Shown here piece by piece: positions 1-16,547 of a stretch of DNA of 16,547 nucleotides. Source of the stretch: Escherichia phage JLBYU27. Within the stretch, counting starts at the first letter, position 1, and the number at the start of each line of letters is the position of its first letter. Position numbers and translations under genes: made by a program. The notes under the pieces are model-generated. The model was not told the DNA's origin. It ran no database searches and worked only from the letters and a program-made list of their open reading frames with translations. Where the stretch lies: sequence record OK272475.1. The stretch is one strand, 5' to 3'.

Positions 1-26
1 ATCGAAATCCTTTGAGTTGTGAGCAT
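1..26 (-). CDS. 5' end of an unidentified gene running off the window (partial)
   Basis: ATG at 26..24 on minus strand downstream of the scaffold-gene terminator; only 8 codons (MLTTQRIS) visible. By synteny it could be the capsid gene that normally follows a scaffold gene. Confidence 0.2.
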
Positions 27-66
27 TCGCCCAGTACCGTTAATGTTACCTTAGATTTACGCGCTC

Positions 67-90
67 GCAAAATCGCCCGCTTTAGCGGGC
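67..90 (-). terminator. rho-independent terminator after scaffold gene
   Basis: Perfect inverted repeat GCCCGC-ttta-GCGGGC (75-90); on minus strand the stem is followed by GATTTTG. Sits immediately 3' of the scaffold stop (98-100). Confidence 0.45.
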
Positions 91-97
91 AATGTGC

Positions 98-802
98 TTA
101 CTCGTCGTCGCCCATCTTAGCGATAATATCCCCGGCCTGTTTCGTCAGGTCAGTGATGCCGAAGCTATGGCCCATCGTAATTTTGGGCTTCATATCTTCG
201 ACAACATGCGTCGGTTTGCTGGGCGCACCACCGGCTGGCGTGCCAGCCAGGACGGATGCAAAATCGGCGTTATTACGGAACTCTTTTTCAAGCTCTTCCA
301 TAGTCAGCGCGGACGGTTTGCCATCCTGCAAGACTCGCACTTTCAAGCTGCCGTCTTCGCCGTCTTCCAGCGTCAGGCGGTCCATTACGTGGCGTTGCAT
401 GATTCCAGCATTCTTACCGAACAGCTTCGAGGCCAAATCTTTGGCAGCGCTGCCGATGGTTAGATCGTGGATCTGCTTGCGGTAGGCTTCGATTTTTCCC
501 GATGTGTCTGCTTCGTGTTTCGCAAACTTATCTTTCCAGGACTTGTCGATCGCTTCGAGGTCGCCATTTTTGCGCGCTGCGGCTTCCTCTTTCTCTTTCG
601 CAAGGCGCTCAGCTTCGGCGCGGCGTTCTGCTTCTGCTTTCTTCTCGCTAACCAGCTTCGCGTTATTGTCTTTCAGACCCTTGATCTCCGCCTGTACTTC
701 TTCGGCGGTCATGAACGTTGATTTATACCCGTCACCATCGGCAACAAAAAGCGCCTTCATACCTTCCGGCAACGCGTCATATTCTGCTTTAGTAAGTTTC
801 AT
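98..802 (-). CDS. putative phage head scaffolding protein (234 aa)
   Basis: ATG at 802 with GGGGGA Shine-Dalgarno 4-6 nt upstream (the longer ORF-track form starts at a GTG at 850). Highly charged, Ala/Glu/Lys-rich coiled-coil-like sequence (AEAERRAEAERLAKEKEEAAARK). Located after the portal and head-morphogenesis genes. Confidence 0.55.
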   Translation of the reverse strand: MKLTKAEYDALPEGMKALFVADGDGYKSTFMTAEEVQAEIKGLKDNNAKLVSEKKAEAERRAEAERLAKEKEEAAARKNGDLEAIDKSWKDKFAKHEADTSGKIEAYRKQIHDLTIGSAAKDLASKLFGKNAGIMQRHVMDRLTLEDGEDGSLKVRVLQDGKPSALTMEELEKEFRNNADFASVLAGTPAGGAPSKPTHVVEDMKPKITMGHSFGITDLTKQAGDIIAKMGDDE

Positions 803-891
803 GCTATCCCCCTGGGATTGTGGCAAAGCGGGCCACCCGCTTGACTTCACGCCTTAATATTATCAGCGATAAAAATAATCGCAAAATTCGC

Positions 892-921
892 TTGCATTGC
901 GGATGTTGGTTGCATTATATT
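892..921 (+). promoter_or_regulatory. sigma70-like promoter for the plus-strand clamp-like gene
   Basis: -35 TTGCAT (892-897), 18 bp spacer, -10 TATATT (916-921); leader GGTTGCGCACCAACAACGAGGAA contains the RBS. The same -35/-10 hexamers and a near-identical leader recur on the minus strand at 10679-10735. Confidence 0.4.
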
Positions 922-950
922 GGTTGCGCACCAACAACGAGGAAATGACA

Positions 951-1463
951 ATGATTAAAGTTAACTATGCCGATCTTAAAGCCGCTATGATGTGCGCCGC
1001 AACTAATGACGTGCGATACTATCTGAACGGTGTATTTTTCGACGAGAAAGGATTCATCGTGTCCACCGACGGACATCGCTTGTTCTGCGGGTCCGCGGTT
1101 GTTCCCGAAGGTGAAAGTAAAATAGTAGCAATTAAAGGCCGCTTACCTACTAAATTCGAATATTGCAACATAGACGGCACCTCCGCTGCGTTCTTTGATA
1201 GTAAAGACGTATTAATCGGTACCATACCCGTAGAGATCATAGACGGCCGATTCCCAGACTGGCGTAGATTTACGTCTTTCGACAGCGCTAAAGTGGAGGC
1301 TATAGGGTTTGCCGGGGTGTACCTGTCCGACGCCTGCAAAATTGCTAAATTGTTCGACCGTAAGTTTGATAGCTTAAAACTGGAATTTCAGGGAGTAGAC
1401 AAGGGGGCACGTGTGCTGTTCAAAGGCGGTGCCTTCCTTGTTATCATGCCGATGCGCTTGTAG
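951..1463 (+). CDS. truncated DNA polymerase III beta sliding clamp (DnaN) homolog, domain II plus shortened domain III (170 aa)
   Basis: ATG at 951 with GAGGAA 7-8 nt upstream. Protein contains DVRYYLNG, TDGHRL and DGRFPDWRR and ends in VIMPMRL, matching conserved E. coli DnaN motifs as recalled (DVRYYLNG, TDGHRL, DGRFPDYRR, C-terminal VVMPMRL). No equivalent of DnaN domain I. Opposite strand to all neighbours, with its own promoter and a terminator. Confidence 0.75.
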   Translation: MIKVNYADLKAAMMCAATNDVRYYLNGVFFDEKGFIVSTDGHRLFCGSAVVPEGESKIVAIKGRLPTKFEYCNIDGTSAAFFDSKDVLIGTIPVEIIDGRFPDWRRFTSFDSAKVEAIGFAGVYLSDACKIAKLFDRKFDSLKLEFQGVDKGARVLFKGGAFLVIMPMRL

Positions 1464-1468
1464 CTAAC

Positions 1469-1501
1469 GAAAAAGGGGCCATTACGGCCCCTTAATTATT
1501 T
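1469..1501. terminator. bidirectional rho-independent terminator between convergent genes
   Basis: Stem AAGGGGCC (1473-1480) / GGCCCCTT (1486-1493), loop ATTAC; A-run upstream and AATTATTT downstream on plus strand, so a U-tract follows the hairpin on either strand. Lies between the clamp-like gene stop (1463) and the Rz1-like gene stop (1482). Confidence 0.6.
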
Positions 1502-1712
1502 GCTGCAACTCCAACACCTGCGCCCTCAGCTTAGCACCGCACTCCATATTTTTAACATCAATCATCAAATCTTCGTCGGGGTCCGCAGACGGGCTATCGA
1601 ACTTGCACGGCGGTCGCAGTGCCGACTCCGTTAGCGGCATCAACGGCGCGTTGCTTGATCCGCACGCGCTCAGCATCAAAACTACAATCAGGGCGGTTAG
1701 GGCGCGTAACAT
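1482..1712 (-). CDS. putative o-spanin (Rz1-like outer-membrane lipoprotein, 76 aa)
   Basis: ATG at 1712 with AAGAGG RBS. N-terminal signal peptide with lipobox LSAC; proline-rich mature part containing Cys. The gene starts inside the upstream Rz-like ORF in another frame and extends beyond its stop (overlapped spanin architecture). Confidence 0.5.
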   Translation of the reverse strand: MLRALTALIVVLMLSACGSSNAPLMPLTESALRPPCKFDSPSADPDEDLMIDVKNMECGAKLRAQVLELQQIIKGP

Positions 1713-1923
1713 ATTTTACAACCTCTTTTGTGATAGTCCGGTATTCCACGTCGCGGGCTTGTTCTGCCTGCACGGAGCGCTCAATTACTTTAGTTTGCTG
1801 CCGTTGGGCTTCGGCTTGCGCTTCTTGCGCCGCCTCAGCCACTACGCCAGCGCGATAGGAGTCACCAAGCCAGAATCCTACCGCCAGACCTATAACCAGT
1901 CCAATAGCCGCATACTTAATCAC
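1594..1923 (-). CDS. putative i-spanin (Rz-like, N-terminal TM helix plus Ala/Gln/Glu-rich helical region)
   Basis: No in-frame ATG; GTG at 1923 (GGGGG RBS, overlaps the stop of the upstream gene) or TTG at 1953. N-terminal hydrophobic segment IKYAAIGLVIGLAVGFWLG followed by AEAAQEAQAEAQRQQ, one Cys near the C-terminus. Contains the embedded Rz1-like gene. Confidence 0.45.
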   Translation of the reverse strand: MIKYAAIGLVIGLAVGFWLGDSYRAGVVAEAAQEAQAEAQRQQTKVIERSVQAEQARDVEYRTITKEVVKYVTRPNRPDCSFDAERVRIKQRAVDAANGVGTATAVQVR

Positions 1924-3019
1924 GCCATAACCCCCGGTTTTTAAGCTGCGCAATAGTCATTAGTTCGCCTGAATCGGTGAACATCTTCGGGACTTTCACG
2001 CCGCGCATAATCTGGTCGGCGCGTTGCACCCCGTATAATTCTTCCAGGATATGGCGCGGCTGGCGCTGCACCCATGAGAAGAAATCAGTCTGCGCGTCGA
2101 CCTGCTCACTCAGCAATCGGCCCGCGTCAGCCTTCAGTGCCGGACGCTTACCACTGGGCCAATCTTCCATGCCTTTAACCTTCCACGTCTCCGTCGACCG
2201 GCAACAATAATGCAACTTGCCCGGACCAGCGCCATATTGTGACCCAGCCACCATTTTCCCGCCGCGCTTTCCTTTGGTGTCGGGAGTAACATCAACCGGA
2301 TAAAACAGGCGATCGCGTAGCTGGCACATGGGAGAAGTATGCGTGTCCAATGTAGATAACCATTGGCGACCTTCGAGAATATCGTCATTTGCTTTTACCA
2401 TTAGTTCGCGGGCGGTCGCCGCATAGTGGTTGACTGCCGACTTAACAACGCTTGAGATAGCTTGCGCACTACGACCGCCGAGCGCGCGCCTCACGTCCGC
2501 TATAATTTCCATAGTCGGCTTGCCCTGGATGAATCCGGCGCGCACCTGATTGCCGATCTGCGTTCTGGTCCATTCTGAAAGTGAATCGGGCCATTGCATC
2601 ATCGTATTACCCAGGAACGGGTTTTTCATCGCAGTCGCTGCGATCTGCGCACCTGTCACTACGCCCACCACCTCGACCGCAGGTACGGCGACCACCGGCT
2701 GGATCGCTGCCGTTAATGTGTCGGCGAGATAATCGGCCTCGGTGTCGGCAAACTCCTGAAGGCTTTCAGCCAACACCTTAAACTCGGTGCGCAGTTCCGT
2801 TTTGACGGTCTTGTCCAGTTGCGTCAACAGTGTGGTAAGTGCCTTGTTGCTCATGGTCTTTTTGCCATCAAGTAACTCGGTCAGCTTACCCAGTAGCGTG
2901 GGCCGGAACTTCTCCCACATAGCCAACACCCTCCGCGCCTGGTCATTGCTCAGGCGCTGGGTGAAGATGTGCCGGCGAATCATTCGATCCGCCATATATT
3001 GATTAATTGTCTTCGCCAT
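1916..3019 (-). CDS. phage head morphogenesis protein (Mu F / SPP1 gp7 family-like, 367 aa)
   Basis: ATG at 3019, overlaps the portal gene 3' end by 17 nt. Contains the family-typical block TLDTHTSPMCQLRDRL ... GKLHYCCRST (D.HT/S ... H.CCR). Position directly after the portal gene. Confidence 0.75.
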   Translation of the reverse strand: MAKTINQYMADRMIRRHIFTQRLSNDQARRVLAMWEKFRPTLLGKLTELLDGKKTMSNKALTTLLTQLDKTVKTELRTEFKVLAESLQEFADTEADYLADTLTAAIQPVVAVPAVEVVGVVTGAQIAATAMKNPFLGNTMMQWPDSLSEWTRTQIGNQVRAGFIQGKPTMEIIADVRRALGGRSAQAISSVVKSAVNHYAATARELMVKANDDILEGRQWLSTLDTHTSPMCQLRDRLFYPVDVTPDTKGKRGGKMVAGSQYGAGPGKLHYCCRSTETWKVKGMEDWPSGKRPALKADAGRLLSEQVDAQTDFFSWVQRQPRHILEELYGVQRADQIMRGVKVPKMFTDSGELMTIAQLKNRGLWRD

Positions 3020-4523
3020 TGTCCGCTACCTCGTCCGGGTCTTCGTCGGTAGATTCTACCGCATCCGGGGACATTTGAGGCAATGGATTCTGATTTCGCA
3101 ATTCGTCTTCCACCTGCTCAACGGTTTGCGAGTCATCAATGACGCCCTGGGCCATCATCCACTTTATAAAGTCCGCCAGACGGACCGTACCGGTCTGCAC
3201 ACCAGCCATCATTGCGGTCATAAGCTGTGCGTCAACCGTGATTTCGGTGTAGAACTTATTCAGCGTTACACGTTGATCTGCGGTGTCGCCAGTGAACAGC
3301 TTGACGATTTGCAGCGCACGGTTGAAAGCCTTCTCAACGTTACCGGCAATCAGCGACAGGATACTGTTATCAGTCTGCGCATCGTAGGCCGCTTCAGTTG
3401 CCGTCTTAGGTGCGGTCCCCTTCTCGACCAGGGCAGCGCCCAGTTTAGCCATTTGCAACTCGCGTCGCTCACACAGCGCAACTGACAGGTTTCTCTCCTC
3501 CGCCTGAAGCAGTTTAGCGTCCATGTTCTGGCCCAGGATAACGCCCTTAGTTGCCCCGAGCGCGATGCCTCCCTTCAGGTTTTTATCAGCCCATGATTGG
3601 GTAAGACCGGTTGCAATGAGAGTAGGTTGACCCACGATGTGCGCAATCTCGGCGACGTCCGCTTCGGCGTTGTAGTGCTTAATGTTGATGGACGCAATAT
3701 CCGCCAGCGGTGCGGCGTCCGGTGTCGCGTTGTTGTCCACCGCGCCACACCAGCAAAATGGCAGTTGAGTAAGCGCATTACCGGCGGCATCCACCAGTGG
3801 CACAAGGTCGGTGCGGGTGAATCCCCGCGGCAAGTCCATTTGCACCTCGGACGTGTCCGCGTTGTAATACCAGCGGCGACCGTGTGCCACACCGTTAATC
3901 ATGCGAAGCTCGGTCCAGATTGTAACTTTGTGGTTTGCGAAGTCGTCCGGGTCTTCGGTGCTGATTTCGTCCGTTTCCTTCAGCACAATTAGCGTATCGA
4001 CGCCGTGGGTCTGCCGCCAGTTGATGATCTGTTCTGCCGTGTACAGGCGTATAAGCGGGCGGTGTGACGCCATTTCAGCGGCTGTCTGCGGCACTACGTT
4101 ACCCAGTTCATCAAAGTTAGCCTGGCGGTCGTAGTCCACCATAAAGCCAGCGCGGCCCGATTGCAGCACTTCCGACATAGCGCCGCGCAGGAGTTGCGCC
4201 AGTGGCATCCCGCTGCCGTCTACGTCATCAATCAGGTCAGCCATTGCCCCGGAAAGGTCCATACTCACCGGTTTGGCGAAGGCGACACCTAACAGTGCAT
4301 TCAGTGTGCGGGCGGTGGCGTTCAGGAAGACAGCACGTTGCTTATATGCCTTATAGCGCGCACGCGATTTCGGGTCAGTGGTGTCGCCGCTGGCTGGGTG
4401 TGGCAGGTACAAGGGGCCGCACGCCTTCACGGCGCGCTCCCCTGCTACACAATCACGGATCATTTTCCACTCTGGCGAGATGCGCGCATAGAGCGGGTGC
4501 TGGTTGTCAACGTTAACGGTCAT
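3003..4523 (-). CDS. phage portal protein (506 aa)
   Basis: ATG at 4523 with AAGGAA RBS 8 nt upstream. 506 aa with a strongly acidic C-terminal tail (DEDPDEVADNGEDN). Sits between terminase large subunit and head morphogenesis protein. Confidence 0.7.
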   Translation of the reverse strand: MTVNVDNQHPLYARISPEWKMIRDCVAGERAVKACGPLYLPHPASGDTTDPKSRARYKAYKQRAVFLNATARTLNALLGVAFAKPVSMDLSGAMADLIDDVDGSGMPLAQLLRGAMSEVLQSGRAGFMVDYDRQANFDELGNVVPQTAAEMASHRPLIRLYTAEQIINWRQTHGVDTLIVLKETDEISTEDPDDFANHKVTIWTELRMINGVAHGRRWYYNADTSEVQMDLPRGFTRTDLVPLVDAAGNALTQLPFCWCGAVDNNATPDAAPLADIASINIKHYNAEADVAEIAHIVGQPTLIATGLTQSWADKNLKGGIALGATKGVILGQNMDAKLLQAEERNLSVALCERRELQMAKLGAALVEKGTAPKTATEAAYDAQTDNSILSLIAGNVEKAFNRALQIVKLFTGDTADQRVTLNKFYTEITVDAQLMTAMMAGVQTGTVRLADFIKWMMAQGVIDDSQTVEQVEDELRNQNPLPQMSPDAVESTDEDPDEVADNGEDN

Positions 4524-4534
4524 GGTTGGTTTCC

Positions 4535-5920
4535 TTAGTAGAAGTCTACGGTTGGAACAACGGCGATCGGTCGAATCACAGGGAACAGGTGCGCAACAGG
4601 ATAGCCCGCGGCGTCGTTCATGTGGTCCACACCGGCAGTTTTATCCGGCTCGCCTTTCTTCAGGTCATAAACCTGCTGTTCCAGACATTTCGCTAGTGTA
4701 GGGCATTTATCCAGGTTGACAAAATACTGGCGCACGCCCTTCGAGTTGCACATCATCGTATTCATCGCGATCAATCGGTCTTTCACTGGCGGGTTAACGC
4801 TGTCATATTCCACATTGAAGCCAGCATCTTCCAGTTGCGCGATATCGGACGACGACGCGTTGACCGTTTTGCGGGATTTTCCGCTGCTATCCGGGTAAAC
4901 GACTACCCTACCGGCGGCACAATGTTCGGGATAGCGCTCCTCGATCGCCTCAATCATAGCCGGGGTGTCAAACAGGTCCACGAATTCATCCACGGCGTGA
5001 ATCTCGTCGCGGAACTCCTTGTTCTCGGTGGTACGCTGCCGTCTTACATACACGACCGCCGCCATTTTCGTGACGTTAAAGTCCATACCGATAATCAGCG
5101 TGTCGTCCGGCTGCACTTCTTCGGTGCTGGCGTTCTCCTCGCGATTAAACATCTTGTACACCGCGCCCGACGTAAGGTTAACAAACAGGCCGTTCAGGTA
5201 CGCATCAATCAGGTTAGCCGGGTACTGACTGCGAAGCGTGTCGATAAAGTCTGCTGGTAAATGGTGGTTGTCTGTGGTCTTCGCCCGGATCAAGCGTTTC
5301 TGGCTGTCCTTCTCCACCTCGAAAATTTGGTACATCGCCCGGTAGCCTTCAGGCGTTGACACGATGACGAACTGGCGGACGAAGCCCGCACGCAGACGAC
5401 CTAGCAGTTTGTGATATGCCGCCAGCGCGACGTCTTGTTTCGTGGTGTCGAACTCGTCGGCAACAATCCACGCGGCGTTGACCCCGATCAGGCGGGTATA
5501 GTTCTCCATTGATTCACAGATCACGCGGGTCCATTTGCCTTTCACCAGAACGCTATAGATCTTGTCCTGCTTGTTGAACTTCCACCGGAAGCCAGCCTCG
5601 TCGAAAGCCTTTTCCAATTCCGGATACATGATTTTAACCAGGAGTGGAATAGTCGGTTCGGTAACGATGCCGTCATGACCTGGGTTCAGTGTGAGAAGCT
5701 GGATTACCTTACGGGCTGCGACCCATGACTTGCCGCCGCCGAAGCCGGAGCACAGGCCGAGGATTTTAGTCTTCGTGTCCCGTAGTAGTTCGACCTGGTG
5801 CGGTAGGCAATCAGGCTGGTAAAGACGCACCGCCTGCGCAACGCGCGTAGGGCGTGGCGGTCGGTTGCGCTTTGCGATCGCGCGCTCCAGTGCGCGGTGT
5901 TCTGCCGCATAGTTACGCAT
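4535..5920 (-). CDS. terL: terminase large subunit (461 aa)
   Basis: Walker A-like LGLCSGFGGGKS and Walker B-like WIVADEFD in the N-terminal ATPase region; C-terminal nuclease-like region (LIIGMDFN ...). Start ATG at 5920 overlaps the terS stop (TAATG). Confidence 0.9.
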   Translation of the reverse strand: MRNYAAEHRALERAIAKRNRPPRPTRVAQAVRLYQPDCLPHQVELLRDTKTKILGLCSGFGGGKSWVAARKVIQLLTLNPGHDGIVTEPTIPLLVKIMYPELEKAFDEAGFRWKFNKQDKIYSVLVKGKWTRVICESMENYTRLIGVNAAWIVADEFDTTKQDVALAAYHKLLGRLRAGFVRQFVIVSTPEGYRAMYQIFEVEKDSQKRLIRAKTTDNHHLPADFIDTLRSQYPANLIDAYLNGLFVNLTSGAVYKMFNREENASTEEVQPDDTLIIGMDFNVTKMAAVVYVRRQRTTENKEFRDEIHAVDEFVDLFDTPAMIEAIEERYPEHCAAGRVVVYPDSSGKSRKTVNASSSDIAQLEDAGFNVEYDSVNPPVKDRLIAMNTMMCNSKGVRQYFVNLDKCPTLAKCLEQQVYDLKKGEPDKTAGVDHMNDAAGYPVAHLFPVIRPIAVVPTVDFY

Positions 5921-6492
5921 TAATCACCCTGACCTTTGCCGGTAGGTTCCACAACGACGTCGCCGTTATCATCTTCGTCGTCATCCAGCGGTACATCGTC
6001 GCGGACGCCGTGGTTTGCTTTAAGCAGGAATGTAGCGAAGCCTGCCGCGATGGTCACGCCGCCAGCTTCCATCAGGAAGGTTTTCTGCAGTTCCATAGCG
6101 TCCGCCATCGCCTCGGCGAACTCCTCATGTGCGCGCGCCCAGCGATACAGGCAAGCTACGCCCACACCGATTTCCGCGGCAAATCGTCCGAAGGTTGGCA
6201 TTTTGTTGCGAGGGATTACTTGCGCAGCGCCTTTATCGGAGTAGTTGACCTGCCAGGCGTCGGCGTCGGCAAAATAGCGGCGAAGCTGGTCGCAGTAAAC
6301 GGATCTGTAGTCAGTAGGGCGCCCACATTTGCCACCTTTACGGCGCTTGCCATACTCGATCTCGGGTCCAAGATTGGTGTGTTCTGTTTGCTCGCCTGGT
6401 TTACGGCGCGGGGTTACTGCTACTCGTCCGTCCAGTTTGGCGCGTCGGCCCTTAACTTTGATTTCTGCCATGATATAAGCCCTTTTGTTCAT
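5920..6492 (-). CDS. terS: terminase small subunit (about 190 aa)
   Basis: Translationally coupled to terL. Contains the HTH-like block TFGRFAAEIGVGVACLYRWARAHEEFAEAMADAMELQKTFL typical of small terminase subunits. Start taken as ATG 6492; ATG 6471 (AAGGG RBS) is an alternative; the ORF-track start at 6570 is a non-ATG codon and less likely. Confidence 0.7.
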   Translation of the reverse strand: MNKRAYIMAEIKVKGRRAKLDGRVAVTPRRKPGEQTEHTNLGPEIEYGKRRKGGKCGRPTDYRSVYCDQLRRYFADADAWQVNYSDKGAAQVIPRNKMPTFGRFAAEIGVGVACLYRWARAHEEFAEAMADAMELQKTFLMEAGGVTIAAGFATFLLKANHGVRDDVPLDDDEDDNGDVVVEPTGKGQGD

Positions 6493-6541
6493 ATGCGCCG
6501 ACCATCGGCAACATAGGAGACGGCCCTGCCATCTAATGGGG

Positions 6542-6575
6542 ATTATAACAGGCGCAAAAAAGCCCACCAAATCGG
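6542..6575 (-). promoter_or_regulatory. candidate promoter for terS overlapping the upstream terminator
   Basis: Perfect -10 TATAAT on minus strand (complement of 6542-6547), 17 bp spacer, weak -35 TTGGTG. Confidence 0.3.
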
Positions 6576-6580
6576 CAGGC
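6556..6580 (-). terminator. putative rho-independent terminator after the metallophosphoesterase gene
   Basis: On minus strand: GCCUGCC-GAUUU-GGUGGGC followed by UUUUUU (stem includes two G.U pairs). Lies 22 nt after the stop at 6602. Confidence 0.4.
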
Positions 6581-6601
6581 TGGGAGGATTACGGGTTGCC
6601 G

Positions 6602-7744
6602 TTACTTCAACATTTCCGGGCTAATGGTTAAGCGCGCTACTTCGCCGTAGTTGGCGCTATAGGTAATGACGTTGGCACTACGACCGGACATCCAACCACC
6701 GCGGCTGGCGTAGGCGTCTTTCGCTGCGAGGGTCCGGTGCTGTTCAACAATCATGTTACGGGATTCTACAATCTTCTGGTGGTGCAAGTGGCCTACGTGC
6801 GCGTAGCTGTACTCACTGGCCCCGAAAGCCTGTCTGAATTTAGAAATCATGACGGTTTCGATAGCGTCAAAGCGCGCTTTATGCCCGTGGTGGAAAAATA
6901 GCGTGGTCTTGCCGTGCTGCACCATTTTGTAGACGTCCGGGGACGTATCCACATCGACGCGCGGCTCGTTCTCGTACAGCGTGTTGAACATCTCAGCAAG
7001 CCAAATCATGCCCGACTCATCATGATTCCCCTGGACGATTAGCAGTTTGACTTTGTGGTGTTTTTGCAGGGCAAGTTCGACGACGTTGCGCACCATGCGA
7101 ATCATGTATCGGACCAGTTTCTGGTATCGGGTGTCCGCGTCCAGTATGTGACCACTTGCCGGAGTGACAGCATCGAGGCTATCAAAGTGGGCCATATCAC
7201 CGAGGATATTAATTACGGCAGTGCCTGCGTCCGGGGCGCGGGCGAAGGCTTCGACAAACCAGCGGTAGAACAGGTCTTCGGCTATCGCCATATCCCAGTC
7301 TTCGCCAGTCTCCTCGCCCCATGCCAACATGCCCAGGTGGAAGTCTGACACGGTGTACAGGTTGAGTAAGTCGAGCGCCTGGATCGGTACTGGCGGGGCG
7401 TTTACTGGCGCTGCCGGTGTGATTTCGCTGTTCATACCCTCGACAACAGCGCGCATAGCTTCGAGTTGGCGCTCCTTGTCCTGCTCAGTGATAACCCACG
7501 ACATGACCTCTTCGCCATTGCCGCGCACCAGGGCCGATACGCGCTTAACGCCGAAGCCATCGGCAACGCGCTGGCGGATTACGGCGTCGTTGCCGTGCCC
7601 AATTCCTTTTTTCGATAGGCGGGCTTTCCGCATGTAGACGTTTCGGAGGGACAAACCGTACTTCTTAGAAATCTCTTTCGATGTAGCGCCGGATTGTAAT
7701 TCAGCAATCAATTGCTCGTCTGTGATTTTAGTTTGCGGGTGCAT
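6602..7744 (-). CDS. HTH domain fused to a calcineurin-like metallophosphoesterase (380 aa)
   Basis: ATG at 7744 with AGGAAG RBS 6 nt upstream. N-terminal HTH-like segment (TSKEISKKYGLSLRNVYMRKARLSKKG). Metallophosphatase signature motifs in order: DFHLG, GDMAHF, GNHDE, HHGHK, GHLHH. Own promoter and flanking terminators. Confidence 0.75.
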   Translation of the reverse strand: MHPQTKITDEQLIAELQSGATSKEISKKYGLSLRNVYMRKARLSKKGIGHGNDAVIRQRVADGFGVKRVSALVRGNGEEVMSWVITEQDKERQLEAMRAVVEGMNSEITPAAPVNAPPVPIQALDLLNLYTVSDFHLGMLAWGEETGEDWDMAIAEDLFYRWFVEAFARAPDAGTAVINILGDMAHFDSLDAVTPASGHILDADTRYQKLVRYMIRMVRNVVELALQKHHKVKLLIVQGNHDESGMIWLAEMFNTLYENEPRVDVDTSPDVYKMVQHGKTTLFFHHGHKARFDAIETVMISKFRQAFGASEYSYAHVGHLHHQKIVESRNMIVEQHRTLAAKDAYASRGGWMSGRSANVITYSANYGEVARLTISPEMLK

Positions 7745-7769
7745 AATTACTTCCTGATTATGGGACCGG

Positions 7770-7805
7770 GGACAATATATCACGGGACTTATCGAGGCGG
7801 GCAAT
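7770..7805 (-). promoter_or_regulatory. extended -10 promoter-like element for the metallophosphoesterase gene
   Basis: Minus strand reads CGTGATATATT (TG-n-TATATT) flanked by GTCCCG / GTCCCCGG motifs; possible weak -35 TTGCCC 19 bp upstream. Confidence 0.35.
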
Positions 7806-7830
7806 AAAAAGCCCGGATAATACCGGGCTT
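7802..7830 (-). terminator. rho-independent terminator ending the lysis operon
   Basis: 8 bp stem AAGCCCGG / CCGGGCTT with 6 nt loop; on minus strand followed by TTTTTATT. Located 7 nt after the stop of the 55-aa ORF. Confidence 0.7.
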
Positions 7831-7836
7831 GATTGT

Positions 7837-8004
7837 TTACGCTGCAGGACCAGATTCTTCCTGCGGTGGTGGGCTTGGCAGCTTCGCATCGAAGACCCCA
7901 GCGTGGCTGATAGTGTCCGCGATGATAGCGCGTGCCCCAGGATCTTCGGTTTTAGCCAGTGCGGCAAGCGCGTCCGCATTATGATCAAGAATACTTTTCA
8001 ACAT
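7837..8004 (-). CDS. hypothetical small protein (55 aa) downstream of endolysin
   Basis: ATG at 8004 with GAGGGGA RBS about 7 nt upstream. No TM segment or lipobox, so not a spanin. The longer ORF-track form (to 8241) would overlap the endolysin gene and is not favoured. Confidence 0.4.
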   Translation of the reverse strand: MLKSILDHNADALAALAKTEDPGARAIIADTISHAGVFDAKLPSPPPQEESGPAA

Positions 8005-8020
8005 ATCGTGTCCCCTCGTA

Positions 8021-8512
8021 TTATGCTGCGTTACGACCGATTCGCTCGGCAACGTCCCACTGCTTACCGTCAAACAACGCCTGTCTGCCGATTGCACGAC
8101 GGACAAGCCCCTTAAGCACTGCCCCGCCTTGCTTGCGGAATTGTGGCAGTGTAGCCCGGACTTTTGCCCAGTCACCCAGGCGGACAGCATCGTCGAAGTC
8201 ACCGGCGACGTCGTCCGGCATGATCGGACCAGGGCCTGCATTGATGACCAGATCCACCAGCGCGTCGAATTGCGCTTGATTAATGCTCGGATGTGCGTAT
8301 TTGTTCACCCAGTCCTCGGCATACGCCACATCGCGCTTGAGCAGTGCCAGCGCTTCCTCGCGGGTAATGCTTCTAGGCGGATTAGTGCCAGTATGACCAT
8401 AACCCCAGGTGTACAGGCCGCGGGCCTGCTCTTTCTTGGTCGCGAAATATGGCACCGGGCTGAAAGCCTCCCAGGCTGCCGTAAATCGTAGACCGTTATC
8501 ACTGAATCGCAT
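8021..8512 (-). CDS. endolysin, phage lysozyme (163 aa)
   Basis: ATG at 8512. Lysozyme-like N-terminal block (LYTWGYGHTG) and C-terminal RRAIGRQALF resembling lambdoid phage lysozymes. Immediately follows holin-like genes. Confidence 0.8.
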   Translation of the reverse strand: MRFSDNGLRFTAAWEAFSPVPYFATKKEQARGLYTWGYGHTGTNPPRSITREEALALLKRDVAYAEDWVNKYAHPSINQAQFDALVDLVINAGPGPIMPDDVAGDFDDAVRLGDWAKVRATLPQFRKQGGAVLKGLVRRAIGRQALFDGKQWDVAERIGRNAA

Positions 8513-8744
8513 GTTTTACCCCATTCAAAACAGCATTACGCAGGGTGCGCAATGCAAACAGCCAGATTAACGCGGTCCAGGTGGTATCAGACACGTCTCC
8601 TGTTTGCAGCAACCCGATAAAACAGACCATTGCCGTTAACAGATACAGCACCCGACCGAAAATGCCATCCTGGACGGACGGCGCATACACGTTAAACAGG
8701 GACGAAGCCCCTATGATAACAAACAACAGGACGGAGATAATCAT
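8499..8744 (-). CDS. small membrane protein in lysis cassette (holin-like / antiholin candidate, 81 aa)
   Basis: ATG at 8744 overlaps the holin stop (ATGA); 2-3 predicted hydrophobic helices; overlaps the endolysin start by 14 nt. Confidence 0.5.
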   Translation of the reverse strand: MIISVLLFVIIGASSLFNVYAPSVQDGIFGRVLYLLTAMVCFIGLLQTGDVSDTTWTALIWLFALRTLRNAVLNGVKHAIQ

Positions 8745-9031
8745 TTTGCACCCCCCGGAAGTCGGAACGACGCAATAGTCCCCCGGATCCGGTCGGCGAT
8801 TGGCATCCAGAAGATGGCAGTTACGAAGCCCAAACCGGCGACAGTGCGCTCGCCAGACAAACCAGACCACTCGGCGATAGCTGGCGCACCAAATATGGCA
8901 CACAGGAAGCCAACCACGATATATAAAACGAAGTTCAACGGCCCTTTCGTTGCCTCGCCATGAATGCGTGCGCCTACGAAGCCACCAGCAAGACACGCAA
9001 TGGCGAATAACCACTCGTTTAGCTTATCCAT
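8741..9031 (-). CDS. holin (96 aa, three hydrophobic segments)
   Basis: ATG at 9031. Three hydrophobic stretches (WLFAIACLAGGFVGA, FVLYIVVGFLCAIFGAPAIA, GLGFVTAIFWMPIA) and a charged C-terminus. First gene of the holin / endolysin cluster. Confidence 0.7.
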   Translation of the reverse strand: MDKLNEWLFAIACLAGGFVGARIHGEATKGPLNFVLYIVVGFLCAIFGAPAIAEWSGLSGERTVAGLGFVTAIFWMPIADRIRGTIASFRLPGGAK

Positions 9032-9083
9032 AAAAAAGTCCCAGTAAGTTTTAGCTCACTGGGACTATATCACGCTTGCATAA
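9032..9083 (-). promoter_or_regulatory. terminator-like hairpin with embedded extended -10 element immediately upstream of holin
   Basis: Perfect 9 bp inverted repeat AGTCCCAGT (9037-9045) / ACTGGGACT (9058-9066) with 12 nt loop; on minus strand followed by TTTTTT then the holin ATG. Minus strand also reads TTATGCAAGCGTGATATAGT (TG-n-TATAGT) overlapping the upstream arm. Confidence 0.45.
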
Positions 9084-9371
9084 TTAATCGAAAATGGACC
9101 ACTTGCCGACGTCTTTCCACGCCCACCCGGATGATCGGACGGCTTCGAATGTTCGACCGCCTATCATATCCCGATACCACAGCCACCACATGCGCAACCT
9201 GGTCGGGTGCTCCGTGATTCCACGGCGCTTGTAGATCTCGAACGTCATGCGGGTAATGCTGGCGGCTTCCACAGCAGGCCATACTACGAACATCAGGACA
9301 CCCAACAGCACCGCGGTAAGCAGACACAGCCCGCAGATCAAACCAAACCAATATATCAAATCGTGTAGCAT
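9084..9371 (-). CDS. hypothetical membrane protein (95 aa, one N-terminal TM segment)
   Basis: ATG at 9371 with GGAAGGGG RBS 8 nt upstream. Hydrophobic N-terminus (IYWFGLICGLCLLTAVLLGVLMFVVW) then a Trp/Arg-rich soluble part. Confidence 0.5.
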   Translation of the reverse strand: MLHDLIYWFGLICGLCLLTAVLLGVLMFVVWPAVEAASITRMTFEIYKRRGITEHPTRLRMWWLWYRDMIGGRTFEAVRSSGWAWKDVGKWSIFD

Positions 9372-9492
9372 CGTATTGCCCCTTCCGGTTTGCCAATATG
9401 GCGCGCCCATGCACGCGCCACGAAGTAATTGCGAAATACCCGACCGCCTATCTCGAAGCGGTTATGCTGAAGCATATCACGGATCGTCGCAC

Positions 9493-9966
9493 TCATTTCA
9501 GAATCACCGAGCGCGGGTCGATGGCTTTCATGCTGCCGTCACGTTCGACCCGGATGAATCCGACGCCGTATTCCTGCGCATGGCGCTGTGCGTTTGTCAC
9601 GGCATCCGCTATGGCGCTCGATCGCTCATGCGGCTGGCGATCCCGAAGGCTGTATTTGCGACCCACTCGCTCGTAATTTACGAGGCCGAAGTAAGTCATA
9701 CCGGCGACGCCATCCTTGCGGGATTGCATACGCAGGCCATGAAGCCCGACATATTCAACGATCCACATACTACCGTCGCGAATATCACGCAGCACATCGC
9801 CGCGCGCAATATCGTGGGTCAGTACGTCAAAGTTTTCATACAGCCCGTCTTTCTTCGCCCACCAAACCCGACTGCCTGCTGCGTTTTGCAGGCGGACGTA
9901 GGAATCCAGGGTCTGTATTGGCGTAAGGATGCACCCGTCATGCTTGCGGCGGAATAGTAATTTCAT
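9493..9966 (-). CDS. hypothetical protein (157 aa), unassigned; candidate late regulator
   Basis: ATG at 9966 with GAGGAGA RBS; start overlaps the stop of the upstream small ORF (ATGA). No motif I can assign. Confidence 0.55.
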   Translation of the reverse strand: MKLLFRRKHDGCILTPIQTLDSYVRLQNAAGSRVWWAKKDGLYENFDVLTHDIARGDVLRDIRDGSMWIVEYVGLHGLRMQSRKDGVAGMTYFGLVNYERVGRKYSLRDRQPHERSSAIADAVTNAQRHAQEYGVGFIRVERDGSMKAIDPRSVILK

Positions 9967-10097
9967 TGCTCTGTCTCCTCGATCTCTTCGATAGTCTTCG
10001 TGTCGCCATCGCATACCGTAGCGATGCCGTTTTGTTTGTAGTCAAGTTCGCACATATGCAGGTAGATAAACTCCTGCGAGAATCCGCCTATCAACAT
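9963..10097 (-). CDS. hypothetical small protein (44 aa), uncertain
   Basis: ATG at 10097 with GGAGA about 9 nt upstream; coupled to the downstream gene. The same frame extends upstream to a GTG at 10268, overlapping the 90-aa ORF in a different frame. Confidence 0.3.
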   Translation of the reverse strand: MLIGGFSQEFIYLHMCELDYKQNGIATVCDGDTKTIEEIEETEQ

Positions 10098-10363
10098 CTG
10101 CTCAGTCTCCAGTGTTTGCCCACCCGCTCGACTGCGGGCTTTCGGCGTAATGTAATACGTATTCCCATTGGTAGCAAGGAAGTCCGCACCCTGAAATCGT
10201 GTTGTGCTGCGAACTGGCGCAAGTAGCGGGTCTGCGTTAATGGCTTCACATCGTCGCGATAGCGCCACAGCACAGAATCGCCCTCAATCGCATTCTTAGC
10301 CCATATTCGTATGCAATGCAGGGTAATGCGCCACGAAAGCTGTTTCGCGCGTCTGCGGTCCAT
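10091..10363 (-). CDS. hypothetical basic protein (90 aa)
   Basis: ATG at 10363 with AAGGGG RBS 6 nt upstream, 10 nt after the stop of the 101-aa gene. Arg/Lys/Trp-rich. Confidence 0.45.
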   Translation of the reverse strand: MDRRRAKQLSWRITLHCIRIWAKNAIEGDSVLWRYRDDVKPLTQTRYLRQFAAQHDFRVRTSLLPMGIRITLRRKPAVERVGKHWRLSRC

Positions 10364-10372
10364 TTTGGCCCC

Positions 10373-10678
10373 TTATTTCGCAAGCTGGGCGAATAGTTCG
10401 CGCTGGGCTTTAATCCGGGCGACGTTTGCCACTGCCGTCTCGCCAATACTGAAGAGATATGCCAGGCGCTCACGGGAGAATGCTTTGGCGTATTCGTGAA
10501 TCGCCACACGCAACGGCTTCAGTTCGTCCAGGCTGGCGTCCATGCGGTAGAGCGCATCCCTAATTGATTGGTGCGCCAGAATAGCAATCTGAAGCGCGGC
10601 GTCTACGCTGCCGTTAAGTGCCTTCGCTTCGTCCAGCTTTGCCACGGCCAGGGTGTAATTCCAGATTAGTGCTTTCAT
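10373..10678 (-). CDS. hypothetical helical protein (101 aa), first gene of the operon upstream of the lysis genes
   Basis: ATG at 10678 with AGAGGA RBS 7 nt upstream, directly downstream of the sigma70-like promoter at 10707-10735. Confidence 0.55.
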   Translation of the reverse strand: MKALIWNYTLAVAKLDEAKALNGSVDAALQIAILAHQSIRDALYRMDASLDELKPLRVAIHEYAKAFSRERLAYLFSIGETAVANVARIKAQRELFAQLAK

Positions 10679-10699
10679 CGTTCAGTCCTCTTGTTGGTG

Positions 10700-10740
10700 T
10701 GCAACCAATATAGCAGTGTGCCAGGCAGGATGCAACCAAT
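10700..10740 (-). promoter_or_regulatory. sigma70-like promoter with extended -10, flanked by two ATATTGGTTGCA direct repeats
   Basis: Minus strand: -35 TTGCAT (10735..10730), 17 bp spacer, TGcTATATT (10715..10707). The 10-mer ATATTGGTTGCA occurs twice (complement of 10701-10712 and 10731-10742). Leader is near-identical to that of the clamp-like gene. Confidence 0.45.
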
Positions 10741-10945
10741 ATTAATCACGCGTATGAAAAAGTTGATCGCTATCTGCTGAAACTGCAAACTGCATTTTTC
10801 ACTTTCCATTCTGCATCGCGCATTGGTTGCCGAGTTCATCGCCGACCGCAATTTGCATCATGTTGCCGTGGATTATGCAATCCCGGATTTTATGCAGTCT
10901 CAGACGAGGGGGGTGACAGACCCCCCGTCTAGTCTGAAAGACTGG

Positions 10946-11210
10946 GGTGCTGTCCCGCTGTCCCGATCGGCTAAACCCCGCGGCAGCACTGGCGGGGACA
11001 GGGTGCTGTCCCGCTTTGTCCCGCCCCTGGTCTGTCCCGCTTTTTGTCCCGCTTAGTTTATGCACGAAAACAGAATAGATATTCACATTTTGGGGGTGGG
11101 ACAGATCGGGACAGCACCCCTGTCCCGTTTTTAATTTATGCAATGTTGGTGGGTAAATATGCAGTTTTTAGAGGTGCGGGATAGAACGGGACAAAACGGG
11201 ACGTCCCGCC
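10946..11210. repeat. iteron-like array of at least 12 copies of TGTCCCGC / GCGGGACA in both orientations
   Basis: Forward copies at about 10951, 10959, 11007, 11017, 11033, 11045, 11121; inverted copies at about 10993, 11097, 11106, 11176, 11186; a perfect 12 bp palindrome CGGGACGTCCCG at 11197-11208. Longer unit GGTGCTGTCCCGC recurs three times. Interspersed AT-rich TTTATGCA motifs. One hairpin CGGGACAG-caccc-CTGTCCCG is followed by TTTTT. Confidence 0.8.
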
Positions 11211-11222
11211 TGTACCGCTTCG

Positions 11223-11547
11223 TTATGCGGGGTTCTGCCGCGCCATTTCATCCAGCGCAACGCGTTCCATTAGCTTGATATCTTTAAACGCACGTTGCGC
11301 GTTTTCGATGCCGTGCATCTTAAATAGCCATTCCAGTACGCCGTAGTCGATGCCGTATGCGCCGCCGAATCCGGTACGCCATTGCGTGGCGCAATCGGTG
11401 AAGACTGCGACTATCTTCGCATTGTCGGGCCATATTGCAACAGGCGGACAAACATCTTCGGGGGCCGCACCCCATAAACTTGCGGCTAAATCTTCGGAGG
11501 GTGGCGGCGGGCCATAAAAGCGTCGCGCCGCCTCAATTAGTTTTTTT
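11223..11547 (-). CDS. -1 frameshift extension of the tail assembly chaperone (GT-like T domain, about 107 codons)
   Basis: A7 slippery run (plus-strand T7 at 11541-11547) lies immediately before the G-gene stop; by hand translation the -1 frame stays open from there to a TAA at 11225..11223 (KKLIEAARRFYGPPPPSEDLAASLWGAAPEDV ... KLMERVALDEMARQNPA). Confidence 0.5.
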
Positions 11548-11899
11548 CACGCAGGCCCATCAGTTCGAGATAGTACGACGTGTGGAACACACCGAACGCG
11601 CGAGGGTAGTTAACCACCAGGCGGCGGACGTTCTCCGCGTTAAATTCATCTGGCAGATTCCAGCCTTCAGCGACGTGCATGATGGCCTCGACCATAACGT
11701 TAAAGCCTTCCGGGTCGTTGTCGTCGTATTCCGACAGCTTGCGCTCCGTGTCCTGCATGGTCTGCGAAAATTCGTCGATCGGGCGGTGGCGTACGGTAAA
11801 CGTCATTTTGCCTGGTTCGTTCTCACCAGGGCGCGGGATCTCAATCGGCAGCTTAAAGGTAGGCTTAGGGTCAAGTGTAAAGAGTGGTGCTTTAGCCAT
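11537..11899 (-). CDS. tail assembly chaperone (lambda G-like, 120 aa)
   Basis: ATG at 11899 with GGAG RBS; acidic small protein immediately downstream of the major tail gene; ends ...GLREKN with the A7 slippery site in the last codons. Confidence 0.6.
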   Translation of the reverse strand: MAKAPLFTLDPKPTFKLPIEIPRPGENEPGKMTFTVRHRPIDEFSQTMQDTERKLSEYDDNDPEGFNVMVEAIMHVAEGWNLPDEFNAENVRRLVVNYPRAFGVFHTSYYLELMGLREKN

Positions 11900-11913
11900 T
11901 GTAGTATTCTCCA

Positions 11914-11938
11914 ATAAAAAAGGGGCCGTGCTGGCCCC
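11914..11938 (-). terminator. rho-independent terminator after the major tail gene
   Basis: Stem GGGGCC / GGCCCC with loop of 5 nt; on minus strand followed by TTTTTTATT. Sits between the major tail stop and the chaperone RBS. Confidence 0.65.
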
Positions 11939-11968
11939 ATATTATCACCCGCTATTTAAGCGACCAAA

Positions 11969-12694
11969 TCAAGACAGCGCCTCGACCAAGTCCTTACGGT
12001 AAATAACCATATCGGACTGCATGGTCAGCGTGGACTCCACCGTCTCCACGTTGTTTACTTCAGACGATGGGATCTTCCGGAAAGACACCTTAGCCGGGTA
12101 AATGCGGATCTCACCTTTGCCGCTTGCCGCTGCCGGGTTAGTGAACTTAATCACAGTGGTTTTCTGTGTGTCGTCCAGGTCTTCCAGAATCGGGCGGATC
12201 GGGTCTTCTTCGTCGTGGGTGAAGGTGTAAGTCTGGACCAACGGGTTTTTCGTGGTGTTCAGACTGATCGCGGTATTCACCTGCAACGGCTGGAAGGTAG
12301 TAGTCTGCTGGTCGCCACCAGACACGGCGACGTTAGTGATATACGGGAAGTCGACAAAGCTCGACACCTTCACCACCTCACCCGGTGTTCCTGTGCTGAA
12401 AGCGCCGGTAGGGTATTTGGTTACGTCTTTAGTATCGAAGCGCGCCAGTGTAACGTCGTTAGTCGCCACTTTACCCACGATGAACGCGCGGTTCAGCGCA
12501 CGGACCCACGGGGTTTTAGTGAACATAACCACGTCACCAACTTTCAGGCCATGAGAAGCCGCGCAGGTGATAACGCAACCTTTCGTAAGACCAGAGATCG
12601 ACGCGGCGGCGTTGGTAGCTGCCGTAACGGCGATACCTTCGCTTAATACGGACCCAATCTGCACGCTGGATCCATTCGGTAACTGGTAGCCCAA
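11969..12694 (-). CDS. major tail protein (lambda V-position, 241 aa)
   Basis: TTG start at 12694 preceded by AGGAGG with 5 nt spacing; an in-frame stop lies just upstream so no ATG alternative exists. Ser/Thr/Val-rich protein followed by a terminator and the G/GT chaperone pair. Confidence 0.6.
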   Translation of the reverse strand: MGYQLPNGSSVQIGSVLSEGIAVTAATNAAASISGLTKGCVITCAASHGLKVGDVVMFTKTPWVRALNRAFIVGKVATNDVTLARFDTKDVTKYPTGAFSTGTPGEVVKVSSFVDFPYITNVAVSGGDQQTTTFQPLQVNTAISLNTTKNPLVQTYTFTHDEEDPIRPILEDLDDTQKTTVIKFTNPAAASGKGEIRIYPAKVSFRKIPSSEVNNVETVESTLTMQSDMVIYRKDLVEALS

Positions 12695-12749
12695 AATATC
12701 CTCCTAAATCAATAGATTACAGTATTTGCAGCCTGAGACATTTCAGGTC

Positions 12750-12778
12750 TTGACTAATCATACCACCAACGGTACTAT
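12750..12778 (+). promoter_or_regulatory. sigma70-like promoter for the plus-strand HNH-like gene
   Basis: -35 TTGACT (12750-12755), 17 bp spacer, -10 TACTAT (12773-12778); GGAG RBS at 12801 and ATG at 12810. Confidence 0.4.
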
Positions 12779-12809
12779 CCACAAAAATCGTTAATCAACT
12801 GGAGCGGAT

Positions 12810-13403
12810 ATGCGTAAAGGCATTCTTTTCGAAGGCATGACATTTAGAGGCGTTACTTTGTTGCGTAAAGGGCCAGGCCTTAAGTGGTTCTGTTCTTGCC
12901 CCGTATGCGGAAGCGAGACACTTCGCACTAACGGCGCACTATTGGATTTTATGCGAGGCGAAACACTGCGCTGGGTATGTACTTGTTTCGGCAAGAAATC
13001 TCGACACGGAATGACGGGGACGCCAACAATGATTACATGGGAAGGTATGATTCAGCGATGCCACAACCCCAATGCGACTAAATACGAAATATATGGCGGT
13101 CGAGGGATTACGGTGTGTGACCGCTGGCGAGTATTCAAGAACTTCCTGGAAGATATGGGCTTGCGGCCCGCCGGAGCAACCCTTGATAGAATCGACAGTA
13201 ACGGCAACTATGAGCCAGGTAATTGCCGGTGGGCATCCCAAAAAGACCAAACCGAAAACACTCGTAGGATTGTCCGAGTTATATATGAGGGGCGTGAATA
13301 TTGTCTTAAGGAAGCGTGCAAGGCGGCGGGCGTGAATTATGACACTATTAGAAAGAAATGGAAAAAAAGCGGGGAAATGTTCCACCGCTTTGAGATGATT
13401 TAA
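12810..13403 (+). CDS. HNH/AP2-family homing-endonuclease-like DNA-binding protein with N-terminal Cys-rich zinc-ribbon-like segment (197 aa)
   Basis: Contains the W..M..RC.NPN...Y..YGGRGI.VCDRW..F..F..DMG ... LDRID..GNYEP.NCRWA motif block that I recall from phage HNH/AP2-type homing endonuclease-like proteins; N-terminal CSCPVCG ... CTCFG. Opposite strand to the flanking tail genes; its stop overlaps the stop of the convergent U-like gene (TTAA). Confidence 0.55.
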   Translation: MRKGILFEGMTFRGVTLLRKGPGLKWFCSCPVCGSETLRTNGALLDFMRGETLRWVCTCFGKKSRHGMTGTPTMITWEGMIQRCHNPNATKYEIYGGRGITVCDRWRVFKNFLEDMGLRPAGATLDRIDSNGNYEPGNCRWASQKDQTENTRRIVRVIYEGREYCLKEACKAAGVNYDTIRKKWKKSGEMFHRFEMI

Positions 13404-13822
13404 GCGCAACAGGTGTAGGGGACTGTAACCACGATGCGGGCGCGATCAACGTCCTCAACCACTGAACTGGTGTATGGCGCGTCCTGAAGCTGGAATGCAG
13501 CGCCGGAAATCTTTACCGTCAACCACTTATCCGACGTAGCGATGGCGTCCGCCAGTTCGCTCGCGTACTGTGTACCCGTGCCTGCAGGGAACACCACGGC
13601 AACCTGATATACGCCTGCATAGATTCTCCCCTTTTGCTGGAGGCCCACAAACTGGGTCGGGGCCGGTAGCAGGTACGGCTCCAGGTAGACACCACTCCCG
13701 TTTGCGTGGTCCCCTTGCACGTTCTCCCAGTTAACCTTGATCGGCCGCGGGCTTGTGCTTAGGCTCGCCGATAACTCTTCTACCACGCTGTTAAGCGCTT
13801 TGCGGATTGCGGTATTGCTCAT
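13400..13822 (-). CDS. putative tail terminator / tail completion protein (lambda U-position, 140 aa)
   Basis: ATG at 13822 overlapping the upstream stop (TAATG); size and position immediately upstream of the major tail gene. Assignment by synteny only. Confidence 0.4.
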   Translation of the reverse strand: MSNTAIRKALNSVVEELSASLSTSPRPIKVNWENVQGDHANGSGVYLEPYLLPAPTQFVGLQQKGRIYAGVYQVAVVFPAGTGTQYASELADAIATSDKWLTVKISGAAFQLQDAPYTSSVVEDVDRARIVVTVPYTCCA

Positions 13823-14415
13823 TATTTCACCTTCGAATTAATTTCTGCCGCTACGACGCGAACAATCCCCGCGGGCGCTTGTTTACTCCAGCCATACTCA
13901 AGTCGCTGCGCGTATGGCACGTTGTTAGTAAACCAGATCGACCCGTATTCACTGGAATCGTAATGCGCCAGCACTTCACGCCCTGCGGCTAATGTTGCCG
14001 TTCCGGCCTTATCCACGCGGTCAATAGCGCCAACAGCCGGGCGGTCGAACGTAACCTGCCAGTTTCCCCGGAAGCGTCCGCCGGTGTAATTCTTCGCAGC
14101 CCAGCCACGCTGGCGGAACGTGACGTTGCCGTTTTTAGTCTTGAATGATACCAGCACGCTGGCGTGCTTTTTCTGCCCGCGCTTCAGTTTGCCACCATTC
14201 TTGCGACGCTGCGCGGCGTTCACCTTGTTCGCGTGCTGGCGGGCCAGCGCGTAAGCCCTGTTAATTTTCCACCGGCGAGGGTCGCCCACCGGGGAGATCT
14301 CAATAAGGCGTCCGAGTATTTGCATACCGTACGCCCGCACCGCCTTGTCGTTGTTCTCCTTCGTCTTATCCACCCACGTTGCAATAGTGGCGGCGAATGA
14401 GTAGACCTCAGCCAC
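13822..14415 (-). CDS. putative tail completion / head-tail component (lambda Z-position, 197 aa)
   Basis: GTG start at 14415 with AAGGGG RBS 6 nt upstream. Basic protein (RRKNGGKLKRGQKK). Assignment by size and synteny. Confidence 0.4.
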   Translation of the reverse strand: MAEVYSFAATIATWVDKTKENNDKAVRAYGMQILGRLIEISPVGDPRRWKINRAYALARQHANKVNAAQRRKNGGKLKRGQKKHASVLVSFKTKNGNVTFRQRGWAAKNYTGGRFRGNWQVTFDRPAVGAIDRVDKAGTATLAAGREVLAHYDSSEYGSIWFTNNVPYAQRLEYGWSKQAPAGIVRVVAAEINSKVK

Positions 14416-14416
14416 G

Positions 14417-14770
14417 TTAACCCCTTAGCTGTAGTTGAAACAGCATGGTTGTTCCAGCCGGTTGCAGTGGGTTTGGATTGATGACCCTGTAGTCTATATT
14501 GTTCAGGCTAACCAAATCCCCGACCTGCACCGGCTTTACTGCCTGGCACAAAAACTTCACATCCCCGGCAACGATACGCGTCCCGTCGATCTCGCTTGGC
14601 TTGTACTCCTCGCGAAGTCCGATGACGTCAAACGAGGTCGGAGGGATGACAACTTCGTCGCCGTCTACGCGGTCGACTGCACCAGGACGCGTCACCGTAG
14701 CCGTCATTCCGAACTTTTTAATCAGCGGATTGACTTTCCGCTTCAAGCCAGCGTAATTAAAGCCCGCCAT
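14417..14770 (-). CDS. putative head-tail joining protein (lambda FII-position, 117 aa)
   Basis: ATG at 14770 with AGGAGG 6 nt upstream; same length as lambda FII (117 aa) and similar overall architecture. Assignment by size and synteny. Confidence 0.45.
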   Translation of the reverse strand: MAGFNYAGLKRKVNPLIKKFGMTATVTRPGAVDRVDGDEVVIPPTSFDVIGLREEYKPSEIDGTRIVAGDVKFLCQAVKPVQVGDLVSLNNIDYRVINPNPLQPAGTTMLFQLQLRG

Positions 14771-14891
14771 TATCATCCTCCTGTACCGGTGGTTCCGGTT
14801 CTGGCGCTGGTTCCGGTTCTGGCGCTGGTTCCGGTTCTGGTTGGCGTTTAGTATTTGCGGCGATAATAGCCGCCAGTAATGCAGGATTCAT
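14757..14891 (-). CDS. small Pro/Glu-repeat protein (44 aa) encoded over an 18-bp tandem repeat
   Basis: ATG at 14891 with GGGGGTGA RBS; MNPALLAAIIAANTKRQ followed by PEPEPAPEPEPAPEPEPP. Coding status uncertain. Confidence 0.35.
   Translation of the reverse strand: MNPALLAAIIAANTKRQPEPEPAPEPEPAPEPEPPVQEDDNGGL
14786..14848. repeat. tandem repeat, about 2.8 copies of an 18-bp unit GGTTCCGGTTCTGGCGCT
   Basis: Read directly at 14791-14843; the unit is itself built from three related hexamers; encodes (PEPEPA)n on the minus strand. Confidence 0.8.
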
Positions 14892-14892
14892 A

Positions 14893-15393
14893 TCACCCCC
14901 GGAATACGTCAAAATTACCCGCTGCGTTGCCGTCTGCGTCAATCCAGTGTCCCAGCAAGCCATCCCACCACGGGAACGAAACACCGCTACCAATCGTCGC
15001 AGGGTCATATTCCATCGTGATCGGGCCTACCGTTTCGCGGATAGTCTCCTTTCCATCGCCGATCGGAGAAATATCAACATCGTCAGCCACCAGCATTGCC
15101 AGCCGGTAAACGGCTTGTTCAACGGCAACGGGGATTGATGCGAAGTCTACAATCTGCCCAGCAGGTACTACTGCCAAATCTTCAGTAAGCGTGTTCAGTA
15201 CCGGCTTACCGTCTGATGGGTAGTTGATGCGGGGCCATGCGTCAATTCCGGTCGGGTCCGCCGGTTCGCCGATCCAGGCGATGCCGTTGAGGAAATCATT
15301 AACTATGGTAAGGTGTCGCGTTGCATCGCCCTGCGTAATTTCAACGCCTCGCGCCGCGGCATAAACAACGAAGGTTTGCGGGTCGCCATACAT
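14893..15393 (-). CDS. putative head completion / head-tail connector protein (lambda FI-position, 166 aa)
   Basis: ATG at 15393 with AGGAG RBS 8 nt upstream; first gene after the capsid-gene terminator. Function by position only. Confidence 0.4.
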   Translation of the reverse strand: MYGDPQTFVVYAAARGVEITQGDATRHLTIVNDFLNGIAWIGEPADPTGIDAWPRINYPSDGKPVLNTLTEDLAVVPAGQIVDFASIPVAVEQAVYRLAMLVADDVDISPIGDGKETIRETVGPITMEYDPATIGSGVSFPWWDGLLGHWIDADGNAAGNFDVFRG

Positions 15394-15407
15394 TTTATTT
15401 GCTCCTA

Positions 15408-15435
15408 TAAAAAAAGGCGGGCTTATGCCCGCCCC
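15408..15435 (-). terminator. rho-independent terminator after the putative major capsid gene
   Basis: Stem GGCGGGC / GCCCGCC with loop TTAT; on minus strand followed by TTTTTTT. 18 nt after the stop at 15453. Confidence 0.7.
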
Positions 15436-15452
15436 TTTGGGATTTGCGCCGA

Positions 15453-16547
15453 TCAGGACGTTGTGGTCGCAGTCAGCGTAACCAGTACGCCAGCCGTTTC
15501 CTTGATGTTACGGGTCGGCACGGTCTGCGCAGTCTGTGTCTTACGACGGCCTTTAGTGTCGCTATCGCTGCCAACATCCTGAACGGTTGCCGGTGCGTTA
15601 TCTACCTGGCCCTGGTCCAGTTCCCAGTTTGCGGAAGTGGTAATATCGCTCAGTTTGAACGAGCACACACCTTCGATCGGGGTACGGGCGTCTGCCTTCA
15701 GACGGTAGCCTTTAACCGCCACGTTGAAGTCGAACTCGCCCTGCCACCAGCGCTCGATGTTCTCGTTACCGCCTTTTTCCTGCGCCAGCATATCGAGGCC
15801 GTTGGTGGTAACTGCAACCGCGCCAGGGACCAGACCCAGCATGTTACCGGCACCCATAGCACCGGCAGCGGCATCGGAGATAATGAAACGACGGCCCAGG
15901 CCATCGCCCATTACCTGAAGATCGCCGATTGCGAATACCTGCTCGGCAGACGGGAGCGCCTGGTATGCAATGAAGTTTGCCCAGGTAACGCCGTCCATAA
16001 ACCAGGATTTAATCAAAGACGCCTGATCGCCGAACTTAGAAGCCGCCAGCGGGAAGTCCGCCAGGGTCGGGAAGGTACGACCGCCAACGCCGTCAACGCG
16101 CGCCGGTTGGGTGTATTTTGCCGCTGGGTTGCTCTCGATCGCCGCTTTACTTGCACCGATACCGGCCTTCAGGTAATGCAGCATAATCGCTTGAGTAGCC
16201 TGTGCCGCAATCTCAGCCGCAACGCTGTTAACGTTGGTTTCGATCTTAGCCATCATAGCCTTAGTGATTGCTACCGGACCCACTTTCGCGGACAGGTTGA
16301 CGGAGTTGGTCAGCATACGCGCCAGCACTTTTGCGGTCGCCGGAGTACCGACAGGGGCATAGGCGTTACGGTCGGTAACGAGGTTGGCGATCAATCCTAC
16401 GGACATTTTTTCTACAACATCCTTCAGCACTTCACCAGTGCCGAGAACAACAGCGCCGTTAGCGGCAGCGTTGAACACGTTCAGGTTATCGGGGATCATT
16501 TGCGTAACCGCGGTGACGAGTTTACGCTGGAACACTGTTAAAGACAT
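15453..16547 (-). CDS. putative major capsid protein (364 aa)
   Basis: ATG exactly at the window edge (16547..16545). Ala/Gly/Val-rich structural-type protein followed by a strong terminator and then head-tail joining genes, the usual position of a major capsid gene. Not recognized at family level. Confidence 0.45.
   Translation of the reverse strand: MSLTVFQRKLVTAVTQMIPDNLNVFNAAANGAVVLGTGEVLKDVVEKMSVGLIANLVTDRNAYAPVGTPATAKVLARMLTNSVNLSAKVGPVAITKAMMAKIETNVNSVAAEIAAQATQAIMLHYLKAGIGASKAAIESNPAAKYTQPARVDGVGGRTFPTLADFPLAASKFGDQASLIKSWFMDGVTWANFIAYQALPSAEQVFAIGDLQVMGDGLGRRFIISDAAAGAMGAGNMLGLVPGAVAVTTNGLDMLAQEKGGNENIERWWQGEFDFNVAVKGYRLKADARTPIEGVCSFKLSDITTSANWELDQGQVDNAPATVQDVGSDSDTKGRRKTQTAQTVPTRNIKETAGVLVTLTATTTS

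Follow-up and report, generated by a model that had tools for sequence, protein, structure and literature searches.

A truncated beta sliding clamp of Escherichia phage JLBYU27 that may serve as a free-standing copy of the clamp-binding-motif pocket

The window analysed here, a stretch of 16,547 nt from Escherichia phage JLBYU27 (OK272475.1), encodes a 170-aa homologue of the beta sliding clamp DnaN, which we term the mini-clamp. It is a DnaN derivative of one and a half domains, comprising domain II and the second half of domain III. These are exactly the pieces that together form the hydrophobic cleft for QLxLF-type clamp-binding motifs, and we propose, at a probability of roughly one half, that the mini-clamp is a ring-less copy of the clamp pocket that binds motif-bearing partners, as a decoy or as an adaptor.

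The mini-clamp gene and its regulatory signals

The mini-clamp gene is an ORF on the + strand with alternative starts at 897, 945 and 951 and an end, stop codon included, at 1463. The ATG at 951 yields a product of 170 aa (18.9 kDa, pI 8.3, charges +23/-21), and it is at the equivalent Met that the homologues begin. A Shine-Dalgarno sequence, GAGGA, can be read on the + strand at 939-943, 7 nt before this ATG. The alternative ATG at 945 yields 172 aa, the form annotated in phage TheodorHerzl. The four motifs from which an earlier note on this DNA, made from the sequence alone, had recognised the ORF at 951-1463 are all present in the 170-aa product: DVRYYLNG (residues 20-27), TDGHRL (39-44), DGRFPDWRR (98-106) and VIMPMRL (164-170). 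Moreover, the gene does run against the surrounding head cluster, as had been described, being antisense to all neighbouring genes: scaffold (98-850), spanins (1482-1953), MuF-like (1916-3019) and portal (3003-4523), all on the - strand. Orthologues from Dhillonvirus have dN/dS values of 0.15-0.39 in all pairs with a dS of at least 0.06 and are under purifying selection.

The earlier note had also credited the gene with its own promoter. A strict sigma-70 consensus scan found none upstream of the mini-clamp gene; what stands is a putative promoter read from the sequence on the + strand (892-921), with a -35-like TTGCAT (892-897), an 18-nt spacer and a -10-like TATATT (916-921). This TTGCAT-N18-TATATT arrangement is kept in TheodorHerzl, EP23 and SECphi4, in the last of which it precedes Nmad5, and it probably has promoter function. 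Overlapping the -10 is a conserved 20-bp element, TATATTGGTTGCGCACCAAC (916-935, +), that contains an imperfect palindrome, TTGGT-N5-ACCAA. The element occurs exactly twice in the window, against 0 copies expected from shuffles, and once in the rest of TheodorHerzl. Its second copy (10693-10712, -) is directly upstream of ORF 10373-10678 (-), which opens a series of small genes, their functions unknown, that extends to the lysis and packaging genes; TTGCAT-N17-TATATT also stands before this copy, the twin cassette being at 10693-10740. At the other end of the gene, a GC-rich hairpin, GGGGCC-loop-GGCCCC (1473-1493; -16.9 kcal/mol, z = -3.1), lies between the mini-clamp and o-spanin genes, which converge on it, and scans as a terminator in both directions, in agreement with the bidirectional terminator that had been noted.

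Homology to DnaN and domain composition

The similarity of the mini-clamp to DnaN is well above chance level. A phmmer search of the PDB matched approximately 20 beta clamps (E 1.5e-7 to 4e-7), and E. coli DnaN scored 114 bits against the mini-clamp family profile. The AlphaFold2 model is compact (pLDDT 94.7), and its structural matches are clamps only, with beta-alpha-beta-beta-beta repeats that superpose on solved clamps. Structure prediction, one of the checks suggested by the earlier note, agreed with a clamp fold. The outcome of the profile check against the DnaN domain models was mixed: the Pfam central domain, DNA_pol3_beta_2 (PF02767), matched at 23.8 bits, below its curated cut-off of 27, and the Pfam scan gave no match to PF02768 (domain III). 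The NCBIfam dnaN model (TIGR00663) scored 25.5 bits against an equivalog cut-off of 137.65, a shortfall of more than 100 bits. Domain I had no match to PF00712 in the Pfam scan and the mini-clamp starts at the equivalent of E. coli residue ~132, so that the description as a stand-alone truncated DnaN homologue without domain I is borne out.

From the alignments and the secondary structure of the model, residues 1-107 (951-1271, +) correspond to domain II (E. coli about 132-247). This domain is the region where the family profile aligned to E. coli 138-253 and beyond, with 93.6 bits. In the subgroup to which the JLBYU27 mini-clamp belongs, the second, channel-lining helix of domain II has become a loop in the model. 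Residues 108-170 (1272-1460, +) correspond to the second beta-alpha-beta-beta-beta repeat of domain III (E. coli about 313-366). Searched by themselves against the PDB, the last 70 residues gave no significant match, and a family block profile was needed to tell which half of domain III remains: it scored 27.8 bits against the second half (III-b, E. coli 313-365), 4.2 against the first (III-a) and at most 2.3 against the other four DnaN half-domains. The shortening of domain III, already remarked upon, is likewise evident in the 64 residues that follow RFPDWRR, compared with 120 in E. coli DnaN.

The dimer interface of beta is formed by I78 and F106 on one side and by I272, L273 and E298-E304 on the other (PMC11139829). 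Both of these segments are missing from the mini-clamp; with domain I and the first half of domain III absent, it has lost the ring-closing interface on both sides. With half of domain III gone, core surface is expected to be exposed, a hint of a partner or of self-association.

The clamp-binding-motif pocket is retained

The pocket of beta consists of 18 residues (PMC11139829), all of which map inside the segments that the mini-clamp has kept (E. coli 152-247 and 320-365). Fifteen of the 18 are identical to E. coli DnaN, as against 31% identity overall (Fisher p = 1.3e-6). One of the differences, V247F, is conservative; the others are N320A and V344D, the latter at a position that the same review gives as non-conserved (PMC11139829). 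In mini-clamp numbering, pocket residues are R22, L25, T39, G41, H42, R43, L44, P102, R106 and F107 in the domain II part, and Y124, V164, M166, P167, M168 and R169 in the domain III part. Among 236 family members the most conserved columns are R152 (233/236), G174 (234), P242 (233) and T172 (225), followed by M362 (219), P363 (218), H175 (215), Y323 (215) and R365 (210), a conservation that partly reflects homologue detection and the structural roles of Gly and Pro, the pocket motifs being also the most conserved in true DnaN. Judged from these alignments, the mini-clamp has kept the clamp-binding-motif cleft, with both subsites I and II. Delta binds monomeric beta ~50-fold tighter than the dimer (PMC11139829), and therefore the pocket of a monomer is a competent, even preferred, site for at least one partner.

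Family, distribution and genome context

Residues 1-170 of the mini-clamp align to positions 2-186 of the 190-position phrog_3007 profile (E 5.6e-54), which on alignment makes it a full-length member of that family, together with EP23p08, bas14_0007 and Bcep781 gp15, from which we note no difference. The PHROG label of the family, 'RusA-like Holliday junction resolvase', is unsupported: a Pfam scan (E <= 10) returned DNA_pol3_beta_2 only, with no match to a RusA family, and every structural match was a clamp. GenBank already names the gene 'DNA polymerase III beta subunit' (EP23p08, bas14_0007), and 'DNA Pol III b subunit fragment' is noted in the record of Bcep781 gp15. The view that half-clamps are an uncharacterized phage function thus holds in part: the searchable literature yielded no functional work on truncated phage clamps, but the gene had been named.

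The JLBYU27 protein is 89-97% identical to those of EP23, TheodorHerzl and SO-1. The family comprises 1,878 cluster representatives at E <= 1e-3 (clusters at 50% identity); nearly all of the best 150 representatives are 160-230 aa long, and a structure search returned many short viral matches. Longer relatives (P0249, P0205, P0070 and P0105) carry low-complexity tails only, with no informative added Pfam domain. A homologue is present in 244 phage records, and the phages, both virulent and temperate, infect enterobacteria, Burkholderia, Acinetobacter, Vibrio and other hosts.

The gene was found in 15/154 Dhillonvirus-like records. As roughly 90% lack it, the mini-clamp is accessory in this group. 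The slot it occupies is variable: downstream of a shared cassette there is either the mini-clamp or Nmad5, or the two together, with Nmad5 in most; in EP23 the two genes are adjacent. Across 79 mini-clamp loci there was one clear match to Nmad5 (EP23) and one marginal match. A functional link between the two was rejected, as they are not generally linked outside Dhillonvirus.

Kagunavirus and Burkholderia phage Bcep781 have the gene in the same antisense position, and this speaks for long residence, not for a recent insertion. In temperate relatives the mini-clamp is an ordinary early or replication-operon gene. One group has the order CI | CII, mini-clamp, replication protein O and DnaB helicase; in another the mini-clamp is found beside a DUF2800 nuclease and an Enc34-type ssDNA-binding protein. 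The earlier note had read the layout as that of a classic moron. The terminator and the variability of the slot in Dhillonvirus are in keeping with this, but the shared position in Kagunavirus and Bcep781 and the replication-operon setting in temperate phages are not.

A proposed docking site for clamp-binding motifs

We propose that the mini-clamp would not encircle DNA and would instead present the docking site in soluble form. Encirclement is not expected because domain I, the first half of domain III and, in this subgroup, one channel helix are lost. Its gene probably has a promoter of its own and would be transcribed apart from the surrounding late head operon; the protein would bind others that carry clamp-binding motifs. 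Candidate host partners may include the Pol III subunits alpha, epsilon and delta, Hda, Pol II/IV/V and MutS/L; alternatively, the partner may be a phage or a defence protein. The mini-clamp might then compete with host beta for its partners, as a decoy, or might hold them for use by the phage, as an adaptor. We infer peptide binding by the pocket, the identity of the ligands, the timing of expression and the effect on host or phage replication.

No canonical QLxLF or QLxLxF motif was detected among the ORFs of the window and those in the remainder of TheodorHerzl. Looser matches, judged unconvincing, were QLMLY in the DUF2800 nuclease, an internal site in TerL and QLNLY in a helicase; the first of these is the QxxxY catalytic motif of the nuclease, which a distant relative has as QLQLY. 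Lambdoid relatives that rely on host Pol III would seem to harm themselves by making a pure decoy for its subunits, and therefore the ligand may be more specific.

Comparison with known clamps and alternative functions

Host DnaN is the closest point of comparison, with homologous sequence and fold and an almost residue-for-residue identical cleft. It differs in length (366 aa vs 170) and in possessing domain I, the first half of domain III and the channel helix that the mini-clamp lacks; the mini-clamp also misses the DnaN equivalog cut-off, and a ring was not predicted in a low-power fusion model. A clamp that does without domain I has a natural precedent in beta*, reportedly a UV-inducible 26-kDa internal product of dnaN covering residues about 135-366 (attributed to Skaliter, Paz-Elizur and Livneh, J Biol Chem 1996), which is said to be functional as a clamp, apparently in trimeric form. 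Like the mini-clamp, beta* starts at the beginning of domain II and ends in MPMRL; however, it has the whole of domain III, and thus two full domains as opposed to 1.5. Known rings are built from 2x3 or 3x2 domains, an arithmetic into which 1.5 domains do not fit (PMC9690074). The herpesvirus factors UL42, UL44, PF-8 and BMRF1 have two full domains and bind DNA via a basic face, whereas the mini-clamp is near neutral, and they have no sequence relationship to the DnaN peptide cleft. Twort Gp168 (PDB 7evp) and Mu MuC (PMC12867686) illustrate how phages exploit the clamp interaction network. Both are ligands of the host clamp and are non-homologous to the mini-clamp, which follows the opposite logic in being a copy of the ligand-binding site.

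The earlier note had suggested a clamp poison that pairs with a host beta protomer via a domain I/domain III-type interface and so stops ring closure. This is not supported by the block profile (III-b 27.8 vs III-a 4.2), as the interface residues I272, L273 and E298-E304 lie in the half of domain III that is absent. The opposite side of the interface, domain I, is wholly absent, and the domain II helix equivalent to the domain I interface helix is a loop in the JLBYU27 subgroup; we regard such capping as very unlikely. A role in phage replication, as a processivity or accessory factor that tethers the family-A polymerase or Pol III, either as a self-assembled ring or as a non-ring factor of the UL42/UL44 kind, is rather unlikely. 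Four copies of 1.5 domains would amount to six domain equivalents. A fusion of four copies joined by Gly-Ser linkers of 30 residues, modelled from a matched alignment of 14 sequences, gave an AlphaFold2 pTM of 0.31 and a mean pLDDT of 63.4 with no defined assembly, a low-power result given the shallow alignment, the linkers and the use of a monomer network. Further against a processivity factor are the near-neutral charge of the mini-clamp (pI 8.3, +23/-21), the loss of one channel helix and the finding of no clamp-binding motif in the phage polymerase. Moreover, ~90% of Dhillonviruses have the same polymerase and no mini-clamp, and lambdoid phages that encode no polymerase do have one. A particular form of ring, in which four copies, or two copies and one host beta protomer, make a DNA-loaded assembly of six domain equivalents with pockets on both faces, is geometrically conceivable because each clamp domain is pseudo-two-fold symmetric, yet we hold it to be highly improbable. 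Contacts in such an assembly would be made by the half-domain left exposed and by domain II through its free edge. If true, it would be a clamp stoichiometry never described, those known being 2x3 or 3x2 domains.

Alternatively, the slot could be an accessory hot spot and the mini-clamp a counter-defence or exclusion cargo unrelated to replication, which neutralises an immunity protein of the host or hides the phage from it; a clamp-binding motif might be what recruits that protein. In favour of this are the patchy presence of the gene (15/154 records) and the occupation of the same slot, behind the same upstream cassette, by Nmad5 in most Dhillonviruses, where point mutations in Nmad5 lead to escape from the Tmn defence system (PMC11846954). 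However, no family among the PADLOC-DB defence models matched the mini-clamp (0 at E <= 1), Nmad5 was clear at only 1/79 mini-clamp loci and marginal at one other, and the gene is part of replication operons in other phages. We consider this function unlikely. It would overlap with a free-standing docking site if the defence protein were the ligand of the pocket. Finally, the scores below curated family cut-offs and the word 'fragment' in one record (Bcep781 gp15) might suggest a non-functional relic, the decaying remnant of a captured host dnaN. This reading is effectively refuted by the dN/dS of 0.15-0.39, the compact high-confidence model, the gene's own ribosome-binding site and terminator, and the retention of the same truncated architecture across ~1,900 clusters (50% identity) and distant hosts.

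Significance

The peptide cleft of beta is a hub for bacterial polymerases, the clamp loader, Hda, mismatch repair and many mobile-element proteins, and is an antibiotic target. The analysis corrects the 'RusA-like Holliday junction resolvase' annotation, an error that is spreading in RefSeq phage records. A practical test system exists in TheodorHerzl (Bas14 in the BASEL collection), which has the gene, whereas it is missing from most sister phages. If the proposal is correct, the mini-clamp would supply structural work on ligands and inhibitors with a naturally minimal pocket domain of 19 kDa. Moreover, if many phage lineages do carry a ring-less cleft, this may represent a widespread way for phages to tap or jam the clamp hub.

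Identity and architecture of the mini-clamp

The mini-clamp, a truncated DnaN homologue of 170 aa, is encoded at 951-1463 (+). Two other in-frame starts exist (TTG at 897, ATG at 945); the start at 951 is favoured by GAGGA at 939-943 and by the homologues. All four DnaN-like motifs quoted in the earlier note are present in this ORF, and the similarity it pointed out was recovered by searches. phmmer against PDB sequences returned about 30 beta sliding clamps (E 1.5e-7 to about 2e-4), aligning mini-clamp residues 10-144 on E. coli DnaN from residue 140 onwards. A profile from 42 relatives gave 114 bits on E. coli DnaN, and the AlphaFold2 model from the same alignment was very confident (pLDDT 94.7, pTM 0.89). 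The protein did not reach the Pfam curated threshold (23.8 vs 27 bits) or the NCBIfam dnaN cut-off (25.5 vs 137.65). It differs from a sliding clamp in having no domain I, no full domain III, no interface residues and a score below the curated cut-offs; it is a homologue of DnaN, not a DnaN.

Residues 1-107 correspond to DnaN domain II, whose second helix has become a loop in the 170-aa subgroup. The last 63 residues form a single beta-alpha-beta-beta-beta unit. A profile of this C-terminal block, built from 236 relatives, was scored on each half-domain of E. coli DnaN (six in all): III-b, the second half of domain III (313-365), gave 27.8 bits, the first half (III-a) 4.2 and none of the other four more than 2.3. 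Since the block matches III-b and residues 1-107 match domain II, the mini-clamp comprises 1.5 domains; clamps in reviews have 2x3 or 3x2 domains only (PMC9690074). We regard this identity and architecture as near certain. The nearest known natural precedent is E. coli beta*, reportedly a UV-inducible C-terminal two-thirds of beta described in J Biol Chem in 1996, which starts at the same point but keeps all of domain III, whereas the mini-clamp keeps only III-b. In longer relatives of 190-230 aa in the family alignment (e.g. P0053, P0056, P0065, P0069 and P0100) the second helix of domain II is still present, and the MPxR motif is followed by a C-terminal tail with a recurring P/A-A-W-A motif; this tail could fold back into their own cleft or bind a partner.

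Retention of the clamp-binding cleft

In beta, 18 residues form the cleft for clamp-binding motifs (2024 beta clamp review, PMC11139829): R152, L155, T172, G174, H175, R176, L177, P242, R246, V247, V360 and M362 in subsite I, and H175, N320, Y323, V344, M362, P363, M364 and R365 in subsite II. All 18 fall within segments retained by the mini-clamp and 15 are identical, the changes being V247 to Phe, N320 to Ala (the family consensus is Asn) and V344 to Asp, at a position described as non-conserved (PMC11139829). Against 31% identity to E. coli DnaN over all 153 aligned columns, the cleft is enriched for identity (Fisher p = 1.3e-6), a figure to be read knowing that the cleft is also the most conserved part of real DnaN, so that homologue detection favours its residues, and that some of these (Gly174, Pro242) are structural. 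Cleft columns are moreover the most invariant ones in the 236 relatives, which average about 30% identity. The four motifs of the earlier note are, in effect, the cleft walls.

Family breadth and selection

Scanned exhaustively with HMMER, 1.84 billion cluster representatives yielded 1,878 matches at E <= 1e-3, the best 150 being almost all 160-230 aa long. By tblastn the gene was found in 244 phage records, with host genera including Salmonella, Escherichia, Klebsiella, Serratia, Vibrio, Burkholderia, Acinetobacter and Proteus. Foldseek against predicted viral structures retrieved dozens of 160-250-aa proteins, mostly unnamed or labelled 'DNA polymerase III beta subunit'. The mini-clamp is a full-length member of phrog_3007 (E 5.6e-54), named 'RusA-like Holliday junction resolvase', a relationship unsupported by any search run; many phage records of RefSeq and GenBank (EP23, SO-1, Bcep781, Bas81 and others) nevertheless carry the RusA-like label for this clamp-like family. 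Amongst six Dhillonvirus orthologues, every pair with a dS of 0.06 or more gave a dN/dS of 0.15-0.39, and the gene is functional.

Genomic context

The region is that of a Dhillonvirus, an HK578/EP23-like siphovirus of E. coli, a group encoding a family-A DNA polymerase, two helicases, an SSB and a DUF2800-like nuclease. Window positions 700-1800 share 94.6% identity with Escherichia phage TheodorHerzl (Bas14); for Shigella phage EP23 and Sodalis phage SO-1 the figure is 92-93%. Its TheodorHerzl counterpart, bas14_0007, bears the annotation 'putative DNA polymerase III beta subunit'; the sequence observation of the earlier note is correct and already mirrored in the databases. The bas14_0007 gene is flanked by the scaffold gene and by the o- and i-spanin genes, then MuF-like, portal and terminase genes, all on the opposite strand.

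The Dhillonvirus slot between scaffold and spanins varies in content. It holds the mini-clamp alone in this window, TheodorHerzl and SO-1, Nmad5 alone in most genomes (e.g. SECphi4), and both in tandem in EP23, rolling and WF5505. The mini-clamp is present in only 15 of the 154 matching records. Nmad5 (254 aa; PF18757, E 2e-58), at 2346-3110 of the EP23 locus and 1753-2517 of the SECphi4 locus, occupies the same slot as window 951-1463 and is absent from this phage; no linkage to the mini-clamp was found outside Dhillonvirus. Its point mutations K216E/K296E allow Dhillonvirus escape from the Tmn defence system, and attempts at cloning it failed, apparently owing to its toxicity; the Nmad5-deleted phage was viable (PMC11846954).

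The antisense position in the head module, in the MuF-like/scaffold-or-protease interval, recurs in Kagunavirus fFiEco03 (44% identity) and in Burkholderia myovirus Bcep781 gp15 (31% identity), whose record carries the note 'DNA Pol III b subunit fragment'. This argues for a long-standing arrangement rather than a recent acquisition. Bas81- and ZCKP8-like phages have the gene last in a short operon with a ParB/KorB-like protein, converging on the head genes. Two groups amongst 79 IMG/VR loci gave informative temperate contexts: in one the order is CI repressor | CII -> mini-clamp -> replication protein O -> DnaB helicase, whilst in the other the gene lies beside a DUF2800 PD-(D/E)XK nuclease and an Enc34-type ssDNA-binding protein. 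Taken together, these contexts show that the recurrent company of the mini-clamp is early and replication genes.

Expression signals and window structure

Where the mini-clamp and o-spanin genes converge, a hairpin (1473-1493) reads as a terminator-like structure on either strand, in agreement with the bidirectional terminator previously proposed. As for the promoter named in the earlier note, no strict sigma-70 match was found upstream of the gene, but a conserved cassette is present there on the + strand, comprising TTGCAT (892-897), 18 nt, TATATT (916-921), then GGTTGCGCACCAAC, GAGGA and ATG. Exactly two copies of the 20-bp core TATATTGGTTGCNCACCAAC are present in the window, at 916-935 (+) and 10693-10712 (-), with none expected by chance. 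The second copy has the same arrangement (TTGCAT-N17-TATATT), such that each has TTGCAT 17-18 nt before it and a ribosome-binding site and start codon after it; this copy directly precedes the first of a run of small genes leading into the lysis and packaging genes. Moreover, the 100 bp up to the start codon are the same whether the mini-clamp or Nmad5 follows. Judged from sequence, the cassette is a putative shared promoter or operator, probably early. The paired copies suggest that the slot for mini-clamp or Nmad5 is regulated together with the small gene that opens the rightward operon.

The order of the window departs from that of a full Dhillonvirus genome. Positions 1-6471 match TheodorHerzl 6467 down to 1, 6472-11064 match 43627 down to about 38637, and 10890-16547 match about 11459 down to 6468; therefore the window end runs on into the window start, leaving out about 27 kb that spans tape measure through replication genes. 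At the junction (10890-11064) lies a 175-bp sequence with two copies in TheodorHerzl at 90% identity. The picture is that of a circular assembly collapsed at a repeat, or perhaps of a genuine deletion circle. Inside the repeat, just past a strong hairpin at about 10900-10932, TGTCCCGC occurs in five exact copies within about 100 bp (10951-11052; 0.76 expected in the whole window). This iteron-like array therefore lies at two places in the full genome and could be a protein-binding or origin-like site. Adjoining the mini-clamp in the head module is the spanin pair, an o-spanin (1482-1712, lipoprotein signal LSAC) embedded within the i-spanin (1594-1953) on the - strand; holin and endolysin are about 6 kb off (about 8021-9014), and the lysis genes are therefore split.

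Proposed function

The mini-clamp keeps the complete cleft, has lost both ring-closing surfaces and one channel helix and carries an almost neutral net charge (pI 8.3), an anatomy that points to a soluble copy of the clamp docking site, a reading to which we give a probability of about 0.5. A monomeric cleft is competent, because the affinity of delta for a monomeric beta variant is about 50-fold that for the dimer (PMC11139829). Proteins bearing clamp-binding motifs would be the ligands of the mini-clamp, which would either compete with host beta for them or retain them for phage use. Twort Gp168 (PDB 7evp) and MuC of phage Mu are the reverse, being host-clamp ligands, whereas the mini-clamp carries the ligand site of the clamp. 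With MuC, disturbance of the clamp network was found to change DnaA control (PMC12867686).

No canonical clamp-binding motif was found in any protein of this phage. The only clamp-binding-like motif that appears plausible from sequence is QLNLY at residue 563 of the TheodorHerzl helicase bas14_0051 (754 aa; 25279-27543), past a Pro/Asp/Gln-rich stretch; it resembles QLNLF, the UmuC clamp-binding motif.

Other functions fare less well. Replication context and clamp fold would suit a ring or processivity factor, and herpesvirus UL42 and UL44 are clamp folds that work without a ring, by binding DNA; however, a four-copy fusion model, a test of low power, gave no support (pTM 0.31), and the gene is dispensable in most Dhillonviruses and present in phages without a polymerase, leaving this unlikely. 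Counter-defence cargo, suggested by the variable slot common to the mini-clamp and Nmad5, is a slimmer prospect given no match to defence models and the replication context in other phages, though it overlaps with the docking-site reading if the ligand is a defence protein.

The earlier note had proposed that a domain III without domain I could cap host beta. The beta dimer interface comprises Ile78, Phe106, Lys74, Arg96, Arg103 and Arg105 on the domain I side and Ile272, Leu273, Glu298, Glu300, Glu301, Glu303 and Glu304 on the domain III side (PMC11139829). Every one of these falls in segments absent from the mini-clamp; both sides being missing, capping loses its structural basis and is unsupported, and we consider it improbable. 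That the gene is a non-functional relic is scarcely credible, being refuted by selection and family breadth.

In summary, what the phage retains of the clamp is precisely the partner-binding cleft and little else. The family in which this is so is very large, uncharacterised and associated with early and replication genes, and the finding appears unreported in the searchable literature. Among lambdoid relatives that depend on host Pol III, an indiscriminate decoy is less plausible; more likely there is a selective ligand such as Hda, delta, a protein of repair or defence, or one of the phage. If the mini-clamp is a copy of the docking site, a phage with its own polymerase could use it to shut down host replication or repair.

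Follow-up and report, generated by a model that had tools for sequence, protein, structure and literature searches.

The question raised by this locus is why a promoter and leader in front of a single gene should recur almost unchanged in front of an operon of small proteins about 10 kb away on the opposite strand, and whether the two transcription units are controlled together. The DNA analysed is a stretch of 16,547 nucleotides from Escherichia phage JLBYU27 (record OK272475.1), referred to throughout as the window, which shares ~92% identity with Escherichia phages B2 and YD-2008.s across 92% of its length and matches 162 phage records. All four records examined in full, and the best among the listed matches, are Dhillonviruses (HK578-like coliphages), and judged by its sequence the window is Dhillonvirus DNA as well; an integrase or CI-like gene is annotated in none of the four records, and the phage is virulent by annotation. 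The minus strand encodes nearly all of the window's genes, namely those for scaffold, head morphogenesis, portal, terminase and exonuclease, the lysis genes, a cluster of small genes, and genes of the head and tail; the sole plus-strand gene, at 951-1463, breaks into this series. Relative to YD-2008.s 19316-36135 the window is circularly permuted, with ends that adjoin in that reference, and positions 10890-11064 match two places in YD-2008.s 16.6 kb apart, which are the repeat regions A and B of the SO-1 GenBank record. The permutation leaves the comparison of the two cassettes unaffected, since complete genomes also carry them ~10.5 kb apart on opposite strands. In what follows the plus-strand cassette promoter is called P_moron and the minus-strand promoter of the small-protein operon P_B; their elements, as read from the sequence, are the following.

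892-897, plus strand: -35-like hexamer TTGCAT of P_moron, agreeing with TTGACA at 3/6 positions, 18 nt before the -10
906-915, plus strand: TTGGTTGCAT, that is TTGGTTGC(AT), adjoining the -10 on its upstream side inside the 18-nt spacer ("slot 2")
916-921, plus strand: -10 hexamer TATATT of P_moron
920-934, plus strand: palindrome TTGGTTGCGCACCAA, TTGGT-tgcgc-ACCAA, a putative operator ("slot 3")
939-943, plus strand: Shine-Dalgarno sequence GAGGA of the moron
951-1463, plus strand: clamp-like gene, from the ATG at 951 to the stop at 1463; an in-frame ATG at 945 is the start annotated in relatives
10823-10830, plus strand: extra copy of TTGGTTGC, ~85 nt upstream of P_B in the opposite orientation, inside repeat region B
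10739-10730, minus strand: TTGGTTGCAT of P_B ("slot 1"), whose last six bases, TTGCAT (10735-10730), are the -35
10729-10713, minus strand: 17-nt spacer of P_B, hypervariable among phages
10715-10707, minus strand: extended -10 of P_B, TGcTATATT
10708-10694, minus strand: palindrome TTGGTTGCACACCAA, TTGGT-tgcac-ACCAA, a putative operator (slot 3)
10690-10686, minus strand: Shine-Dalgarno sequence GAGGA of the small-protein operon, followed by the ATG at 10678

Local alignment of plus-strand positions 916-943 with minus-strand positions 10712-10686 gave 26 identical bases out of 27, with one mismatch and one gap, the aligned sequence being TATATTGGTTGC(G/A)CACCAACAA(C/-)GAGGA. The look-alike regions with TTGCAT, TATATT and a near-identical leader that the earlier note had described are therefore real, and they share more than a generic -35, -10 and ribosome-binding-site consensus. 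Their common core, TATATTGGTTGC(G/A)CACCAAC, is a -10 hexamer fused to a palindrome. In P_moron this palindrome covers the predicted start (~G928) together with the final two bases of the -10, and in P_B the predicted start (~A10700) together with the end of the -10. A repeat search of the window lists the two cassettes as an inverted pair (I3, 22 nt, 95%). By a crude measure, a 22-nt match was reached in 1 of 100 shuffles of the window, which makes it only moderately unusual within the window; the decisive evidence for the similarity is comparative. Two details of the original description hold in part. The leader had been taken as shared down to the ribosome-binding site, and ~22 nt are indeed alike, but conservation stops at ACCAAC and the remainder is the Shine-Dalgarno sequence; similarity beyond ACCAAC(A) is lost in related phages with other cargo genes. 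Likewise, the element said to occur twice in each region, the 12-mer ATATTGGTTGCA, is present twice exactly in the minus-strand region, but the plus-strand copies, ATGTTGGTTGCA and ATATTGGTTGCG, each match it at 11/12 positions.

The view that these regions drive the genes behind them is supported by their form, in that both resemble sigma70-type promoters placed directly before genes, with a -10 that has A2 and T6, a -35 starting with TTG, and a spacer of 16-18 bp. From this resemblance we infer promoter activity in both cassettes, with transcription starting near 928 on the plus strand and near 10700 on the minus strand. A generic sigma70 scan (at least 4/6 per hexamer and at least 9/12 in total) called neither of them, because the -35 TTGCAT reaches 3/6 against TTGACA and the total 8/12. 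With -35 elements this weak, P_moron and P_B could instead be promoters that require activation.

The comparative evidence comes from relatives across the genus. In IMG/VR, 12 contigs of Dhillonvirus contain the 17-mer ATTGGTTGCNCACCAAC twice, at the two orthologous positions, and three further contigs carry a single substitution in one of the two copies; the scan for this 17-mer returned 81 stretches, of which those from outside Dhillonvirus were unrelated coding sequences. To avoid ascertainment bias, both promoters were re-collected through anchors outside the motif, and among the loci so collected 1 of 15 for P_moron and 2 of 14 for P_B differed from the 17-mer, by one base each. Of the four natural palindrome variants, three affect the central five bases, and the arms are altered only once. 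Across 16 distinct P_B sequences, variation was seen in 1/10 columns of the slot-1 motif and in 2/16 of the -10-proximal operator, compared to 12 of the 16 spacer columns scored (10729-10714), so that mean pairwise identity is 0.69 in the spacer versus 0.98-0.99 in the flanking motifs. For P_moron, the -35 of 16 distinct Dhillonvirus sequences reads TTGCAT, TTGCAA, TTGCAC or TTGCGC, with TTGC invariant, and the slot-2 motif is kept in all relatives (with one TTGGTCGC variant) next to 8 upstream nucleotides that vary. The -10 changes at its third base alone, with A2 and T6 kept (TATATT or TACATT in P_moron, TATATT or TAGATT in P_B).

The conserved part of the cassettes belongs to a larger family. 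The 8-mer TTGGTTGC occurs 18 times in the complete YD-2008.s genome, with 13 of the 18 copies located in non-coding DNA, which makes up 9% of the genome, and two more forming the last bases of genes directly ahead of the next promoter. It is the joint-top intergenic 8-mer of that genome, the other top word, TGTCCCGC, being the iteron of regions A and B. Equivalent sites are present in SO-1, TheodorHerzl and CHD5UKE2, with 20-21 copies per genome, and the extra copy at 10823-10830 has orthologues in all four records (YD-2008.s 35895, SO-1 40513, TheodorHerzl 38877, CHD5UKE2 17592). About 15 TTGGTTGC sites lie at about 10 sigma70-type promoters, in either orientation and at set positions around the -35 and -10. 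In slot 1 the TTGCNN of the motif is the -35 itself (P_B, and YD-2008.s promoters at 971, 3727 and 9111); in slot 2 the motif adjoins the -10 on its upstream side (P_moron, YD-2008.s 3744 and 5660); and in slot 3 it covers the start site along with the final bases of the -10 (P_moron and P_B). Near-consensus promoters have the motif inverted. The rightward early promoter, TTGACT-N17-TAATAT, carries GCAACCAA within its spacer, and the promoter before the ssDNA-binding protein gene, TTGACC-N17-TAAATT, has inverted copies flanking the -10 on both sides. SO-1 and CHD5UKE2 possess an additional small gene, absent from the window, with a promoter TTGACT-N18-CATACT and two inverted motifs. Counted by eye from the site list and annotation, ~10 motif copies run along with transcription and 5 against it, and this independence of orientation fits an operator better than a core promoter element. 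Two other readings of the promoter regions were tried and rejected, namely a sigma54 promoter (the P_B spacer contains TGGCAC, but by eye there is no GC at -12, and TGGCAC is not conserved in relatives) and staggered tandem promoters (by eye, no -10-like hexamer is properly spaced from the slot-2 or slot-3 copies).

The perfect palindrome TTGGT-N5-ACCAA is found three times per 44.6-kb genome, compared to an expectation of 0.02, and two of the three are within the window. The third, outside it, stands in TTGACA-N17-TAGTTT-cg-TTGGTcattaACCAA before the gene for a helix-turn-helix (HTH) protein, EpYD_55 (gp47 in SO-1), and P_moron and P_B thereby make up two-thirds of a three-member class. In YD-2008.s, SO-1 and TheodorHerzl each of the three palindromes is directly 3' of a -10, and the start codon follows 14-16 nt or less beyond all three. 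By sequence and position, a specific site recurs over the core elements of several promoters, as is the case for a repressor operator. The common operator that had been raised as one possible basis of co-regulation is accordingly what we favor, as a DNA site probably recognized by a regulator, on the strength of the motif family, its positions and its conservation. The proposed co-regulation of the moron and the small-protein operon survives in this form, but not as a private link between two units; given so many sites at so many promoters and the third palindrome, it would be regulon-wide.

The other basis that had been offered was an RNA-level element, that is, a hairpin UUGGU-N5-ACCAA in the shared 5' leader that sets mRNA stability or translation. 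An inverted repeat is indeed present in both units, 5-6 nt before the Shine-Dalgarno sequence. Nevertheless, a start ~7 nt past TATATT falls inside the palindrome, which leaves the 5' arm of the hairpin untranscribed, and the same word occurs elsewhere at promoter positions that are not transcribed and in both orientations. The predicted hairpin (-3.0 to -3.6 kcal/mol) folds no better than shuffled sequences (z of +0.8 and +0.3), and a search of Rfam yielded no family match. We therefore set this suggestion aside as extremely improbable.

If the shared site is a DNA operator, a reader is to be expected, and EpYD_55 is the foremost candidate. This 109-residue protein, encoded outside the window, was the only one among the proteins scanned to have a DNA-binding domain, with HTH_23 and Sigma70_r4_2 each exceeding the respective Pfam cut-off, and it showed additional weak matches to ECF sigma factors. 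A tblastn search located it in 155 phage records, with a breakdown by organism name nearly equal to that of the 155 records that bear the cassette, and 24 clusters of homologues were found among 5.8 billion proteins. Among 20 homologues, residues 47-106 with the HTH hardly vary, and residues 1-45 are hypervariable or replaced. In an AlphaFold model (pLDDT 84) a 55-residue helix is followed by the C-terminal HTH; a fold search with this HTH model aligned just the 35-45 residues of the HTH itself (LuxR/GerE, resolvase, IstA), all at E > 1, and these model-based matches are generic and assign the protein to no family.

Presence of the HTH protein and enrichment of the motif go together in the genomes compared. 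The metagenomic relatives L090 and L092, which are ~72% identical at the nucleotide level over half of 20 kb, have kept the invariant HTH head and carry 13-14 motif copies per 20 kb, with the motif directly 3' of the HTH-gene -10 and a P_B equivalent that has slots 1 and 2 and no palindrome. In the Salmonella Jerseyvirus LSPA1, a single outgroup with a related replication module, the motif occurs twice, which is the level expected by chance, and tblastn of the HTH protein against this genome gave no match. The palindrome or motif directly 3' of the HTH-gene -10 is common to YD-2008.s, SO-1, TheodorHerzl, L090 and L092. It is absent from CHD5UKE2, where the HTH-gene promoter lacks the palindrome and the remaining regulon is intact, an observation that counts against the link between protein and motif. 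The HTH gene of CHD5UKE2 is divergent in its N-terminal domain only and its motif is unchanged, so that comparison of their covariation is uninformative. From the co-occurrence and the autoregulation-like site we infer that the HTH protein binds the motif, although different proteins may read the 8-mer TTGGTTGC and the TTGGT arms of the palindrome.

A host factor could in principle read the motif instead and tie early expression of the phage to host metabolism, the candidates being PdhR (of the FadR subfamily of GntR regulators) and CytR. The PdhR box is AATTGGTnnnACCAATT, and its half-sites ATTGGT and ACCAA(T) are identical to those of the phage palindrome; its core GGT-N3-ACC is required (PMC7660256). 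The spacer is thus 3 nt for PdhR and 5 nt for the phage, all phage palindromes being N5, and N3 sites at no more than one mismatch number 0 in 44.6 kb. Some motif copies (TTGGTTGCATT) include the CytR octamer GTTGCATT; a CytR operator is a pair of such octamers with a CRP site within ~5 nt, and CytR acts only beside CRP sites (PMC3454398). The conserved part of the copies, however, is TTGGTTGC, many of them lack the CATT of the octamer, and no CRP-like site (up to three mismatches) is present in 805-950 or 10680-10890. Furthermore, motif enrichment tracks the phage HTH protein rather than the host, as illustrated by the chance-level count in the Salmonella phage. Control by either host protein is very unlikely.

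The accessory nature of the plus-strand unit bears on a different alternative. The name clamp-like given to its gene is apt, as the product is by sequence a homologue of beta-clamp domain II (PDB match at E ~1e-7): 34 PDB beta-clamp sequences were matched at E ≤ 0.036, 33 of them below 0.002 and the best at 1.5e-7. The alignment is limited to clamp residues ~140-300, so that the protein corresponds to a clamp fragment only. The Pfam match to DNA_pol3_beta_2 falls below the cut-off, and a single-sequence AlphaFold model (pLDDT 34) was unusable, the identification being made through the PDB sequence matches. The SO-1 homologue is listed in GenBank as "possible moron gene product", and the unit does have the layout of a moron, with its own promoter (892-934), its gene, contents that differ among relatives, and a closing terminator.

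1473-1493, both strands: bidirectional intrinsic terminator that closes the moron

The moron has the spanin genes on one side and the scaffold gene on the other and is transcribed against the neighbouring late genes, with up to three genes in CHD5UKE2. Homology to YD-2008.s ends at 936 and resumes at 1463, other genes occupying the place of 937-1462 there, and across 155 records the match to 880-950 either is full or ends at a few recurring points, mostly 936 or 943. The same cassette precedes other accessory genes in related genomes: at least five different first genes are found behind P_moron (the clamp-like gene, MRLTKDIK, MTNMTV plus Nmad5, MPTLIK and MLTFNNGIA) and two behind P_B. The Nmad5 operon is thus one cargo type, and Nmad5 has been implicated as a trigger of the Tmn defence (PMC11846954). 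We propose, on these sequence comparisons, that the promoter-operator module forms a fixed left edge behind which accessory genes have been exchanged.

Exchange of this kind could also account for the shared cassette by itself, if a resident promoter was copied to the moron and now acts as a homology patch for cargo swaps, with no dedicated regulator. That homology between phages breaks right past ACCAAC(A) or the Shine-Dalgarno sequence agrees with such a history, as do the diversity of first genes behind an identical P_moron and the 21 identical bases that P_moron and P_B share, the third palindrome differing in its centre and its -10; there is also a precedent in the promoter and stem-loop (PeSL) cassettes that mediate modular shuffling (PMC2839356). 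An evolutionary footprint nonetheless leaves unexplained the ~15 motif copies at defined positions of many unrelated promoters, the invariance of the motif beside a hypervariable spacer, and its retention at ~72% identity in relatives whose P_B equivalent is arranged differently. Recombination and regulation can, moreover, coexist. We consider it quite unlikely that the cassette is a footprint and nothing else.

The late part of the genome is organized differently, as is apparent from the other features downstream of P_B and around it.

10690-9070, minus strand: small-protein operon, five or six small proteins that match only PHROGs of unknown function
9066-9037, minus strand: strong intrinsic terminator (12-bp stem and T run), at which the small-protein operon stops immediately ahead of the holin gene
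9072, 7782, 6550 and 12765, minus strand: motif-free extended -10 promoters of the holin, exonuclease, terminase and major-tail genes, respectively

The operon had been linked to the lysis genes downstream of it; the strong terminator separates the two, and the lysis and packaging genes have extended -10 promoters of their own. Each of the four late promoters listed is inside or just past a terminator. As these late promoters are without the motif, TTGGTTGC marks promoters that are not late.

A conserved motif family with specific positions, a palindrome class of three members, and co-conservation with an invariant HTH head are observed. Taken together, they lead us to regard both cassettes as sigma70-type promoters for host RNA polymerase, each with an operator to which a regulator encoded by the phage, probably a Cro-like repressor, would bind, a reading to which we assign a probability of roughly 55%. 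In this scheme TTGGTTGC would be the operator word, merged with the -10 at its 3' end and completed to TTGGT-N5-ACCAA over the transcription start. A second copy lies at the -35 in P_B and immediately upstream of the -10 in P_moron. Occupancy of these sites by the protein would prevent open-complex formation, and both units would be switched off or throttled along with the other motif promoters, among them the two divergent early promoters, the ssDNA-binding-protein promoter and the cor promoter. The most likely binder would be the 109-residue EpYD_55/SO-1 gp47 family protein, which is expressed from the third palindrome promoter and would repress its own gene, much like lambda Cro during lytic growth. 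With their motif-free extended -10 promoters, the genes for lysis, terminase, scaffold and tail, which are late, would escape repression, so that the moron and the small-protein operon would be expressed early and then turned down before late transcription runs antisense through the moron. Experimental transcription data for any Dhillonvirus were not found in the literature searched.

The sign of regulation is where this reading meets its main competitor, in which the same motif and the same protein act positively. Bound to TTGGTTGC near the -35, the HTH protein would recruit or re-target host RNA polymerase, and the TTGCAT-type promoters, P_B and P_moron among them, would belong to a "middle" class that becomes active only after the early protein has built up, comparable to T4 MotA boxes, Mu Mor/C and phi29 p4; in a variant, the same protein also represses the consensus early promoters, giving a dual switch. 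Since the motif itself supplies the -35 in several promoters (TTGG|TTGCAT), the arrangement fits a -35-binding activator as well as it fits a repressor. The motif-bearing promoters that are not early have poor -35 elements (TTGCAT, TTGCAA, TTGCTG), which in P_B, P3727, P9111 and P971 are the 3' half of the motif, and the failure of the generic scan to call either cassette points the same way. Additionally, the HTH domain resembles sigma region 4, with Sigma70_r4_2 above the Pfam cut-off and weak ECF-sigma matches, which counts against a repressor. In promoters with a consensus -35, the motif is placed in the spacer or at +1 and is inverted, which suggests two classes of promoter. Against activation, the -35 of P_moron is free of the motif and its two copies flank and overlap the -10; the palindrome over +1 in both cassettes is in a position typical of repression; the motif is used in both orientations; and the good -10 elements (TATATT, with a TG extension in P_B) may need no activator. 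Weighing these points, we hold positive control to be possible but unlikely. With the same reserve, and as a speculation, a single HTH protein with an invariant, sigma region-4-like head and a freely exchangeable N-terminal domain might run the whole early-to-middle switch, silencing consensus early promoters from sites over -10/+1 and replacing the poor -35 at TTGG|TTGCAT to activate the second class, the module then being a socket that times accessory and anti-defence genes (the clamp fragment, Nmad5 and others).

The practical outcome of the operator reading is a testable map of the promoters of one regulon, a candidate regulator, and a set of late promoters outside the regulon. Dhillonviruses are common and widely used coliphages, represented in the BASEL collection and among phage-therapy isolates, and they serve as models in studies of the Avs2, Tmn and retron defences; P_moron, as a socket for variable accessory genes that include Nmad5, may be useful in phage engineering. 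No prior description of the motif or of Dhillonvirus promoters was found in the literature searched, including the Dhillonvirus genome papers; a full-text literature search for the raw motif returned unrelated primer matches only, and the SO-1 GenBank record notes the A and B repeat regions and the "possible moron" only. The type of system is nonetheless a familiar one, a phage operator regulon plus a moron, and involves no new regulatory principle.

One close parallel is with phage lambda. Lambda Cro is a small early HTH protein that lowers early transcription in lytic growth, and the Cro/CI operators (OR and OL) comprise multiple sites over the -35, -10 and start of early promoters, including that of Cro itself. 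The Dhillonvirus arrangement would be similar in having a small HTH protein and repeated sites on core elements, its own promoter included. It differs from lambda in that the 8-mer occurs singly, as a direct repeat or within a 15-bp palindrome, at ~10 promoters rather than in two operator clusters, and in that the candidate HTH protein has no sequence similarity to Cro and is a predicted binder only.

Stoperators of cluster A (L5-type) mycobacteriophages are likewise short asymmetric sites in many copies, mostly intergenic and read by one phage HTH protein, with one site of the L5 type at an early promoter (PMC9283540). The Dhillonvirus sites resemble them as many short asymmetric sites in the intergenic gaps of a siphophage, the HTH reader here being a candidate. 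However, stoperators are orientation-dependent, lie in intergenic gaps that are transcribed, block elongation and serve temperate-phage immunity, whereas the sites described here occur in both orientations, within promoters and at a set spacing from the -10, in phages with no lysogeny module, and a stoperator-type system was rejected on the grounds of position and orientation.

The PeSL elements of T4-type phages combine a strong early promoter with a terminator stem-loop, are present in dozens of copies in hyperplastic regions, and can yield circles by recombination between repeats (PMC2839356, PMC4122927). Similarly to PeSLs, a repeated sigma70-like promoter module here borders variable accessory genes and marks the breakpoints of gene replacement. 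A PeSL cassette was rejected as an identification, the module having two exact copies per genome, a 5-bp palindrome at +1 (~-3 kcal/mol) and no terminator stem-loop; unlike in PeSLs, the unit repeated genome-wide is the 8-mer.

Finally, a moron in the sense defined for the lambdoid phages HK97 and HK022 is a promoter, gene and terminator inserted between conserved genes. P_moron, its gene or genes and the terminator correspond to this definition in their location between conserved genes and in their variable contents. The difference from lambdoid morons is that P_moron is not foreign: it bears the operator motif native to these phages and remains conserved throughout the genus as the cargo behind it changes.

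The 90 nt 5' of P_moron, the plus-strand promoter of the clamp-like gene (892-934), are almost invariant across the genus, because they hold a probable promoter of the scaffold and capsid genes, on the minus strand, and a conserved palindrome (857-882):

865-857, minus strand: predicted scaffold and capsid gene promoter TGaTAATAT, back to back with P_moron
866-882: palindrome GCGAT-N7-ATCGC, adjoining the minus-strand promoter

Terminators divide the late gene train into units, and an extended -10 promoter (TGaTATAGT, TGaTATATT, TGtTATAAT, TGgTATGAT) comes after or overlaps each terminator. These late promoters have neither a -35 element nor TTGGTTGC, the putative operator 8-mer of the phage's non-late promoters. 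The positions are as follows:

9072-9037, minus strand: late extended -10 promoter and terminator
7830-7774, minus strand: late extended -10 promoter and terminator
6581-6542, minus strand: late extended -10 promoter and terminator
12765-12757, minus strand: late extended -10 promoter

The promoter at 9072 has its predicted start within the terminator hairpin, on the 5' arm, so that its transcripts would miss the full terminator. Separately, two bidirectional terminators, 1470-1500 and 11913-11943, resemble each other as an inverted pair (31 nt, 81% complementary) sharing the form AAAAAGGGGCC-loop-GGCCCC.

Two GenBank ORFs span P_B, the minus-strand promoter of the small-protein operon, and overlap both the promoter and its hypervariable spacer; they are probably not real genes. 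A further small ORF, longer than its YD-2008.s counterpart, contains a tandem repeat.

YD-2008.s 35747-35881: EpYD_53, spanning P_B
CHD5UKE2 17444-17557: P9604_gp35, spanning P_B
14787-14840: three perfect or near-perfect copies of the 18-nt unit CG(G/C)TGGTTCCGGTTCTGG, inside the small minus-strand ORF 14757-15008

TGTCCCGC shares the top rank among the phage's intergenic 8-mers with TTGGTTGC; it is the iteron word of regions A and B, the repeat regions named in the SO-1 GenBank record; all 13 copies in the phage are non-coding, and nearly all lie within these two regions. Region A, flanked by the tail chaperone genes on one side and the tape measure gene on the other, could possibly serve as an origin, a packaging site or a regulatory site.

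10940-11220: iteron-dense non-coding region, with 7 copies of (C/T)TGTCCCG(C/A) and repeated TATGCA words
10903-10929: GC hairpin of the iteron region
11107-11127: GC hairpin of the iteron region

The window is a circular permutation (ends 16547/1) of the reference segment YD-2008.s 19316-36135. In YD-2008.s, A and B are direct repeats that lie 16.6 kb from each other and have an identity of only 81.6%. The window holds at 10890-11064 a single hybrid copy of the 175-bp repeat, its left flank that of region B and its right flank that of region A; either A/B recombination has thus excised the window as a circle, or its assembly was closed through the repeat.

In some Dhillonviruses an additional 47-aa gene separates the exonuclease region from the endolysin region and has its own promoter (TTGACT-N18-CATACT) bearing two inverted copies of TTGGTTGC; the gene is absent from the window at the corresponding place, about 7804-7837.

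CHD5UKE2 14254-14284: promoter of the 47-aa gene
SO-1 43634-43657: promoter of the 47-aa gene
YD-2008.s 38505-38834, outside the window: gene of the candidate HTH regulator

When homologues of this candidate regulator (149 aa in CHD5UKE2) were aligned, the C-terminal 60 residues were almost invariant while the N-terminal 45 differed wholly between lineages, with at least four unrelated types, a pattern suggestive of an exchangeable N-terminal domain for partner binding or dimerisation. In the Jerseyvirus Salmonella phage LSPA1, the HTH protein had no match and TTGGTTGC was not enriched; LSPA1 has an over-represented 8-mer family of its own, ACGGCAAC / GTTGCCGT (18 copies), which may be an analogous regulatory word of other specificity.

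Follow-up and report, generated by a model that had tools for sequence, protein, structure and literature searches.

The locus examined here raises the question of why two overlapping genes with the look of a lysis component should lie among the head genes of Escherichia phage JLBYU27 (OK272475.1), far from the holin–endolysin cassette, and whether they are a lysis component at all. A preliminary description of this DNA had read them as an overlapped Rz/Rz1-like spanin pair displaced from its cassette, and had offered a superinfection-exclusion lipoprotein as the alternative. Our analysis of the whole 16,547-nt stretch (hereafter the window) indicates that 1482..1923 on the minus strand is very probably an i-spanin/o-spanin pair in overlapped arrangement, from the EP23-SO-1 subfamily of the SpaninDB “Jersey” family, in a Dhillonvirus-type siphophage; PHROG, SpaninDB and the annotation of relatives all support the spanin reading of the displaced pair. 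As the same pair and its odd position have already been catalogued and published for close relatives, we regard it as an ordinary member of a known family.

The two genes and their predicted products

Both open reading frames lie on the minus strand at the positions first proposed for them, and we refer to them by the names that go with the above assignment. Their features are the following:

1594..1923, minus strand: i-spanin gene; 109 aa, GTG start, TAG stop at 1594-1596; predicted type II inner-membrane protein
1931..1935, minus strand: GGGGG Shine-Dalgarno, 7 nt 5′ of the i-spanin GTG; identical Shine-Dalgarno string in SpaninDB, agcttaaaaaccGGGGGttatggc
1864..1920, minus strand: predicted i-spanin transmembrane segment (Kyte-Doolittle), residues 2-20, IKYAAIGLVIGLAVGFWLG
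1482..1712, minus strand: o-spanin gene, +1 frame relative to the i-spanin; ATG start, 76-aa precursor, predicted 60-aa mature lipoprotein
1722..1726, minus strand: AGAGG Shine-Dalgarno, 9 nt 5′ of the o-spanin ATG, within the conserved i-spanin codons K-E-V-V-K-Y
1662..1673, minus strand: lipobox L14-S15-A16-C17; Cys17 is the predicted lipidated residue 1 of the mature o-spanin, with Gly at +2
1594..1712, minus strand: dual-frame stretch of 119 nt, comprising the last 39 i-spanin codons and the first 39 o-spanin codons

The longest open reading frame in the i-spanin frame (1594..1953, minus strand, 119 aa) begins with TTG. We rejected this TTG at 1953 and took the GTG at 1923 as the start, because the GTG is kept in 18/18 distinct Dhillonvirus sequences, whereas the TTG is absent from several of these relatives; SpaninDB likewise assigns the i-spanins of phages EP23 and HK578 the identical GTG and GGGGG Shine-Dalgarno. 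The preliminary description was therefore correct that the membrane-anchored protein lacks an ATG start. By hydropathy and rule-based tests, on which all our membrane-helix and lipoprotein calls are based, its only 19-residue windows with a Kyte-Doolittle mean above 1.6 are N-terminal, starting at residues 1-2 and reaching a maximum of 1.9; hydrophobicity is confined to residues 1-20 and the other 89 residues are polar, giving the single N-terminal transmembrane segment expected of an i-spanin. The 89-residue predicted periplasmic part contains 16.9% A, 10.1% Q, 9.0% E and 12.4% R, so that both the anchor and the Ala/Gln/Glu-rich character claimed for this protein are borne out. A single-sequence AlphaFold2 model, of low confidence (mean pLDDT 61.6), has helices at residues 5-72 and 84-97 joined by a linker at 73-83, and the SpaninDB Pepcoil table lists 0 coiled-coil segments in the EP23 and HK578 i-spanins; hence, any lambda-style coiled-coil mechanism of the 109-aa i-spanin would be hypothetical.

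The o-spanin ATG sits inside the i-spanin codons K70-Y71-V72 (AAA TAT GTT), at 0.64 of the i-spanin length (offset 211 nt). Its signal, MLRALTALIVVLMLSA followed by C, passes a PROSITE-type lipobox rule, with Cys17, Arg3, an uncharged h-region and Gly at +2; this Gly is not an inner-membrane retention residue, and the predicted signal is thus that of an outer-membrane lipoprotein. The lipobox reads L(S/T)AC or MSAC, again with Gly at +2, in all the Dhillonvirus relatives (18 distinct sequences), such that the LSAC lipobox noticed earlier stands; the “Pro-rich mature part” is only moderately true, with Pro making up 7 of the 60 mature residues (11.7%). Hydropathy found no hydrophobic window outside residues 1-25 of the o-spanin, which accordingly does not have the profile of a unimolecular spanin. 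As the preliminary description had seen, the gene continues beyond the end of the i-spanin gene, in fact by 112 nt, and this is the overlapped rather than the embedded arrangement.

Both products match PHROG “Rz-like spanin” families: the i-spanin phrog_2536 (E 3e-36), and the o-spanin phrog_5672 (E 4e-26) and phrog_1267 (E 7e-12). In Pfam searches taken to E up to 1, the sole match of the i-spanin was DUF7904 (E 0.052) and the o-spanin had none; neither protein has a significant Pfam or NCBIfam family, and the weak NCBIfam matches of the o-spanin N-terminus are all to lipoprotein signal peptides. Because these scans gave no significant match, we reject membership in the lambda Rz/Rz1 Pfam families. 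Hence, the label “Rz/Rz1-like” is apt for architecture and role but not for sequence family.

Relatives and family membership

The window comes from a Dhillonvirus: its identity to the DNA of phages EP23, TheodorHerzl and SO-1 is 92-95%. Family membership was settled by a tblastn search against 50,697 phage records together with the curated SpaninDB tables. The latter list EP23, HK578, JL1, SSL-2009a and SO-1 in the “Jersey” overlapped i-/o-spanin families (Kongari et al. 2018, PMC6139136). Relative to EP23, the i-spanin is 94.4% and the o-spanin 98.7% identical over 98-100% of length, which places both proteins within the clustering rule of that paper, at least 40% identity over at least 40% of length to a family member; across the EP23, HK578 and TheodorHerzl pairs protein identity is 94-99%. 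The comparison with curated spanin families that the preliminary description had called for thus returned a listed EP23-type pair, and the GenBank/RefSeq records of relatives label it i-spanin/o-spanin. The sequence features by which Kongari et al. 2018 define a two-component spanin, namely i-spanin topology, o-spanin lipobox, gene arrangement and periplasmic Cys, are found here.

Alignments of 8-9 divergent homologues from several genera show no change at V68, K70, Y71, P75 and C80 of the i-spanin or at C36, C58, D46 and E47 of the o-spanin. Cys80 of the former and Cys36/Cys58 of the latter are preserved out to the Vibrio and Enterobacter phage homologues, a pattern that fits the disulfide rule of Kongari et al. 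(PMC6139136); the periplasmic Cys for homotypic intermolecular disulfides are present and the bonds themselves are predicted.

Placement in the head module is conserved in Dhillonvirus, Jerseyvirus and Kagunavirus, and is therefore not peculiar to JLBYU27; indeed, the displaced spanin position has already been noted in print for relatives. On the earlier query whether relatives carry their spanins next to the endolysin, these three genera do not, whereas Vibrio phage pYD38-A and Enterobacter phage Mulvp2 do. In pYD38-A the homologous overlapped pair directly follows endolysin-holin, and the complete endolysin-holin-spanin cassette comes after the portal and head-morphogenesis genes with three opposite-strand ORFs between; in Mulvp2 the homologous overlapped pair is right after a lysozyme-like gene.

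Genomic setting and the distant lysis cassette

Immediately flanking the pair are:

1916..3019, minus strand: head-morphogenesis gene (SPP1 gp7 / Mu F-like); phrog_241 head morphogenesis, E 6e-115
1473..1493, terminator-like on both strands: G+C-rich hairpin with a 9-pair stem (6 GC pairs), followed by TTTCGTT

The head-morphogenesis stop and the i-spanin start share 8 nt (GTGATTAA), and this overlap suggests that the i-spanin may be translationally coupled to the head-morphogenesis gene. At the other end, the o-spanin stop TAA (1482-1484) forms the loop of the hairpin, for which a terminator is annotated at the matching position in phage WFI. Consensus hairpin scans predict that the terS-terL-portal-head-morphogenesis unit ends with the pair as its final cistrons. 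The spanin pair and the clamp-like gene at 951..1463 on the plus strand are convergent, as previously described, and share the hairpin, which would end both. The opposite-strand gene downstream of the pair varies between isolates.

The lysis cassette lies elsewhere in the window:

8741..9031, minus strand: holin 1; phrog_2359 holin, E 3e-31; annotated holin in TheodorHerzl; 6.8 kb from the spanins
8499..8744, minus strand: holin 2; 81 aa; phrog_2508 holin, E 8e-28
8021..8512, minus strand: endolysin; T4-type phage lysozyme; phrog_7, E 1e-35; Pfam Phage_lysozyme, E 2.5e-20

The endolysin has no N-terminal hydrophobic signal. These three proteins are presumably the functional partners of the spanins in lysis. 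Examination by lipobox, hydropathy and PHROG found no membrane-targeted spanin candidate within 8021..9031 and none elsewhere in the window besides the pair, upholding both the earlier statement that the cassette is devoid of spanins and the displacement of the pair by ~6 kb into the structural module. Two further ORFs near the endolysin were considered and rejected as spanins: a 55-aa ORF just past it (7837..8004), which has neither a hydrophobic segment nor a lipobox, and a 76-aa ORF (7758..7988), which has neither a lipobox nor a PHROG match.

Alternative readings of the locus

A skeptical reading would accept the i-frame protein alone and dismiss the lipoprotein ORF as an unexpressed product of chance in an alternative frame, in line with the many GenBank records that annotate just one of the two genes or label them “hypothetical”, and with metagenome-contig gene calls in which a single ORF of the two appears. 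We consider this extremely improbable. Upon synonymous recoding of the i-spanin gene, such a lipobox ORF arose in only 5/3000 cases, none of the 14 other minus-strand genes in the window (12.7 kb) has one in an alternative frame, and besides the o-spanin the entire window contains no credible lipobox ORF. Its ATG and 76-aa length, like the lipobox, are kept in 18/18 distinct Dhillonvirus sequences, in which both frames are intact despite nucleotide divergence of up to 23%. The variable sites in these 18 sequences fall at codon positions 1/2/3 in the numbers 22/11/46 in the part read only in the i frame and 13/5/25 in the part read only in the o frame: third-position variation tracks the i frame in the stretch before the overlap and the o frame in the stretch after it, and each frame, where read alone, is under purifying selection. 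The AGAGG 9 nt before the ATG and the occurrence of the o-spanin in other genera at 24-46% identity, with its Cys invariant, likewise speak against a chance ORF.

The proposal that the two genes make up some other envelope system, for instance a Cor/Llp-like superinfection-exclusion or receptor-masking lipoprotein with an inner-membrane partner, draws on its location among head genes, 6 kb from the holin–endolysin cassette, on the missing Pfam match to lambda Rz/Rz1, and on the fact that experimental spanin work has been done essentially entirely on lambda Rz/Rz1 (Kongari et al. 2018, PMC6139136). In the literature searched we found no experiment on a member of the Jersey-type family, and the lytic role of the family, including that of the JLBYU27 pair, is hence one that we infer. 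Nevertheless, this proposal is very unlikely: the significant PHROG matches are all to spanins, and even at E up to 1 only spanin or unknown-function families appear, with no exclusion family among them; the pYD38-A and Mulvp2 homologues adjoin endolysin or holin genes; and a transmembrane protein paired with a +1-frame outer-membrane lipoprotein, each with conserved periplasmic Cys, is the architecture by which spanins are defined. Moreover, spanin annotation in the complete, manually annotated genomes of the relatives is limited to homologues of the 1482..1923 pair, without which they would have zero annotated spanins. It could also be argued that the pair is a spanin with an additional morphogenetic or regulatory role, such as coupling head assembly to envelope events, given the overlap of the i-spanin start with the head-morphogenesis stop and the position shared by Dhillonvirus, Jerseyvirus and Kagunavirus. 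This too we consider very improbable, for the spanins of T4 are unlinked as well, late co-expression suffices as an explanation, and neither protein resembles a virion component in PHROG; further, because pYD38-A carries the whole lysis cassette after its head-morphogenesis genes, the placement of the pair suggests plain inheritance of an old gene order.

Proposed role in lysis and its implications

If the pair is the spanin of JLBYU27, the established lambda Rz/Rz1 model allows its action to be pictured as follows. Both proteins would be made late, alongside the packaging and head proteins, with the i-spanin inserted N-in/C-out in the inner membrane and the o-spanin lipidated, cleaved by signal peptidase II and carried by Lol transport to the inner leaflet of the outer membrane. 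Their periplasmic domains would then bind each other, forming disulfide-linked complexes that span the periplasm through the peptidoglycan mesh. Upon holin triggering, removal of the peptidoglycan by the lysozyme-type endolysin would free these complexes, which could then fuse the inner and outer membranes, thereby eliminating the last barrier to virion release. Since all of these are late genes, linkage of the spanins to the holin–endolysin cassette is unnecessary.

More tentatively, the slot following the head-morphogenesis genes might be the ancestral site of a complete lysis cassette, as in pYD38-A, from which the Dhillonvirus and Guernseyvirinae lineages lost the holin–endolysin part and re-acquired it elsewhere; we see this as possible, though rather doubtful. 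Were it so, the spanins would have been left stranded and coupled to the head-morphogenesis gene, with their dosage set by the packaging/head operon instead of the lysis operon, an evolutionary and regulatory nuance and not a new type of system.

The main value of the assignment lies in correct annotation, with little significance beyond that. The pair would complete the lysis gene set of JLBYU27 as two holins, an endolysin and a spanin, and illustrates that spanin genes can sit outside the lysis cassette. Many deposited records still overlook or mis-start overlapped o-spanin genes and i-spanins that lack an ATG, and in the engineering or therapeutic use of Dhillonvirus phages, awareness that the head-morphogenesis and scaffold genes flank the spanins would help avoid accidental disruption of the latter.

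Comparison with known spanin systems

The closest counterparts, EP23p05/06, HK578_005/006, SO-1 gp5/6 and TheodorHerzl gp05/06, are the same gene pair and likewise follow the head-morphogenesis gene. For EP23 and HK578, SpaninDB records what is seen in JLBYU27, namely an i-spanin of 109 aa, an o-spanin of 76 aa in the +1 frame, a 119-nt overlap, and the same GTG and Shine-Dalgarno; only a few amino-acid substitutions set JLBYU27 apart from the EP23-SO-1 subfamily. Further afield, the Jerseyvirus and Kagunavirus pairs (Salmonella phages Jersey and SETP3; coliphage K1ind1) belong to the same family with the same overlapped architecture. In alignments with JLBYU27 their o-spanins are about 46% and their i-spanins about 31-32% identical (37-42% in local tblastn), and they share the conserved Cys and the VKYV...P..C motif. 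They, too, lie between head-morphogenesis/decoration genes and the scaffold gene, apart from the holin and endolysin. They differ in their i-spanin, which is longer at about 128 aa, contains poly-Q stretches and has a linker with two predicted beta strands, in a lipobox that reads LNGC or LSAC, and, in Jersey, in an overlap of 155 nt as against 119 nt in JLBYU27.

Lambda Rz/Rz1 is of the same functional class, being a type II inner-membrane protein with a +1-frame outer-membrane lipoprotein, periplasmic Cys and, as expected of the JLBYU27 pair, action after holin and endolysin (PMC6139136). However, lambda Rz1 is wholly embedded in Rz within the lysis cassette, whereas in JLBYU27 the final 112 nt of the o-spanin gene lie beyond the end of the i-spanin gene, and the cassette is 6 kb away from the pair. 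At 109 aa the JLBYU27 i-spanin is also shorter than lambda Rz, which has 153 aa. Unlike their lambda equivalents, the i-spanins of EP23 and HK578, its closest SpaninDB members, are without a Pepcoil coiled coil, and the JLBYU27-type o-spanin is less Pro-rich than Rz1 and half helical by prediction. T4 PseT.3/PseT.2 parallels the JLBYU27 pair as a two-component spanin located away from the holin and endolysin genes, but its architecture is separated, not overlapped, and its sequence family unrelated. Finally, the unimolecular spanin gp11 of T1 performs the same final step of lysis and bears an outer-membrane lipoprotein signal, but combines it with a C-terminal membrane helix in one polypeptide, whereas in JLBYU27 the membrane anchor belongs to the other protein of the pair.

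An overlapped gene pair in the head module

The preliminary description of this DNA had proposed a displaced, overlapped Rz/Rz1-like spanin pair at 1482-1953, formed by a membrane-anchored, Ala/Gln/Glu-rich protein lacking an ATG start and a lipoprotein gene that lies in another frame and passes the stop of the first. Our analysis recovered both components, namely the inner-membrane partner (i-spanin) and the outer-membrane lipoprotein partner (o-spanin):

1594..1953, minus strand: i-spanin ORF in its longest form, TTG start
1482..1712, minus strand: o-spanin ORF, ATG start, 76 aa, beginning MLRALTALIVVLMLSACGSS

Because the TTG at 1953 is missing from several relatives, we place the i-spanin start at the conserved GTG at 1923, which yields a 109-aa protein beginning MIKYAAIGLVIGLAVGFWLGDSYR. 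The o-spanin starts 211 nt inside this ORF and is therefore in the +1 frame; the two overlap by 119 nt (1594-1712), with the o-spanin running 112 nt beyond the i-spanin stop. Shine-Dalgarno sequences are found 7 nt upstream of the GTG (GGGGG) and 9 nt upstream of the o-spanin ATG (AGAGG). The i-spanin has a single hydrophobic segment at its extreme N-terminus (Kyte-Doolittle 19-residue mean 1.9), followed by a polar remainder of 89 residues in which Ala, Gln, Glu and Arg are abundant and which has one Cys, at position 80. The o-spanin displays a lipoprotein-type signal peptide, with Arg3, an uncharged hydrophobic core and the lipobox L-S-A-C (Cys17) followed by Gly, and a mature part of 60 residues featuring 7 Pro and two more Cys (C36 and C58).

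Selection on both reading frames

An ORF overlapping another gene might be an unexpressed product of chance. A scan with a PROSITE-type lipobox rule, applied to every possible start in all six frames of the window, matched six start positions in four ORFs, among which only 1482..1712 combines an ATG start with a convincing h-region. A lipobox ORF is absent from the alternative frames of 14 other minus-strand genes (12.7 kb), and synonymous recoding of the i-spanin gene gave rise to one in only 5 of 3000 trials. We also compared the homologous 442 nt of 18 distinct Dhillonvirus sequences (77-98% identical): in all 18 the i frame opens with the GTG (102 or 109 aa), the o frame opens with the ATG and encodes 76 aa, and Gly comes directly after the lipobox, which reads L(S/T)AC or MSAC. 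Counted by codon position (1/2/3), variable sites number 22/11/46 where only the i-spanin is encoded and, by o-frame positions, 13/5/25 where only the o-spanin is. Within the overlap, the variation is distributed across two phases, and the phase joining i-position 2 to o-position 1 is nearly frozen (5/39 sites variable). This codon-position pattern indicates that purifying selection acts on both frames. Thus, the conservation, together with the recoding test, excludes a chance, unexpressed o-spanin ORF.

Genomic position and transcription units

The pair lies at the end of a series of minus-strand genes (names of terS, terL and portal following the annotation of relatives):

8741..9031, minus strand: holin (phrog_2359)
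8499..8744, minus strand: second holin (phrog_2508)
8021..8512, minus strand: endolysin, T4-lysozyme-type
6602..7804, minus strand: exonuclease/phosphoesterase-like gene
5920..6570, minus strand: terS
4535..5920, minus strand: terL
3003..4523, minus strand: portal
1916..3019, minus strand: head-morphogenesis gene
1482..1923, minus strand: spanin pair (this analysis)

As had been noticed earlier, the lysis cassette itself is devoid of spanin candidates: the lipobox scan and ORF checks of this region found neither a lipobox ORF nor a small membrane-anchored candidate, and the cassette annotation of Escherichia phage TheodorHerzl likewise comprises only holin, holin and endolysin. The 55-aa ORF directly after the endolysin (7837..8004, minus strand) was rejected as a spanin, being hydrophilic. 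This position is a second variable slot, occupied in some relatives by a 137-aa Big_2-domain protein (compared in contigs L026-L029).

The stop of the head-morphogenesis gene and the i-spanin GTG overlap (GTGATTAA). At the other end of the pair, a hairpin at 1473-1493, with a G+C-rich stem of 9 bp and a T run behind it, has the o-spanin stop codon as its loop and also ends the convergent clamp-like gene. Similar hairpins lie 3′ of the endolysin (7809-7830) and of the exonuclease gene (6561-6581). From consensus scans, the likeliest transcription units would be holin-holin-endolysin, the exonuclease gene, and terS through the spanins.

The interval separating the spanins from the scaffold gene (851-1481) is a variable cargo site. 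In the window its occupant is an opposite-strand gene of 170 aa (951..1463), whose product matches a clamp domain weakly (Pfam DNA_pol3_beta_2, E 6e-5, below cut-off), is labelled ‘RusA-like resolvase’ in PHROG and is inconsistently annotated in relatives. In other isolates (contigs L026-L030) the site encodes a 254-aa Nmad5-domain protein together with a small ORF, or else has a same-strand ORF of 110 aa.

Displaced spanins across lineages

Jerseyvirus SETP3 and Kagunavirus K1ind1 also have a homologous pair at this place in the head module. In Jerseyvirus SeF1 the spanins are Gp_009 and Gp_010 (phrog_2536, phrog_5672), whereas the holins are Gp_063 and Gp_064 and the endolysin Gp_065 (PMC9409062); in Dhillonvirus P78 the holins are ORF31 and ORF32, the endolysin ORF33 and the spanin ORF40 (PMC12677095). 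Unlinked spanins have their textbook precedent in T4. By these gene orders, the displaced position is not unusual for the lineage.

A search, suggested in the preliminary description, for relatives with the pair next to the endolysin found it in two distant ones. In Vibrio phage pYD38-A, endolysin and holin are directly followed by an i-spanin homologue, and in Enterobacter phage Mulvp2 such a homologue, unannotated in the record, follows a lysozyme-like gene. Both harbor an unannotated +1-frame lipoprotein ORF with the lipobox ISGC that aligns with the o-spanin, both Cys being kept; the unannotated spanin genes lie at 5092-5337 in pYD38-A and at about 5000-5451 in Mulvp2. Across these genera the i-spanin retains V68, K70, Y71, P75 and C80; since its K-Y-V codons (AAA TAT GTT) contain the o-spanin ATG, the two frames share constraint there.

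Window topology and tail module

In relatives, the window end (16547, where the capsid gene 15453..16547, minus strand, has its ATG) runs on into position 1. The window thus behaves as a circle, holding about 16.5 kb of a 44-kb Dhillonvirus genome. At about 10890-11053 it passes from one genome region to another within a direct repeat of some 165-175 bp. The complete contigs L026 and L027 have two copies of this repeat (about 84% identical), one downstream of the tail-chaperone gene, the other upstream of the small genes preceding the holins. Public Logan contigs of 15.8-16.6 kb finish at or near these repeats, and two of them, L028 (16,581 bp) and L029 (15,810 bp), cover the same arc. Most likely the repeat closed an arc during assembly, which makes the window an artefact and not a genuine 16.5-kb genome; a true deletion by recombination is the less likely reading.

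The intergenic region 10950-11210 displays a dense GGGACAG/CTGTCCC(GC) heptamer array in both orientations. All 8 GGGACAG matches fall in 10950-11126, against 1.4 expected, and none of 200 shuffles reaches 8. The array, which overlaps the sequence duplicated in complete genomes (about 10890-11053), looks like putative protein-binding sites of a regulator or iteron-like kind.

Between the major tail gene (11969..12694) and the tail-terminator gene (13400..13822), where EP23 has only a 61-nt gap, the opposite strand carries an inserted free-standing HNH endonuclease gene (12810-13403, plus strand; phrog_3377, E 5e-47); an exact-sequence look-up in a large protein collection did not return its product. 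The tail assembly chaperone gene (11537..11914, minus strand), labelled ‘tail length tape measure protein’ in PHROG and several records, has a slippery heptamer A_AAA_AAC (11540-11546) immediately before its stop, and the -1 frame stays open for 105 more codons, to a stop at 11223-11225; 11223-11914 is a predicted lambda G/GT-type programmed frameshift.

Function and relationship to known spanins

Our analysis established the topology signals, dual coding, conserved Cys residues and late-gene co-orientation of the pair, as well as its linkage to lysis genes in distant relatives. By analogy with the lambda Rz/Rz1 model summarised in PMC6139136, the i-spanin would reside in the inner membrane (N-in/C-out), and the o-spanin would be lipidated and then sorted to the outer membrane, consistent with the Gly at +2, which is no retention signal. 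Their periplasmic domains could form disulfide-linked complexes across the periplasm that, once the holins have triggered and the endolysin has broken down the peptidoglycan, would fuse both membranes. A literature search found no published experiment on the Jersey-type spanin family. The alternative raised in the preliminary description, a superinfection-exclusion lipoprotein system, found no support: the PHROG results include no such family, and the neighborhoods in distant relatives point to lysis. The displaced overlapped pair is confirmed as an observation and its interpretation as spanins is supported.

The i protein matches phrog_2536 (E 3e-36) and the o protein phrog_5672 (E 4e-26) and phrog_1267 (E 7e-12), all ‘Rz-like spanin’ families. 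Pfam and NCBIfam scans of both proteins gave no significant match; by these scans, the pair has no detectable sequence relationship to lambda Rz/Rz1. The first 6 kb of the window are 92-95% identical to the Dhillonvirus genomes Shigella phage EP23, Escherichia phage TheodorHerzl and Sodalis phage SO-1, and a nucleotide search of the window start matched 158 records. Annotation of the pair is inconsistent across records: RefSeq labels both EP23p05 and EP23p06 ‘Rz-like spanin’, and the BASEL phages TheodorHerzl and Oekolampad, whose authors report annotating spanins with the SpaninDataBase tool, have ‘i-spanin’ and ‘o-spanin’. In many GenBank records one or both genes are a ‘hypothetical protein’; the metagenome gene calls (L026-L030) list the o-spanin and skip the overlapping i-spanin; and EP23p06 (6318-6476) is given too late a start (159 nt instead of 231), which removes its signal peptide.

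Existing catalogues and annotations already include the pair, and published work has noted its displaced position. Among 528 curated two-component spanins, the overlapped ‘Jersey’ i-/o-spanin families include EP23, HK578, JL1, SSL-2009a and SO-1, along with Jersey, SETP3 and K1-type phages (Kongari et al. 2018, PMC6139136). The ‘EP23 to SO-1’ subfamily is described as having a shorter i-spanin with two predicted helices and a linker with one beta strand, and conserved o-spanin Cys residues; the supplementary tables give no Pepcoil coiled coil for the EP23 and HK578 i-spanins (PMC6139136). A low-confidence single-sequence AlphaFold2 model of our i-spanin (mean pLDDT 61.6) agrees in outline with this helix-linker-helix description (helix 5-72, linker 73-83 with Cys80, helix 84-97, disordered tail). 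Comparison with these curated families bears out the assignment: in the EP23 and HK578 entries (PMC6139136), as in the window pair, the Shine-Dalgarno string and the start are identical, the i-spanin has 109 aa and the o-spanin 76, of which 60 form the mature part, and the o-spanin gene lies in the +1 frame and overlaps its partner by 119 nt, an overlap fraction of 0.36.

Follow-up and report, generated by a model that had tools for sequence, protein, structure and literature searches.

The phosphoesterase gene and its transcription signals

The window analysed here, a stretch of 16,547 nucleotides from Escherichia phage JLBYU27 (OK272475.1), belongs to a virulent E. coli Dhillonvirus with 92–94% nucleotide identity to ~150 records, and the term "prophage" applied to it in a preliminary description of this DNA is therefore incorrect. 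An ORF on the minus strand runs from an ATG at position 7744 to a stop codon at 6602 (CDS 6602–7744, 1143 nt), and on the basis of its PHROG profile match encodes a 380-aa HTH-metallophosphoesterase of the T1 gp16 family (PHROG 704). The gene of the preliminary description is thus real, with its strand corrected to minus. A Shine-Dalgarno sequence, AGGAAG (7750–7755, minus strand), lies 5 nt 5' of the ATG and is kept as AGGAAg/t in all seven Dhillonvirus genomes. The ORF has an alternative, longer start, a TTG at 7804; the ATG is preferred because the TTG version overlaps the promoter and terminator described below, and because the annotated Dhillonvirus homologues are all 1143 nt in length. 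In Dhillonviruses the gene is located directly upstream of terS, which in JLBYU27 begins with an ATG at 6471 and matches phrog_3064.

All of the flanking transcription signals lie on the minus strand. A hairpin terminator at 7809–7830, with an 8-bp stem (6 GC pairs) followed by TTTTTATT, closes the lysis gene cluster just upstream of the predicted phosphoesterase promoter, an extended −10 element (TGaTATATT) read from the sequence at 7774–7782. This element has no good −35, as use of the TTGCCC at 7804–7799 would require a 19-nt spacer. The hairpin is present in three of seven aligned Dhillonviruses, and WF5505 carries a different annotated terminator just 5' of its phosphoesterase promoter; the JLBYU27 stem scores on the plus strand as well. 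The block TGrTATATTGTCC...TAATCAGGAAnTAAT...ATG is kept in 7/7 Dhillonviruses, even where the DNA further upstream is unrelated. At the other end of the gene, a hairpin terminator (6561–6581; 9-bp stem, TTTTTT tail) is located 20 nt past the stop codon and is kept in 6/7 Dhillonviruses, as is its combination with TGTTATAAT. A second predicted extended −10 element, TGtTATAAT (6542–6550, reading 6550 to 6542), lies 3' of this terminator and 5' of terS; it would serve the next unit (terS), forms the downstream border of the single-gene unit, and is likewise kept in six of the seven genomes. Eight terminator-like matches were found between 5800 and 8600, compared to 3.2 ± 2.0 in shuffled sequence, and both flanking hairpins are among the longest-stemmed of these. 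A simple −35/−10 scanner calls neither extended −10 element, since neither has a good −35. The proposal that the gene has its own extended −10 and terminators on both sides was borne out, with conservation ranging from 3/7 to 7/7 Dhillonviruses depending on the element, and these signals predict that the phosphoesterase gene is a self-contained transcription unit.

In WF5505 and some other relatives the unit holds small extra ORFs in addition to the phosphoesterase gene. A conserved small partner downstream was considered and rejected, as the ~70–76-aa ORFs of WF5505, SE479 and J8-65 are mutually unrelated. A separate small family resembling the C terminus of nucleotide kinases recurs beside phosphoesterase genes in eight lineages. 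In phage T1, gp16 is followed directly by an annotated terminator.

Domain layout and active site

The structure model of the 380-aa protein (overall pLDDT 90.8) consists of three parts. The N-terminal three-helix HTH (aa 9–45; 7610–7720, minus strand) is modelled with helices at residues 9–17, 22–29 and 33–45 and a pLDDT of ~90. It is weakly detectable in the single sequence (GerE, E = 0.024) and clear in the model and at the family level, where members match Sigma70_r4_2 (E = 1.5e-9), GerE (E = 2.4e-8), HTH_1, HTH_28, HTH_8 and HTH_23, and where the family profile finds GerE in the PDB at E = 0.015. The HTH is followed by a family-specific beta-hairpin and helix (aa 60–105; 7430–7567, minus strand; strands 64–73 and 79–88, helix 90–105; pLDDT 74–80), in which G77 and W83 are nearly invariant, and then by a Pro-rich linker (aa 106–120). 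The metallophosphoesterase catalytic core (aa 126–380; 6605–7369, minus strand) carries motifs I–V, and no capping domain follows it: the last core strands (357–363 and 367–374) are succeeded by a four-residue helix, and the protein ends at residue 380. Divergence within the family is greatest over the N-terminal 40–80 residues, which match many different HTH families, and the core is conserved.

The five motifs are DFHLG (134–138), GDMAHF (182–187), GNHDE (239–243), HHGHK (285–289) and GHLHH (318–322), so that the order characteristic of the calcineurin-like superfamily is present (D134-x-H136, G182-D183, G239-N240-H241-D242, H286, G318-H319-x-H321). In an alignment of 51 relatives at 32–48% identity, D134, H136, G182, D183, T194, N240, H241, H286, G318 and H321 are invariant and G239, D242 and H319 nearly so; by this motif alignment the invariant columns include the predicted canonical metal-ligand positions. 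The combination of an HTH with a complete metallophosphoesterase motif set, originally proposed from the motifs of this one protein, was confirmed.

The predicted core fold superposes on solved metallophosphoesterases. The Pfam domains PF00149 (20.0 vs. 21.5 bits) and PF12850 (22.2 vs. 27 bits) score below their gathering thresholds, and match 10 and 6 of the 51 relatives, respectively, at E ≤ 0.01. Searched against the PDB, the single sequence returned only spurious matches to designed repeats, the family profile retrieved only HTH proteins and SbcD (E = 0.34) from the PDB, and NCBIfam yielded nothing meaningful (PdeM, E = 0.17; UhpA, E = 0.037). Judged by their sequences, the PHROG 704 proteins are a divergent branch of the calcineurin-like metallophosphoesterase superfamily. 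As to the type of enzyme, which the preliminary description had left to homology searches, the nearest folds proved to be nuclease-like (PolD-DP1, Mre11 and SbcD) and are not PPP enzymes, but the likeness to Mre11/SbcD is structural, as the family profile aligns to Thermotoga maritima SbcD/Mre11 at only E = 0.34, over residues 133–199.

Family distribution and gene neighbourhoods

The JLBYU27 protein matches PHROG 704 ("DNA repair exonuclease") with E = 4.9e-160, residues 5–380 aligning to positions 2–390 of the 390-position profile, and its closest deposited phage protein is 99.5% identical. Matches covering at least 80% of the protein length occur in 1,669 phage records, and a protein library holds 4,647 cluster representatives of the family. 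Members are found in Drexlerviridae, Dhillonvirus, Guernseyvirinae, some Autographiviridae, Ackermannviridae, Casjensviridae and lambdoid prophages, and their usual annotations are DNA repair exonuclease, phosphoesterase or wHTH protein, with labels extending as far as "oxidoreductase". With ~1,670 full-length matches that already carry routine annotations, the rarity implied by the preliminary description does not hold, and profile comparison shows the JLBYU27 phosphoesterase to be an unremarkable representative of a very large phage family that had been catalogued before. A literature search found no experimental (biochemical or genetic) study of any PHROG 704/T1 gp16 family member, and neither the BASEL paper nor the CiPGr genome-reduction paper mentions the phosphoesterase gene.

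T1 gp16 (ST16, YP_003929.1) is 45% identical to the JLBYU27 protein over 377 aa, and its family has the same layout (HTH, beta-hairpin plus helix, core) and the same invariant residues. Other PHROG 704 homologues include J8-65 gp23, annotated as similar to LIMEzero gp27, and a homologue in Ackermannviridae VAP7. Compared to most members, the JLBYU27 protein is ~15 residues shorter at its N terminus and differs in genomic position; it differs in nothing else of substance.

Related loci were collected with an 8-sequence query alignment, and neighbours were surveyed at 131 loci in 38 lineages, the lineage counts not being phylogenetically independent. Outside Dhillonvirus, the gene is located among replication, nin-region or nucleotide-metabolism genes, and in the prophages examined it lies in or beside the nin/Q region. 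Recurrent neighbours are a HAD phosphatase (phrog_415), a dNMP kinase (phrog_139), a MazG-like protein (phrog_801), NinB/NinG, an exonuclease, an endonuclease VII and a primase, and a nucleotide-metabolism gene is found within 1.5 kb in 10 of the 38 lineages. PHROG 415 contains the T5 dNMP phosphatase Dmp; pairwise BLAST alignments of the HAD neighbours to Dmp are weak and cover only the DxDGT motif. Neither a HAD phosphatase nor a dNMP kinase is annotated in Dhillonviruses (42.5 kb of the 44.6-kb reference genome YD-2008.s), and a Rad50/SbcC gene is annotated neither there nor in the JLBYU27 window and does not occur among the recurrent neighbours at the 131 loci.

Possible functions of the phosphoesterase

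We tentatively favour a role for this protein as a stand-alone, HTH-tethered two-metal DNA phosphodiesterase (nuclease) that acts on DNA during infection. Its catalytic core would belong to the nuclease-like branch of the calcineurin-like superfamily, joined by flexible linkers to the N-terminal HTH, which may hold the enzyme on DNA; the presence of the HTH suggests a nucleic-acid substrate. Motif II of the JLBYU27 protein has the form GDxxH, and that of Mre11 is GDLFH. In this Dhillonvirus, host sigma-70 RNA polymerase would transcribe the gene on its own, using the conserved extended −10, and its own promoter and flanking terminators would make its expression independent of the surrounding lysis and packaging genes. 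We infer that the enzyme is made in lytic growth, where DNA cutting or resection may convert host DNA to 5'-dNMPs for the phage nucleotide pool; alternatively, it may serve replication and recombination by processing DNA ends or structures. The Mre11/SbcD capping domain and Rad50/SbcC-binding helices are absent from the JLBYU27 protein, which in turn has the N-terminal HTH, and without a capping domain or an annotated Rad50/SbcC partner a canonical Mre11-Rad50 machine is impossible. The archaeal PolD DP1 proofreading exonuclease differs from the JLBYU27 protein in possessing an OB fold.

Metallophosphoesterases encoded among early or replication genes, as in this family, are also known from the mycobacteriophages A10ZJ24 (Gp48), Bxb1 (gp47) and L5 (gp54), but these enzymes are ~255 aa in length, lack an HTH and carry motif I at residue 10. 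Gp48 of A10ZJ24 has phosphodiesterase activity and is reported both to disrupt host genomic DNA and to be required when the phage replicates in Mycobacterium tuberculosis (PMC12287305), which makes it a functional precedent for the role favoured here. Bxb1 gp47 was rejected as a family member (hhalign probability 3.5% over 85 columns, motifs III–V). A possibly analogous logic is seen in T5 A1, a pre-early protein that T5 needs for host DNA degradation and shut-off. The A1 gene is located two genes from that of Dmp, a phrog_415 HAD phosphatase like those adjoining PHROG 704 genes in other phages. Relatives of A1 carry N-terminal HTH Pfam domains, and the invariant residues of the A1 family (D-x-H, D, N-H-D, H and H-x-H) follow one another in metallophosphoesterase order; from these motifs, we read T5 A1 as a putative metallophosphoesterase. 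A1 was nonetheless rejected as a homologue: it is a 556-aa protein of PHROG 1745, itself without a Pfam match, hhalign gave a probability of 20% confined to the HTH region, and hmmsearch against A1 matched only a 16-residue block around NHD.

The nucleotide-metabolism neighbours are just as compatible with an enzyme whose substrates are free nucleotides as with a DNA phosphodiesterase. Such a phosphodiesterase or pyrophosphatase could alter (d)NTP/(d)NDP pools in concert with the HAD, dNMP kinase and MazG-like enzymes that are its immediate neighbours in several lineages, or could destroy cyclic or oligonucleotide signals as an anti-defence factor. We regard this role as unlikely, though the leading alternative: small-molecule folds score near the nucleases (LpxH 13.8, MJ0936 13.5, YfcE 12.7, Rv0805 12.1), with the cNMP phosphodiesterase Rv0805 at rank 2 in Foldseek, and the PUA-Cal-HAD defence system, in which a calcineurin-like enzyme and a HAD phosphatase form a dNTP-hydrolysing cascade, is a documented precedent (bioRxiv 10.64898/2026.01.15.699771). 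Against it, the conserved N-terminal HTH is hard to account for, Dhillonviruses lack an annotated HAD or kinase partner, and the protein has no nucleotide-sensing domain and no PADLOC match; the JLBYU27 protein, J8-65 gp23 and a prophage homologue all returned no match to the PADLOC-DB 2.0 profiles, and T1 gp16 returned only a chance-level match to Cas6b (E = 0.049). The lack of an annotated HAD partner in Dhillonvirus also argues against an end-healing enzyme, a 2',3'-cyclic phosphodiesterase or 3'-phosphatase that would team up with a HAD 3'-phosphatase of the PNK type and mend broken tRNA or DNA after an attack by host defences. Bacterial Pnkp does contain a calcineurin-type phosphoesterase domain in its end-healing machinery, and the adjacent HADs in Webervirus and J8-65 match Pfam HAD_PNKP (E = 7.5e-18 and 3.4e-15), but these neighbours have no kinase domain and no adjacent ligase, and their PHROG is that of the dNMP phosphatase Dmp. 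This weakens the neighbours annotated as "polynucleotide kinase" as evidence of RNA repair, since they possess the HAD phosphatase domain only, and end healing seems to us rather improbable. A packaging accessory nuclease working with terS and terL, like the terminase-associated HNH endonucleases, is suggested by the position upstream of terS and by the presence of terL within 6 kb downstream in 7/38 lineages, including lambdoid prophages with terL genes of the Dhillonvirus terL PHROGs. This idea, raised in the preliminary description, is weakened by the terminator and new promoter that separate the gene from terS, and by phage T1, the Jersey-like phage SE479, Webervirus, Autographiviridae and Ackermannviridae, in which the gene is not adjacent to terminase and lies at a distance from the packaging genes or has no relation to them. 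Lambdoid phages moreover share a generic gene order of nin region, Q, lysis and packaging, and a packaging role appears very unlikely. The prophage copies in or beside the nin/Q region occupy the place where lambda has ninI, and NinI (PPP family) belongs to the same superfamily as the JLBYU27 protein, but a Ser/Thr/Tyr protein phosphatase of this type is scarcely credible: the PPP signatures GDxHG, GDxVDRG and GNHE are replaced by SDFHLG, GDMAHFD and GNHDE, and the closest structural neighbours are not PPP enzymes.

The remaining alternatives concern what the HTH might recognise. The preliminary description linked it to GTCCCG, and this link is weak in that the exact copy at 7783–7788 is not conserved in the genus; in its favour, the TGTCCnCGG that follows the phosphoesterase −10 is partly conserved. 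The same TGTCC(C)G motif occurs in dense arrays at window positions 10940–11225, and a Dhillonvirus genome contains two such arrays of ~130 bp, 16.7 kb apart. Counted across the entire window, GTCCCG is not significantly enriched (15 matches vs. 10 ± 3 expected); what stands out is a local cluster of 11 copies within ~260 bp. It is conceivable, if improbable, that the protein is a sequence-specific nuclease directed by its variable N-terminal HTH, which in Dhillonviruses would recognise TGTCC(C)G at the gene's own promoter and at the arrays. Such a nuclease might destroy host DNA but leave phage DNA intact, or process it, in a takeover resembling that by T5 A1; it might nick at an origin-like array, or might act in counter-defence by silencing host immunity genes, as has been proposed for Gp48. 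Alternatively, the partly conserved promoter motif and the arrays could be operators for a protein that is mainly a DNA-binding regulator or architectural factor, with the phosphoesterase fold secondary and with possible autoregulation of its own promoter. A precedent is Bxb1 gp47, a recombination directionality factor with metallophosphoesterase motifs; in the Bxb1 record gp47 is annotated as a metallo-phosphoesterase and the directionality factor label sits on the adjacent gp46. The invariance of all catalytic residues in the 51 relatives argues instead for selection on catalysis, the exact promoter copy is the one that varies within the genus, and the phage encodes other HTH proteins, such as the Sigma70_r4-like EpYD_55, with nothing to tie the phosphoesterase HTH in particular to the motif. 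A primarily regulatory role is accordingly quite doubtful in our view.

The JLBYU27 locus adds no new kind of system; what it offers is a more precise and testable hypothesis about a known orphan family. Among phage accessory genes without a functional study in the literature searched, the family ranks with the more widespread, with thousands more copies in metagenomes, and the sequence-directed nuclease reading, if true, would assign a role to a so far uncharacterised gene in >1,600 phage records. Many of the phages that carry it are phage-therapy candidates against E. coli, Klebsiella and Salmonella, and knowledge of its role, whether in host-DNA degradation, nucleotide-pool editing or counter-defence, would sharpen annotation and inform phage engineering.

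The phosphoesterase gene and its transcription unit

The gene for the HTH-fused metallophosphoesterase lies on the minus strand, from an ATG at 7744 to a stop codon at 6602 (1,143 nt, 380 aa), with an AGGAAG ribosome-binding site 5 nt upstream of the start. On the same strand, a G+C-rich hairpin with a T-run (7830..7809) ends the preceding lysis cluster and is followed by a predicted extended −10 element read from the sequence, TGaTATATT (7782..7774). A second hairpin with a T-run (6581..6561) is found 20 nt past the stop codon; directly beyond it is another predicted extended −10, TGtTATAAT (6550..6542), ahead of the small terminase gene terS (ATG at 6471, minus strand). Neither promoter was called by a simple −35/−10 scanner, because neither has a good −35. 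In an alignment of seven Dhillonvirus genomes, the block TGrTATATTGTCC...TAATCAGGAAnTAAT...ATG is present in all seven, with unrelated DNA farther 5’ in four of them, and the terminator 3’ of the gene together with TGTTATAAT is conserved in six; the exception, WF5505, has a small overlapping extra ORF and then its own annotated terminator. Because the block is retained in every genome and the downstream terminator in six of seven, the preliminary description of an insulated unit, with flanking hairpins and its own extended −10, is correct, and in JLBYU27 this unit reads as a single gene.

Some Dhillonviruses carry extra small ORFs within the unit. In WF5505, a 70-aa ORF (phrog_20931, L053:2640-2852) overlaps the phosphoesterase stop codon and a 57-aa ORF (L053:1280-1453) lies upstream, flanked by two annotated terminators; the window has neither. 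In the window, the lysis cluster ends with a conserved 55-aa ORF (phrog_11068; 7837-8004, minus strand), the final gene ahead of the upstream terminator. A longer, 134-aa ORF from a mechanical listing (7837-8241) is probably spurious; it overlaps the endolysin gene.

Some 150 records of virulent E. coli Dhillonvirus siphophages (the HK578, JL1 and YD-2008.s group) match the region at 92-94% nucleotide identity, and the prophage origin assumed earlier was wrong. The product shares 99.5% identity with a “hypothetical protein” of phage UAE_MI-01. The position between lysis and packaging genes holds in the window but is particular to the Dhillonviruses: the Jersey-like Salmonella phage SE479 carries it within a small opposite-strand island among tail genes.

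The window as a rotated circle

The window and the reference genomes are not collinear. The window's ends abut in UAE_MI-01 (record position 4950 for window position 1, and 4949 for 16547) and its segment 10933-11064 matches that genome twice (record 1-132 and 16698-16829), so that the window is a rotated 16.5-kb circle. Judged from these matches, it is closed via a ~130-bp direct repeat present twice in the full 44-kb genome, ~27.7 kb of which is missing from the window. The circle may be a repeat-bounded assembly artefact that was reported as circular, or a real sub-genomic molecule that arose by recombination; the analysis of the phosphoesterase gene is unaffected.

This repeat forms the core of a dense array of TGTCCCG(C) motifs (10940-11225), which holds 11 of the window's 15 exact GTCCCG copies plus near-copies, in both orientations, as well as TTTATGCA repeats and, at 11107-11127, a hairpin terminator, and which looks like an iteron or operator array. 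GTCCCG clusters twice in UAE_MI-01, at record 19-269 and at 16716-16811, the latter just downstream of the helicase-primase gene. Elsewhere in the window, an HNH endonuclease ORF (phrog_3377, E=5e-47; 12810-13403, plus strand) lies opposite in strand to the major tail protein and tail terminator genes on either side. Its site is empty in UAE_MI-01 (window 12697-13404 corresponds to record 1753-1816), and a mobile homing endonuclease has probably inserted there. A RusA-like Holliday-junction resolvase ORF (phrog_3007, E=4e-54; 897-1463, plus strand) likewise lies opposite to the head scaffold and head-morphogenesis genes around it, in a variable region; window 937-1462 has no match in UAE_MI-01.

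Protein architecture and family

A search of 1.84 billion cluster representatives returned 4,647 matches at E≤0.001 (1,131 at E≤1e-30), from which 51 relatives were aligned. All five metallophosphatase motifs described previously are present, at residues 134-138, 182-187, 239-243, 285-289 and 318-322. The invariant columns are D134, H136, G182, D183, T194, N240, H241, H286, G318 and H321, with H319 nearly so, and they include the canonical metal ligands of calcineurin-like metallophosphoesterases. Pfam matches fall below their gathering scores (PF00149, 20.0 bits against 21.5; PF12850, 22.2 against 27), and the protein therefore belongs to a divergent branch of that superfamily. The proposed N-terminal HTH is marginal in the JLBYU27 protein by itself (GerE, E=0.024) and clear at the family level (Sigma70_r4_2, 1.5e-9; GerE, 2.4e-8), with HTH_1, HTH_28, HTH_8 and HTH_23 each matched by several members.

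In an AlphaFold2 model made from the 51-sequence alignment (mean pLDDT 90.8, pTM 0.77), the HTH is seen as a three-helix bundle (helices 9-17, 22-29 and 33-45), joined by a low-confidence linker to a family-specific beta-hairpin and helix (aa 64-105, with nearly invariant G77 and W83) and then by a proline-rich linker to a compact phosphoesterase core (aa 126-380, pLDDT 92-98), beyond which there is no further domain. Variation within the family is greatest in the N-terminal region, with hairpin and core conserved, a pattern that would suit DNA targets or partners specific to each lineage.

The match to PHROG 704 (“DNA repair exonuclease”) runs end to end (E=4.9e-160). By tblastn, 2,061 phage records match, with hosts including Escherichia, Klebsiella, Salmonella, Vibrio and Campylobacter, and 1,669 of these span at least 80% of the protein. 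One full-length homologue, gp16 of coliphage T1 (45% identity), has its own annotated terminator. Depositors' labels range over “phosphoesterase”, “calcineurin-like phosphoesterase”, “winged HTH protein”, “DNA repair exonuclease” and even “oxidoreductase”; searches of the full-text literature turned up no experimental work on the PHROG 704 family. Homologues are also chromosomal in bacteria (43 loci); those of Stutzerimonas stutzeri and Dyella halodurans sit in lambdoid prophages, with replication genes and then NinB or a Q-like gene on the 5’ side, and lysis genes, an HNH gene, terS and terL on the 3’ side. The preliminary description was accurate in its observations and reasonable in outline in its interpretation, with rarity overstated: the phage family is known and catalogued, with a predicted function, and the JLBYU27 protein is one of its ordinary and highly conserved members.

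Genomic neighbours and proposed role

For 131 loci, every ORF up to 6 kb from the gene was clustered; the loci themselves were grouped into 38 lineages by 65% single-linkage identity of the phosphoesterase. Counts over these lineages are only suggestive, since the lineages are not phylogenetically independent: a small ORF resembling a nucleotide-kinase C terminus recurs in 8 of 38, endolysins in 6 and 4 (two clusters), an HNH endonuclease in 6, and terL (two families), dNMP kinase phrog_139, a MazG-like phrog_801 protein and HAD protein phrog_415 in 5 each, the last usually as immediate neighbour. NinG and NinB also recur. A nucleotide-metabolism gene lies within 1.5 kb in 10 of the 38 lineages, and terL within 6 kb downstream in 7. 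The kinase-like ORF (~75-91 aa, phrog_236 E=3e-25; L115:4561-4836 and 39 other loci) is on the same strand, a median of ~230 bp from the gene, and is absent from the window. In Webervirus the gene is followed by HAD phosphatase, dNMP kinase and lysis genes; in podovirus J8-65 an exonuclease and endonuclease VII precede it and a HAD phosphatase is one gene beyond; in Ackermannviridae phage VAP7 a primase follows; and in DSS3-P1 a dNMP phosphatase is two genes beyond. PHROG 415 is labelled “polynucleotide kinase”, yet contains T5 Dmp, a deoxynucleoside-5’-monophosphatase according to the T5 record, and so the label is probably wrong for the genes beside or near the phosphoesterase in Webervirus (L003:4535-5149), J8-65 (L004:4794-5321) and an IMG/VR contig (L067:9122-9610) with a phosphoesterase 75% identical to that of JLBYU27. 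The first two contain a HAD phosphatase domain alone in a Pfam scan. T1 ST64 (L008:4948-5478) also belongs to PHROG 415, but is encoded elsewhere in the T1 genome.

Of the three classes suggested for comparison (Mre11/SbcD, PPP and cyclic-nucleotide enzymes), the nuclease branch is closest, with too narrow a lead over small-molecule phosphodiesterases to settle the substrate. The PPP type clearly does not apply, and the protein is not a canonical Mre11 or SbcD either: the sequence-profile match is not significant (E=0.34), the model is missing the capping domain, and neither the window nor one reference Dhillonvirus genome has an annotated Rad50/SbcC gene. PADLOC gave no credible match. The record for T5 A1 (L007:1706-3376) annotates it as required for degrading host DNA. 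Pfam finds nothing in A1 itself; in relatives that are 43-49% identical to it, Pfam places HTH domains at the N terminus, and the family invariants (alignment A2) D304/H306, D340, N396/H397/D398, H476 and H501/H503 follow metallophosphoesterase order, so that A1 may be a cryptic HTH-metallophosphoesterase analogue. As family members, both T5 A1 (profile-profile probability 20%, HTH region only, no significant match) and Bxb1 gp47 (motifs alone in common, probability 3.5%) were rejected; they share at most a common superfamily and are functional analogies.

A nucleic-acid substrate is favoured by the strongly conserved, intact two-metal site, the nuclease-like fold and the fused DNA-binding domain, and the dNMP phosphatase, dNMP kinase and MazG-like neighbours fit an enzyme degrading DNA to mononucleotides. 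In T4 and T5, breakdown of host DNA is coupled to nucleotide handling. A closer precedent is the metallophosphoesterase Gp48 of mycobacteriophage A10ZJ24, which has phosphodiesterase activity and, according to its authors, is an early-expressed protein that disrupts the host's genomic DNA and on which phage replication in M. tuberculosis depends (2025 study, PMC12287305). The neighbours fit equally well with the main rival, an enzyme with free nucleotides or nucleotide signals as substrates, and the PUA-Cal-HAD bacterial defence system pairs a calcineurin-like enzyme with a HAD phosphatase in a dNTP-hydrolysing cascade (bioRxiv 10.64898/2026.01.15.699771); the conserved HTH speaks against this rival, which we consider unlikely. 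A regulator, for which the TGTCCnCGG element directly after the −10 is partly suggestive, is a lesser candidate, as are an RNA or DNA end-healing enzyme, a packaging accessory nuclease and a PPP-type protein phosphatase. Given the two-metal site, fold, HTH, neighbours and Gp48 precedent, the likeliest role, put forward tentatively, is that of a stand-alone, HTH-tethered DNA phosphodiesterase that would serve in host-DNA breakdown or DNA-end processing during lytic growth.

Follow-up and report, generated by a model that had tools for sequence, protein, structure and literature searches.

A 52-nt element on the minus strand of Escherichia phage JLBYU27 forms the whole spacer between an upstream operon of small genes and the holin gene, and at somewhat better than even odds (a probability of about 0.55) it acts as a two-way insulator of the lysis cassette, in which a terminator and translational silencer would contain an embedded lysis promoter. 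It carries a terminator-like hairpin ending directly before the holin start codon, and a promoter-like extended −10 sequence overlapping the 5′ arm of that hairpin. These elements and their geometry are strongly conserved, and the layout recurs in other phage genera. The DNA analyzed, referred to here as the window, is a stretch of 16,547 nucleotides (sequence record OK272475.1).

The window is nearest to the Dhillonvirus phages EK99P-1, B2, and YD-2008.s (88–91% identity), and its sequence identifies JLBYU27 as a virulent Dhillonvirus (an HK578-like E. coli siphophage) and not a lambdoid phage. Most of the genes in the window lie on the minus strand, in the order given in Table 1. The annotation of the first lysis gene as a holin is also present in the records of relatives, and in those of EK99P-1 and B2 the second holin-like gene carries the same annotation. 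The gene adjoining the element on its upstream side encodes a membrane protein, and its TAA stop codon (9086–9084) lies 17 nt ahead of the hairpin stem.

Table 1. Features of the window, listed in gene order along the minus strand.
Feature	Positions	Strand	Description
Large non-coding repeat region	~11230–10680	minus	
Promoter-like site of the small-gene operon	10707–10735	minus	TTGCAT-17-TATATT with TGn
Six small ORFs		minus	Small-gene operon
157-aa protein gene	9493–9966	minus	One of the six upstream ORFs
Gene directly upstream of the element	9084–9410	minus	108 aa, one transmembrane stretch, phrog_2531
Extended −10 promoter-like element	9064–9072	minus	TGATATAGT; TG at 9072–9071, hexamer TATAGT at 9069–9064
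5′ arm of hairpin	9055–9066	minus	AGTCCCAGTGAG
Loop	9049–9054	minus	CTAAAA, 6 nt
3′ arm of hairpin	9037–9048	minus	CTTACTGGGACT; holds the only Shine-Dalgarno-like bases, GGGA (9042–9039), 7 nt before the ATG
T6 (U6) tract	9032–9037	minus	Between the stem and the holin ATG (9031), abutting both; T5 to T7 in relatives
Holin gene	8741–9031	minus	96 aa, first in the lysis cassette; phrog_2359 holin, E = 3e-31
Second holin-like gene	8499–8744	minus	81 aa; ATGA overlap with the first holin gene
Endolysin gene	8021–8512	minus	163 aa; Pfam Phage_lysozyme, E = 2.5e-20
55-aa ORF		minus	
Hairpin closing the lysis cassette	7809–7830	minus	Terminator-like
Second extended −10 element	7774–7782	minus	TGATATATT; upstream of the phosphoesterase gene
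Phosphoesterase gene		minus	ATG at 7744
Terminator and perfect extended −10	6542–6581	minus	Terminator 6581–6561, then TGTTATAAT (6550–6542); upstream of the small terminase gene
Terminase genes		minus	

The window itself corresponds to 16.5 kb of a Dhillonvirus genome of ~44.5 kb, in circularly permuted order. Its parts correspond to 6970..1, 44332..39166, and 11961..6971 in EK99P-1 coordinates, and are joined via a 175-bp direct repeat (junction 10890–11064; window ends 1 and 16547), two copies of which are present in complete genomes. Around 27 kb, from the tape measure gene to the helicase-primase, is absent. Contigs of 16.1–17.2 kb with the same gene for the 157-aa protein are found in many public assemblies and, together with the repeat at the junction, this points to a repeat-bounded assembly product and not a real mini-genome. 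Two stretches, 12697–13404 and 937–1470, have no counterpart in EK99P-1 and are probably mosaic insertions; one contains a plus-strand ORF of 197 aa with no Pfam match, and the other a plus-strand ORF of 188 aa, whose hit to the DNA polymerase III beta central domain is weak and below threshold.

The hairpin before the holin gene (9066–9037, minus strand) has 12 pairs, including one G.U, and six of the pairs in its stem are G-C. Its calculated RNA folding energy is −24.1 kcal/mol (z = −5.5), a fold that was equalled in none of 200 shuffled sequences, and by number of stem pairs it ranks top among the 29 terminator-like sites of the window. A preliminary description of this DNA, made from its letters alone, reported a perfect stem of 9 bp followed by U6 before the holin ATG; this is confirmed, and an added G.U, A-U, and G-C bring the stem to 12 pairs. 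The sequence features of an intrinsic (Rho-independent) terminator are present, with a G+C-rich stem-loop and a run of U on the sense strand, downstream of a stop codon. The hairpin was annotated as a terminator by the depositors of the WF5505 record; a search of the window against Rfam gave no match anywhere.

The promoter-like element TGATATAGT shares its final three bases with the first three of the stem, so the overlap with the first arm that had been described earlier is real. It consists of TG, one base, and a hexamer with T at −12, A at −11, and T at −7, and read as TG-A-TATAGT it matches TATAAT at five of six positions. Upstream of it, the best match to a −35 hexamer read directly from the sequence is only 2–3 of 6, and the predicted promoter activity therefore rests entirely on the extended −10. 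Promoters of the extended −10 type can dispense with a −35 element. The usual 7-nt spacing from the end of the hexamer at 9064 gives G9057 as the expected start, with the neighboring A9056 also suitable (9057 ± 2). This lies inside the 5′ arm, at most three bases of which (9066–9055) would be left in an RNA started at 9057, and such an RNA cannot form the hairpin. In its geometry, the earlier proposal that a transcript starting inside the hairpin escapes it is thus upheld.

Association of the two signals is not easily attributed to chance. At the density of such matches in EK99P-1, an extended −10 with a hexamer match of 5/6 or better is expected within 13 positions of a given stem with a probability of ~0.002. 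In the same genome, half of the 12 good extended −10 matches fall within the intergenic 8% of the sequence (p = 1.6e-4). TGnTAnnnT occurs no more than 6 nt from the start of the stem at two of the eight strict terminators (expected 0.07, p = 0.002), and a third is abutted by a TTGCGT-17-TATATT promoter-like site.

An alternative is that the element serves only as a terminator or attenuator, which damps the upstream operon and leaves the lysis genes to be expressed from read-through, with TGATATAGT not a working promoter. Its conservation would then reflect the stem (for the final three bases), the context of the stop codon, or some other constraint. The hairpin and U6 are textbook terminator features, no usable −35 can be read from the sequence, and the lysis genes need only low expression, all of which fits this explanation; in addition, the literature searched (promoters, terminators, and transcriptomes, for Dhillonvirus or HK578) yielded no mapping of transcript starts or of 5′ or 3′ ends in Dhillonvirus. 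The concentration of extended −10 matches in intergenic DNA and on the coding strand argues against it, as do the predicted RNA structures and the conservation described below, and we regard it as unlikely, if deserving of serious weight.

How the arrangement might work as an insulator can be outlined from its parts. The small-gene operon that runs into the hairpin would be driven from the promoter-like site at 10735–10707, and RNA polymerase coming from that promoter (~10715) would transcribe the full stem and U6. Most of this transcription would be expected to terminate at 9036–9032, just before the holin AUG. Any read-through RNA would retain the hairpin, with its only Shine-Dalgarno-like bases paired, so that holin would be poorly translated from it. 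Host sigma-70 RNA polymerase would recognize TGATATAGT and start at ~9057, and the resulting RNA, which lacks the 5′ arm, would not terminate at the U-tract and would present a 26-nt leader open for ribosomes. The holin, the second holin, and the endolysin would consequently be made from their own promoter and not from upstream transcription. Firing of the promoter, termination at the hairpin, and the timing of each during infection are all predictions in this scheme. Because an ordinary sigma-70 promoter would already be active when infection begins, the model alone leaves the late timing of lysis unexplained; on the timing of transcription and lysis in Dhillonvirus, Kagunavirus, and Jerseyvirus, nothing was found in the literature searched.

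Calculations of RNA accessibility are consistent with the silencing step. The mean unpaired probability over positions −14 to +3 of the holin gene is 0.22 in read-through RNA vs 0.71 in RNA started at 9057, figures that apply to a site with a weak Shine-Dalgarno match (GGGA) and an AUG that itself lies outside the stem. The GGGA is predicted to be fully paired in the read-through RNA, and the stretch of the 3′ arm to be mostly open in the RNA started at 9057. The predicted pairing of the ribosome site in read-through RNA is difficult to reconcile with a terminator that leaves the lysis genes dependent on read-through.

The element is constrained much more strongly than the flanking coding DNA, as judged from alignments of related phages. 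Of 156 GenBank records, 85 match a 60-nt sequence containing it at 100% identity and 151 at 95% or more; for a control of 60 nt from the holin coding sequence, the corresponding counts are 2 and 28 of 152 records. In an alignment of 15 genomes, three of its 60 columns vary, compared with 3–24 per 30 in flanking coding blocks; two of the three are in the loop, and the third is in the stretch TTAATTATG, on the 5′ side of the promoter-like box. Within the hairpin, only the loop CTAAAA and the innermost stem pair differ among relatives. The LM40P1/Ioannina lineage, with ~70% identity over the region, retains CGTGATATAGTCCC and keeps the promoter-like box and stem; its hairpin combines an extra C in the 5′ arm with an A>G substitution in the 3′ arm, and its loop differs. 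All of the hairpin variants fold at −21 to −24 kcal/mol. Constant arms, a free loop, and a conserved G.U pair that is possible only in RNA of the sense strand are what is predicted for a functional RNA hairpin. Support from covariation is thin because the arms are almost invariant: Dhillonvirus provides a single semi-compensatory event, and the Kagunavirus/Jerseyvirus group a single wobble change.

The promoter-like sequence is equally constant, with TGATATAGT unchanged in all 16 aligned Dhillonvirus sequences, including the LM40P1 lineage. Its first six bases, TGATAT, lie outside the stem and are invariant across the 16 genomes, and bases next to them have changed in the lineage with 70% identity. 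This points to a second constraint in addition to that on the hairpin, and weighs against an element that is a terminator and nothing else.

Invariant arms around a freely varying spacer are expected for a DNA operator as well as for a hairpin. The inverted repeat, at approximately +1 to +30, could in principle be bound by a dimeric repressor of the phage or host that holds back early transcription of the lysis genes; in keeping with this, a perfect palindrome, GGACCGTGG-N8-CCACGGTCC, is centered on the −10 at the phosphoesterase site in most relatives. However, the conserved G.T position in the stem pairs only as RNA, as G.U in the sense strand, and a function in RNA, not an operator, accounts for the T6 tail and for the placement next to the AUG. 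A complete related genome contains no further palindromic copy of the half-site ACTGGGAC, and no DNA-binding protein was identified nearby with Pfam or NCBIfam. An operator is, on balance, a very unlikely explanation.

Homologous holins of the phrog_2359 family, whose loci were located by single-protein searches, allow the insulator reading to be compared across genera. At 40 loci of Kagunavirus and Jerseyvirus, the sequence before the holin start has the form CCGTG(G/C)TATCCTCCAG, loop, CTGGAGGAT, 5 nt, and TTG. An extended −10 again overlaps the 5′ arm of a hairpin, and the 3′ arm is the Shine-Dalgarno sequence, with no T-run following it. This form is constant in spite of two different upstream genes, and a single A>G change in the 5′ arm keeps its pair as G.U. 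For Kagunavirus K1H, the same accessibility calculation gave 0.15 vs 0.24, with no clear opening. In Klebsiella phage KLB22 and one metagenomic relative, with a holin that is ~37% identical, the spacer reads TTGACC-17 nt-TACTAT-T-CCCCGG...TCGGGG-A-T7-ATG. On its sequence, this spacer holds a complete sigma-70 promoter, expected to start transcription where the 5′ arm of a terminator hairpin ends, and that hairpin abuts the holin ATG. A full promoter in the same position as TGATATAGT also speaks against the view that the element only terminates.

The overlap of promoter and hairpin is not universal in this holin family, as two other phages demonstrate. In Serratia phage Scapp, ~60 nt lie between a terminator and the holin start downstream of it, no −10-like element abuts the terminator, and no clear one follows; Pantoea phage LIET2 has a terminator well upstream of the holin start, with a separate TATAAT at a distance downstream and no abutting −10. 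Comparison of these loci suggests that shielding of the lysis cassette by a terminator or hairpin, combined with a promoter of its own, recurs, and that the overlapping form arose with unrelated sequences.

A second extended −10 lies upstream of the phosphoesterase gene, and the preliminary description proposed that it shares a CGTGATATA(T)T-GTCCC signature with the holin site. CGTGATATA does have exactly two copies in the window (9074–9066 and 7784–7776; ~0.13 further chance copies of a given 9-mer are expected), and GTCCC follows both in differing register, as TATA-GTCCC at the first and TATATT-GTCCC at the second. The signature proved specific to JLBYU27, as relatives differ at the phosphoesterase site. 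Most of them read CCGTGGTATATTGTCCACGG, ...GCCTCCAGG, or ...GATCGCGG; the box is CGTG(G/A)TATATTG, and CCGTGGTATATTG is followed by TCCACGG, CCTCCAGG, or ATCGCGG. Only the extended −10 core CGTGnTATA is common to the holin and phosphoesterase sites across relatives. TGCATAA/TTATGCA was also discarded as a shared motif, since its completing T is not constant among relatives (TTAAATATGCA, TTAAGTATGCA). In most relatives (sequences L001, L005–L008, L010, L011, and L014), the phosphoesterase −10 (TATATT) is at the center of the perfect 9-bp palindrome mentioned above, at positions equivalent to 7790–7762 of the minus strand, and this palindrome looks like an operator. JLBYU27 has a different upstream module there, and the left half of the palindrome is absent.

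The idea that GTCCC is a protein-binding word tied to a cluster of GGGACA repeats was rejected, because GGGAC is not over-represented outside the cluster (34 copies in the window, 14 of them in the cluster, with ~32 expected) and GTCCC is not conserved at the phosphoesterase site. The cluster itself, at 10950–11205, consists of 14 GGGAC(A)/TGTCCC repeats on both strands, densely arranged in both orientations within the 550-bp non-coding region. In complete genomes, one region of this kind precedes the tape measure gene and another the small-gene operon. They are labeled repeat regions A and B in the record of Sodalis phage SO-1, and the repeats could be iterons or binding sites for a regulator. 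Another word, TTGGTTGC/GCAACCAA, occurs 19 times in EK99P-1 vs ~1.4 times expected. In the window it is found at 10739–10732 and 10708–10701 (minus strand), and also at 10830–10823, 927–920, and 913–906. Copies in the intergenic spacers that were read are paired and adjoin −35 and −10-like hexamers, and the word may mark a second class of promoter or a regulator site.

Punctuation by an ordinary terminator followed by a restart promoter is used by the same genome at 7830–7774 and at 6581–6542, and upstream of the small terminase gene the two signals follow one another without overlapping. Unlike these, the signals overlap at the holin gene and at the tail assembly chaperone gene (11947–11922), and the outcome there would depend on where a transcript began. 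In the latter module (11947–11916, minus strand), which sits between the major tail gene and the chaperone gene, TGATAATAT abuts a terminator, GGGGCC-agcac-GGCCCC-T6; a similar site, TGATAAAAT followed by a hairpin and the next ATG, is found at the end of the tape measure gene of EK99P-1. A literature search on promoters within terminators returned nothing of use. At the terminator 6581–6561 (minus strand), relatives differ in the 5′ arm only (AGCCTGCC, AGCCCGCC, GGCCCACC), and the changes convert G.U pairs to G-C or A-U, a variation consistent with selection on RNA structure. The neighboring position 6547/6548 (TGT/TATAAT) is the exact first base of several Dhillonvirus deposits (EK99P-1, SO-1, SSL-2009a, EP23, and others), and this start splits the perfect extended −10; it reflects either a common convention or a physical end of the genome.

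The preliminary description viewed the holin spacer as a lambdoid-style control point for late genes, with an antiterminator or activator possibly among the upstream small proteins. There is a resemblance to the late control of lambda (pR′, tR′, and Q), in that the holin, which opens the late or lysis region, is separated from earlier genes by a terminator. A protein encoded upstream, such as the 157-aa protein, would then provide late read-through or activate the embedded promoter. In lambda, ~190 nt separate pR′ from the terminator downstream of it, and polymerase reads through only once Q has been loaded at a specific site. In JLBYU27, a virulent phage, the predicted start is instead inside the terminator hairpin, and RNA made from it would have no need of antitermination. 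Searches of Pfam, NCBIfam, and PDB sequences gave no match for any of the six upstream ORFs, and hence none to the Q or N families; their PHROG families carry no annotated function. Predicted structures and fold searches for the upstream proteins identified only generic small beta-barrels. The fold predicted for the 157-aa protein is very common, with ribosomal proteins, SH3, and Tudor domains scoring equally well, and Foldseek gave no PDB match for it at E <= 0.001. The lambdoid assignment and the proposed antiterminator are not supported by these findings, and lambda-like control is very unlikely here.

Relative to most of its homologues (~205 aa), the 157-aa protein is missing 48 residues from its center. 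Many different internal deletions in the same segment are seen among homologues, and this suggests that the segment is a dispensable linker between two domains. As a speculative extension, the element could combine terminator, translational silencer, and lysis promoter in a circuit where production of holin hinges solely on the point at which a transcript started and firing is timed by this protein, binding RNA polymerase through its predicted tandem Tudor/KOW-like barrels as a new class of late factor in Dhillonvirus; we consider such a scheme improbable.

Stem-loops directly upstream of holin start codons are known from another setting. The ‘sdi’ stem-loop of lambda S tunes the choice between holin and antiholin starts. 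The JLBYU27 hairpin is similar in its location and in its predicted effect on ribosome access, and differs in having a terminator tail and an embedded promoter-like element. The N-terminus of its holin, MDKLNEWLF, has no second Met near the start that could serve as a dual start.

By analogy, the closest precedent for the JLBYU27 element would be gene e of phage T4 and not the pR′-tR′-Q system of lambda. [quoted passage not shown] Lysozyme synthesis from the long early transcripts is reduced about 100-fold according to the same reports, which give the avoidance of premature lysis as the purpose and present the mechanism as experimentally established (PMC3014915; PMC2988022). In both phages, earlier transcription units precede a lysis gene, the ribosome site is covered by a hairpin in long transcripts (as predicted here), and a promoter (also predicted here) in the 5′ strand of the hairpin gives transcripts without the inhibitory arm. 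The promoter in JLBYU27, however, resembles a host sigma-70 extended −10, unlike the gp55-dependent TATAAATA of T4; no T4-type late promoter (TATAAATA, gp55/gp33) is present at the element, which would thus work like the T4 case without being a member of the T4 regulon. Its U6 tail should also make the hairpin terminate as well as silence. The gene concerned is a holin in a siphovirus, and its control is predicted from the sequence. The design of gene e is already known; the host-type extended −10 and the added terminator tail appear to be what is new.

Dhillonvirus, Kagunavirus, and Jerseyvirus are common virulent siphophages of E. coli and Salmonella that feature in phage therapy and in studies of defence systems. 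If the insulator model is correct, the lysis cassette of such phages would be a self-contained unit, shielded from upstream transcription by one very compact element. This would be useful when engineering them, for example for the insertion of payloads or to alter the timing of lysis, and the element could serve as a small, portable terminator-plus-promoter part. It would also extend the promoter-inside-hairpin logic of T4 gene e to phages beyond the T4 group, with promoters of the host type.

Follow-up and report, generated by a model that had tools for sequence, protein, structure and literature searches.

A conserved six-gene operon of small hypothetical proteins upstream of the lysis genes in Dhillonvirus phages

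In the Q/pR'/tR' late-gene switch of phage lambda, a strong intrinsic terminator stands before the lysis cassette, small genes are found on its immediate upstream side, and the packaging and structural genes follow the cassette on the same strand. The locus of phage JLBYU27 studied here, with six small genes (g1 to g6), resembles it in this layout; however, no homology to any Q family was found in g1-g6, the putative terminator abuts the holin start codon whereas that of lambda lies within a short leader transcript, and no counterpart of the lambda Q-binding element was identified. Homologues of the C-terminal module of g4 (phrog_27442) and of g6 (phrog_2531) are also found near the lysis genes in a small-gene cluster of Jerseyvirus (Guernseyvirinae), for example S4_00055 and S4_00048 of S4lw. 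In that cluster, the module related to g4 forms a 64-aa protein by itself, no counterparts of the other four genes are present, and the whole lies downstream of the lysis genes whereas the Dhillonvirus block lies upstream. The closest systems are those of Sodalis phage SO-1 and EK99P-1 (gp50-gp53), SSL-2009a (orf55-60) and KarlBarth (bas17_0054-0059), which encode the same proteins in the same gene order and at the same position between helicase-primase and holin; the upstream neighbour in JLBYU27 differs only because its record was closed through a repeat.

The window, that is, the whole stretch of DNA analysed, is 16,547 nt long. We found that positions 9084-10678 on its minus strand are a six-gene operon belonging to the core genome of Dhillonvirus, the virulent E. 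coli siphophages of the HK578 / SSL-2009a / SO-1 group. The first-pass annotation had listed reading frames of 101, 90, 44, 157 and 95 aa, all of which are present on the minus strand, and it had rightly described a single co-directional unit that codes for small uncharacterised proteins and is flanked by a promoter and the lysis genes; its count of four to five proteins has to be raised to six, since the 46-aa g5 had been overlooked. The genes are as follows.

10373..10678, minus strand: g1, 101 aa, predicted soluble four-helix bundle protein
10091..10363, minus strand: g2, 90 aa, very basic (pI 11.6)
9963..10097, minus strand: g3, 44 aa, acidic (pI 4.1)
9493..9966, minus strand: g4, 157 aa, basic (pI 9.7)
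9356..9496, minus strand: g5, 46 aa, basic (pI 10.8)
9084..9371, minus strand: g6, 95 aa, single-pass membrane protein

The six genes follow one another closely, with translational coupling from g2 to g6. The g3 ATG overlaps the g2 stop by 7 nt (ATGTTGA), the g3 stop overlaps the g4 ATG by 4 nt (ATGA), the g5 ATG overlaps the g4 stop by 4 nt (ATGA), and the 3' end of g5 overlaps g6 by 16 nt. Direct reading also revealed a Shine-Dalgarno-like sequence before each of the six genes. In complete genomes, the helicase-primase gene precedes the block, and the holin-holin-endolysin genes follow it directly.

The 16.5-kb JLBYU27 record corresponds to one segment of a Dhillonvirus genome of ~44 kb, namely the stretch bounded by two 176-bp direct repeats, and it has been closed on itself.

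10890..11064, no strand assigned: junction, the single copy of the 176-bp repeat that closes the segment, outside the operon

In phage B2, the repeat is present as two direct copies that are 86% identical (20490-20664 and 37287-37461); positions 1-11064 of the window align to B2 25489-37460, and positions 10890-16547 align to B2 20490-25488. Many public contigs with these genes are likewise 16.1-17.5 kb long, and one of them begins inside a GTCCCG array. The junction that had been placed upstream of the operon is thus a closure through the repeat and not a natural feature of the genome. Since the record is an inter-repeat segment and not a complete phage genome, inferences from gene context at the junction are unsafe in practice.

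A gene-by-gene check showed that all six genes are intact, each in its own frame, in 9/9 relatives. The mean pairwise dN/dS was 0.45, 0.16, 0.20, 0.25, 0.08 and 0.18 for g1 to g6, respectively, and 0.07 for the holin gene, so all six genes are under purifying selection (0.08-0.45). The intact frames, the dN/dS values and the Shine-Dalgarno-like sequences together argue that g1-g6 are more than chance reading frames. Furthermore, about 150 of the 156 Dhillonvirus records contained the block in intact form, and every gene matched a PHROG family of unknown function with full-length coverage and E values of 1e-25 to 3e-83 (in the order g1 to g6, phrog_9839, 12533, 15977, 10243 plus 27442, 13628 and 2531). 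All the proteins thus fall into ordinary conserved phage families with their frames intact in relatives, which is the very outcome that the first-pass annotation had said would refute it, and the block is an ordinary conserved set already known as hypothetical genes, not unusual cargo. As it stands, it matters little, being made up of known, well-sampled conserved hypothetical genes. In searches of Pfam, NCBIfam and PADLOC, no match of g1-g6 at E <= 1 came anywhere near a curated cut-off, which bears out the earlier remark that these proteins carry no assignable motif. Comparing profiles of g1, g2, g4 and g6 with the sequences of the whole PDB gave nothing below E 0.1, no Rfam gathering score was reached in positions 8600-11600, and no tRNAs were found. 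We also considered a 44-aa reading frame that overlaps the putative promoter (g0, 10809..10675) as a seventh gene and rejected it: its dN/dS was 0.65 with low dS, its start codon is lost in 2/9 relatives, and its stop is shifted in 3/9. This frame is annotated in B2, StarDew and SM_A2/A8.

Upstream of g1, we identified the following element.

10700..10742, minus strand: putative operon promoter, with two copies of ATATTGGTTGCA at 10742..10731 and 10711..10700

It consists of a -35-like TTGCAT (10735..10730), a 17-nt spacer and a -10 TATATT (10712..10707), and a palindrome, TTGGT-N5-ACCAA, overlaps the expected transcription start. Both ATATTGGTTGCA copies are kept in 9/12 relatives, while the spacer sequence varies. 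Phage B2 has 16 occurrences of ATTGGTTGC, where 0.43 would be expected, and most of them precede genes and point along the direction of transcription. By its sequence, this is a conserved early-type promoter, separate from the junction, and we infer promoter activity before g1. A generic consensus promoter scan listed neither this promoter nor the holin-proximal one proposed below; the operon promoter was not listed because its -35 matches at only 3/6 positions. The literature searched contained no Dhillonvirus transcriptomics or promoter mapping. The ATATTGGTTGCA motif also precedes replication, gam and moron-like genes of these phages.

At the other end of the operon, a second element separates g6 from the holin gene.

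9029..9073, minus strand: putative g6-holin element, with an extended -10-like GTGATATAGT, a hairpin, a T-run and the holin ATG

GTGATATAGT occupies 9073..9064, the 12-bp hairpin 9066..9037 and the T-run 9036..9032, and the holin ATG (9031..9029) follows directly. This is the strongest terminator-like site in the window, with a 12-bp stem, a 6-nt loop and then T5-6, and the hairpin folds as RNA at -29 kcal/mol (z -3.6). As a G+C-rich stem-loop with an immediate U-run, it has the form of an intrinsic (Rho-independent) terminator. The element is essentially invariant in 11 relatives, differing in one loop base and in T-run length only, and the stem, being invariant, offers no covariation to tell an RNA structure from a DNA palindrome. 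More terminator-like hairpins are found in the same-strand late region (7830..7809, 6581..6561, 11938..11922 and 1493..1473). The only promoter-like feature beside the holin-proximal terminator is the extended -10-like TGATATAGT, and an extended -10-like TGnTAnnnT stands beside terminator hairpins at three late-region sites. In B2, the TG and the hexamer of this pattern are kept and the n position is changed; a shared GTGATAWWDT was therefore rejected as a late-promoter signature, since the exact pattern is not conserved in B2 whereas the looser TGnTAnnnT is.

We consider it somewhat probable overall, from these sequence features, that the block is an operon of early genes, insulated from those for lysis. 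That g1-g6 are early or middle genes, read from a sigma-70-type promoter and stopping at the holin-abutting hairpin, appears about evenly balanced; an early or middle assignment would follow from their sharing the promoter motif with the replication, gam and moron-like genes. In such a scheme, unmodified host RNA polymerase would read the operon from the promoter with the two ATATTGGTTGCA motifs, and transcription would stop at the invariant 12-bp hairpin and T-run abutting the holin start, which would keep the lysis and packaging genes silent early. Late holin expression could then arise by initiation at TGATATAGT or by factor-dependent read-through. Transcripts that started at TGATATAGT would begin inside the 5' arm of the hairpin and would thereby escape termination and leave the holin ribosome site free. 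If this regulatory reading is true, it would show how lysis and packaging are timed in common virulent coliphages that have no recognisable RNA polymerase or Q-type antiterminator gene.

As for the products, we tentatively suggest that they are small binding proteins acting on host or phage machinery and not enzymes, with g4 as the best candidate for RNA polymerase binding and g6 at the inner membrane. The model of g1 is a confident, plain up-down four-helix bundle, whose central part is variable and whose C-terminal helical hairpin is conserved; a helix-turn-helix, suspected at first, turned out to be absent from this model. Rop-like and other small four-helix bundles, including that of phage Aqs1, are alike in generic fold only, and the modelled likeness would justify no inference of function. 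The best conserved member is g5 (phrog_13628, E 6e-38; dN/dS 0.08), which was full length in 151/151 matching phage records, with an identity of >=90% in all except 5. In g6 (phrog_2531, E 2.6e-35), one hydrophobic span (residues ~6-31, hydropathy maximum at residues 12-30) is followed by a C-terminal domain of about 60 aa that is conserved and rich in Trp and Arg. Homologues of g6 that are about 40% identical and share this architecture were found in more than 300 Jerseyvirus (Salmonella) records, where they sit in the small-gene cluster between endolysin and terminase. The recurrence of g6 and of the g4 C-terminal module as separate genes near the Jerseyvirus lysis cassette provides a supporting small-gene context. 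No activity could be assigned to g1, g2, g3 or g5. The TTGGT-N5-ACCAA palindrome, the AGTCCCAGT inverted repeat and the TGTCCCG arrays might be considered as possible DNA targets of the basic g2 and g5.

Small, non-enzymatic, genus-restricted orphans of this kind could instead be a host-takeover or anti-defence set, in which six independent inhibitors are grouped only by shared early expression. Other small Dhillonvirus proteins do interact with defence systems, namely Ksap1, a trigger of Avs2 (PMC11564622), and anti-Tmn (PMC11846954); however, both are encoded elsewhere in the genome and neither is a member of g1-g6. In addition, the set is found in essentially every genome and is not variable, and the near invariance of g2, g5 and g6 throughout the genus fits conserved partners better than an arms race. 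We therefore regard such a set as unlikely.

The first-pass annotation had noted that this position normally holds Q-like late regulators, and a third reading is a Q-like antitermination cassette in which one product, most plausibly g4, would drive RNA polymerase through the holin-proximal and further late terminators, as lambda Q does at tR'. The location of the block, with a strong terminator and the lysis genes following at once, would suit such a cassette, as would the further terminator-like hairpins in the co-directional late region and two features of g4. The first is its modelled fold. The protein is predicted to contain two tandem small beta-barrels (residues 3-51 and 57-103), which model as five-stranded barrels of the Tudor/SH3-like class, followed by a linker, a helix (112-133) and a hairpin-helix C-terminal module. 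Its best fold matches were RNA-polymerase-binding Tudor domains, those of PcrA/UvrD (PDB 5dma, 7egs and 7egt) and CarD (4l5g), which share 9-17% sequence identity with g4; g4 differs from these proteins in having two barrels plus an unrelated C-terminal module, and no PcrA/UvrD-type or CarD/TRCF RID-type match was found by Pfam in g4 or 40 g4 homologues. The fold evidence is generic, and we take this predicted likeness as a structure lead only. The second feature is a weakly omega-like helix in the g4 family, which matched residues 4-32 of E. coli RNA polymerase omega at E 0.5 in the PDB profile search. In relatives, g4 is 174-210 aa long, apart from a few shorter copies; the JLBYU27 protein has lost about 20-48 aa through an in-frame internal deletion, and the omega-like stretch lies partly in the deleted segment. 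We kept the omega similarity as a weak lead only, because Pfam gave no RNA_pol_Rpb6 match in the 40 homologues and half of the segment is missing from the JLBYU27 protein. A BFVD fold search with g4 returned its own family only, with other matches at TM-scores of 0.2-0.3, and the exact JLBYU27 g4 protein was not found in the contig index.

Several observations argue against the Q-like cassette. The six proteins and the 40 g4 homologues gave no antiterminator family match in Pfam or NCBIfam, which leaves the earlier suggestion of a Q-like late regulator without sequence support there, and the Cys4 zinc motif is absent. Moreover, 1.6 kb separates the promoter from the terminator downstream of it, whereas the two adjoin in lambda pR'-tR'. 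The fold evidence for g4 is the generic one described above, and the extended -10-like elements by three terminators offer a simpler route to late expression. We judge this reading to be quite improbable. It is very doubtful, on the models, that g4 would be a new kind of phage RNA-polymerase-binding factor that governs the early-to-late switch at the holin-abutting element, possibly together with g2 and g5. That proposal draws on the tandem Tudor-like barrels, the C-terminal module shared with Jerseyvirus, and the helix in full-length relatives that resembles the N-terminus of omega.

Toxin-antitoxin or defence cargo, which had also been raised for this slot, would find its best candidates in the acidic g3 as antitoxin with the basic g4 or g2 as toxin, since g3 is coupled to g4 and preceded by g2. 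However, no PADLOC, Pfam or NCBIfam match to a known toxin, antitoxin or defence protein was found, and the genes belong to the core of a genus of virulent phages (about 150/156 records) and are not patchy accessory cargo. A MazF fold match of g4 extends over about half a domain, and many unrelated barrels rank above it. Such cargo is thus highly improbable.

The second frame that overlaps most of g2 is a GTG open reading frame (10268..9963) of 101 open codons, of which only the last 44 are the gene, g3. A single gene across 9963-10363, broken by a frameshift or joined by programmed frameshifting, might be read from this long open frame, but it is already refuted by the sequences of the relatives, since in all nine of them g2 ends at its own stop and g3 lies in a different frame with its own start, g2 gives a single uninterrupted, full-length match in 153/156 phage records, each gene is under purifying selection in its own frame, and direct reading found no slippery heptamer before the g2 stop. 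The open stretch upstream of the g3 start ranges from 10 to 65 codons among relatives, and because its length is not conserved it reads as chance. Of the two possibilities first raised for these frames, the disrupted gene can therefore be dropped, and the pair of coupled genes is upheld: the odd-looking overlap is ordinary translational coupling of g2 and g3. Consistent with this, g3 has its own family (phrog_15977, E 1.2e-25), and the annotations of KarlBarth, SSL-2009a, B2 and Haito list it as a gene in its own right, of 44-50 aa.

The g2 protein (phrog_12533, E 6e-53) has a mean column identity of 93%. A search against 1.84 billion representative proteins returned its own family plus one outside match only, a 1634-aa multi-GAF protein whose score was produced by five to seven repeats of one short segment and which we judged to be a chance hit; g2 is thus a highly conserved orphan that is restricted to the genus. 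Although it is among the best conserved genes of the block, g2 is often left without annotation or is mis-annotated in public Dhillonvirus records, a gap of practical consequence for those who use them.

Six small minus-strand genes (g1 to g6) lie just upstream of the holin gene. Five of them had been listed in a first-pass annotation of this DNA, which overlooked g5.

Genes of the g1–g6 block
10678..10373, minus strand: g1, 101 aa, phrog_9839, dN/dS 0.45
10363..10091, minus strand: g2, 90 aa, phrog_12533, dN/dS 0.16
10097..9963, minus strand: g3, 44 aa, phrog_15977, dN/dS 0.20
9966..9493, minus strand: g4, 157 aa, phrog_10243 and phrog_27442, dN/dS 0.25
9496..9356, minus strand: g5, 46 aa, phrog_13628, dN/dS 0.08
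9371..9084, minus strand: g6, 95 aa, phrog_2531, dN/dS 0.18

All six genes were intact, each in its own frame, in nine relatives, and their dN/dS values can be compared with 0.07 for the holin gene. Direct reading of the window showed a Shine–Dalgarno-like sequence at every start, a 9-nt gap between g1 and g2, a 7-nt overlap (ATGTTGA) between g2 and g3, ATGA at both g3/g4 and g4/g5, and a 16-nt overlap between g5 and g6. The exact g4 protein is annotated in NCBI as JLBYU27_16. Some relatives have a 44-aa ORF (g0) annotated across the promoter, which was rejected as non-coding on its dN/dS of 0.65 at low dS; several relatives have also lost either its start or its stop codon.

The frame overlapping g2 had been read either as one of two coupled genes or as part of a single gene disrupted by a frameshift, and only the first reading stood. 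In KarlBarth, SSL-2009a, GeorgBuechner and Haito, g2 (89 aa) and g3 (44–50 aa) are annotated separately with an ATGA overlap. The frameshift was refuted, since no relative examined has a fused g2–g3 ORF, no slippery site is present at g2/g3, and tblastn matched g2 at full length and without interruption in 153 of 156 records. The open frame at 10268..9963 (GTG start, 101 codons) consists of g3 and, ahead of it, a stretch that is open by chance; among relatives, the open stretch upstream of the g3 start varied from 10 to 65 codons. The annotations of B2 and EK99P-1 truncate g2, those of bob and jat leave it uncalled, that of StarDew has a long g3-frame ORF in its place, and the Logan gene caller omits it.

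As had been claimed, the small proteins carry no assignable motif: Pfam, NCBIfam and PADLOC gave no credible match at E ≤ 1 for any of g1–g6. The hits of g6 to DUF4006 (E 0.28, 11.5 bits vs a cut-off of 22) and of g1 to TIGR00641 (E 0.081, 11.2 bits vs a cut-off of 303.8) were far below threshold, and profile searches of PDB sequences found nothing below E 0.1. Each of the six belongs instead to a function-unassigned PHROG, matched along its full length. In homologue searches, g1 (101 clusters), g4 (433 clusters) and g6 (40 clusters) found Dhillonvirus-like proteins only. A full HMMER pass of g2 against 1.84 billion representatives returned its own family and one multi-GAF match, judged spurious because it was repeat-inflated. 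g2 and g5 are very basic (pI 11.6 and 10.8) and g3 is acidic (pI 4.1). The suggestion of toxin–antitoxin or defence cargo failed on every sequence criterion tested; two small Dhillonvirus proteins whose known roles relate to defence, Ksap1 (PMC11564622) and anti-Tmn (PMC11846954), lie elsewhere in the genome and not in this block. The first-pass annotation had itself named conserved phage families with frames intact in relatives as the outcome that would tell against its reading, and this is what we found. The g1–g6 block is genuine yet unremarkable: a conserved set of genes whose sequence families, without assigned function, were already on record.

Homologues of g6, ~40% identical and of the same architecture (an N-terminal membrane span, WPxVEAxSxTRM and a Trp/Arg-rich domain ending in GVGKW), occur in >300 Jerseyvirus records. 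In addition, the C-terminal module of g4 (residues 120–157) has a Jerseyvirus homologue that exists as a protein by itself (64 aa, phrog_27442), and both homologues lie within a small-gene cluster in the Jerseyvirus endolysin–terminase interval. At the site of the g6 homologue, Salmonella phage SE2 has an annotated opposite-strand ORF, gp27. S4lw labels the g6 homologue "NinH protein" and the g4 C-terminal homologue "lysozyme"; PHROGs support neither label.

In the g4 model (pLDDT 78.8), two small beta-barrels in tandem are followed by a linker predicted with low confidence, then by a long helix and finally by a hairpin-helix module. The best fold matches were RNA-polymerase-binding Tudor domains, with Spt5 KOW and RapA below them and unrelated SH3-like barrels close behind (PsaE 6.4, FeoA 6.0, MazF 5.9); the resemblance of the predicted fold is a lead, not a test. 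The window g4 (9493–9966) is without 20–48 residues found in >90% of relatives, including a conserved I-x-N-R-F helix start. The break falls between two short DAV repeats, so this loss is probably a natural in-frame deletion. In full-length relatives, the I-x-N-R-F helix and the next segment (profile positions 138–166 of the g4-family alignment) align with residues 4–32 of E. coli RNA polymerase omega at E 0.5 against PDB sequences. About 12 of 29 residues, counted by eye between consensus and omega, are identical (I-x-NRFD-x-V...A-x-R-x-A...VG). Pfam gives no support for an omega-like helix, and at this E-value the similarity by itself is not significant. Within the block, an RNA-polymerase-directed factor would most plausibly be g4, a role we consider unlikely.

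By megablast, ~156–162 phage records matched the region or the whole window at 85–92% identity, nearly all of them Dhillonvirus, E. coli siphophages such as HK578, SSL-2009a, B2, EK99P-1 and the BASEL phages Bas14–18. Window 1–11064 aligned to 25489–37460, and window 10890–16547 to 20490–25488, of the complete B2 genome (44,283 bp), in which a 176-bp sequence is present as two direct copies (20490–20664 and 37287–37461, 86% identical). Judged from these alignment blocks and the two repeat copies, the window is the ~16.9-kb part of a ~44-kb Dhillonvirus genome that lies between the repeats, self-closed through one repeat copy:

10890–11064 (together with the window ends, 1/16547): single 176-bp repeat copy closing the segment, from the B2 alignment

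Because of this closure through one direct-repeat copy, the NCBI record JLBYU27 (16,547 bp) is in all likelihood an incomplete assembly that was wrongly circularised. Among public contigs (Logan, ENA) with g1–g6-type genes, many span 16.1–17.5 kb and are broken at this point too, and a 16,329-bp Logan contig starts within the GTCCCG array of the repeat. Thus, the junction most likely originates from assembly and not biology, and the repeat is evidently a break point for assemblers. In complete genomes, the helicase-primase gene lies upstream of g1–g6. The core of the repeat consists of dense TGTCCCG/CGGGACA arrays in both orientations (10 vs 2.3 expected at window 10940–11205; in B2, 13 in 20549–20810 and 6 in 37346–37441), which look like iterons or putative sites for a DNA-binding protein. 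A G/C-rich hairpin, GACGAGGGGGG-N7-CCCCCCGTC, stands at the start of the repeat (10903–10932) and is shared by the two B2 copies; no T-run accompanies it on either strand.

Upstream of g1, two ATATTGGTTGCA copies 31 bp apart give TTGCAT-17 nt-TATATT, and a TTGGT-N5-ACCAA palindrome includes the second copy. Both copies are kept in 9 of 12 relatives, with varying spacer sequence; the other three have different sequence there, and in two of these (jat and GeorgBuechner) a longer open frame runs into g1. In B2, ATTGGTTGC occurs 16 times vs 0.43 expected (37-fold over-represented), mostly upstream of genes and oriented with transcription, in front of the replication module, gam, helicase and opposite-strand moron-like genes. 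ATTGGTTGC(A) is often in tandem, supplying −35 and −10 hexamers and the palindrome, and is probably an early-promoter/operator signature of Dhillonviruses. Given the enrichment in front of such genes, we read the g1 promoter as early-type and separate from the junction, 150 bp off, where a promoter had been placed.

10700–10742 and 919: ATTGGTTGC(A) motif sites in the window

The 50-nt spacer between g6 and holin is essentially invariant in 11 relatives, while the flanking genes differ by 5–25%. Its terminator-like hairpin (12-bp stem with T5–6, −29 kcal/mol, z −3.6) is stronger than any other in the window. The holin ATG directly follows the T-run, so the holin ribosome-binding site (GGGA) falls within the 3′ arm of the stem. 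An extended −10-like element, TGATATAGT, is immediately 5′ of the stem and overlaps it. TGnTAnnnT with a hairpin is also found on the minus strand at 7774–7830, before the phosphoesterase gene, and at 11922–11948, between the major tail protein and chaperone genes, both within the same-strand late region; the B2 counterparts keep the TG and hexamer with the n position changed. Related to the repeat arrays are GTCCC half-sites at two places: within the holin hairpin, as the AGTCCCAGT inverted repeat, and surrounding the −10-like element at 7774–7790.

One possibility is that the hairpin terminators block read-through from upstream, and that the overlapping promoters start transcripts inside the hairpin, which would escape termination. 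The alternative is factor-dependent read-through, proposed earlier with a Q-like regulator in this slot. The layout is similar to lambda Q-pR′-tR′-S in gene order only, and no gene of the block qualified as a Q-type antiterminator on any sequence criterion tested; the literature searched yielded no Dhillonvirus transcript data. In the model we favour, g1–g6 would form an operon expressed early or in the middle phase and encoding six small binding proteins, with a strong terminator insulating the lysis genes, a regulatory architecture to which we give an even chance. Downstream of the endolysin gene (window 7837–8004, minus strand, and relatives), spanin genes are neither annotated nor evident. 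This slot encodes a 55-aa protein in the window and B2, and a ~135-aa Big_2/Ig-like protein in KarlBarth, SSL-2009a and the relative L015.

Follow-up and report, generated by a model that had tools for sequence, protein, structure and literature searches.

The window, which is the whole stretch of DNA that was analyzed (16,547 nucleotides), begins on its minus strand with the gene for a major capsid protein of 364 amino acids (15453-16547; PF20036, E = 2.6e-59). The window ends with the ATG of this gene, its last three bases, at the wrap-point of the circle discussed below, and in relatives the gene joins the sequence corresponding to window base 1. A block of head-tail joining genes follows on the same strand (13400-15393) and consists of the adaptor Ad1 (14893-15393), the head closure Hc1 (14417-14776), Neck1/tail completion (13822-14415) and the tail terminator (13400-13822). 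Matches to PF20557 and PF13554 were obtained across the joining genes, PF13554 being the family of the tail terminator, and the block is collinear with annotated genes of YD-2008.s. Between the tail terminator and the major tail tube protein (11969-12694, minus strand; PF08813, E = 7.2e-33), an HNH homing-type endonuclease gene is inserted on the plus strand (12810-13403; phrog_3377, E = 4.9e-47). At this position an opposite-strand gene of 197 amino acids is found in the metagenome contigs L034 and L039, while it is absent from eight other contigs with an identical chaperone protein and from YD-2008.s and JL1.

The tail tube gene is followed by the tail assembly chaperone G, a protein of 120 amino acids (11537-11899, minus strand; PF08748, E = 1.1e-23). 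Near the 3′-end of G lies the slippery heptamer A_AAA_AAC (11540-11546, minus strand), from which translation in the −1 frame gives the T extension of 105 codons and, with it, GT (11223-11546 including the heptamer, minus strand). A GT extension had been proposed in the first-pass annotation of this DNA, and it is accepted here as real because the slippery heptamer is followed by an open −1 frame of 105 codons that ends at 11223. The corresponding T ORF is annotated in the HK578 record as HK578_016 (DUF1799), and the curated record places a rho-independent terminator right after this ORF and puts the tape measure gene 360 nt beyond.

Downstream of GT, a non-coding stretch (10679-11222) separates the tail genes from an operon of small genes (10373-10678, 9963-10268, 9493-10014 and 9084-9410, minus strand) and two holins (8741-9031 and 8499-8744, minus strand), all with PHROG matches, and from an endolysin (8021-8512, minus strand; PF00959). 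Operon, holins and endolysin together (8021-10678, minus strand) are collinear with YD-2008.s genes 45-53. Pfam and PHROG searches and the reference annotation then identified, all on the minus strand, a phosphoesterase/exonuclease (6602-7804), terS (5920-6492), terL (4535-5920), the portal (3003-4523) and a MuF-like head morphogenesis protein (1916-3019). The spanins (1594-1953 and 1482-1712, minus strand) and the head scaffolding protein (98-850, start probably at 799, minus strand) were assigned from PHROG and the reference annotation, the matches in the region 98-1953 being phrog_2536, phrog_3007 and phrog_206; a gene of 188 amino acids lies between them on the opposite strand (897-1463, plus strand). 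The remaining 97 nucleotides (1-97, minus strand) are the scaffold-capsid intergenic spacer with the capsid ribosome-binding site AAAGGA. Comparison of the ORF listing with the annotation showed that all genes of the window are intact and have the same length as in the reference. An ORF of 114 amino acids (10799-11143) overlapping the non-coding stretch had no family match and was treated as spurious, and no known RNA family was found anywhere in the window at the Rfam gathering thresholds.

The first-pass annotation had given the same minus-strand gene order, with which the ORF listing and the family searches agree. It had placed a repeat region ahead of the small genes, lysis, packaging and head module, as is borne out by the Pfam and PHROG matches and by the GGGACA-rich stretch 10679-11222. 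It had also observed that the tail module stops after G/GT, with no tape measure or distal tail gene, and this observation holds. The 880-amino acid tape measure protein of a relative gave nothing significant when compared with the window by tblastn, and neither did three distal tail proteins, the helicase-primase or the DNA polymerase; the best E value in those searches was 0.04. Among the window genes scanned with Pfam and PHROG, there was no match to integrase, regulator or replication families. A tail assembly chaperone is expected between the major tail and tape measure genes, and in the window the tail gene lies upstream of it and no tape measure gene comes after. In look-ups for exact copies of eight window proteins, only the 120-amino acid chaperone was on record. 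An identical chaperone protein is encoded in 10 public intact-type contigs, all of which (10/10) carry the 880-amino acid tape measure gene ~700 nt downstream of the chaperone.

Relatives and circular permutation of the window

Phage records matching the window numbered 162, nearly all of them from Dhillonvirus-type coliphages (E. coli or Shigella phages), and 85 records span at least 80% of the window at 90-93% identity. Compared with Dhillonvirus genomes of the HK578/YD-2008.s type, which have ~44 kb, the window shows 90-94% nucleotide identity, and the closest relatives, the metagenome contigs L034 and L039, are about 92-94% identical to it. The identity values and the collinearity after rotation agree with membership in the genus, an assignment that rests on 37% of the genus genome length. 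At 16,547 bases, the window falls short of a complete genome of ~44 kb, and the modules for tape measure, distal tail and replication are not in it. Going by these comparisons, the window is a 16.5-kb piece of the genome of a Dhillonvirus, a lytic E. coli siphophage with a genome of ~44 kb. Published PhageTerm analyses describe members of Dhillonvirus as headful-packaging phages (PMC10059673, PMC13348001), and a strictly lytic lifecycle was reported in one of these studies (PMC13348001).

Alignment to intact relatives, which the first-pass annotation had recommended, resolved the window into two collinear blocks whose ends meet at the scaffold/capsid boundary. Local blastn against YD-2008.s (L001) matched window 1-11064, scaffold through small genes, to 18993-30820, and window 10890-16547, GT through capsid, to 14001-18992. 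Window bases 16547 and 1 correspond to the adjacent YD-2008.s bases 18992 and 18993 and to L034 bases 5373 and 5372; they are likewise adjacent in L039, and the two-block mapping was also found with NHEP3 and JL1. Since the window ends are adjacent in relatives, at the scaffold/capsid boundary, the window is a rotated circle. Read across the ends, the minus strand gives ...AAAGGATTTCGAT|ATG, i.e., the capsid ribosome-binding site and then the start codon, and after closure of the circle AAAGGA sits 7 nt before the capsid ATG at 16547. What had been taken for a partial gene at 1-26 is the spacer and the AAAGGA ribosome-binding site that precede the capsid ATG.

Each structural gene is present once, the head/packaging module is single, and comparing the window with itself detected repeats of 28-34 nt only and no duplication. 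It is the opening of the circle between scaffold and capsid that makes the head module appear split. The proposal of two head/packaging modules is contradicted by the adjacency of the window ends in relatives and by the self-comparison.

The junction region and a two-copy element of intact genomes

Intact genomes carry a conserved element of ~175 nt in two copies, A and B, with the same orientation and ~16.6 kb apart (16,646 in YD-2008.s). Copy A is located in a ~400-nt gap between GT and the tape measure gene, so that in intact relatives the tape measure gene does follow GT, beyond copy A; copy B separates the helicase-primase gene from the operon of small genes, whose first member follows it. 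Relative to the direction of transcription, each copy precedes a block of late genes. The element occupies 327 places across 158 GenBank records, about two per record, and its 25-nt core has two matches in 12 of the 16 IMG/VR contigs of 42.5-45.2 kb. Clusters of GGGACA are confined to A and B in three whole genomes. The A/B pair is a real if modest feature of Dhillonvirus that has apparently gone unannotated, and it brackets the packaging, head and proximal tail block of every member and parts GT from the tape measure gene.

Of the 17 GGGACA motifs in the window, 11 lie in the non-coding stretch 10679-11222, where they form direct and inverted arrays; within this stretch, positions 10890-11064 map to two sites in every intact relative tested. 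Its left part (10679-10894) is the B-type half of a junction element, found in intact phages between the helicase-primase gene and the small-gene operon. A block of 71 nt common to A and B follows (10895-10965); it includes a long imperfect hairpin and two GTCCCG motifs and is identical to NHEP3 copy B. The right part (10966-11222) is the A-type half, which consists of GGGACA direct and inverted repeats and an A+T-rich spacer and occurs in intact phages between GT and the tape measure gene; the match to the relatives' copy A extends from window 10890 onward. In an alignment with the A and B copies of three relatives, the diagnostic bases are of the B type up to 10894 and of the A type from 10966. 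The switch, which is the crossover or closure point, therefore lies within the 71-nt block 10895-10965. The junction is composed of the B-left flank, the shared block and the A-right flank, and it omits ~27.7 kb containing the tape measure, distal tail, fibre and all replication genes. To this extent the first-pass annotation, which had the distal tail and the early/replication region removed by a join, was correct: they make up ~27.7 kb in intact relatives.

This hybrid B-left/A-right junction was found nowhere else in 158 GenBank records, IMG/VR or GTDB genomes, nor in JGI metagenomes when a strict pattern was used, and the reciprocal junction had no occurrence in IMG/VR. A relaxed pattern produced one JGI match, which proved to be no circle but a B locus of the ordinary kind containing an A-type conversion tract. 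Other signals in the region were also considered. The motif TTGCAT-17 nt-TATATT just upstream of the first small gene (10678) is a candidate promoter that was read by eye and serves only as a lead; a consensus promoter scan listed no sigma-70 site in 10300-12000, this motif included. The hairpin of the shared block folds moderately better than shuffled sequences (z of −2.0 for the minus strand and −2.6 for the plus strand), and it was rejected as an intrinsic terminator on account of its missing U-tract.

Likeness between A and B was slightly greater in a single genome (0.867) than across genomes (0.857; permutation p ~0.0008), variants of the hairpin loop are common to both copies of one genome, and the metagenome contig L045 has an A-type conversion tract inside an otherwise normal copy B. 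This concerted evolution and the L045 tract show that recombination between A and B does occur in nature. With regard to function, A and B can reasonably be read as homologous control regions that head two late transcription units. The first predicted unit would extend from B to the terminator after GT, and the second would begin at A and take in the tape measure and distal tail genes, with the GGGACA arrays as putative binding sites for a phage protein. Alternatively, the elements could have an origin-like role, with iterons flanking an A+T-rich spacer beside the helicase-primase gene. For studies of how Dhillonvirus controls its late genes or replicates, the A/B element would make a sensible target.

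Origin of the circle

The circular permutation of the window, its hybrid B/A junction and the two-copy repeat of its relatives are established by sequence comparison. The first two are probably the outcome of a genome fragment having been wrongly circularized through the A/B repeat, most likely by assembly software. The fragment would be the segment bounded by the start of the small-gene operon and the end of GT, with the lysis, packaging, head and proximal tail genes in between. An assembler would break the genome at the exact A/B repeat, and the resulting contig would bear the same repeat at both ends. A virus-discovery pipeline would then read this end repeat as a direct terminal repeat, circularize the contig and rotate it. 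Joining of B-left to A-right would produce a 16.5-kb circle with the other 27.7 kb left out, and the circle would be opened right ahead of the capsid start codon, where no ORF is interrupted.

That closure took place in silico is the most likely possibility in light of priors and of the behavior of other assemblies. Across 15 intact genomes, the longest exact match between A and B is 25-70 nt, which is long enough to defeat k-mers of 21-55 and those usual in the assembly of short-read metagenomes, and in two intact genomes the 70-nt counterpart of the window's shared block is identical in A and B. Three GenBank assemblies end inside the shared block, UAE_MI-01 and Kente at A and HH3 at B, and the fact that independent assemblies end there points to assemblers breaking at this place. 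A 20-bp end repeat counts as a terminal direct repeat in CheckV, whose authors warn of fragments called complete (PMC8116208), and Cenote-Taker2, on meeting terminal direct repeats, circularizes the contig and rotates it to a wrap-point that no ORF spans. The window has the corresponding properties: it amounts to 37% of the genus genome length with all replication genes missing and the remaining genes intact, its linear ends are adjacent in intact relatives, and its closure falls in a sequence that these relatives have at two sites, with flanks that come from different sites. On the other side, the presumed 27.7-kb partner contig was present in no collection searched, and exchange between A and B is known in nature from the within-genome likeness (0.867 vs 0.857) and the L045 tract. 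A genuine product of A x B recombination would moreover have exactly the same sequence; because both routes give the same circle, sequence alone does not separate in-silico closure from physical recombination.

The second route leads to an alternative that we regard as unlikely, namely that the window is a real sub-genomic circle or a defective helper-dependent mini-genome that arose by homologous recombination between A and B. According to this model, the 16.5-kb late segment would be excised and persist or be amplified in mixed infection, its multimers would be packaged by the headful mechanism, and a full phage would supply the replication and distal tail proteins. The junction does fall in a homologous repeat carried by the parent genome, precisely where A/B homology is longest, and the natural A/B exchange seen as concerted evolution and as the L045 conversion tract needs only to proceed as a crossover instead of a conversion to release exactly such a circle. 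Retention of terS and terL and the intactness of all genes, which is expected of a recent event, are also in its favor. However, this evidence fits closure by an assembler equally well, and a rare recombinant would not normally form its own contig in an assembly. The segment has no replication gene detectable by tblastn, no second hybrid junction was encountered in the 158 GenBank records, IMG/VR, JGI metagenomes and GTDB genomes, and the reciprocal junction was missing from IMG/VR. The more specific proposition of a real, helper-dependent mini-Dhillonvirus produced by recombination between GGGACA-array elements is more doubtful still. Were it true, the circle would comprise exactly one late transcription unit plus the terminase genes, and the A/B pair would predispose the whole genus to shed such circles. 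If, in addition, A and B were replication or packaging signals, the circle could be replicated and packaged in trans, parasitizing the full phage.

The remaining readings are together very improbable. The first-pass annotation had entertained a degenerate or satellite-like element. A capsid-forming PICI that borrows the tails of a helper would be an example, and the gene content, roughly head, packaging and proximal tail genes without tape measure or tail tip, resembles one. Such an origin is highly improbable, since all genes are fully collinear with, and 90-94% identical to, those of a complete, ordinary phage. Tail tube, tail terminator and chaperone genes and a complete lysis cassette are present, integrase, regulator and replication families have no match, and the boundary is a phage-internal repeat and not an att site. 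Even less credible is a viable phage with a rearranged genome whose tape measure and other missing genes lie beyond the window ends. Nothing supports it other than that the flanks are outside the view; the two ends meet at a single reference position with single-base precision, which would otherwise be an extreme coincidence, and no such gene order exists in the 158 GenBank records or the 16 IMG/VR contigs. Finally, the fusion of two tandem related prophages by a deletion, suggested by nothing more than the apparent linear order of capsid to GT and then terS to scaffold, can be dismissed: a deletion between A and the B of the next concatemer copy would yield the same junction topologically, and the deletion-type join is the part of that proposal that stands, but the window has one head/packaging module and no internal duplication, its ends are adjacent in relatives, and it has neither integrase nor host flank. 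The window is not a prophage, as it had no match in 5,426 complete E. coli genomes and its relatives are strictly lytic, headful-packaging phages; nor is it a tandem fusion or a satellite.

The absence of a tape measure gene is therefore best explained as an artefact, caused by circularization of a fragment from a well-known phage genus through a conserved internal repeat. The biological claim of a tailed phage without tape measure, of fused prophages or of a new satellite fails and does not merit being pursued further. The first-pass annotation had itself named an assembly artefact as the outcome that would count against its reading. An internal repeat of 44-71 nt that is conserved genus-wide can make a 37% fragment resemble a complete circular virus, and catalogues in which contigs with terminal repeats are taken as complete will hold such false circles. 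The practical value of the window is that of a worked example of false completeness.

Comparison with known systems

Defective phage genomes can originate by recombination between internal repeats, as in the case of lambda dv-type sub-genomic circles and defective interfering genomes. Like these, the window corresponds to a sub-genomic circle bounded by a homologous repeat that would depend on a helper. They differ in that lambda dv keeps the replication region, whereas the segment in the window is without a replication gene. Like the window, cf-PICIs code for head and packaging proteins but lack a complete tail. They exist as integrated islands, equipped with an integrase, regulators and a replication module of their own, and their lineages are separate from those of their helpers; none of the integrase, regulators, replication module or separate lineage is found in the window, which is a piece of a phage.

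A closer resemblance is that to falsely circular metagenome fragments, a likeness that is a match of pattern and not a documented history. The window shares with the low-confidence terminal-repeat contigs of CheckV its short length (37%), closure through an internal repeat and missing essential genes, and with the output of Cenote-Taker2 an ORF-free wrap-point.

The known system to which the window corresponds gene by gene is Dhillonvirus itself. The genomes of HK578, YD-2008.s, JL1, B2 and UAE_MI-01 have the same gene content and order as the window read circularly, the G/GT frameshift is as in the window, and both halves of the junction element are present there too; the HNH endonuclease gene of the window is found in some of the relatives only. 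Beyond copy A, the intact genomes go on for 27.7 kb with the 880-amino acid tape measure gene, the genes of the distal tail and the replication module, while in the window these 27.7 kb are missing and copy A is fused to copy B.

A conserved two-copy element

Each Dhillonvirus genome examined carries two copies of a conserved sequence element, which is found at 10679-11222 in the window and at 19316-19510 and 35962-36156 in YD-2008.s. The first copy (copy A) is located between GT and the tape measure gene and the second (copy B) follows the helicase-primase gene, where it precedes the small-gene operon. The element is composed of arrays of GGGACA/TGTCCC half-sites, arranged as direct repeats and as GGGACAG-N4-5-CTGTCCC palindromes, together with an A+T-rich spacer that bears TGCATAAA motifs. 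It also contains a hairpin, roughly 20 bp long, with a conserved stem and a variable loop. The curated HK578 record has no annotation for this element. Concerted evolution between the copies was weak, and a conversion tract was found in one metagenome contig (L045), where A-type sequence lies inside copy B. In UDS3lw, copy B is present as a tandem duplicate, with hairpin blocks at 43824 and 43960, 136 nt apart.

Record ends at or near the element

The hairpin block shared by the two copies measures 71 nt in the window (10895-10965), and three deposited genomes described as complete, those of UAE_MI-01, Kente and HH3, are broken within this block, at the start/end of the record. About 20 nt of the block appear to be missing from Kente. 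The records of UDS3lw and PEC9 have an identical first position, which precedes the first small gene by 101 nt. This common start could reflect either a pac-side end derived with PhageTerm or a copied convention.

Variable genes of the window

The opposite-strand gene occupying the slot between the spanin and scaffold genes differs between the window and most relatives. In the window it encodes a 188-amino-acid protein (897-1463, plus strand; phrog_3007), and nucleotides 955-1462 have no nucleotide match to YD-2008.s or to L034, one of the closest metagenome contigs. Ten public contigs of the intact type encode the exact chaperone G of the window; among the eight ENA/Logan contigs of this set that cover the slot, seven encode a 254-amino-acid Nmad5-domain protein and one has a 170-amino-acid gene. 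The 188-amino-acid gene looks like a swapped accessory gene. An HNH endonuclease gene (12810-13403, plus strand; phrog_3377, E 4.9e-47) separates the tail tube gene from the tail terminator gene and runs opposite to both. In two contigs of the chaperone set, L034 and L039, this position holds a gene of equal size, likewise on the opposite strand; no such gene was found there in the other eight or in annotated YD-2008.s, JL1 and NHEP3. The HNH gene appears to be a mobile homing-endonuclease insertion. Between the adaptor and head-closure genes, a small open reading frame (14757-15008) includes three tandem 18-nt units encoding a PEPEPA repeat (14787-14840, minus strand); its counterpart in relatives is far shorter, about 39 amino acids.

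Candidate regulatory sequences

A terminator-like hairpin followed by a T-run, GGGGCCAGCACGGCCCC TTTTTT (11922-11938, minus strand), separates the tail tube gene from chaperone G and could attenuate transcription, thereby setting the tube-to-chaperone ratio. A similar sequence is found at 1470-1500, where it separates the spanin genes from the 188-amino-acid gene on the opposite strand. The 22-nt sequence TATATTGGTTGC(G/A)CACCAACAA occurs twice in inverted orientation, at 916-937 (plus strand) and 10691-10712 (minus strand), just upstream of the 188-amino-acid gene and of the small-gene operon. All four exact copies of ATTGGTTGC in the window (919, 10701, 10732 and 10822) fall within these two upstream regions. 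These sequences may represent a promoter or operator common to the gene and the operon.

Follow-up and report, generated by a model that had tools for sequence, protein, structure and literature searches.

The primase-helicase of phage P4, termed alpha, has a C-terminal winged-helix origin-binding domain and an SF3 motor, and it reportedly binds to both ori and crr. The octamer iteron of P4 is present in two cis regions that are separated by 4.5 kb. The oriV of IncQ RSF1010 contains ~20-bp iterons bound by RepC together with an AT-rich segment and conserved hairpins, the ssi hairpins being functionally defined, and the RepA helicase and RepB' primase of this system are separate proteins. The origins of the SaPIs (Staphylococcus aureus pathogenicity islands) contain 6 to 12 iterons of 5 to 6 nt, located immediately downstream of rep, which flank an AT-rich centre such that each side has two or more iterons and the two sides are oppositely oriented (PMC9371898). 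These iterons are bound by a winged helix at the C terminus of the self-loading helicase (Rep or Pri-Rep), and in some members the primase is fused to the helicase (PMC9371898).

The record of the Dhillonvirus SO-1, a Sodalis phage (GQ502199), carries two repeat_region features, one (region A) separating the chaperone gene from the tape-measure gene and the other (region B) following the gene for the helicase/primase, which are labelled "direct, inverted and palindromic repeat sequences" and are similar to each other. No paper discussing the repeat regions of Dhillonvirus phages, or their binding or origin activity, was found in the literature. Here we describe an array of this type in a 16,547-nucleotide sequence from Escherichia phage JLBYU27 (OK272475.1), referred to as the window. 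The array in the window is homologous to region A, and the two loci of SO-1, for which the entry consists of annotation only, are the same two loci as those described below. The array as such has, therefore, already been annotated; what is proposed here, from sequence comparison, is that it may function as an origin of replication.

Results

Exact copies of GTCCCG were counted on both strands of the window and 15 were detected, of which 11 were located within the 257 bp between positions 10952 and 11208. The maximum number in any 270-bp span was 11; for 300 shuffled versions of the window that preserved dinucleotides, the corresponding mean was 1.8 and the highest value 4, and shuffling of the segment from 10940 to 11225 (286 bp) alone gave an expectation of 0.24 ± 0.48 copies and a maximum of 3. 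An initial annotation of the window had described a dense bidirectional array of motifs at this site and had suggested a comparison with shuffled sequence; with 11 copies relative to an expectation of 0.24, the array was far beyond chance at both scales. When up to one mismatch to CGGGACA was allowed, the array (10946 to 11222; the tail-module copy, equivalent to region A of SO-1) contained 15 sites, nine on the minus strand (starting at 10951, 10959, 11007, 11017, 11033, 11045, 11121, 11202 and 11211) and six on the plus strand (10994, 11097, 11107, 11177, 11187 and 11197). The occurrence of sites in both orientations points to recognition at the level of DNA. Neighbouring sites were typically spaced by 8 to 12 bp (8, 10, 12, 10, 10 and 10 bp), which is about one helical turn. 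A longer unit, GGTGCTGTCCCG, was present at 10946 and 11002 and as an inverted copy at 11107, and TTATGCA was present four times (10873, 10890, 11058 and 11136). The helical spacing of some copies and the longer recurring unit had both been described in the initial annotation, as had a perfect 12-bp palindrome and AT-rich islands, and all of these features were confirmed.

The array lies in a gap of 544 bp (10679 to 11222) that contained no credible ORF. The right end of this gap is formed by the stop codon (11223 to 11225, minus strand) of the 3' part of a tail assembly chaperone frameshift ORF (GT-type, DUF1799; 11223 to 11536, minus strand), which abuts the array and whose slippery A7 run is located at 11547 to 11541. 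Following this stop codon on the minus strand, the order of elements is inverted and palindromic sites with TTTTGT, AT-rich island 1, an inverted pair of sites, AT-rich island 2, four forward sites, one inverted site, a conserved spacer, two forward sites and a 50-nt hairpin. The perfect 12-bp palindrome, CGGGACGTCCCG (11197 to 11208), consists of two overlapping inverted sites, with TTTTGT next on the minus strand; in the record of HK578, it is given as a rho-independent terminator that follows the chaperone gene. Sites flanking each of the two AT-rich islands point in opposite directions. Island 1 (TTTTTAATTTATGCAATGTTGGTGGGTAAATATGCAGTTTTTAGAGG; 11128 to 11172) has one site on its left (11121) and three sites in the opposite orientation on its right (11177, 11187 and 11197), while the sites around island 2 (TTAGTTTATGCACGAAAACAGAATAGATATTCACATTTT; 11053 to 11092), of which four lie to its left and two to its right, point away from the island. 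Island 2 also contains TGTGAATAT on the minus strand. The inverted pair of sites between the islands, CGGGACAGCACCCCTGTCCCG, is followed by a T run (11107 to 11137, plus strand) and is terminator-like for antisense (plus-strand) transcription; an element of the same CGGGACAGCACCCCTGTCCCG type is carried by phage B2. The scan for promoters and terminators returned one antisense terminator-like site.

The hairpin is long and imperfect (CAGTCTCAGACGAGGGGGG-loop-CCCCCCGTCTAGTCTGAAAGACTG; 10895 to 10944), is conserved and is terminal in both copies of the array. When folded as RNA, it had a predicted energy of -28 kcal/mol for the minus (transcribed) strand and -31 kcal/mol for the plus strand, and no U tract was found on either strand. 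Hairpins of different sequence were present at the equivalent position in phages phiEap-2 and VSiA. The region beyond the hairpin (~10679 to 10890, minus strand) is conserved and noncoding, represents the downstream flank of the other array copy in normal genomes and bears GCAACCAAT/ATTGGTTGC sites at 10701, 10732 and 10822. An extended -10 promoter for a 101-aa gene (10373 to 10678) was read from the sequence of this flank on the minus strand (-35 TTGCAT at 10735 to 10730, TG at 10715 to 10714 and -10 TATATT at 10712 to 10707); in a consensus scan it fell below the threshold, and no sigma-70 match reached the threshold in any copy of the array. The noncoding region of about 550 bp that had been described for the window was, thus, confirmed as being free of credible ORFs, but the gap is chimeric, as 10680 to 10890 belongs to the other copy.

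Two other elements of the initial annotation fared less well. The DnaA-box-like elements were marginal, with two 8/9 matches to the box TTATNCACA, both within island 2 (11058 and 11079), against an expectation of 0.36 (P ~0.05), and these matches were not conserved among 23 relatives. GTCCC(G) is indeed present near the promoters of the metallophosphoesterase and holin genes, as had been pointed out, but it does not behave like the element of the array: at 7762 to 7789, near the phosphoesterase gene, B2 and HK578 read GTCCAC, and the copy at 9058 to 9065, near the holin gene, is the stem of a terminator-like hairpin. The promoter-proximal copies were, therefore, rejected as instances of this element. 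GC skew was uninformative as an indicator of an origin, since its extremes follow gene orientation; these extremes lay at strand-switch points and not at the arrays.

The window was ~92% identical to virulent Escherichia coli siphophages of the genus Dhillonvirus (HK578, SO-1 and B2), and the assumption of a prophage in the initial annotation does not hold, the phage being virulent and HK578/SO-1-like. The window was not collinear with the genomes of these three phages, being a circularly permuted 16.5-kb segment. Positions 1 to 11064 aligned with B2 positions 25489 to 37460 and positions 10890 to 16547 with B2 positions 20490 to 25488, the two alignment pairs that span the core of the array being window 9618 to 11064 with B2 36015 to 37460 and window 10890 to 12697 with B2 20490 to 22295. 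When the window is read as its reverse complement, the first three bases are the ATG of the gene for the major head protein. As the last and first bases of the window are contiguous in B2, the window behaves as a re-oriented circle of 16,547 bp whose closing junction lies within the array region.

In normal Dhillonvirus genomes, there are two arrays, which have a 175-bp core in common and are 16.5 kb apart in every complete relative. One copy is located just 3' of the gene for a 750-aa primase-helicase, starting no more than ~100 to 200 bp from the stop codon of this gene in B2, SO-1 and 12 further loci, and the other lies between the tail-chaperone (G/GT-type) and tape-measure genes. The common core (10890 to 11064 in the window) comprises the hairpin, six sites in the same orientation, one inverted site and TTTATGCA. 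The tail-module copy is the more symmetrical of the two. In B2, 17 of the 21 copies of CGGGACA were within the arrays, with 11 in 20549 to 20815, 6 in 37346 to 37447 and 4 elsewhere.

Mapping of 20-mers against 13 and 23 relatives detected a single switch between the two types of array, in a zone from 10938 to 10965. Sequence to the right of this zone is of the tail-module type, with all 20-mers of 10965 to 11222 being present in the chaperone/tape-measure copies of relatives and absent from the other copy, while sequence to the left, including the hairpin, is of the type found after the helicase-primase gene. The tail-module copy in the window is, hence, fused, within the first two sites beside the hairpin, to the downstream flank of the other copy. 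The two-copy layout and this join indicate that the 16,547-bp sequence arose at the 175-bp repeat, either as a circle released by a crossover or as a path followed through the repeat during assembly, and the exact stretches shared between the two copies in one genome, of up to 44 bp, would be sufficient for closure of the circle by either a de Bruijn assembler or homologous recombination. The normal order of chaperone, array and tape measure was observed in all 10 of the long public contigs encoding an identical chaperone, and many other public assemblies with the same chaperone protein ended at 10 to 20 kb. The exact pattern of the junction had no match in public viral, metagenome or genome contigs, nor was the junction detected by BLAST in E. 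coli genomes or plasmids. We consider an assembly artefact to be more likely than a real circle. The "module junction" at which the array had been placed in the initial annotation is, in either case, a product of misassembly or recombination, bringing together two loci that all complete relatives have at a distance of 16.5 kb.

The array was conserved in the Dhillonvirus phages. Among 23 distinct tail-module copies, the GGGAC/GTCCC core columns were 97.2% conserved as compared to 90.4% for the other columns of the array, and none of 370 circular shifts was as extreme. The same trend was observed for the copy 3' of the primase-helicase gene (95.8% for the core and 90.6% for other columns). All of the examined relatives with a primase-helicase of at least 44% identity, including those at 44 to 49%, had a noncoding gap of 290 to 900 bp 3' of this gene, with a lineage-specific repeat inside. 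In the Enterobacter phage phiEap-2, the core is CGGACAA and the architecture is kept, the order being a GTGAATAGTTATGCA AT island, five sites in forward and one in inverted orientation, a spacer of similar type, three more forward sites, the hairpin and CTGCATAA; this GTGAATAGTTATGCA island, which is homologous to AT-rich island 2, is present in Cornellvirus as well as in phiEap-2. The core GGGGAGA was found in the Cornellvirus VSiA and in Salmonella phages SaI_NFG_5577, STM-ZS and TS6, with 6 of the 11 copies in the whole VSiA genome located within its one array. TTGCGAG/TCGCAA was the core in Klebsiella phage VLCpiS11a and two metagenomic relatives (L060 and L061). A further relative, L059, has a primase-helicase that is 69% identical overall to that of B2 and yet has the core GCGGGACA and the domain motif GFSKSAI..KGGT.T.AI. 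The presence of an array 3' of the primase-helicase gene in Dhillonvirus and Cornellvirus-like relatives alike suggests that this position is ancestral. Phages of Jerseyvirus and Kagunavirus and phage Bas74 encode the same protein family with a similar C terminus but have no array 3' of the gene. The higher conservation of core than spacer and the retention of the architecture with lineage-specific cores suggest recognition by a sequence-specific protein and not just homology for recombination.

The initial annotation had raised the question of which protein co-varies with the array. The core of the array tracks the C-terminal ~70 to 110 residues of the primase-helicase, and phages with the same core have the same domain motif, a correspondence that is seen in some five or six lineages and for which phylogeny is a confounder. 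The primase-helicases of VSiA and phiEap-2 are 76% identical overall and 29 to 53% identical in the last ~110 residues; for B2 and SO-1, which share a core, the C termini are 87 to 100% identical. C termini also diverge fast for other reasons. In phage eiAU, the dominant repeat belongs to a second motif family (ATTGGTTGC and variants) that also populates array regions, which leaves more than one way of pairing protein with motif. A small HTH protein encoded upstream in the Dhillonvirus phages is not shared with VSiA, while the primase-helicase is shared, making the HTH protein a poorer candidate for the binding protein.

An AlphaFold model of the primase-helicase was generated from an alignment of 28 sequences (mean pLDDT of 71). 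Residues 666 to 737 were modelled as a helix-strand-helix-helix-beta-hairpin (pLDDT of 73 to 84) followed by an acidic tail, and a winged-helix topology is, hence, predicted for this segment. No sequence match to the C-terminal winged helix was found in Pfam or PDB; a PDB profile match of the C-terminal domain to BurrH was disregarded, being the sum of 20 individually insignificant repeat matches. The best structural match to the motor domain was RSF1010 RepA (1g8y; TM of 0.67, rmsd of 4.5), followed by RecA-fold proteins. Searches with the full-length model returned the RecA-fold motor only, and AAA_25 was the only Pfam domain detected.

Discussion

The resemblance of the array to the origins of the SaPIs is close in several respects. 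Short iterons are numerous in both, the window having 11 exact hexamers within 257 bp and 15 sites when one mismatch is allowed. Opposed iterons are found around an AT-rich centre, the left and right sides having four and two sites, respectively, at 11053 to 11092 and one and three sites at 11128 to 11172. An array immediately downstream of the helicase gene is seen for the other Dhillonvirus copy and for the single arrays of relatives, whereas the copy in the window is 16.5 kb from this gene, within the tail module. The specificity of the SaPI helicase is attributed to its C-terminal winged helix, and in the Dhillonvirus protein a winged helix is predicted at the C terminus, where divergence tracks the core. 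The motors differ, however, being AAA+/SF3-type in Rep and a RecA-fold RSF1010 RepA-like motor (Pfam AAA_25) in the Dhillonvirus protein, as do the cores (5 to 6 bp in the SaPIs versus 7 to 8 bp) and the presence of two arrays per genome in these phages.

Similarities with P4 involve a multifunctional primase-helicase with a C-terminal winged helix (again predicted here) and the presence of the same iteron in two separated cis regions, there being two places for the array in all complete Dhillonvirus relatives. The sequence of the iteron is different, however, and the spacing is 4.5 kb in P4 versus 16.5 kb. Alpha, with its SF3 motor, is of a different domain family from the Dhillonvirus protein (AAA_25) and is not known to be related to it. 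For IncQ, the likeness consists of a helicase domain that is structurally closest to RepA and of one conserved hairpin beside the sites. In contrast to IncQ, with its ~20-bp iterons and separate primase and helicase, the array has a 7- to 8-bp unit at a spacing of 8 to 12 bp and the two activities are combined in one protein. A RepC-like protein was not noted among the shared replication proteins.

The opposed iterons at an AT-rich centre, the location of an array after the helicase gene, the predicted C-terminal winged helix and the fused primase match the SaPIs, and on this basis we propose that the arrays are origin-type loading sites. The array may be a site at which the phage's own primase-helicase assembles on iterons, most probably as an origin of replication or as a cis element resembling one, and we rate the chances of this being correct as about even. 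An iteron-type origin was one of several possibilities raised in the initial annotation and is now the best supported of these, through the architecture, the adjacency to the primase-helicase gene in relatives and the co-variation of the core with the C-terminal domain, all of which is comparative evidence. The (G)CGGGACA sites of 7 to 8 bp, about one helical turn apart and in opposed orientations around AT-rich islands, would be bound by the 750-aa primase-helicase through its predicted C-terminal winged-helix domain, while the RSF1010 RepA-like RecA-fold motor would act as the helicase. Binding on both sides of an AT-rich island could then lead to helicase loading for melting and priming, as for SaPI Rep and ori, with the two arrays per Dhillonvirus genome being reminiscent of ori and crr in P4. 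We infer both the identity of the binding protein and the firing of replication at the array. The copy present in the window is inside a long late tail operon, which is an odd place for an origin.

Binding of a transcriptional regulator is a live alternative, which we consider to be possible but distinctly less probable than an origin. The array would consist of sites for a lineage-specific transcription factor within a switch or insulator cassette (weak terminator, array of sites, hairpin and promoter), with one copy controlling middle or late expression of the small genes, lysis genes and head module and the other controlling the tape-measure and tail genes. Such a cassette fits the positions of both copies, each of which marks a boundary within an operon on the strand that is transcribed; an array of regulator sites had also been put forward in the initial annotation. 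The copy that follows the chaperone gene begins with a weak terminator-like palindrome and, in normal genomes, has an extended -10 element, TGATACAAT, 36 nt past the hairpin and just upstream of the tape-measure gene; the other copy has a conserved extended -10 promoter downstream. Cores that differ between lineages would be expected just as much for operators and their regulator. The number and symmetry of the sites do not fit as well, as 13 to 15 sites in 270 bp arranged symmetrically around AT-rich islands are atypical of an activator or repressor. VSiA-like relatives have neither a gap nor an array between the chaperone and tape-measure genes, indicating that the array is dispensable for regulation of the tail genes. 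Moreover, the core does not recur at other promoters, with 17 of 21 CGGGACA copies in B2 and 6 of 11 GGGGAGA copies in VSiA being inside arrays, and the promoter-proximal GTCCC of the window is not conserved. There was no co-varying candidate for the regulator, and the upstream HTH protein is not shared by relatives with the same architecture.

An improbable explanation is that the array is mainly a recombinational or structural repeat cassette, which facilitates module exchange or the formation of subgenomic circles and is neither an origin nor an operator. Comparable duplicated intergenic elements are known from T4-type phages in the form of promoter-stem-loop cassettes. The two copies are direct and have exact stretches of up to 44 bp in one genome, the window is an exact crossover product of these copies and many of the public assemblies with the same chaperone protein stop at 10 to 20 kb. 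A purely recombinational role does not, however, account for conservation of a 5-bp core above that of the spacers or for lineage-specific cores in a conserved architecture, and the junction was absent from the other public collections searched.

There is a slim chance, slighter still than that of a recombinational cassette, that the 16.5-kb sequence is a real subgenomic circle, generated by recombination between the arrays during infection, replicated in trans through the array by the wild-type phage and packaged in multimeric form, in which case it would amount to a natural defective-interfering mini-phage. Genes for terminase, head and lysis would be present on this circle together with the cos region and one hybrid array, whereas the genes for replication and the distal tail would be missing. 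If so, the arrays would double as origins and as hot spots of recombination for a self-loading primase-helicase with a RecA-fold (SF4-type) motor.

That the repeats are binding sites for the small terminase and together make up a cosB or pac site is very improbable. Small terminase subunits often bind to arrays of short repeats. The Dhillonvirus EE09 was, however, reported to have a 10-nt 5' cos end, ATCTTAAGGG (PMC10673088). Its nearest match in the window, ATCTAATGGG, is at 6531 to 6540, which is 4.4 kb away from the array and a short distance upstream of the gene for the small terminase. The packaging site suggested in the initial annotation was rejected because this cos-like sequence is elsewhere; there are, in addition, two copies of the array per genome, one of which is beside a replication gene in all relatives. 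An element acting at the level of RNA, in which the GGGACA repeats of a read-through transcript would form a structured noncoding RNA, a site of processing or a sponge for protein, is just as hard to credit, since the transcription of the array region within a long operon, the stable conserved hairpin lacking a U tract and the inverted repeats that could fold are set against the presence of sites in both orientations, conservation of a short core and not of paired columns and the lack of any Rfam family at threshold (Rfam 15 returned sub-threshold hairpin-type matches only, with 29 bits versus 100 required and 23 versus 120).

The 175-bp two-copy repeat has practical consequences, in that it breaks or misjoins short-read assemblies of Dhillonvirus phages, and a 16.5-kb "circular" contig of this type should not be read as a complete genome, plasmid or satellite. 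Phages of Dhillonvirus and of part of Guernseyvirinae are widely isolated for therapy and are used in studies of defence systems. If the arrays are origins bound by the primase-helicase, they would provide a testable pair of origin and initiator for Dhillonvirus and part of Guernseyvirinae. The lineages would then constitute a natural panel of winged-helix and iteron variants (CGGGACA, CGGACAA, GGGGAGA and TTGCGAG), which could reveal how an origin is recognized by a RepA-type helicase-primase.

Layout of the window and a probable cos site

The window (1-16547) is a circular permutation, with a junction at 10938-10965, where the tail-module repeat array is joined to the downstream flank of the other array copy. 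The last and first bases of the window are contiguous in phage B2, and the reverse complement of the window opens with the start ATG of the gene for the major head protein. Missing from the window are ∼27.7 kb of the normal 44-kb genome, comprising the replication and distal tail modules. The 10-nt sequence ATCTAATGGG at 6531-6540, adjoining the small terminase gene on its upstream side, is probably the cos site; it differs at two positions from ATCTTAAGGG, the reported 10-nt 5′ cos end of Dhillonvirus EE09.

Repeats and conserved elements associated with the array

An oriented TTATGCA motif, read as TGCATAA on the transcribed strand, was detected at 10873, 10890, 11058 and 11136, with a TATGCA at 11158. 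All 23 relatives carry four to seven copies per tail-module array, and in normal genomes the motif recurs immediately 5′ of the tape-measure start codon. TGCATAA could be a −10-like element or a site for priming or for a host factor.

A second repeat family, GCAACCAAT/ATTGGTTGC, is present at 10701-10709, 10732-10740, 10822-10830 (inverted) and 919. Two copies overlap the −35 and −10/+1 regions of the 101-aa gene promoter, and in complete relatives the interval from the stop codon of the primase-helicase gene to the AT island contains two or three further copies. In this family, an array of GCAACCAAC is found in eiAU and GTTGGCTG in Cornellvirus and phiEap-2. These repeats could form the operator for a different DNA-binding protein of the phage. 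The conserved hairpin (10895-10944) and the 101-aa gene promoter are separated by ∼150 nt of well-conserved noncoding DNA (10740-10889), with conserved blocks across 13 relatives; this stretch could encode a small RNA or act as a regulatory leader.

In the Edwardsiella phage eiAU (L053, 3226-4120), a 900-bp noncoding gap lies 3′ of the helicase/primase gene and contains a long inverted repeat with arms of ∼30 nt (CGCCCCGGGGGCACTTATTGATTTATAAGG), inside which are GCAACCAAC repeats and TTATGCA islands. The sequence TGTGAATAGT, part of the conserved AT island of Dhillonvirus, Cornellvirus and phiEap-2, occurs twice each in Bas74 (L048, 4920-4990) and Kagunavirus (L050, 3970-4040), the second Kagunavirus copy being CATGAATAGT. 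The iteron array is absent from Bas74 and Kagunavirus; their TGTGAATAGT copies lie in a promoter region adjoining a divergently transcribed, unannotated open frame, which looks like a Cro/CI-type HTH gene.

Possible expression signals of the tail and lysis genes

On the minus strand, an A7 run (11547-11541) immediately precedes the TAA (11539-11537) that closes the tail chaperone G gene, and in this phage the DUF1799 frame downstream lacks its own start codon. This arrangement fits a programmed −1 frameshift generating a G/GT pair. At 9029-9072, also on the minus strand, an extended −10 element (TGaTATAGT) overlaps a terminator-like hairpin, consisting of GTCCCAGT...ACTGGGAC followed by T6 and ending one base 5′ of the holin ATG. 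This whole stretch, 97 to 99% conserved in B2, SO-1 and HK578, may be an overlapping terminator and promoter through which expression of the lysis genes is controlled.

Follow-up and report, generated by a model that had tools for sequence, protein, structure and literature searches.

The stretch of DNA analysed here (in the following: the window) comprises 16,547 nucleotides of Escherichia phage JLBYU27 (sequence record OK272475.1) and shares 91–95% DNA identity with Dhillonvirus siphophages of E. coli and Shigella (StarDew, PEC14, HK578). Nearly all genes of the window are encoded on the minus strand, and the late operon runs from the major capsid gene via the head-tail genes to the tail terminator, the major tail protein and the tail assembly chaperone, with an endonuclease gene on the opposite strand placed between tail terminator and major tail protein. 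On the left, this gene is flanked by the gene for the major tail (tube) protein (11969..12694, minus strand; Pfam Phage_tail_3, E = 7e-33), and on the right by the tail terminator (gpU-like) gene (13400..13822, minus strand; Pfam Phage_tail_terminator_5, E = 7e-16). The endonuclease gene itself (12810..13403, plus strand) encodes 197 amino acids, starts with ATG and ends with TAA; a GGAG ribosome-binding site, read directly from the sequence, is located 5 nucleotides 5´ of the ATG (12801..12804, plus strand). An earlier note, made from the letters of this DNA, had described a free-standing, endonuclease-like gene on the opposite strand between the U-like and the major tail genes, and this description is confirmed; the protein strongly matches PHROG 3377 (E = 5e-47). 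As also observed there, it is the only plus-strand gene of the tail cluster, since no other plus-strand ORF of the cluster has homologues, and its stop codon indeed overlaps the one of the convergent U-like gene, in the sequence TTAA at 13400–13403. At least 7,961 homologues of the endonuclease protein were found, and the alleles present at this junction show a dN/dS of 0.09–0.14 among each other and are thus under purifying selection. The homologues and a dN/dS of about 0.1 show that the endonuclease ORF is a real gene.

Two further signals lie within or close to this gene. A candidate sigma-70-like promoter, TTGACT-17-TACTAT, is found upstream of it (12750..12778, plus strand); this is the weaker of the assignments, being a consensus match with a score of 9 out of 12. 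The earlier note had given the gene a promoter of its own, and in favour of this the pair is kept in two close alleles from metagenomic contigs, L005 and L002, the latter with the -10 element improved to TATTAT. Against it, the region contains three such sites where 1.6 are expected, and in the most distant alleles no pair was found at the same threshold. An exact search of IMG/VR with the promoter region yielded 0 hits. Immediately 3´ of the stop codon of the terminator gene, on the strand of the late genes, an inverted repeat can form a hairpin that is followed by a run of seven U (13362..13391, minus strand; folding energy -14.2 kcal/mol, z = -3.1), and this arrangement looks like an intrinsic terminator.

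The gene is part of an inserted cassette of ~710 bp (12695..13404), at which the homology to 147 GenBank relatives breaks off. With the 4.5-kb surroundings as query, 158 GenBank phage records were retrieved; 143 of them cover 84% of the query, and among the 30 matches listed the coverage is in two pieces that skip the endonuclease gene. Homology ends at window position ~12697 in the 40 of the 147 records that were listed by even sampling down the ranking, and homology to the empty-site relatives restarts at 13405. Thus, ~710 bp stand in place of a 61-bp spacer, which separates the terminator and major tail genes in the empty-site phages and is nearly invariant across nine diverse phages of this kind. 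A resemblance between window positions 12720–12770 and the empty-site spacer, suggested by a pairwise alignment, was rejected as alignment noise, since no GenBank relative matches past ~12697. The endonuclease gene is present in none of about 150 GenBank Dhillonvirus relatives, showing that the empty sites expected for the mobile insertion proposed earlier do exist. The cassette DNA gave no match to Escherichia phage records, sensitive blastn included, and a scan of the whole StarDew genome with the family HMM revealed no copy.

At the right junction (13400..13404) the change is limited to the last codon and the stop codon of the terminator gene, which read GTC TGA in StarDew and GCT TAA, with the overlapping stops TTAA, in the window. 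A repeat search at the cassette ends found neither terminal inverted repeats nor a target-site duplication, and a reading as IS element or transposon was rejected for this reason. The Rfam search of positions 12500–13600 at E≤1 retrieved no family and thus no recognisable intron or ribozyme; the endonuclease gene is intergenic and is associated with neither an intron nor an intein.

On its left side, the cassette reaches up to the major tail gene and apparently delivers the signals for the translation of this gene. The AGGAGG located there (12700..12705, minus strand), read from the sequence, would serve the major tail gene as ribosome-binding site, and the start codon following it is TTG (12692..12694, minus strand). 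An ATG was found at this place in all ten empty-site loci read (nine Dhillonvirus relatives and the metagenomic locus L056) and in none of the eight carriers, that is, the window and seven metagenomic loci (L005, L002 as one of L002–L004, L043, L044, L045, L055 and L057) that belong to two phage lineages. Three carriers (the window, L005 and L002) have TTG after AGGAGG, and the five others (L043, L044, L045, L055 and L057) have ATC after TAAGGA. Since an in-frame stop codon is present just 5´ of the TTG or ATC in every carrier and the N-terminal residues are preserved by synonymous changes, translation must start at TTG or ATC.

The adjoining 5´ tract of the major tail gene (12635..12691, minus strand) is synonymously recoded, as seen from an excess of mismatches to the empty-site phages. 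In the first 30 nucleotides, 9–10 mismatches separate the window from every one of eight empty-site phages (Fisher p between 4e-6 and 5e-3), all of these mismatches being synonymous with the exception of the start codon, while the remainder of the gene differs by 5–13%. Compared with StarDew, 16 of the 45 mismatches in the major tail gene fall within the first 60 nucleotides. Among themselves, the empty-site phages show the reverse picture, with 2.7% difference in the first 30 nucleotides versus 9.8% in the rest of the gene. All eight carriers combine a ribosome-binding site located in the cassette with a TTG or ATC start and with first codons that are recoded synonymously, and the replacement of the ribosome-binding site and the ATG of an essential neighbour is the most unusual feature of the cassette. 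The recoded tract may be the footprint of a target that has become immune to cutting, a co-conversion tract, or both.

The endonuclease alleles of the other carriers range from close to very distant: 96% identity to the window protein for L005 (1.2-kb contig), 82% for L002–L004 (44-kb Dhillonvirus-like contigs), 65–66% for L043 (2-kb contig), 61% for L044 (4.4-kb contig) and 54–55% for L045 (2.3-kb contig). Each of them has the gene on the opposite strand, flanked by the terminator and the major tail gene, its 3´ end overlapping the end of the terminator gene. The earlier proposal that the insertion marks a recent acquisition is too simple for a set of alleles that are 96% down to 54% identical at one junction. 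The exact window protein is absent from a large protein collection in which the alleles are present, and a protein-guided search of IMG/VR gave no further carriers; the relatives it retrieved were all distant (partial matches of ≤60% identity) and lay in unrelated contexts.

The divergence of the endonuclease alleles is uncoupled from that of their flanks. In L043 the terminator is 89% and the next gene 98.5% identical to the window, compared with 65% for the endonuclease; in L045 the relation is inverted, with 35% for the terminator, 31% for the major tail protein and 55% for the endonuclease. The terminator gene DNA of the window is 98.8% identical to that of the empty-site phage StarDew and just 90.7% to that of the carrier L005, the endonuclease gene of which is 96.6% identical to the one of the window. 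The L002 allele is itself a mosaic of 64 window-like N-terminal residues and an L043-like core and C-terminus.

L045 represents the second phage lineage, in which its major tail protein has many close relatives (88–93% identity) with the N-termini MAFQLPNGS, MAGFQ or MASFQ. In this lineage, the site of L056 is empty (51-bp spacer), L055 carries the cassette at the same junction as L045, and L057 contains the left end of the cassette, its contig beginning inside the cassette. The tail protein of L045 starts with (I)GYQLPNGS, which is the Dhillonvirus form, unlike the AF, AGF or ASF of its relatives. On the simplest reading, the cassette would have come from a donor of the Dhillonvirus type and brought the first codons of the tail gene along. 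This GY N-terminus and the mismatch excess in the window are suggestive of a co-conversion of the flank or a recoding of the target next to the insertion.

The AlphaFold model of the endonuclease protein (pLDDT 87.5) shows three modules. The N-terminal one (residues ~10–60; 12837..12989, plus strand) is a small beta-domain with a zinc ribbon of the form CxxC...CxC, in which all 59 family members have C30, C33 and C57 and 58 of them have C59, in agreement with the Cys-rich ribbon that the earlier note had recognised. It is followed by a PacI-like beta-beta-alpha-metal nuclease core (residues 62–152; 12993..13265, plus strand), which ends with strand, loop, strand and helix and contains H66, C84, C103, D126-R127, Y134, N138, C139 and N150. 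The C-terminal beta-hairpin and helix-turn-helix DNA-binding module (residues ~155–190; 13272..13379, plus strand) was assigned from secondary structure, from weak HTH Pfam hits in relatives and from Foldseek, which matched it to the DNA-binding domain of I-TevI and to Fis. All 59 family members share H66, R127, Y134, N138 and N150 and have D or E at position 126. C84, C103 and C139 are near-invariant and could, perhaps together with H66, form a second zinc site; the helix reads EQxxN, not CxxCN as in PacI.

Sequence profiles did not support the HNH/AP2 type claimed in the earlier note, which had itself regarded a missing HNH or AP2 hit as speaking against that type. The Pfam scan of the protein at E≤10 yielded no HNH-clan family and no AP2 (PF00847), and in the scan of 58 relatives at E≤1 both were absent among the 25 families listed of 61 matching, with HMMER filters in the two scans hiding most matches above ~0.1. 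Weak zinc-ribbon and HTH matches below the curated cut-offs did appear in the scans of the protein and its relatives. NCBIfam had no match to the protein, and the sole source of the HNH label are PHROG families annotated as 'HNH endonuclease', PHROG 3377 being the best of these strong matches. Searches of PDB sequences, run with the family profile as well as the core sequence, returned chance-level matches, PacI not being retrieved at E≤10, and the best Foldseek match of the model, to I-HmuI, was marginal (E = 0.07).

The active site was compared with those of His-Me finger enzymes. The beta-beta-alpha-metal fold is present, but the position of the general-base His at the end of strand 1 is occupied by R127 (59 of 59 family members), and the likewise invariant N150, in the helix, and N138 would contact the metal. 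All elements of the PacI-type signature are found: D-R for D-H, the loop Tyr, the upstream His and the helix Asn. PacI is a His-Me finger enzyme without the catalytic His, in which a loop tyrosine takes over (PMC5714182); its metal ligands are Asp and Asn (PMC4081073), and its catalytic residues have been condensed to 'H, DR, CxxCN', the tyrosine following the DR (PMC11529989). Thus, given the invariance of the PacI-type residues, the arginine that seems to indicate a dead site corresponds to the PacI arrangement. According to the model, the core folds like PacI, an atypical HNH-superfamily enzyme using tyrosine, although the match is incomplete. The HNH assignment of the earlier note therefore stands, as HNH superfamily, at the level of the fold, while AP2 has to be dropped; the note was right in outline and wrong on the domain labels. 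The dN/dS values and the invariant residues show that the protein is functional.

PacI (PDB 3M7K/3LDY; His-Me finger group 20 of Jablonska et al. 2017) and the window protein have the active-site signature in common, and both are cysteine-rich and presumably zinc-stabilised. PacI is a homodimeric restriction enzyme of 142 residues that cuts TTAATTAA, with two Cys4 zinc sites and the helix motif CxxCN, whereas the window protein has a separate N-terminal zinc ribbon and, as modular homing enzymes do, a C-terminal helix-turn-helix, and is encoded in a mobile cassette. I-HmuI and the HNH_3 phage homing endonucleases, some of them with AP2, resemble it in lifestyle and in the arrangement of a nuclease core with a C-terminal helix-turn-helix, and LDRID..N..N of the window protein can be aligned by eye with D74-H75..N96 of I-HmuI, as these residues are quoted in PMC12724721. 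Unlike these enzymes, the window family has an invariant Arg for the catalytic His, and no Pfam HNH_3 or AP2 match was seen in its 59 members (for the relatives, among the 25 families listed of 61).

The family is very large and is scattered over unrelated phages and unrelated gene contexts. Of 1.84 billion cluster representatives (50% identity) searched with the profile, 197,166 belong to the family at E≤1e-3 and 82,351 at E≤1e-30; many of these members are tandem multi-copy proteins. Some relatives in Acinetobacter phages adjoin MazG-like genes, and group 23 of Jablonska et al. consists of unannotated proteins beside MazG genes; by this analogy, group 23 could be the same family as the window protein. 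Members of the family have also been described in mycobacteriophages, as a 'hidden HNH' insertion in Pacc40 gp60 and as the free-standing Tiff81 gp75 and Sashimi gp74 (Arsenault et al. 2025, PMC11855218). That the mycobacteriophage genes belong to the family of the window protein follows from a tblastn match of 42% identity to Tiff81 and a DNA match of 71.5% between the core and Pacc40 gene 60. Arsenault et al. superposed the fold on PacI, called the HNH assignment uncertain and noted the database names 'AP2 domain-containing protein' and 'HNH endonuclease' (PMC11855218). The mycobacteriophage members have likewise been proposed, without biochemistry, to be homing elements (PMC11855218), but they occur in other hosts and at other sites, next to or within a gene for a DNA methylase, the Pacc40 copy being out of frame with the gene that contains it. 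The window cassette, in contrast, is intergenic, lies on the opposite strand and provides its neighbour with translation signals. Our literature search found no biochemical test of, or DNA cutting by, any member of the window family.

Similar distributions are known for other free-standing endonuclease genes. The seg and mob genes of T4-like phages spread by cutting the gene-free allele and co-converting flanking markers. They too are intergenic and present or absent between relatives; the enzymes are of the GIY-YIG or canonical HNH type with experimentally shown cleavage, in contrast to the putative enzyme of the window, which is of the PacI-like class. Free-standing endonuclease genes of the T4 type are covered by the abstracts of PMC2790892 and PMC2330249. 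Alike by class description are PacI-like genes of lactococcal Skunavirus: in the excerpted part of a survey (PMC12724721), two of 268 free-standing genes are PacI-like by HHpred, and these genes are variably present and restricted to one insertion location in the morphogenesis module. Reduced plating is reported in that part of the survey for two other enzymes, the PacI-like one tested in vivo not being among them (PMC12724721).

Taken together, the gene is probably a free-standing homing endonuclease cassette with putative cleavage activity. This builds on what was observed, namely the anatomy of the locus, the presence of the cassette in some relatives and its absence from others, its restriction to one site in different lineages, and the purifying selection on the protein together with its fold and conserved residues. 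As is the rule for free-standing homing genes, it is present or absent at one locus in collinear relatives. Most likely, the cassette is active or has recently been active, belongs to the PacI-like class and is specific for the Dhillonvirus-like terminator/major-tail junction. We infer cleavage, the target position, the timing of expression and homing itself, and the proposed course of events is as follows. The gene would be transcribed, probably from its own sigma-70-like promoter, against the late structural operon. In the enzyme, D126 and N150 would hold the catalytic metal and Y134, in the loop between the strands, would act for the usual His, at the position of which R127 is found. Upon co-infection of a carrier and a cassette-free relative, the enzyme would cut or nick the genome of the relative in or beside the conserved terminator/major-tail spacer, most likely near the start of the major tail gene, and recombinational repair off the carrier genome would copy the cassette in. 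Carriers would be immune because they have lost the 61-bp spacer and have recoded the first codons of the major tail gene; as the spacer held the ribosome-binding site of this gene, the cassette would have to bring a replacement site and a start codon.

Several observations could be held against homing. Judged from the sequence, the catalytic general-base His is missing and a Pfam HNH match is lacking, and the promoter is a consensus match that was undetected in the most distant alleles. Phage mosaicism could be the source of the discordant divergences, and old, diverged alleles also fit a long-term vertical retention for some other benefit. The Arg at the catalytic position and the lacking Pfam match would be expected for a domesticated, catalytically dead DNA-binding protein, a former nuclease that now regulates, for instance, late or tail expression at its junction. 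His-Me fingers that bind DNA without catalysis do exist, for example SMAD MH1 (PMC5714182), strong purifying selection on old alleles at a single locus fits a role beneficial to the phage, and the rewired translation signals of the major tail gene and the terminator-like hairpin on the late strand would suit a regulator. We nevertheless think this unlikely, since the residues of the PacI-type site (D/E-R, loop Tyr, Asn and upstream His) would not be expected to stay invariant in 59 members of a dead enzyme, and since the gene is lacking in all of about 150 isolated relatives and thus is dispensable. The dispersal of the family over unrelated phages and contexts and the uncoupling of the alleles from their flanks also argue against a domesticated regulator. 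For a moonlighting function in packaging or regulation, as raised in the earlier note, no support was found.

Marker exclusion is a known by-product of the free-standing endonuclease genes of T4. An active nuclease could in the same way be retained mainly for the benefit of the phage, by excluding co-infecting relatives or by blunting host defence, with homing being secondary. Purifying selection and the persistence of diverged alleles would agree with this, and phage homing endonucleases can raise fitness against defence systems, according to the abstracts of recent reports (bioRxiv 10.1101/2025.09.07.674715; PMC13096335). Yet the protein matched none of the PADLOC defence models, no link of the gene to a host system was found, and the rarity of the gene among isolates argues against a strong general benefit. 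We judge a retention mainly for such a benefit to be improbable; it is compatible with homing and mainly adds a benefit on top. Although Dhillonvirus genomes are mosaic and the identities of the flanks to different relatives vary gene by gene, an inert passenger that entered by a single illegitimate recombination and was passed on by vertical inheritance and ordinary mosaic shuffling is very improbable, since a dN/dS of ~0.1 shows selection on the protein, the same cassette ends and junction recur in a second lineage with 31–35% identical tail proteins and empty close relatives, and the recoding is concentrated at the junction.

With a homing cassette as the preferred explanation, the basic finding is an ordinary one, because free-standing homing endonuclease genes are routine in phages. 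Its interest lies in part in the family, which is very large, has no Pfam or NCBIfam match and carries inconsistent database names ('HNH', 'AP2', 'hypothetical'). Judging from the fold and the invariant residues, its active site would be of the PacI type and dependent on tyrosine, a kind studied so far in one restriction enzyme only. In addition, the locus is a clean natural test system, with many empty-site phages, laboratory isolates like HK578 among them, and at least eight carrier loci in two lineages, and the precise boundaries and the short recoded tract suggest the position at which the enzyme cuts.

It might also be possible, though we regard it as rather doubtful, that the cassette is more than a selfish passenger and has usurped the signals by which an essential gene is expressed. 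None of the eight carriers retains the highly conserved terminator/major-tail spacer; in all of them the cassette supplies the ribosome-binding site, and the major tail protein, which is among the most abundant virion proteins, is forced to start at TTG (three carriers) or ATC (five carriers). On this reading, the window cassette would also set a terminator-like hairpin and, presumably, antisense transcription between the tail genes. If this were true, a major structural protein would be translated from ATC as a functional start codon, and the start-codon region would lie in the recognition site of the enzyme, the loss of the ATG being the price of immunity to self-cutting. A simple deletion of the cassette would then be lethal to the phage, resulting in an addiction-like anchoring. 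The change from ATG to TTG or ATC in every carrier is a concrete case of a mobile element reshaping the translation initiation of an essential gene.

In StarDew (positions 2182-2242 of locus L001) and eight other Dhillonviruses with an empty site, the tail terminator and major tail genes are separated by a 61-bp spacer that is nearly invariant and holds a small GCGC...GCGC hairpin; the coding DNA beside it differs by about 10%. Phages that carry the endonuclease cassette lack this spacer entirely. In the window, the late-strand RNA can form a hairpin followed by U7 (13362-13391, minus strand; -14.2 kcal/mol, z -3.1) directly 3´ of the stop codon of the tail terminator gene. Located between two late genes, this element resembles an intrinsic transcription terminator and is a candidate for one. 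After the hairpin on the same strand lies a candidate promoter-like site, TTTCCA-17-CATAAT with a TG upstream (13364..13336, minus strand).

On the other side of the cassette, the major tail protein of five carriers (L043, L044, L045, L055 and L057) appears, from the sequence, to start with ATC. No canonical start was found ahead of the conserved N-terminus in these five genes, and in all of them TAAGGA is located 6 nucleotides ahead of the ATC and an in-frame stop lies closely upstream. The genes predicted here by gene callers are too short by about 35 to 56 residues. In L043 and L044, an in-frame mini-ORF, ATG-xxx-GGC-TAA, ends four codons before the ATC.

A second variable slot with an opposite-strand gene was observed at 955-1462 of the window, a segment for which no similarity to StarDew was found. 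The ORF located there (897..1463, plus strand) encodes a protein of 188 aa that weakly matches (E 6.5e-5, under the Pfam cut-off) the central domain of the DNA polymerase III beta clamp. The equivalent slot contains an Nmad5-domain gene in the carrier L002 and an unrelated gene of 269 aa in StarDew.

The window behaves like a circular molecule; its positions 1 and 16547 adjoin in relatives (StarDew 6829/6828). Compared with the reference genome, it lacks about 27.8 kb (StarDew 11823-39657) with the tape measure, tail tip, fibre and replication genes. The break is found at a junction at 10890-11085, where both flanks overlap, and StarDew contains a 198-bp direct repeat, with copies 84% identical, at exactly the two places matching this junction. 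Either the assembly collapsed across this repeat, or the window is a mini-genome that arose by deletion.

Many members of the endonuclease family (P0121-P0270) are long and match the family profile 2-11 times in tandem, up to the 11 stretches in P0128 (895 aa); in some members the zinc-ribbon module alone is repeated, and one IMG/VR contig encodes two separate copies (L010 and L025). Compared with the window and L043, the L002 allele (5001-5594) is a mosaic. Its upstream region is of the window type (95% identical) and the N-terminal 64 residues are those of the window, but the core and C-terminus are those of L043, which is why the ORF is only 76% identical to the window in DNA. The domain boundary is thus a point where endonuclease alleles recombine.
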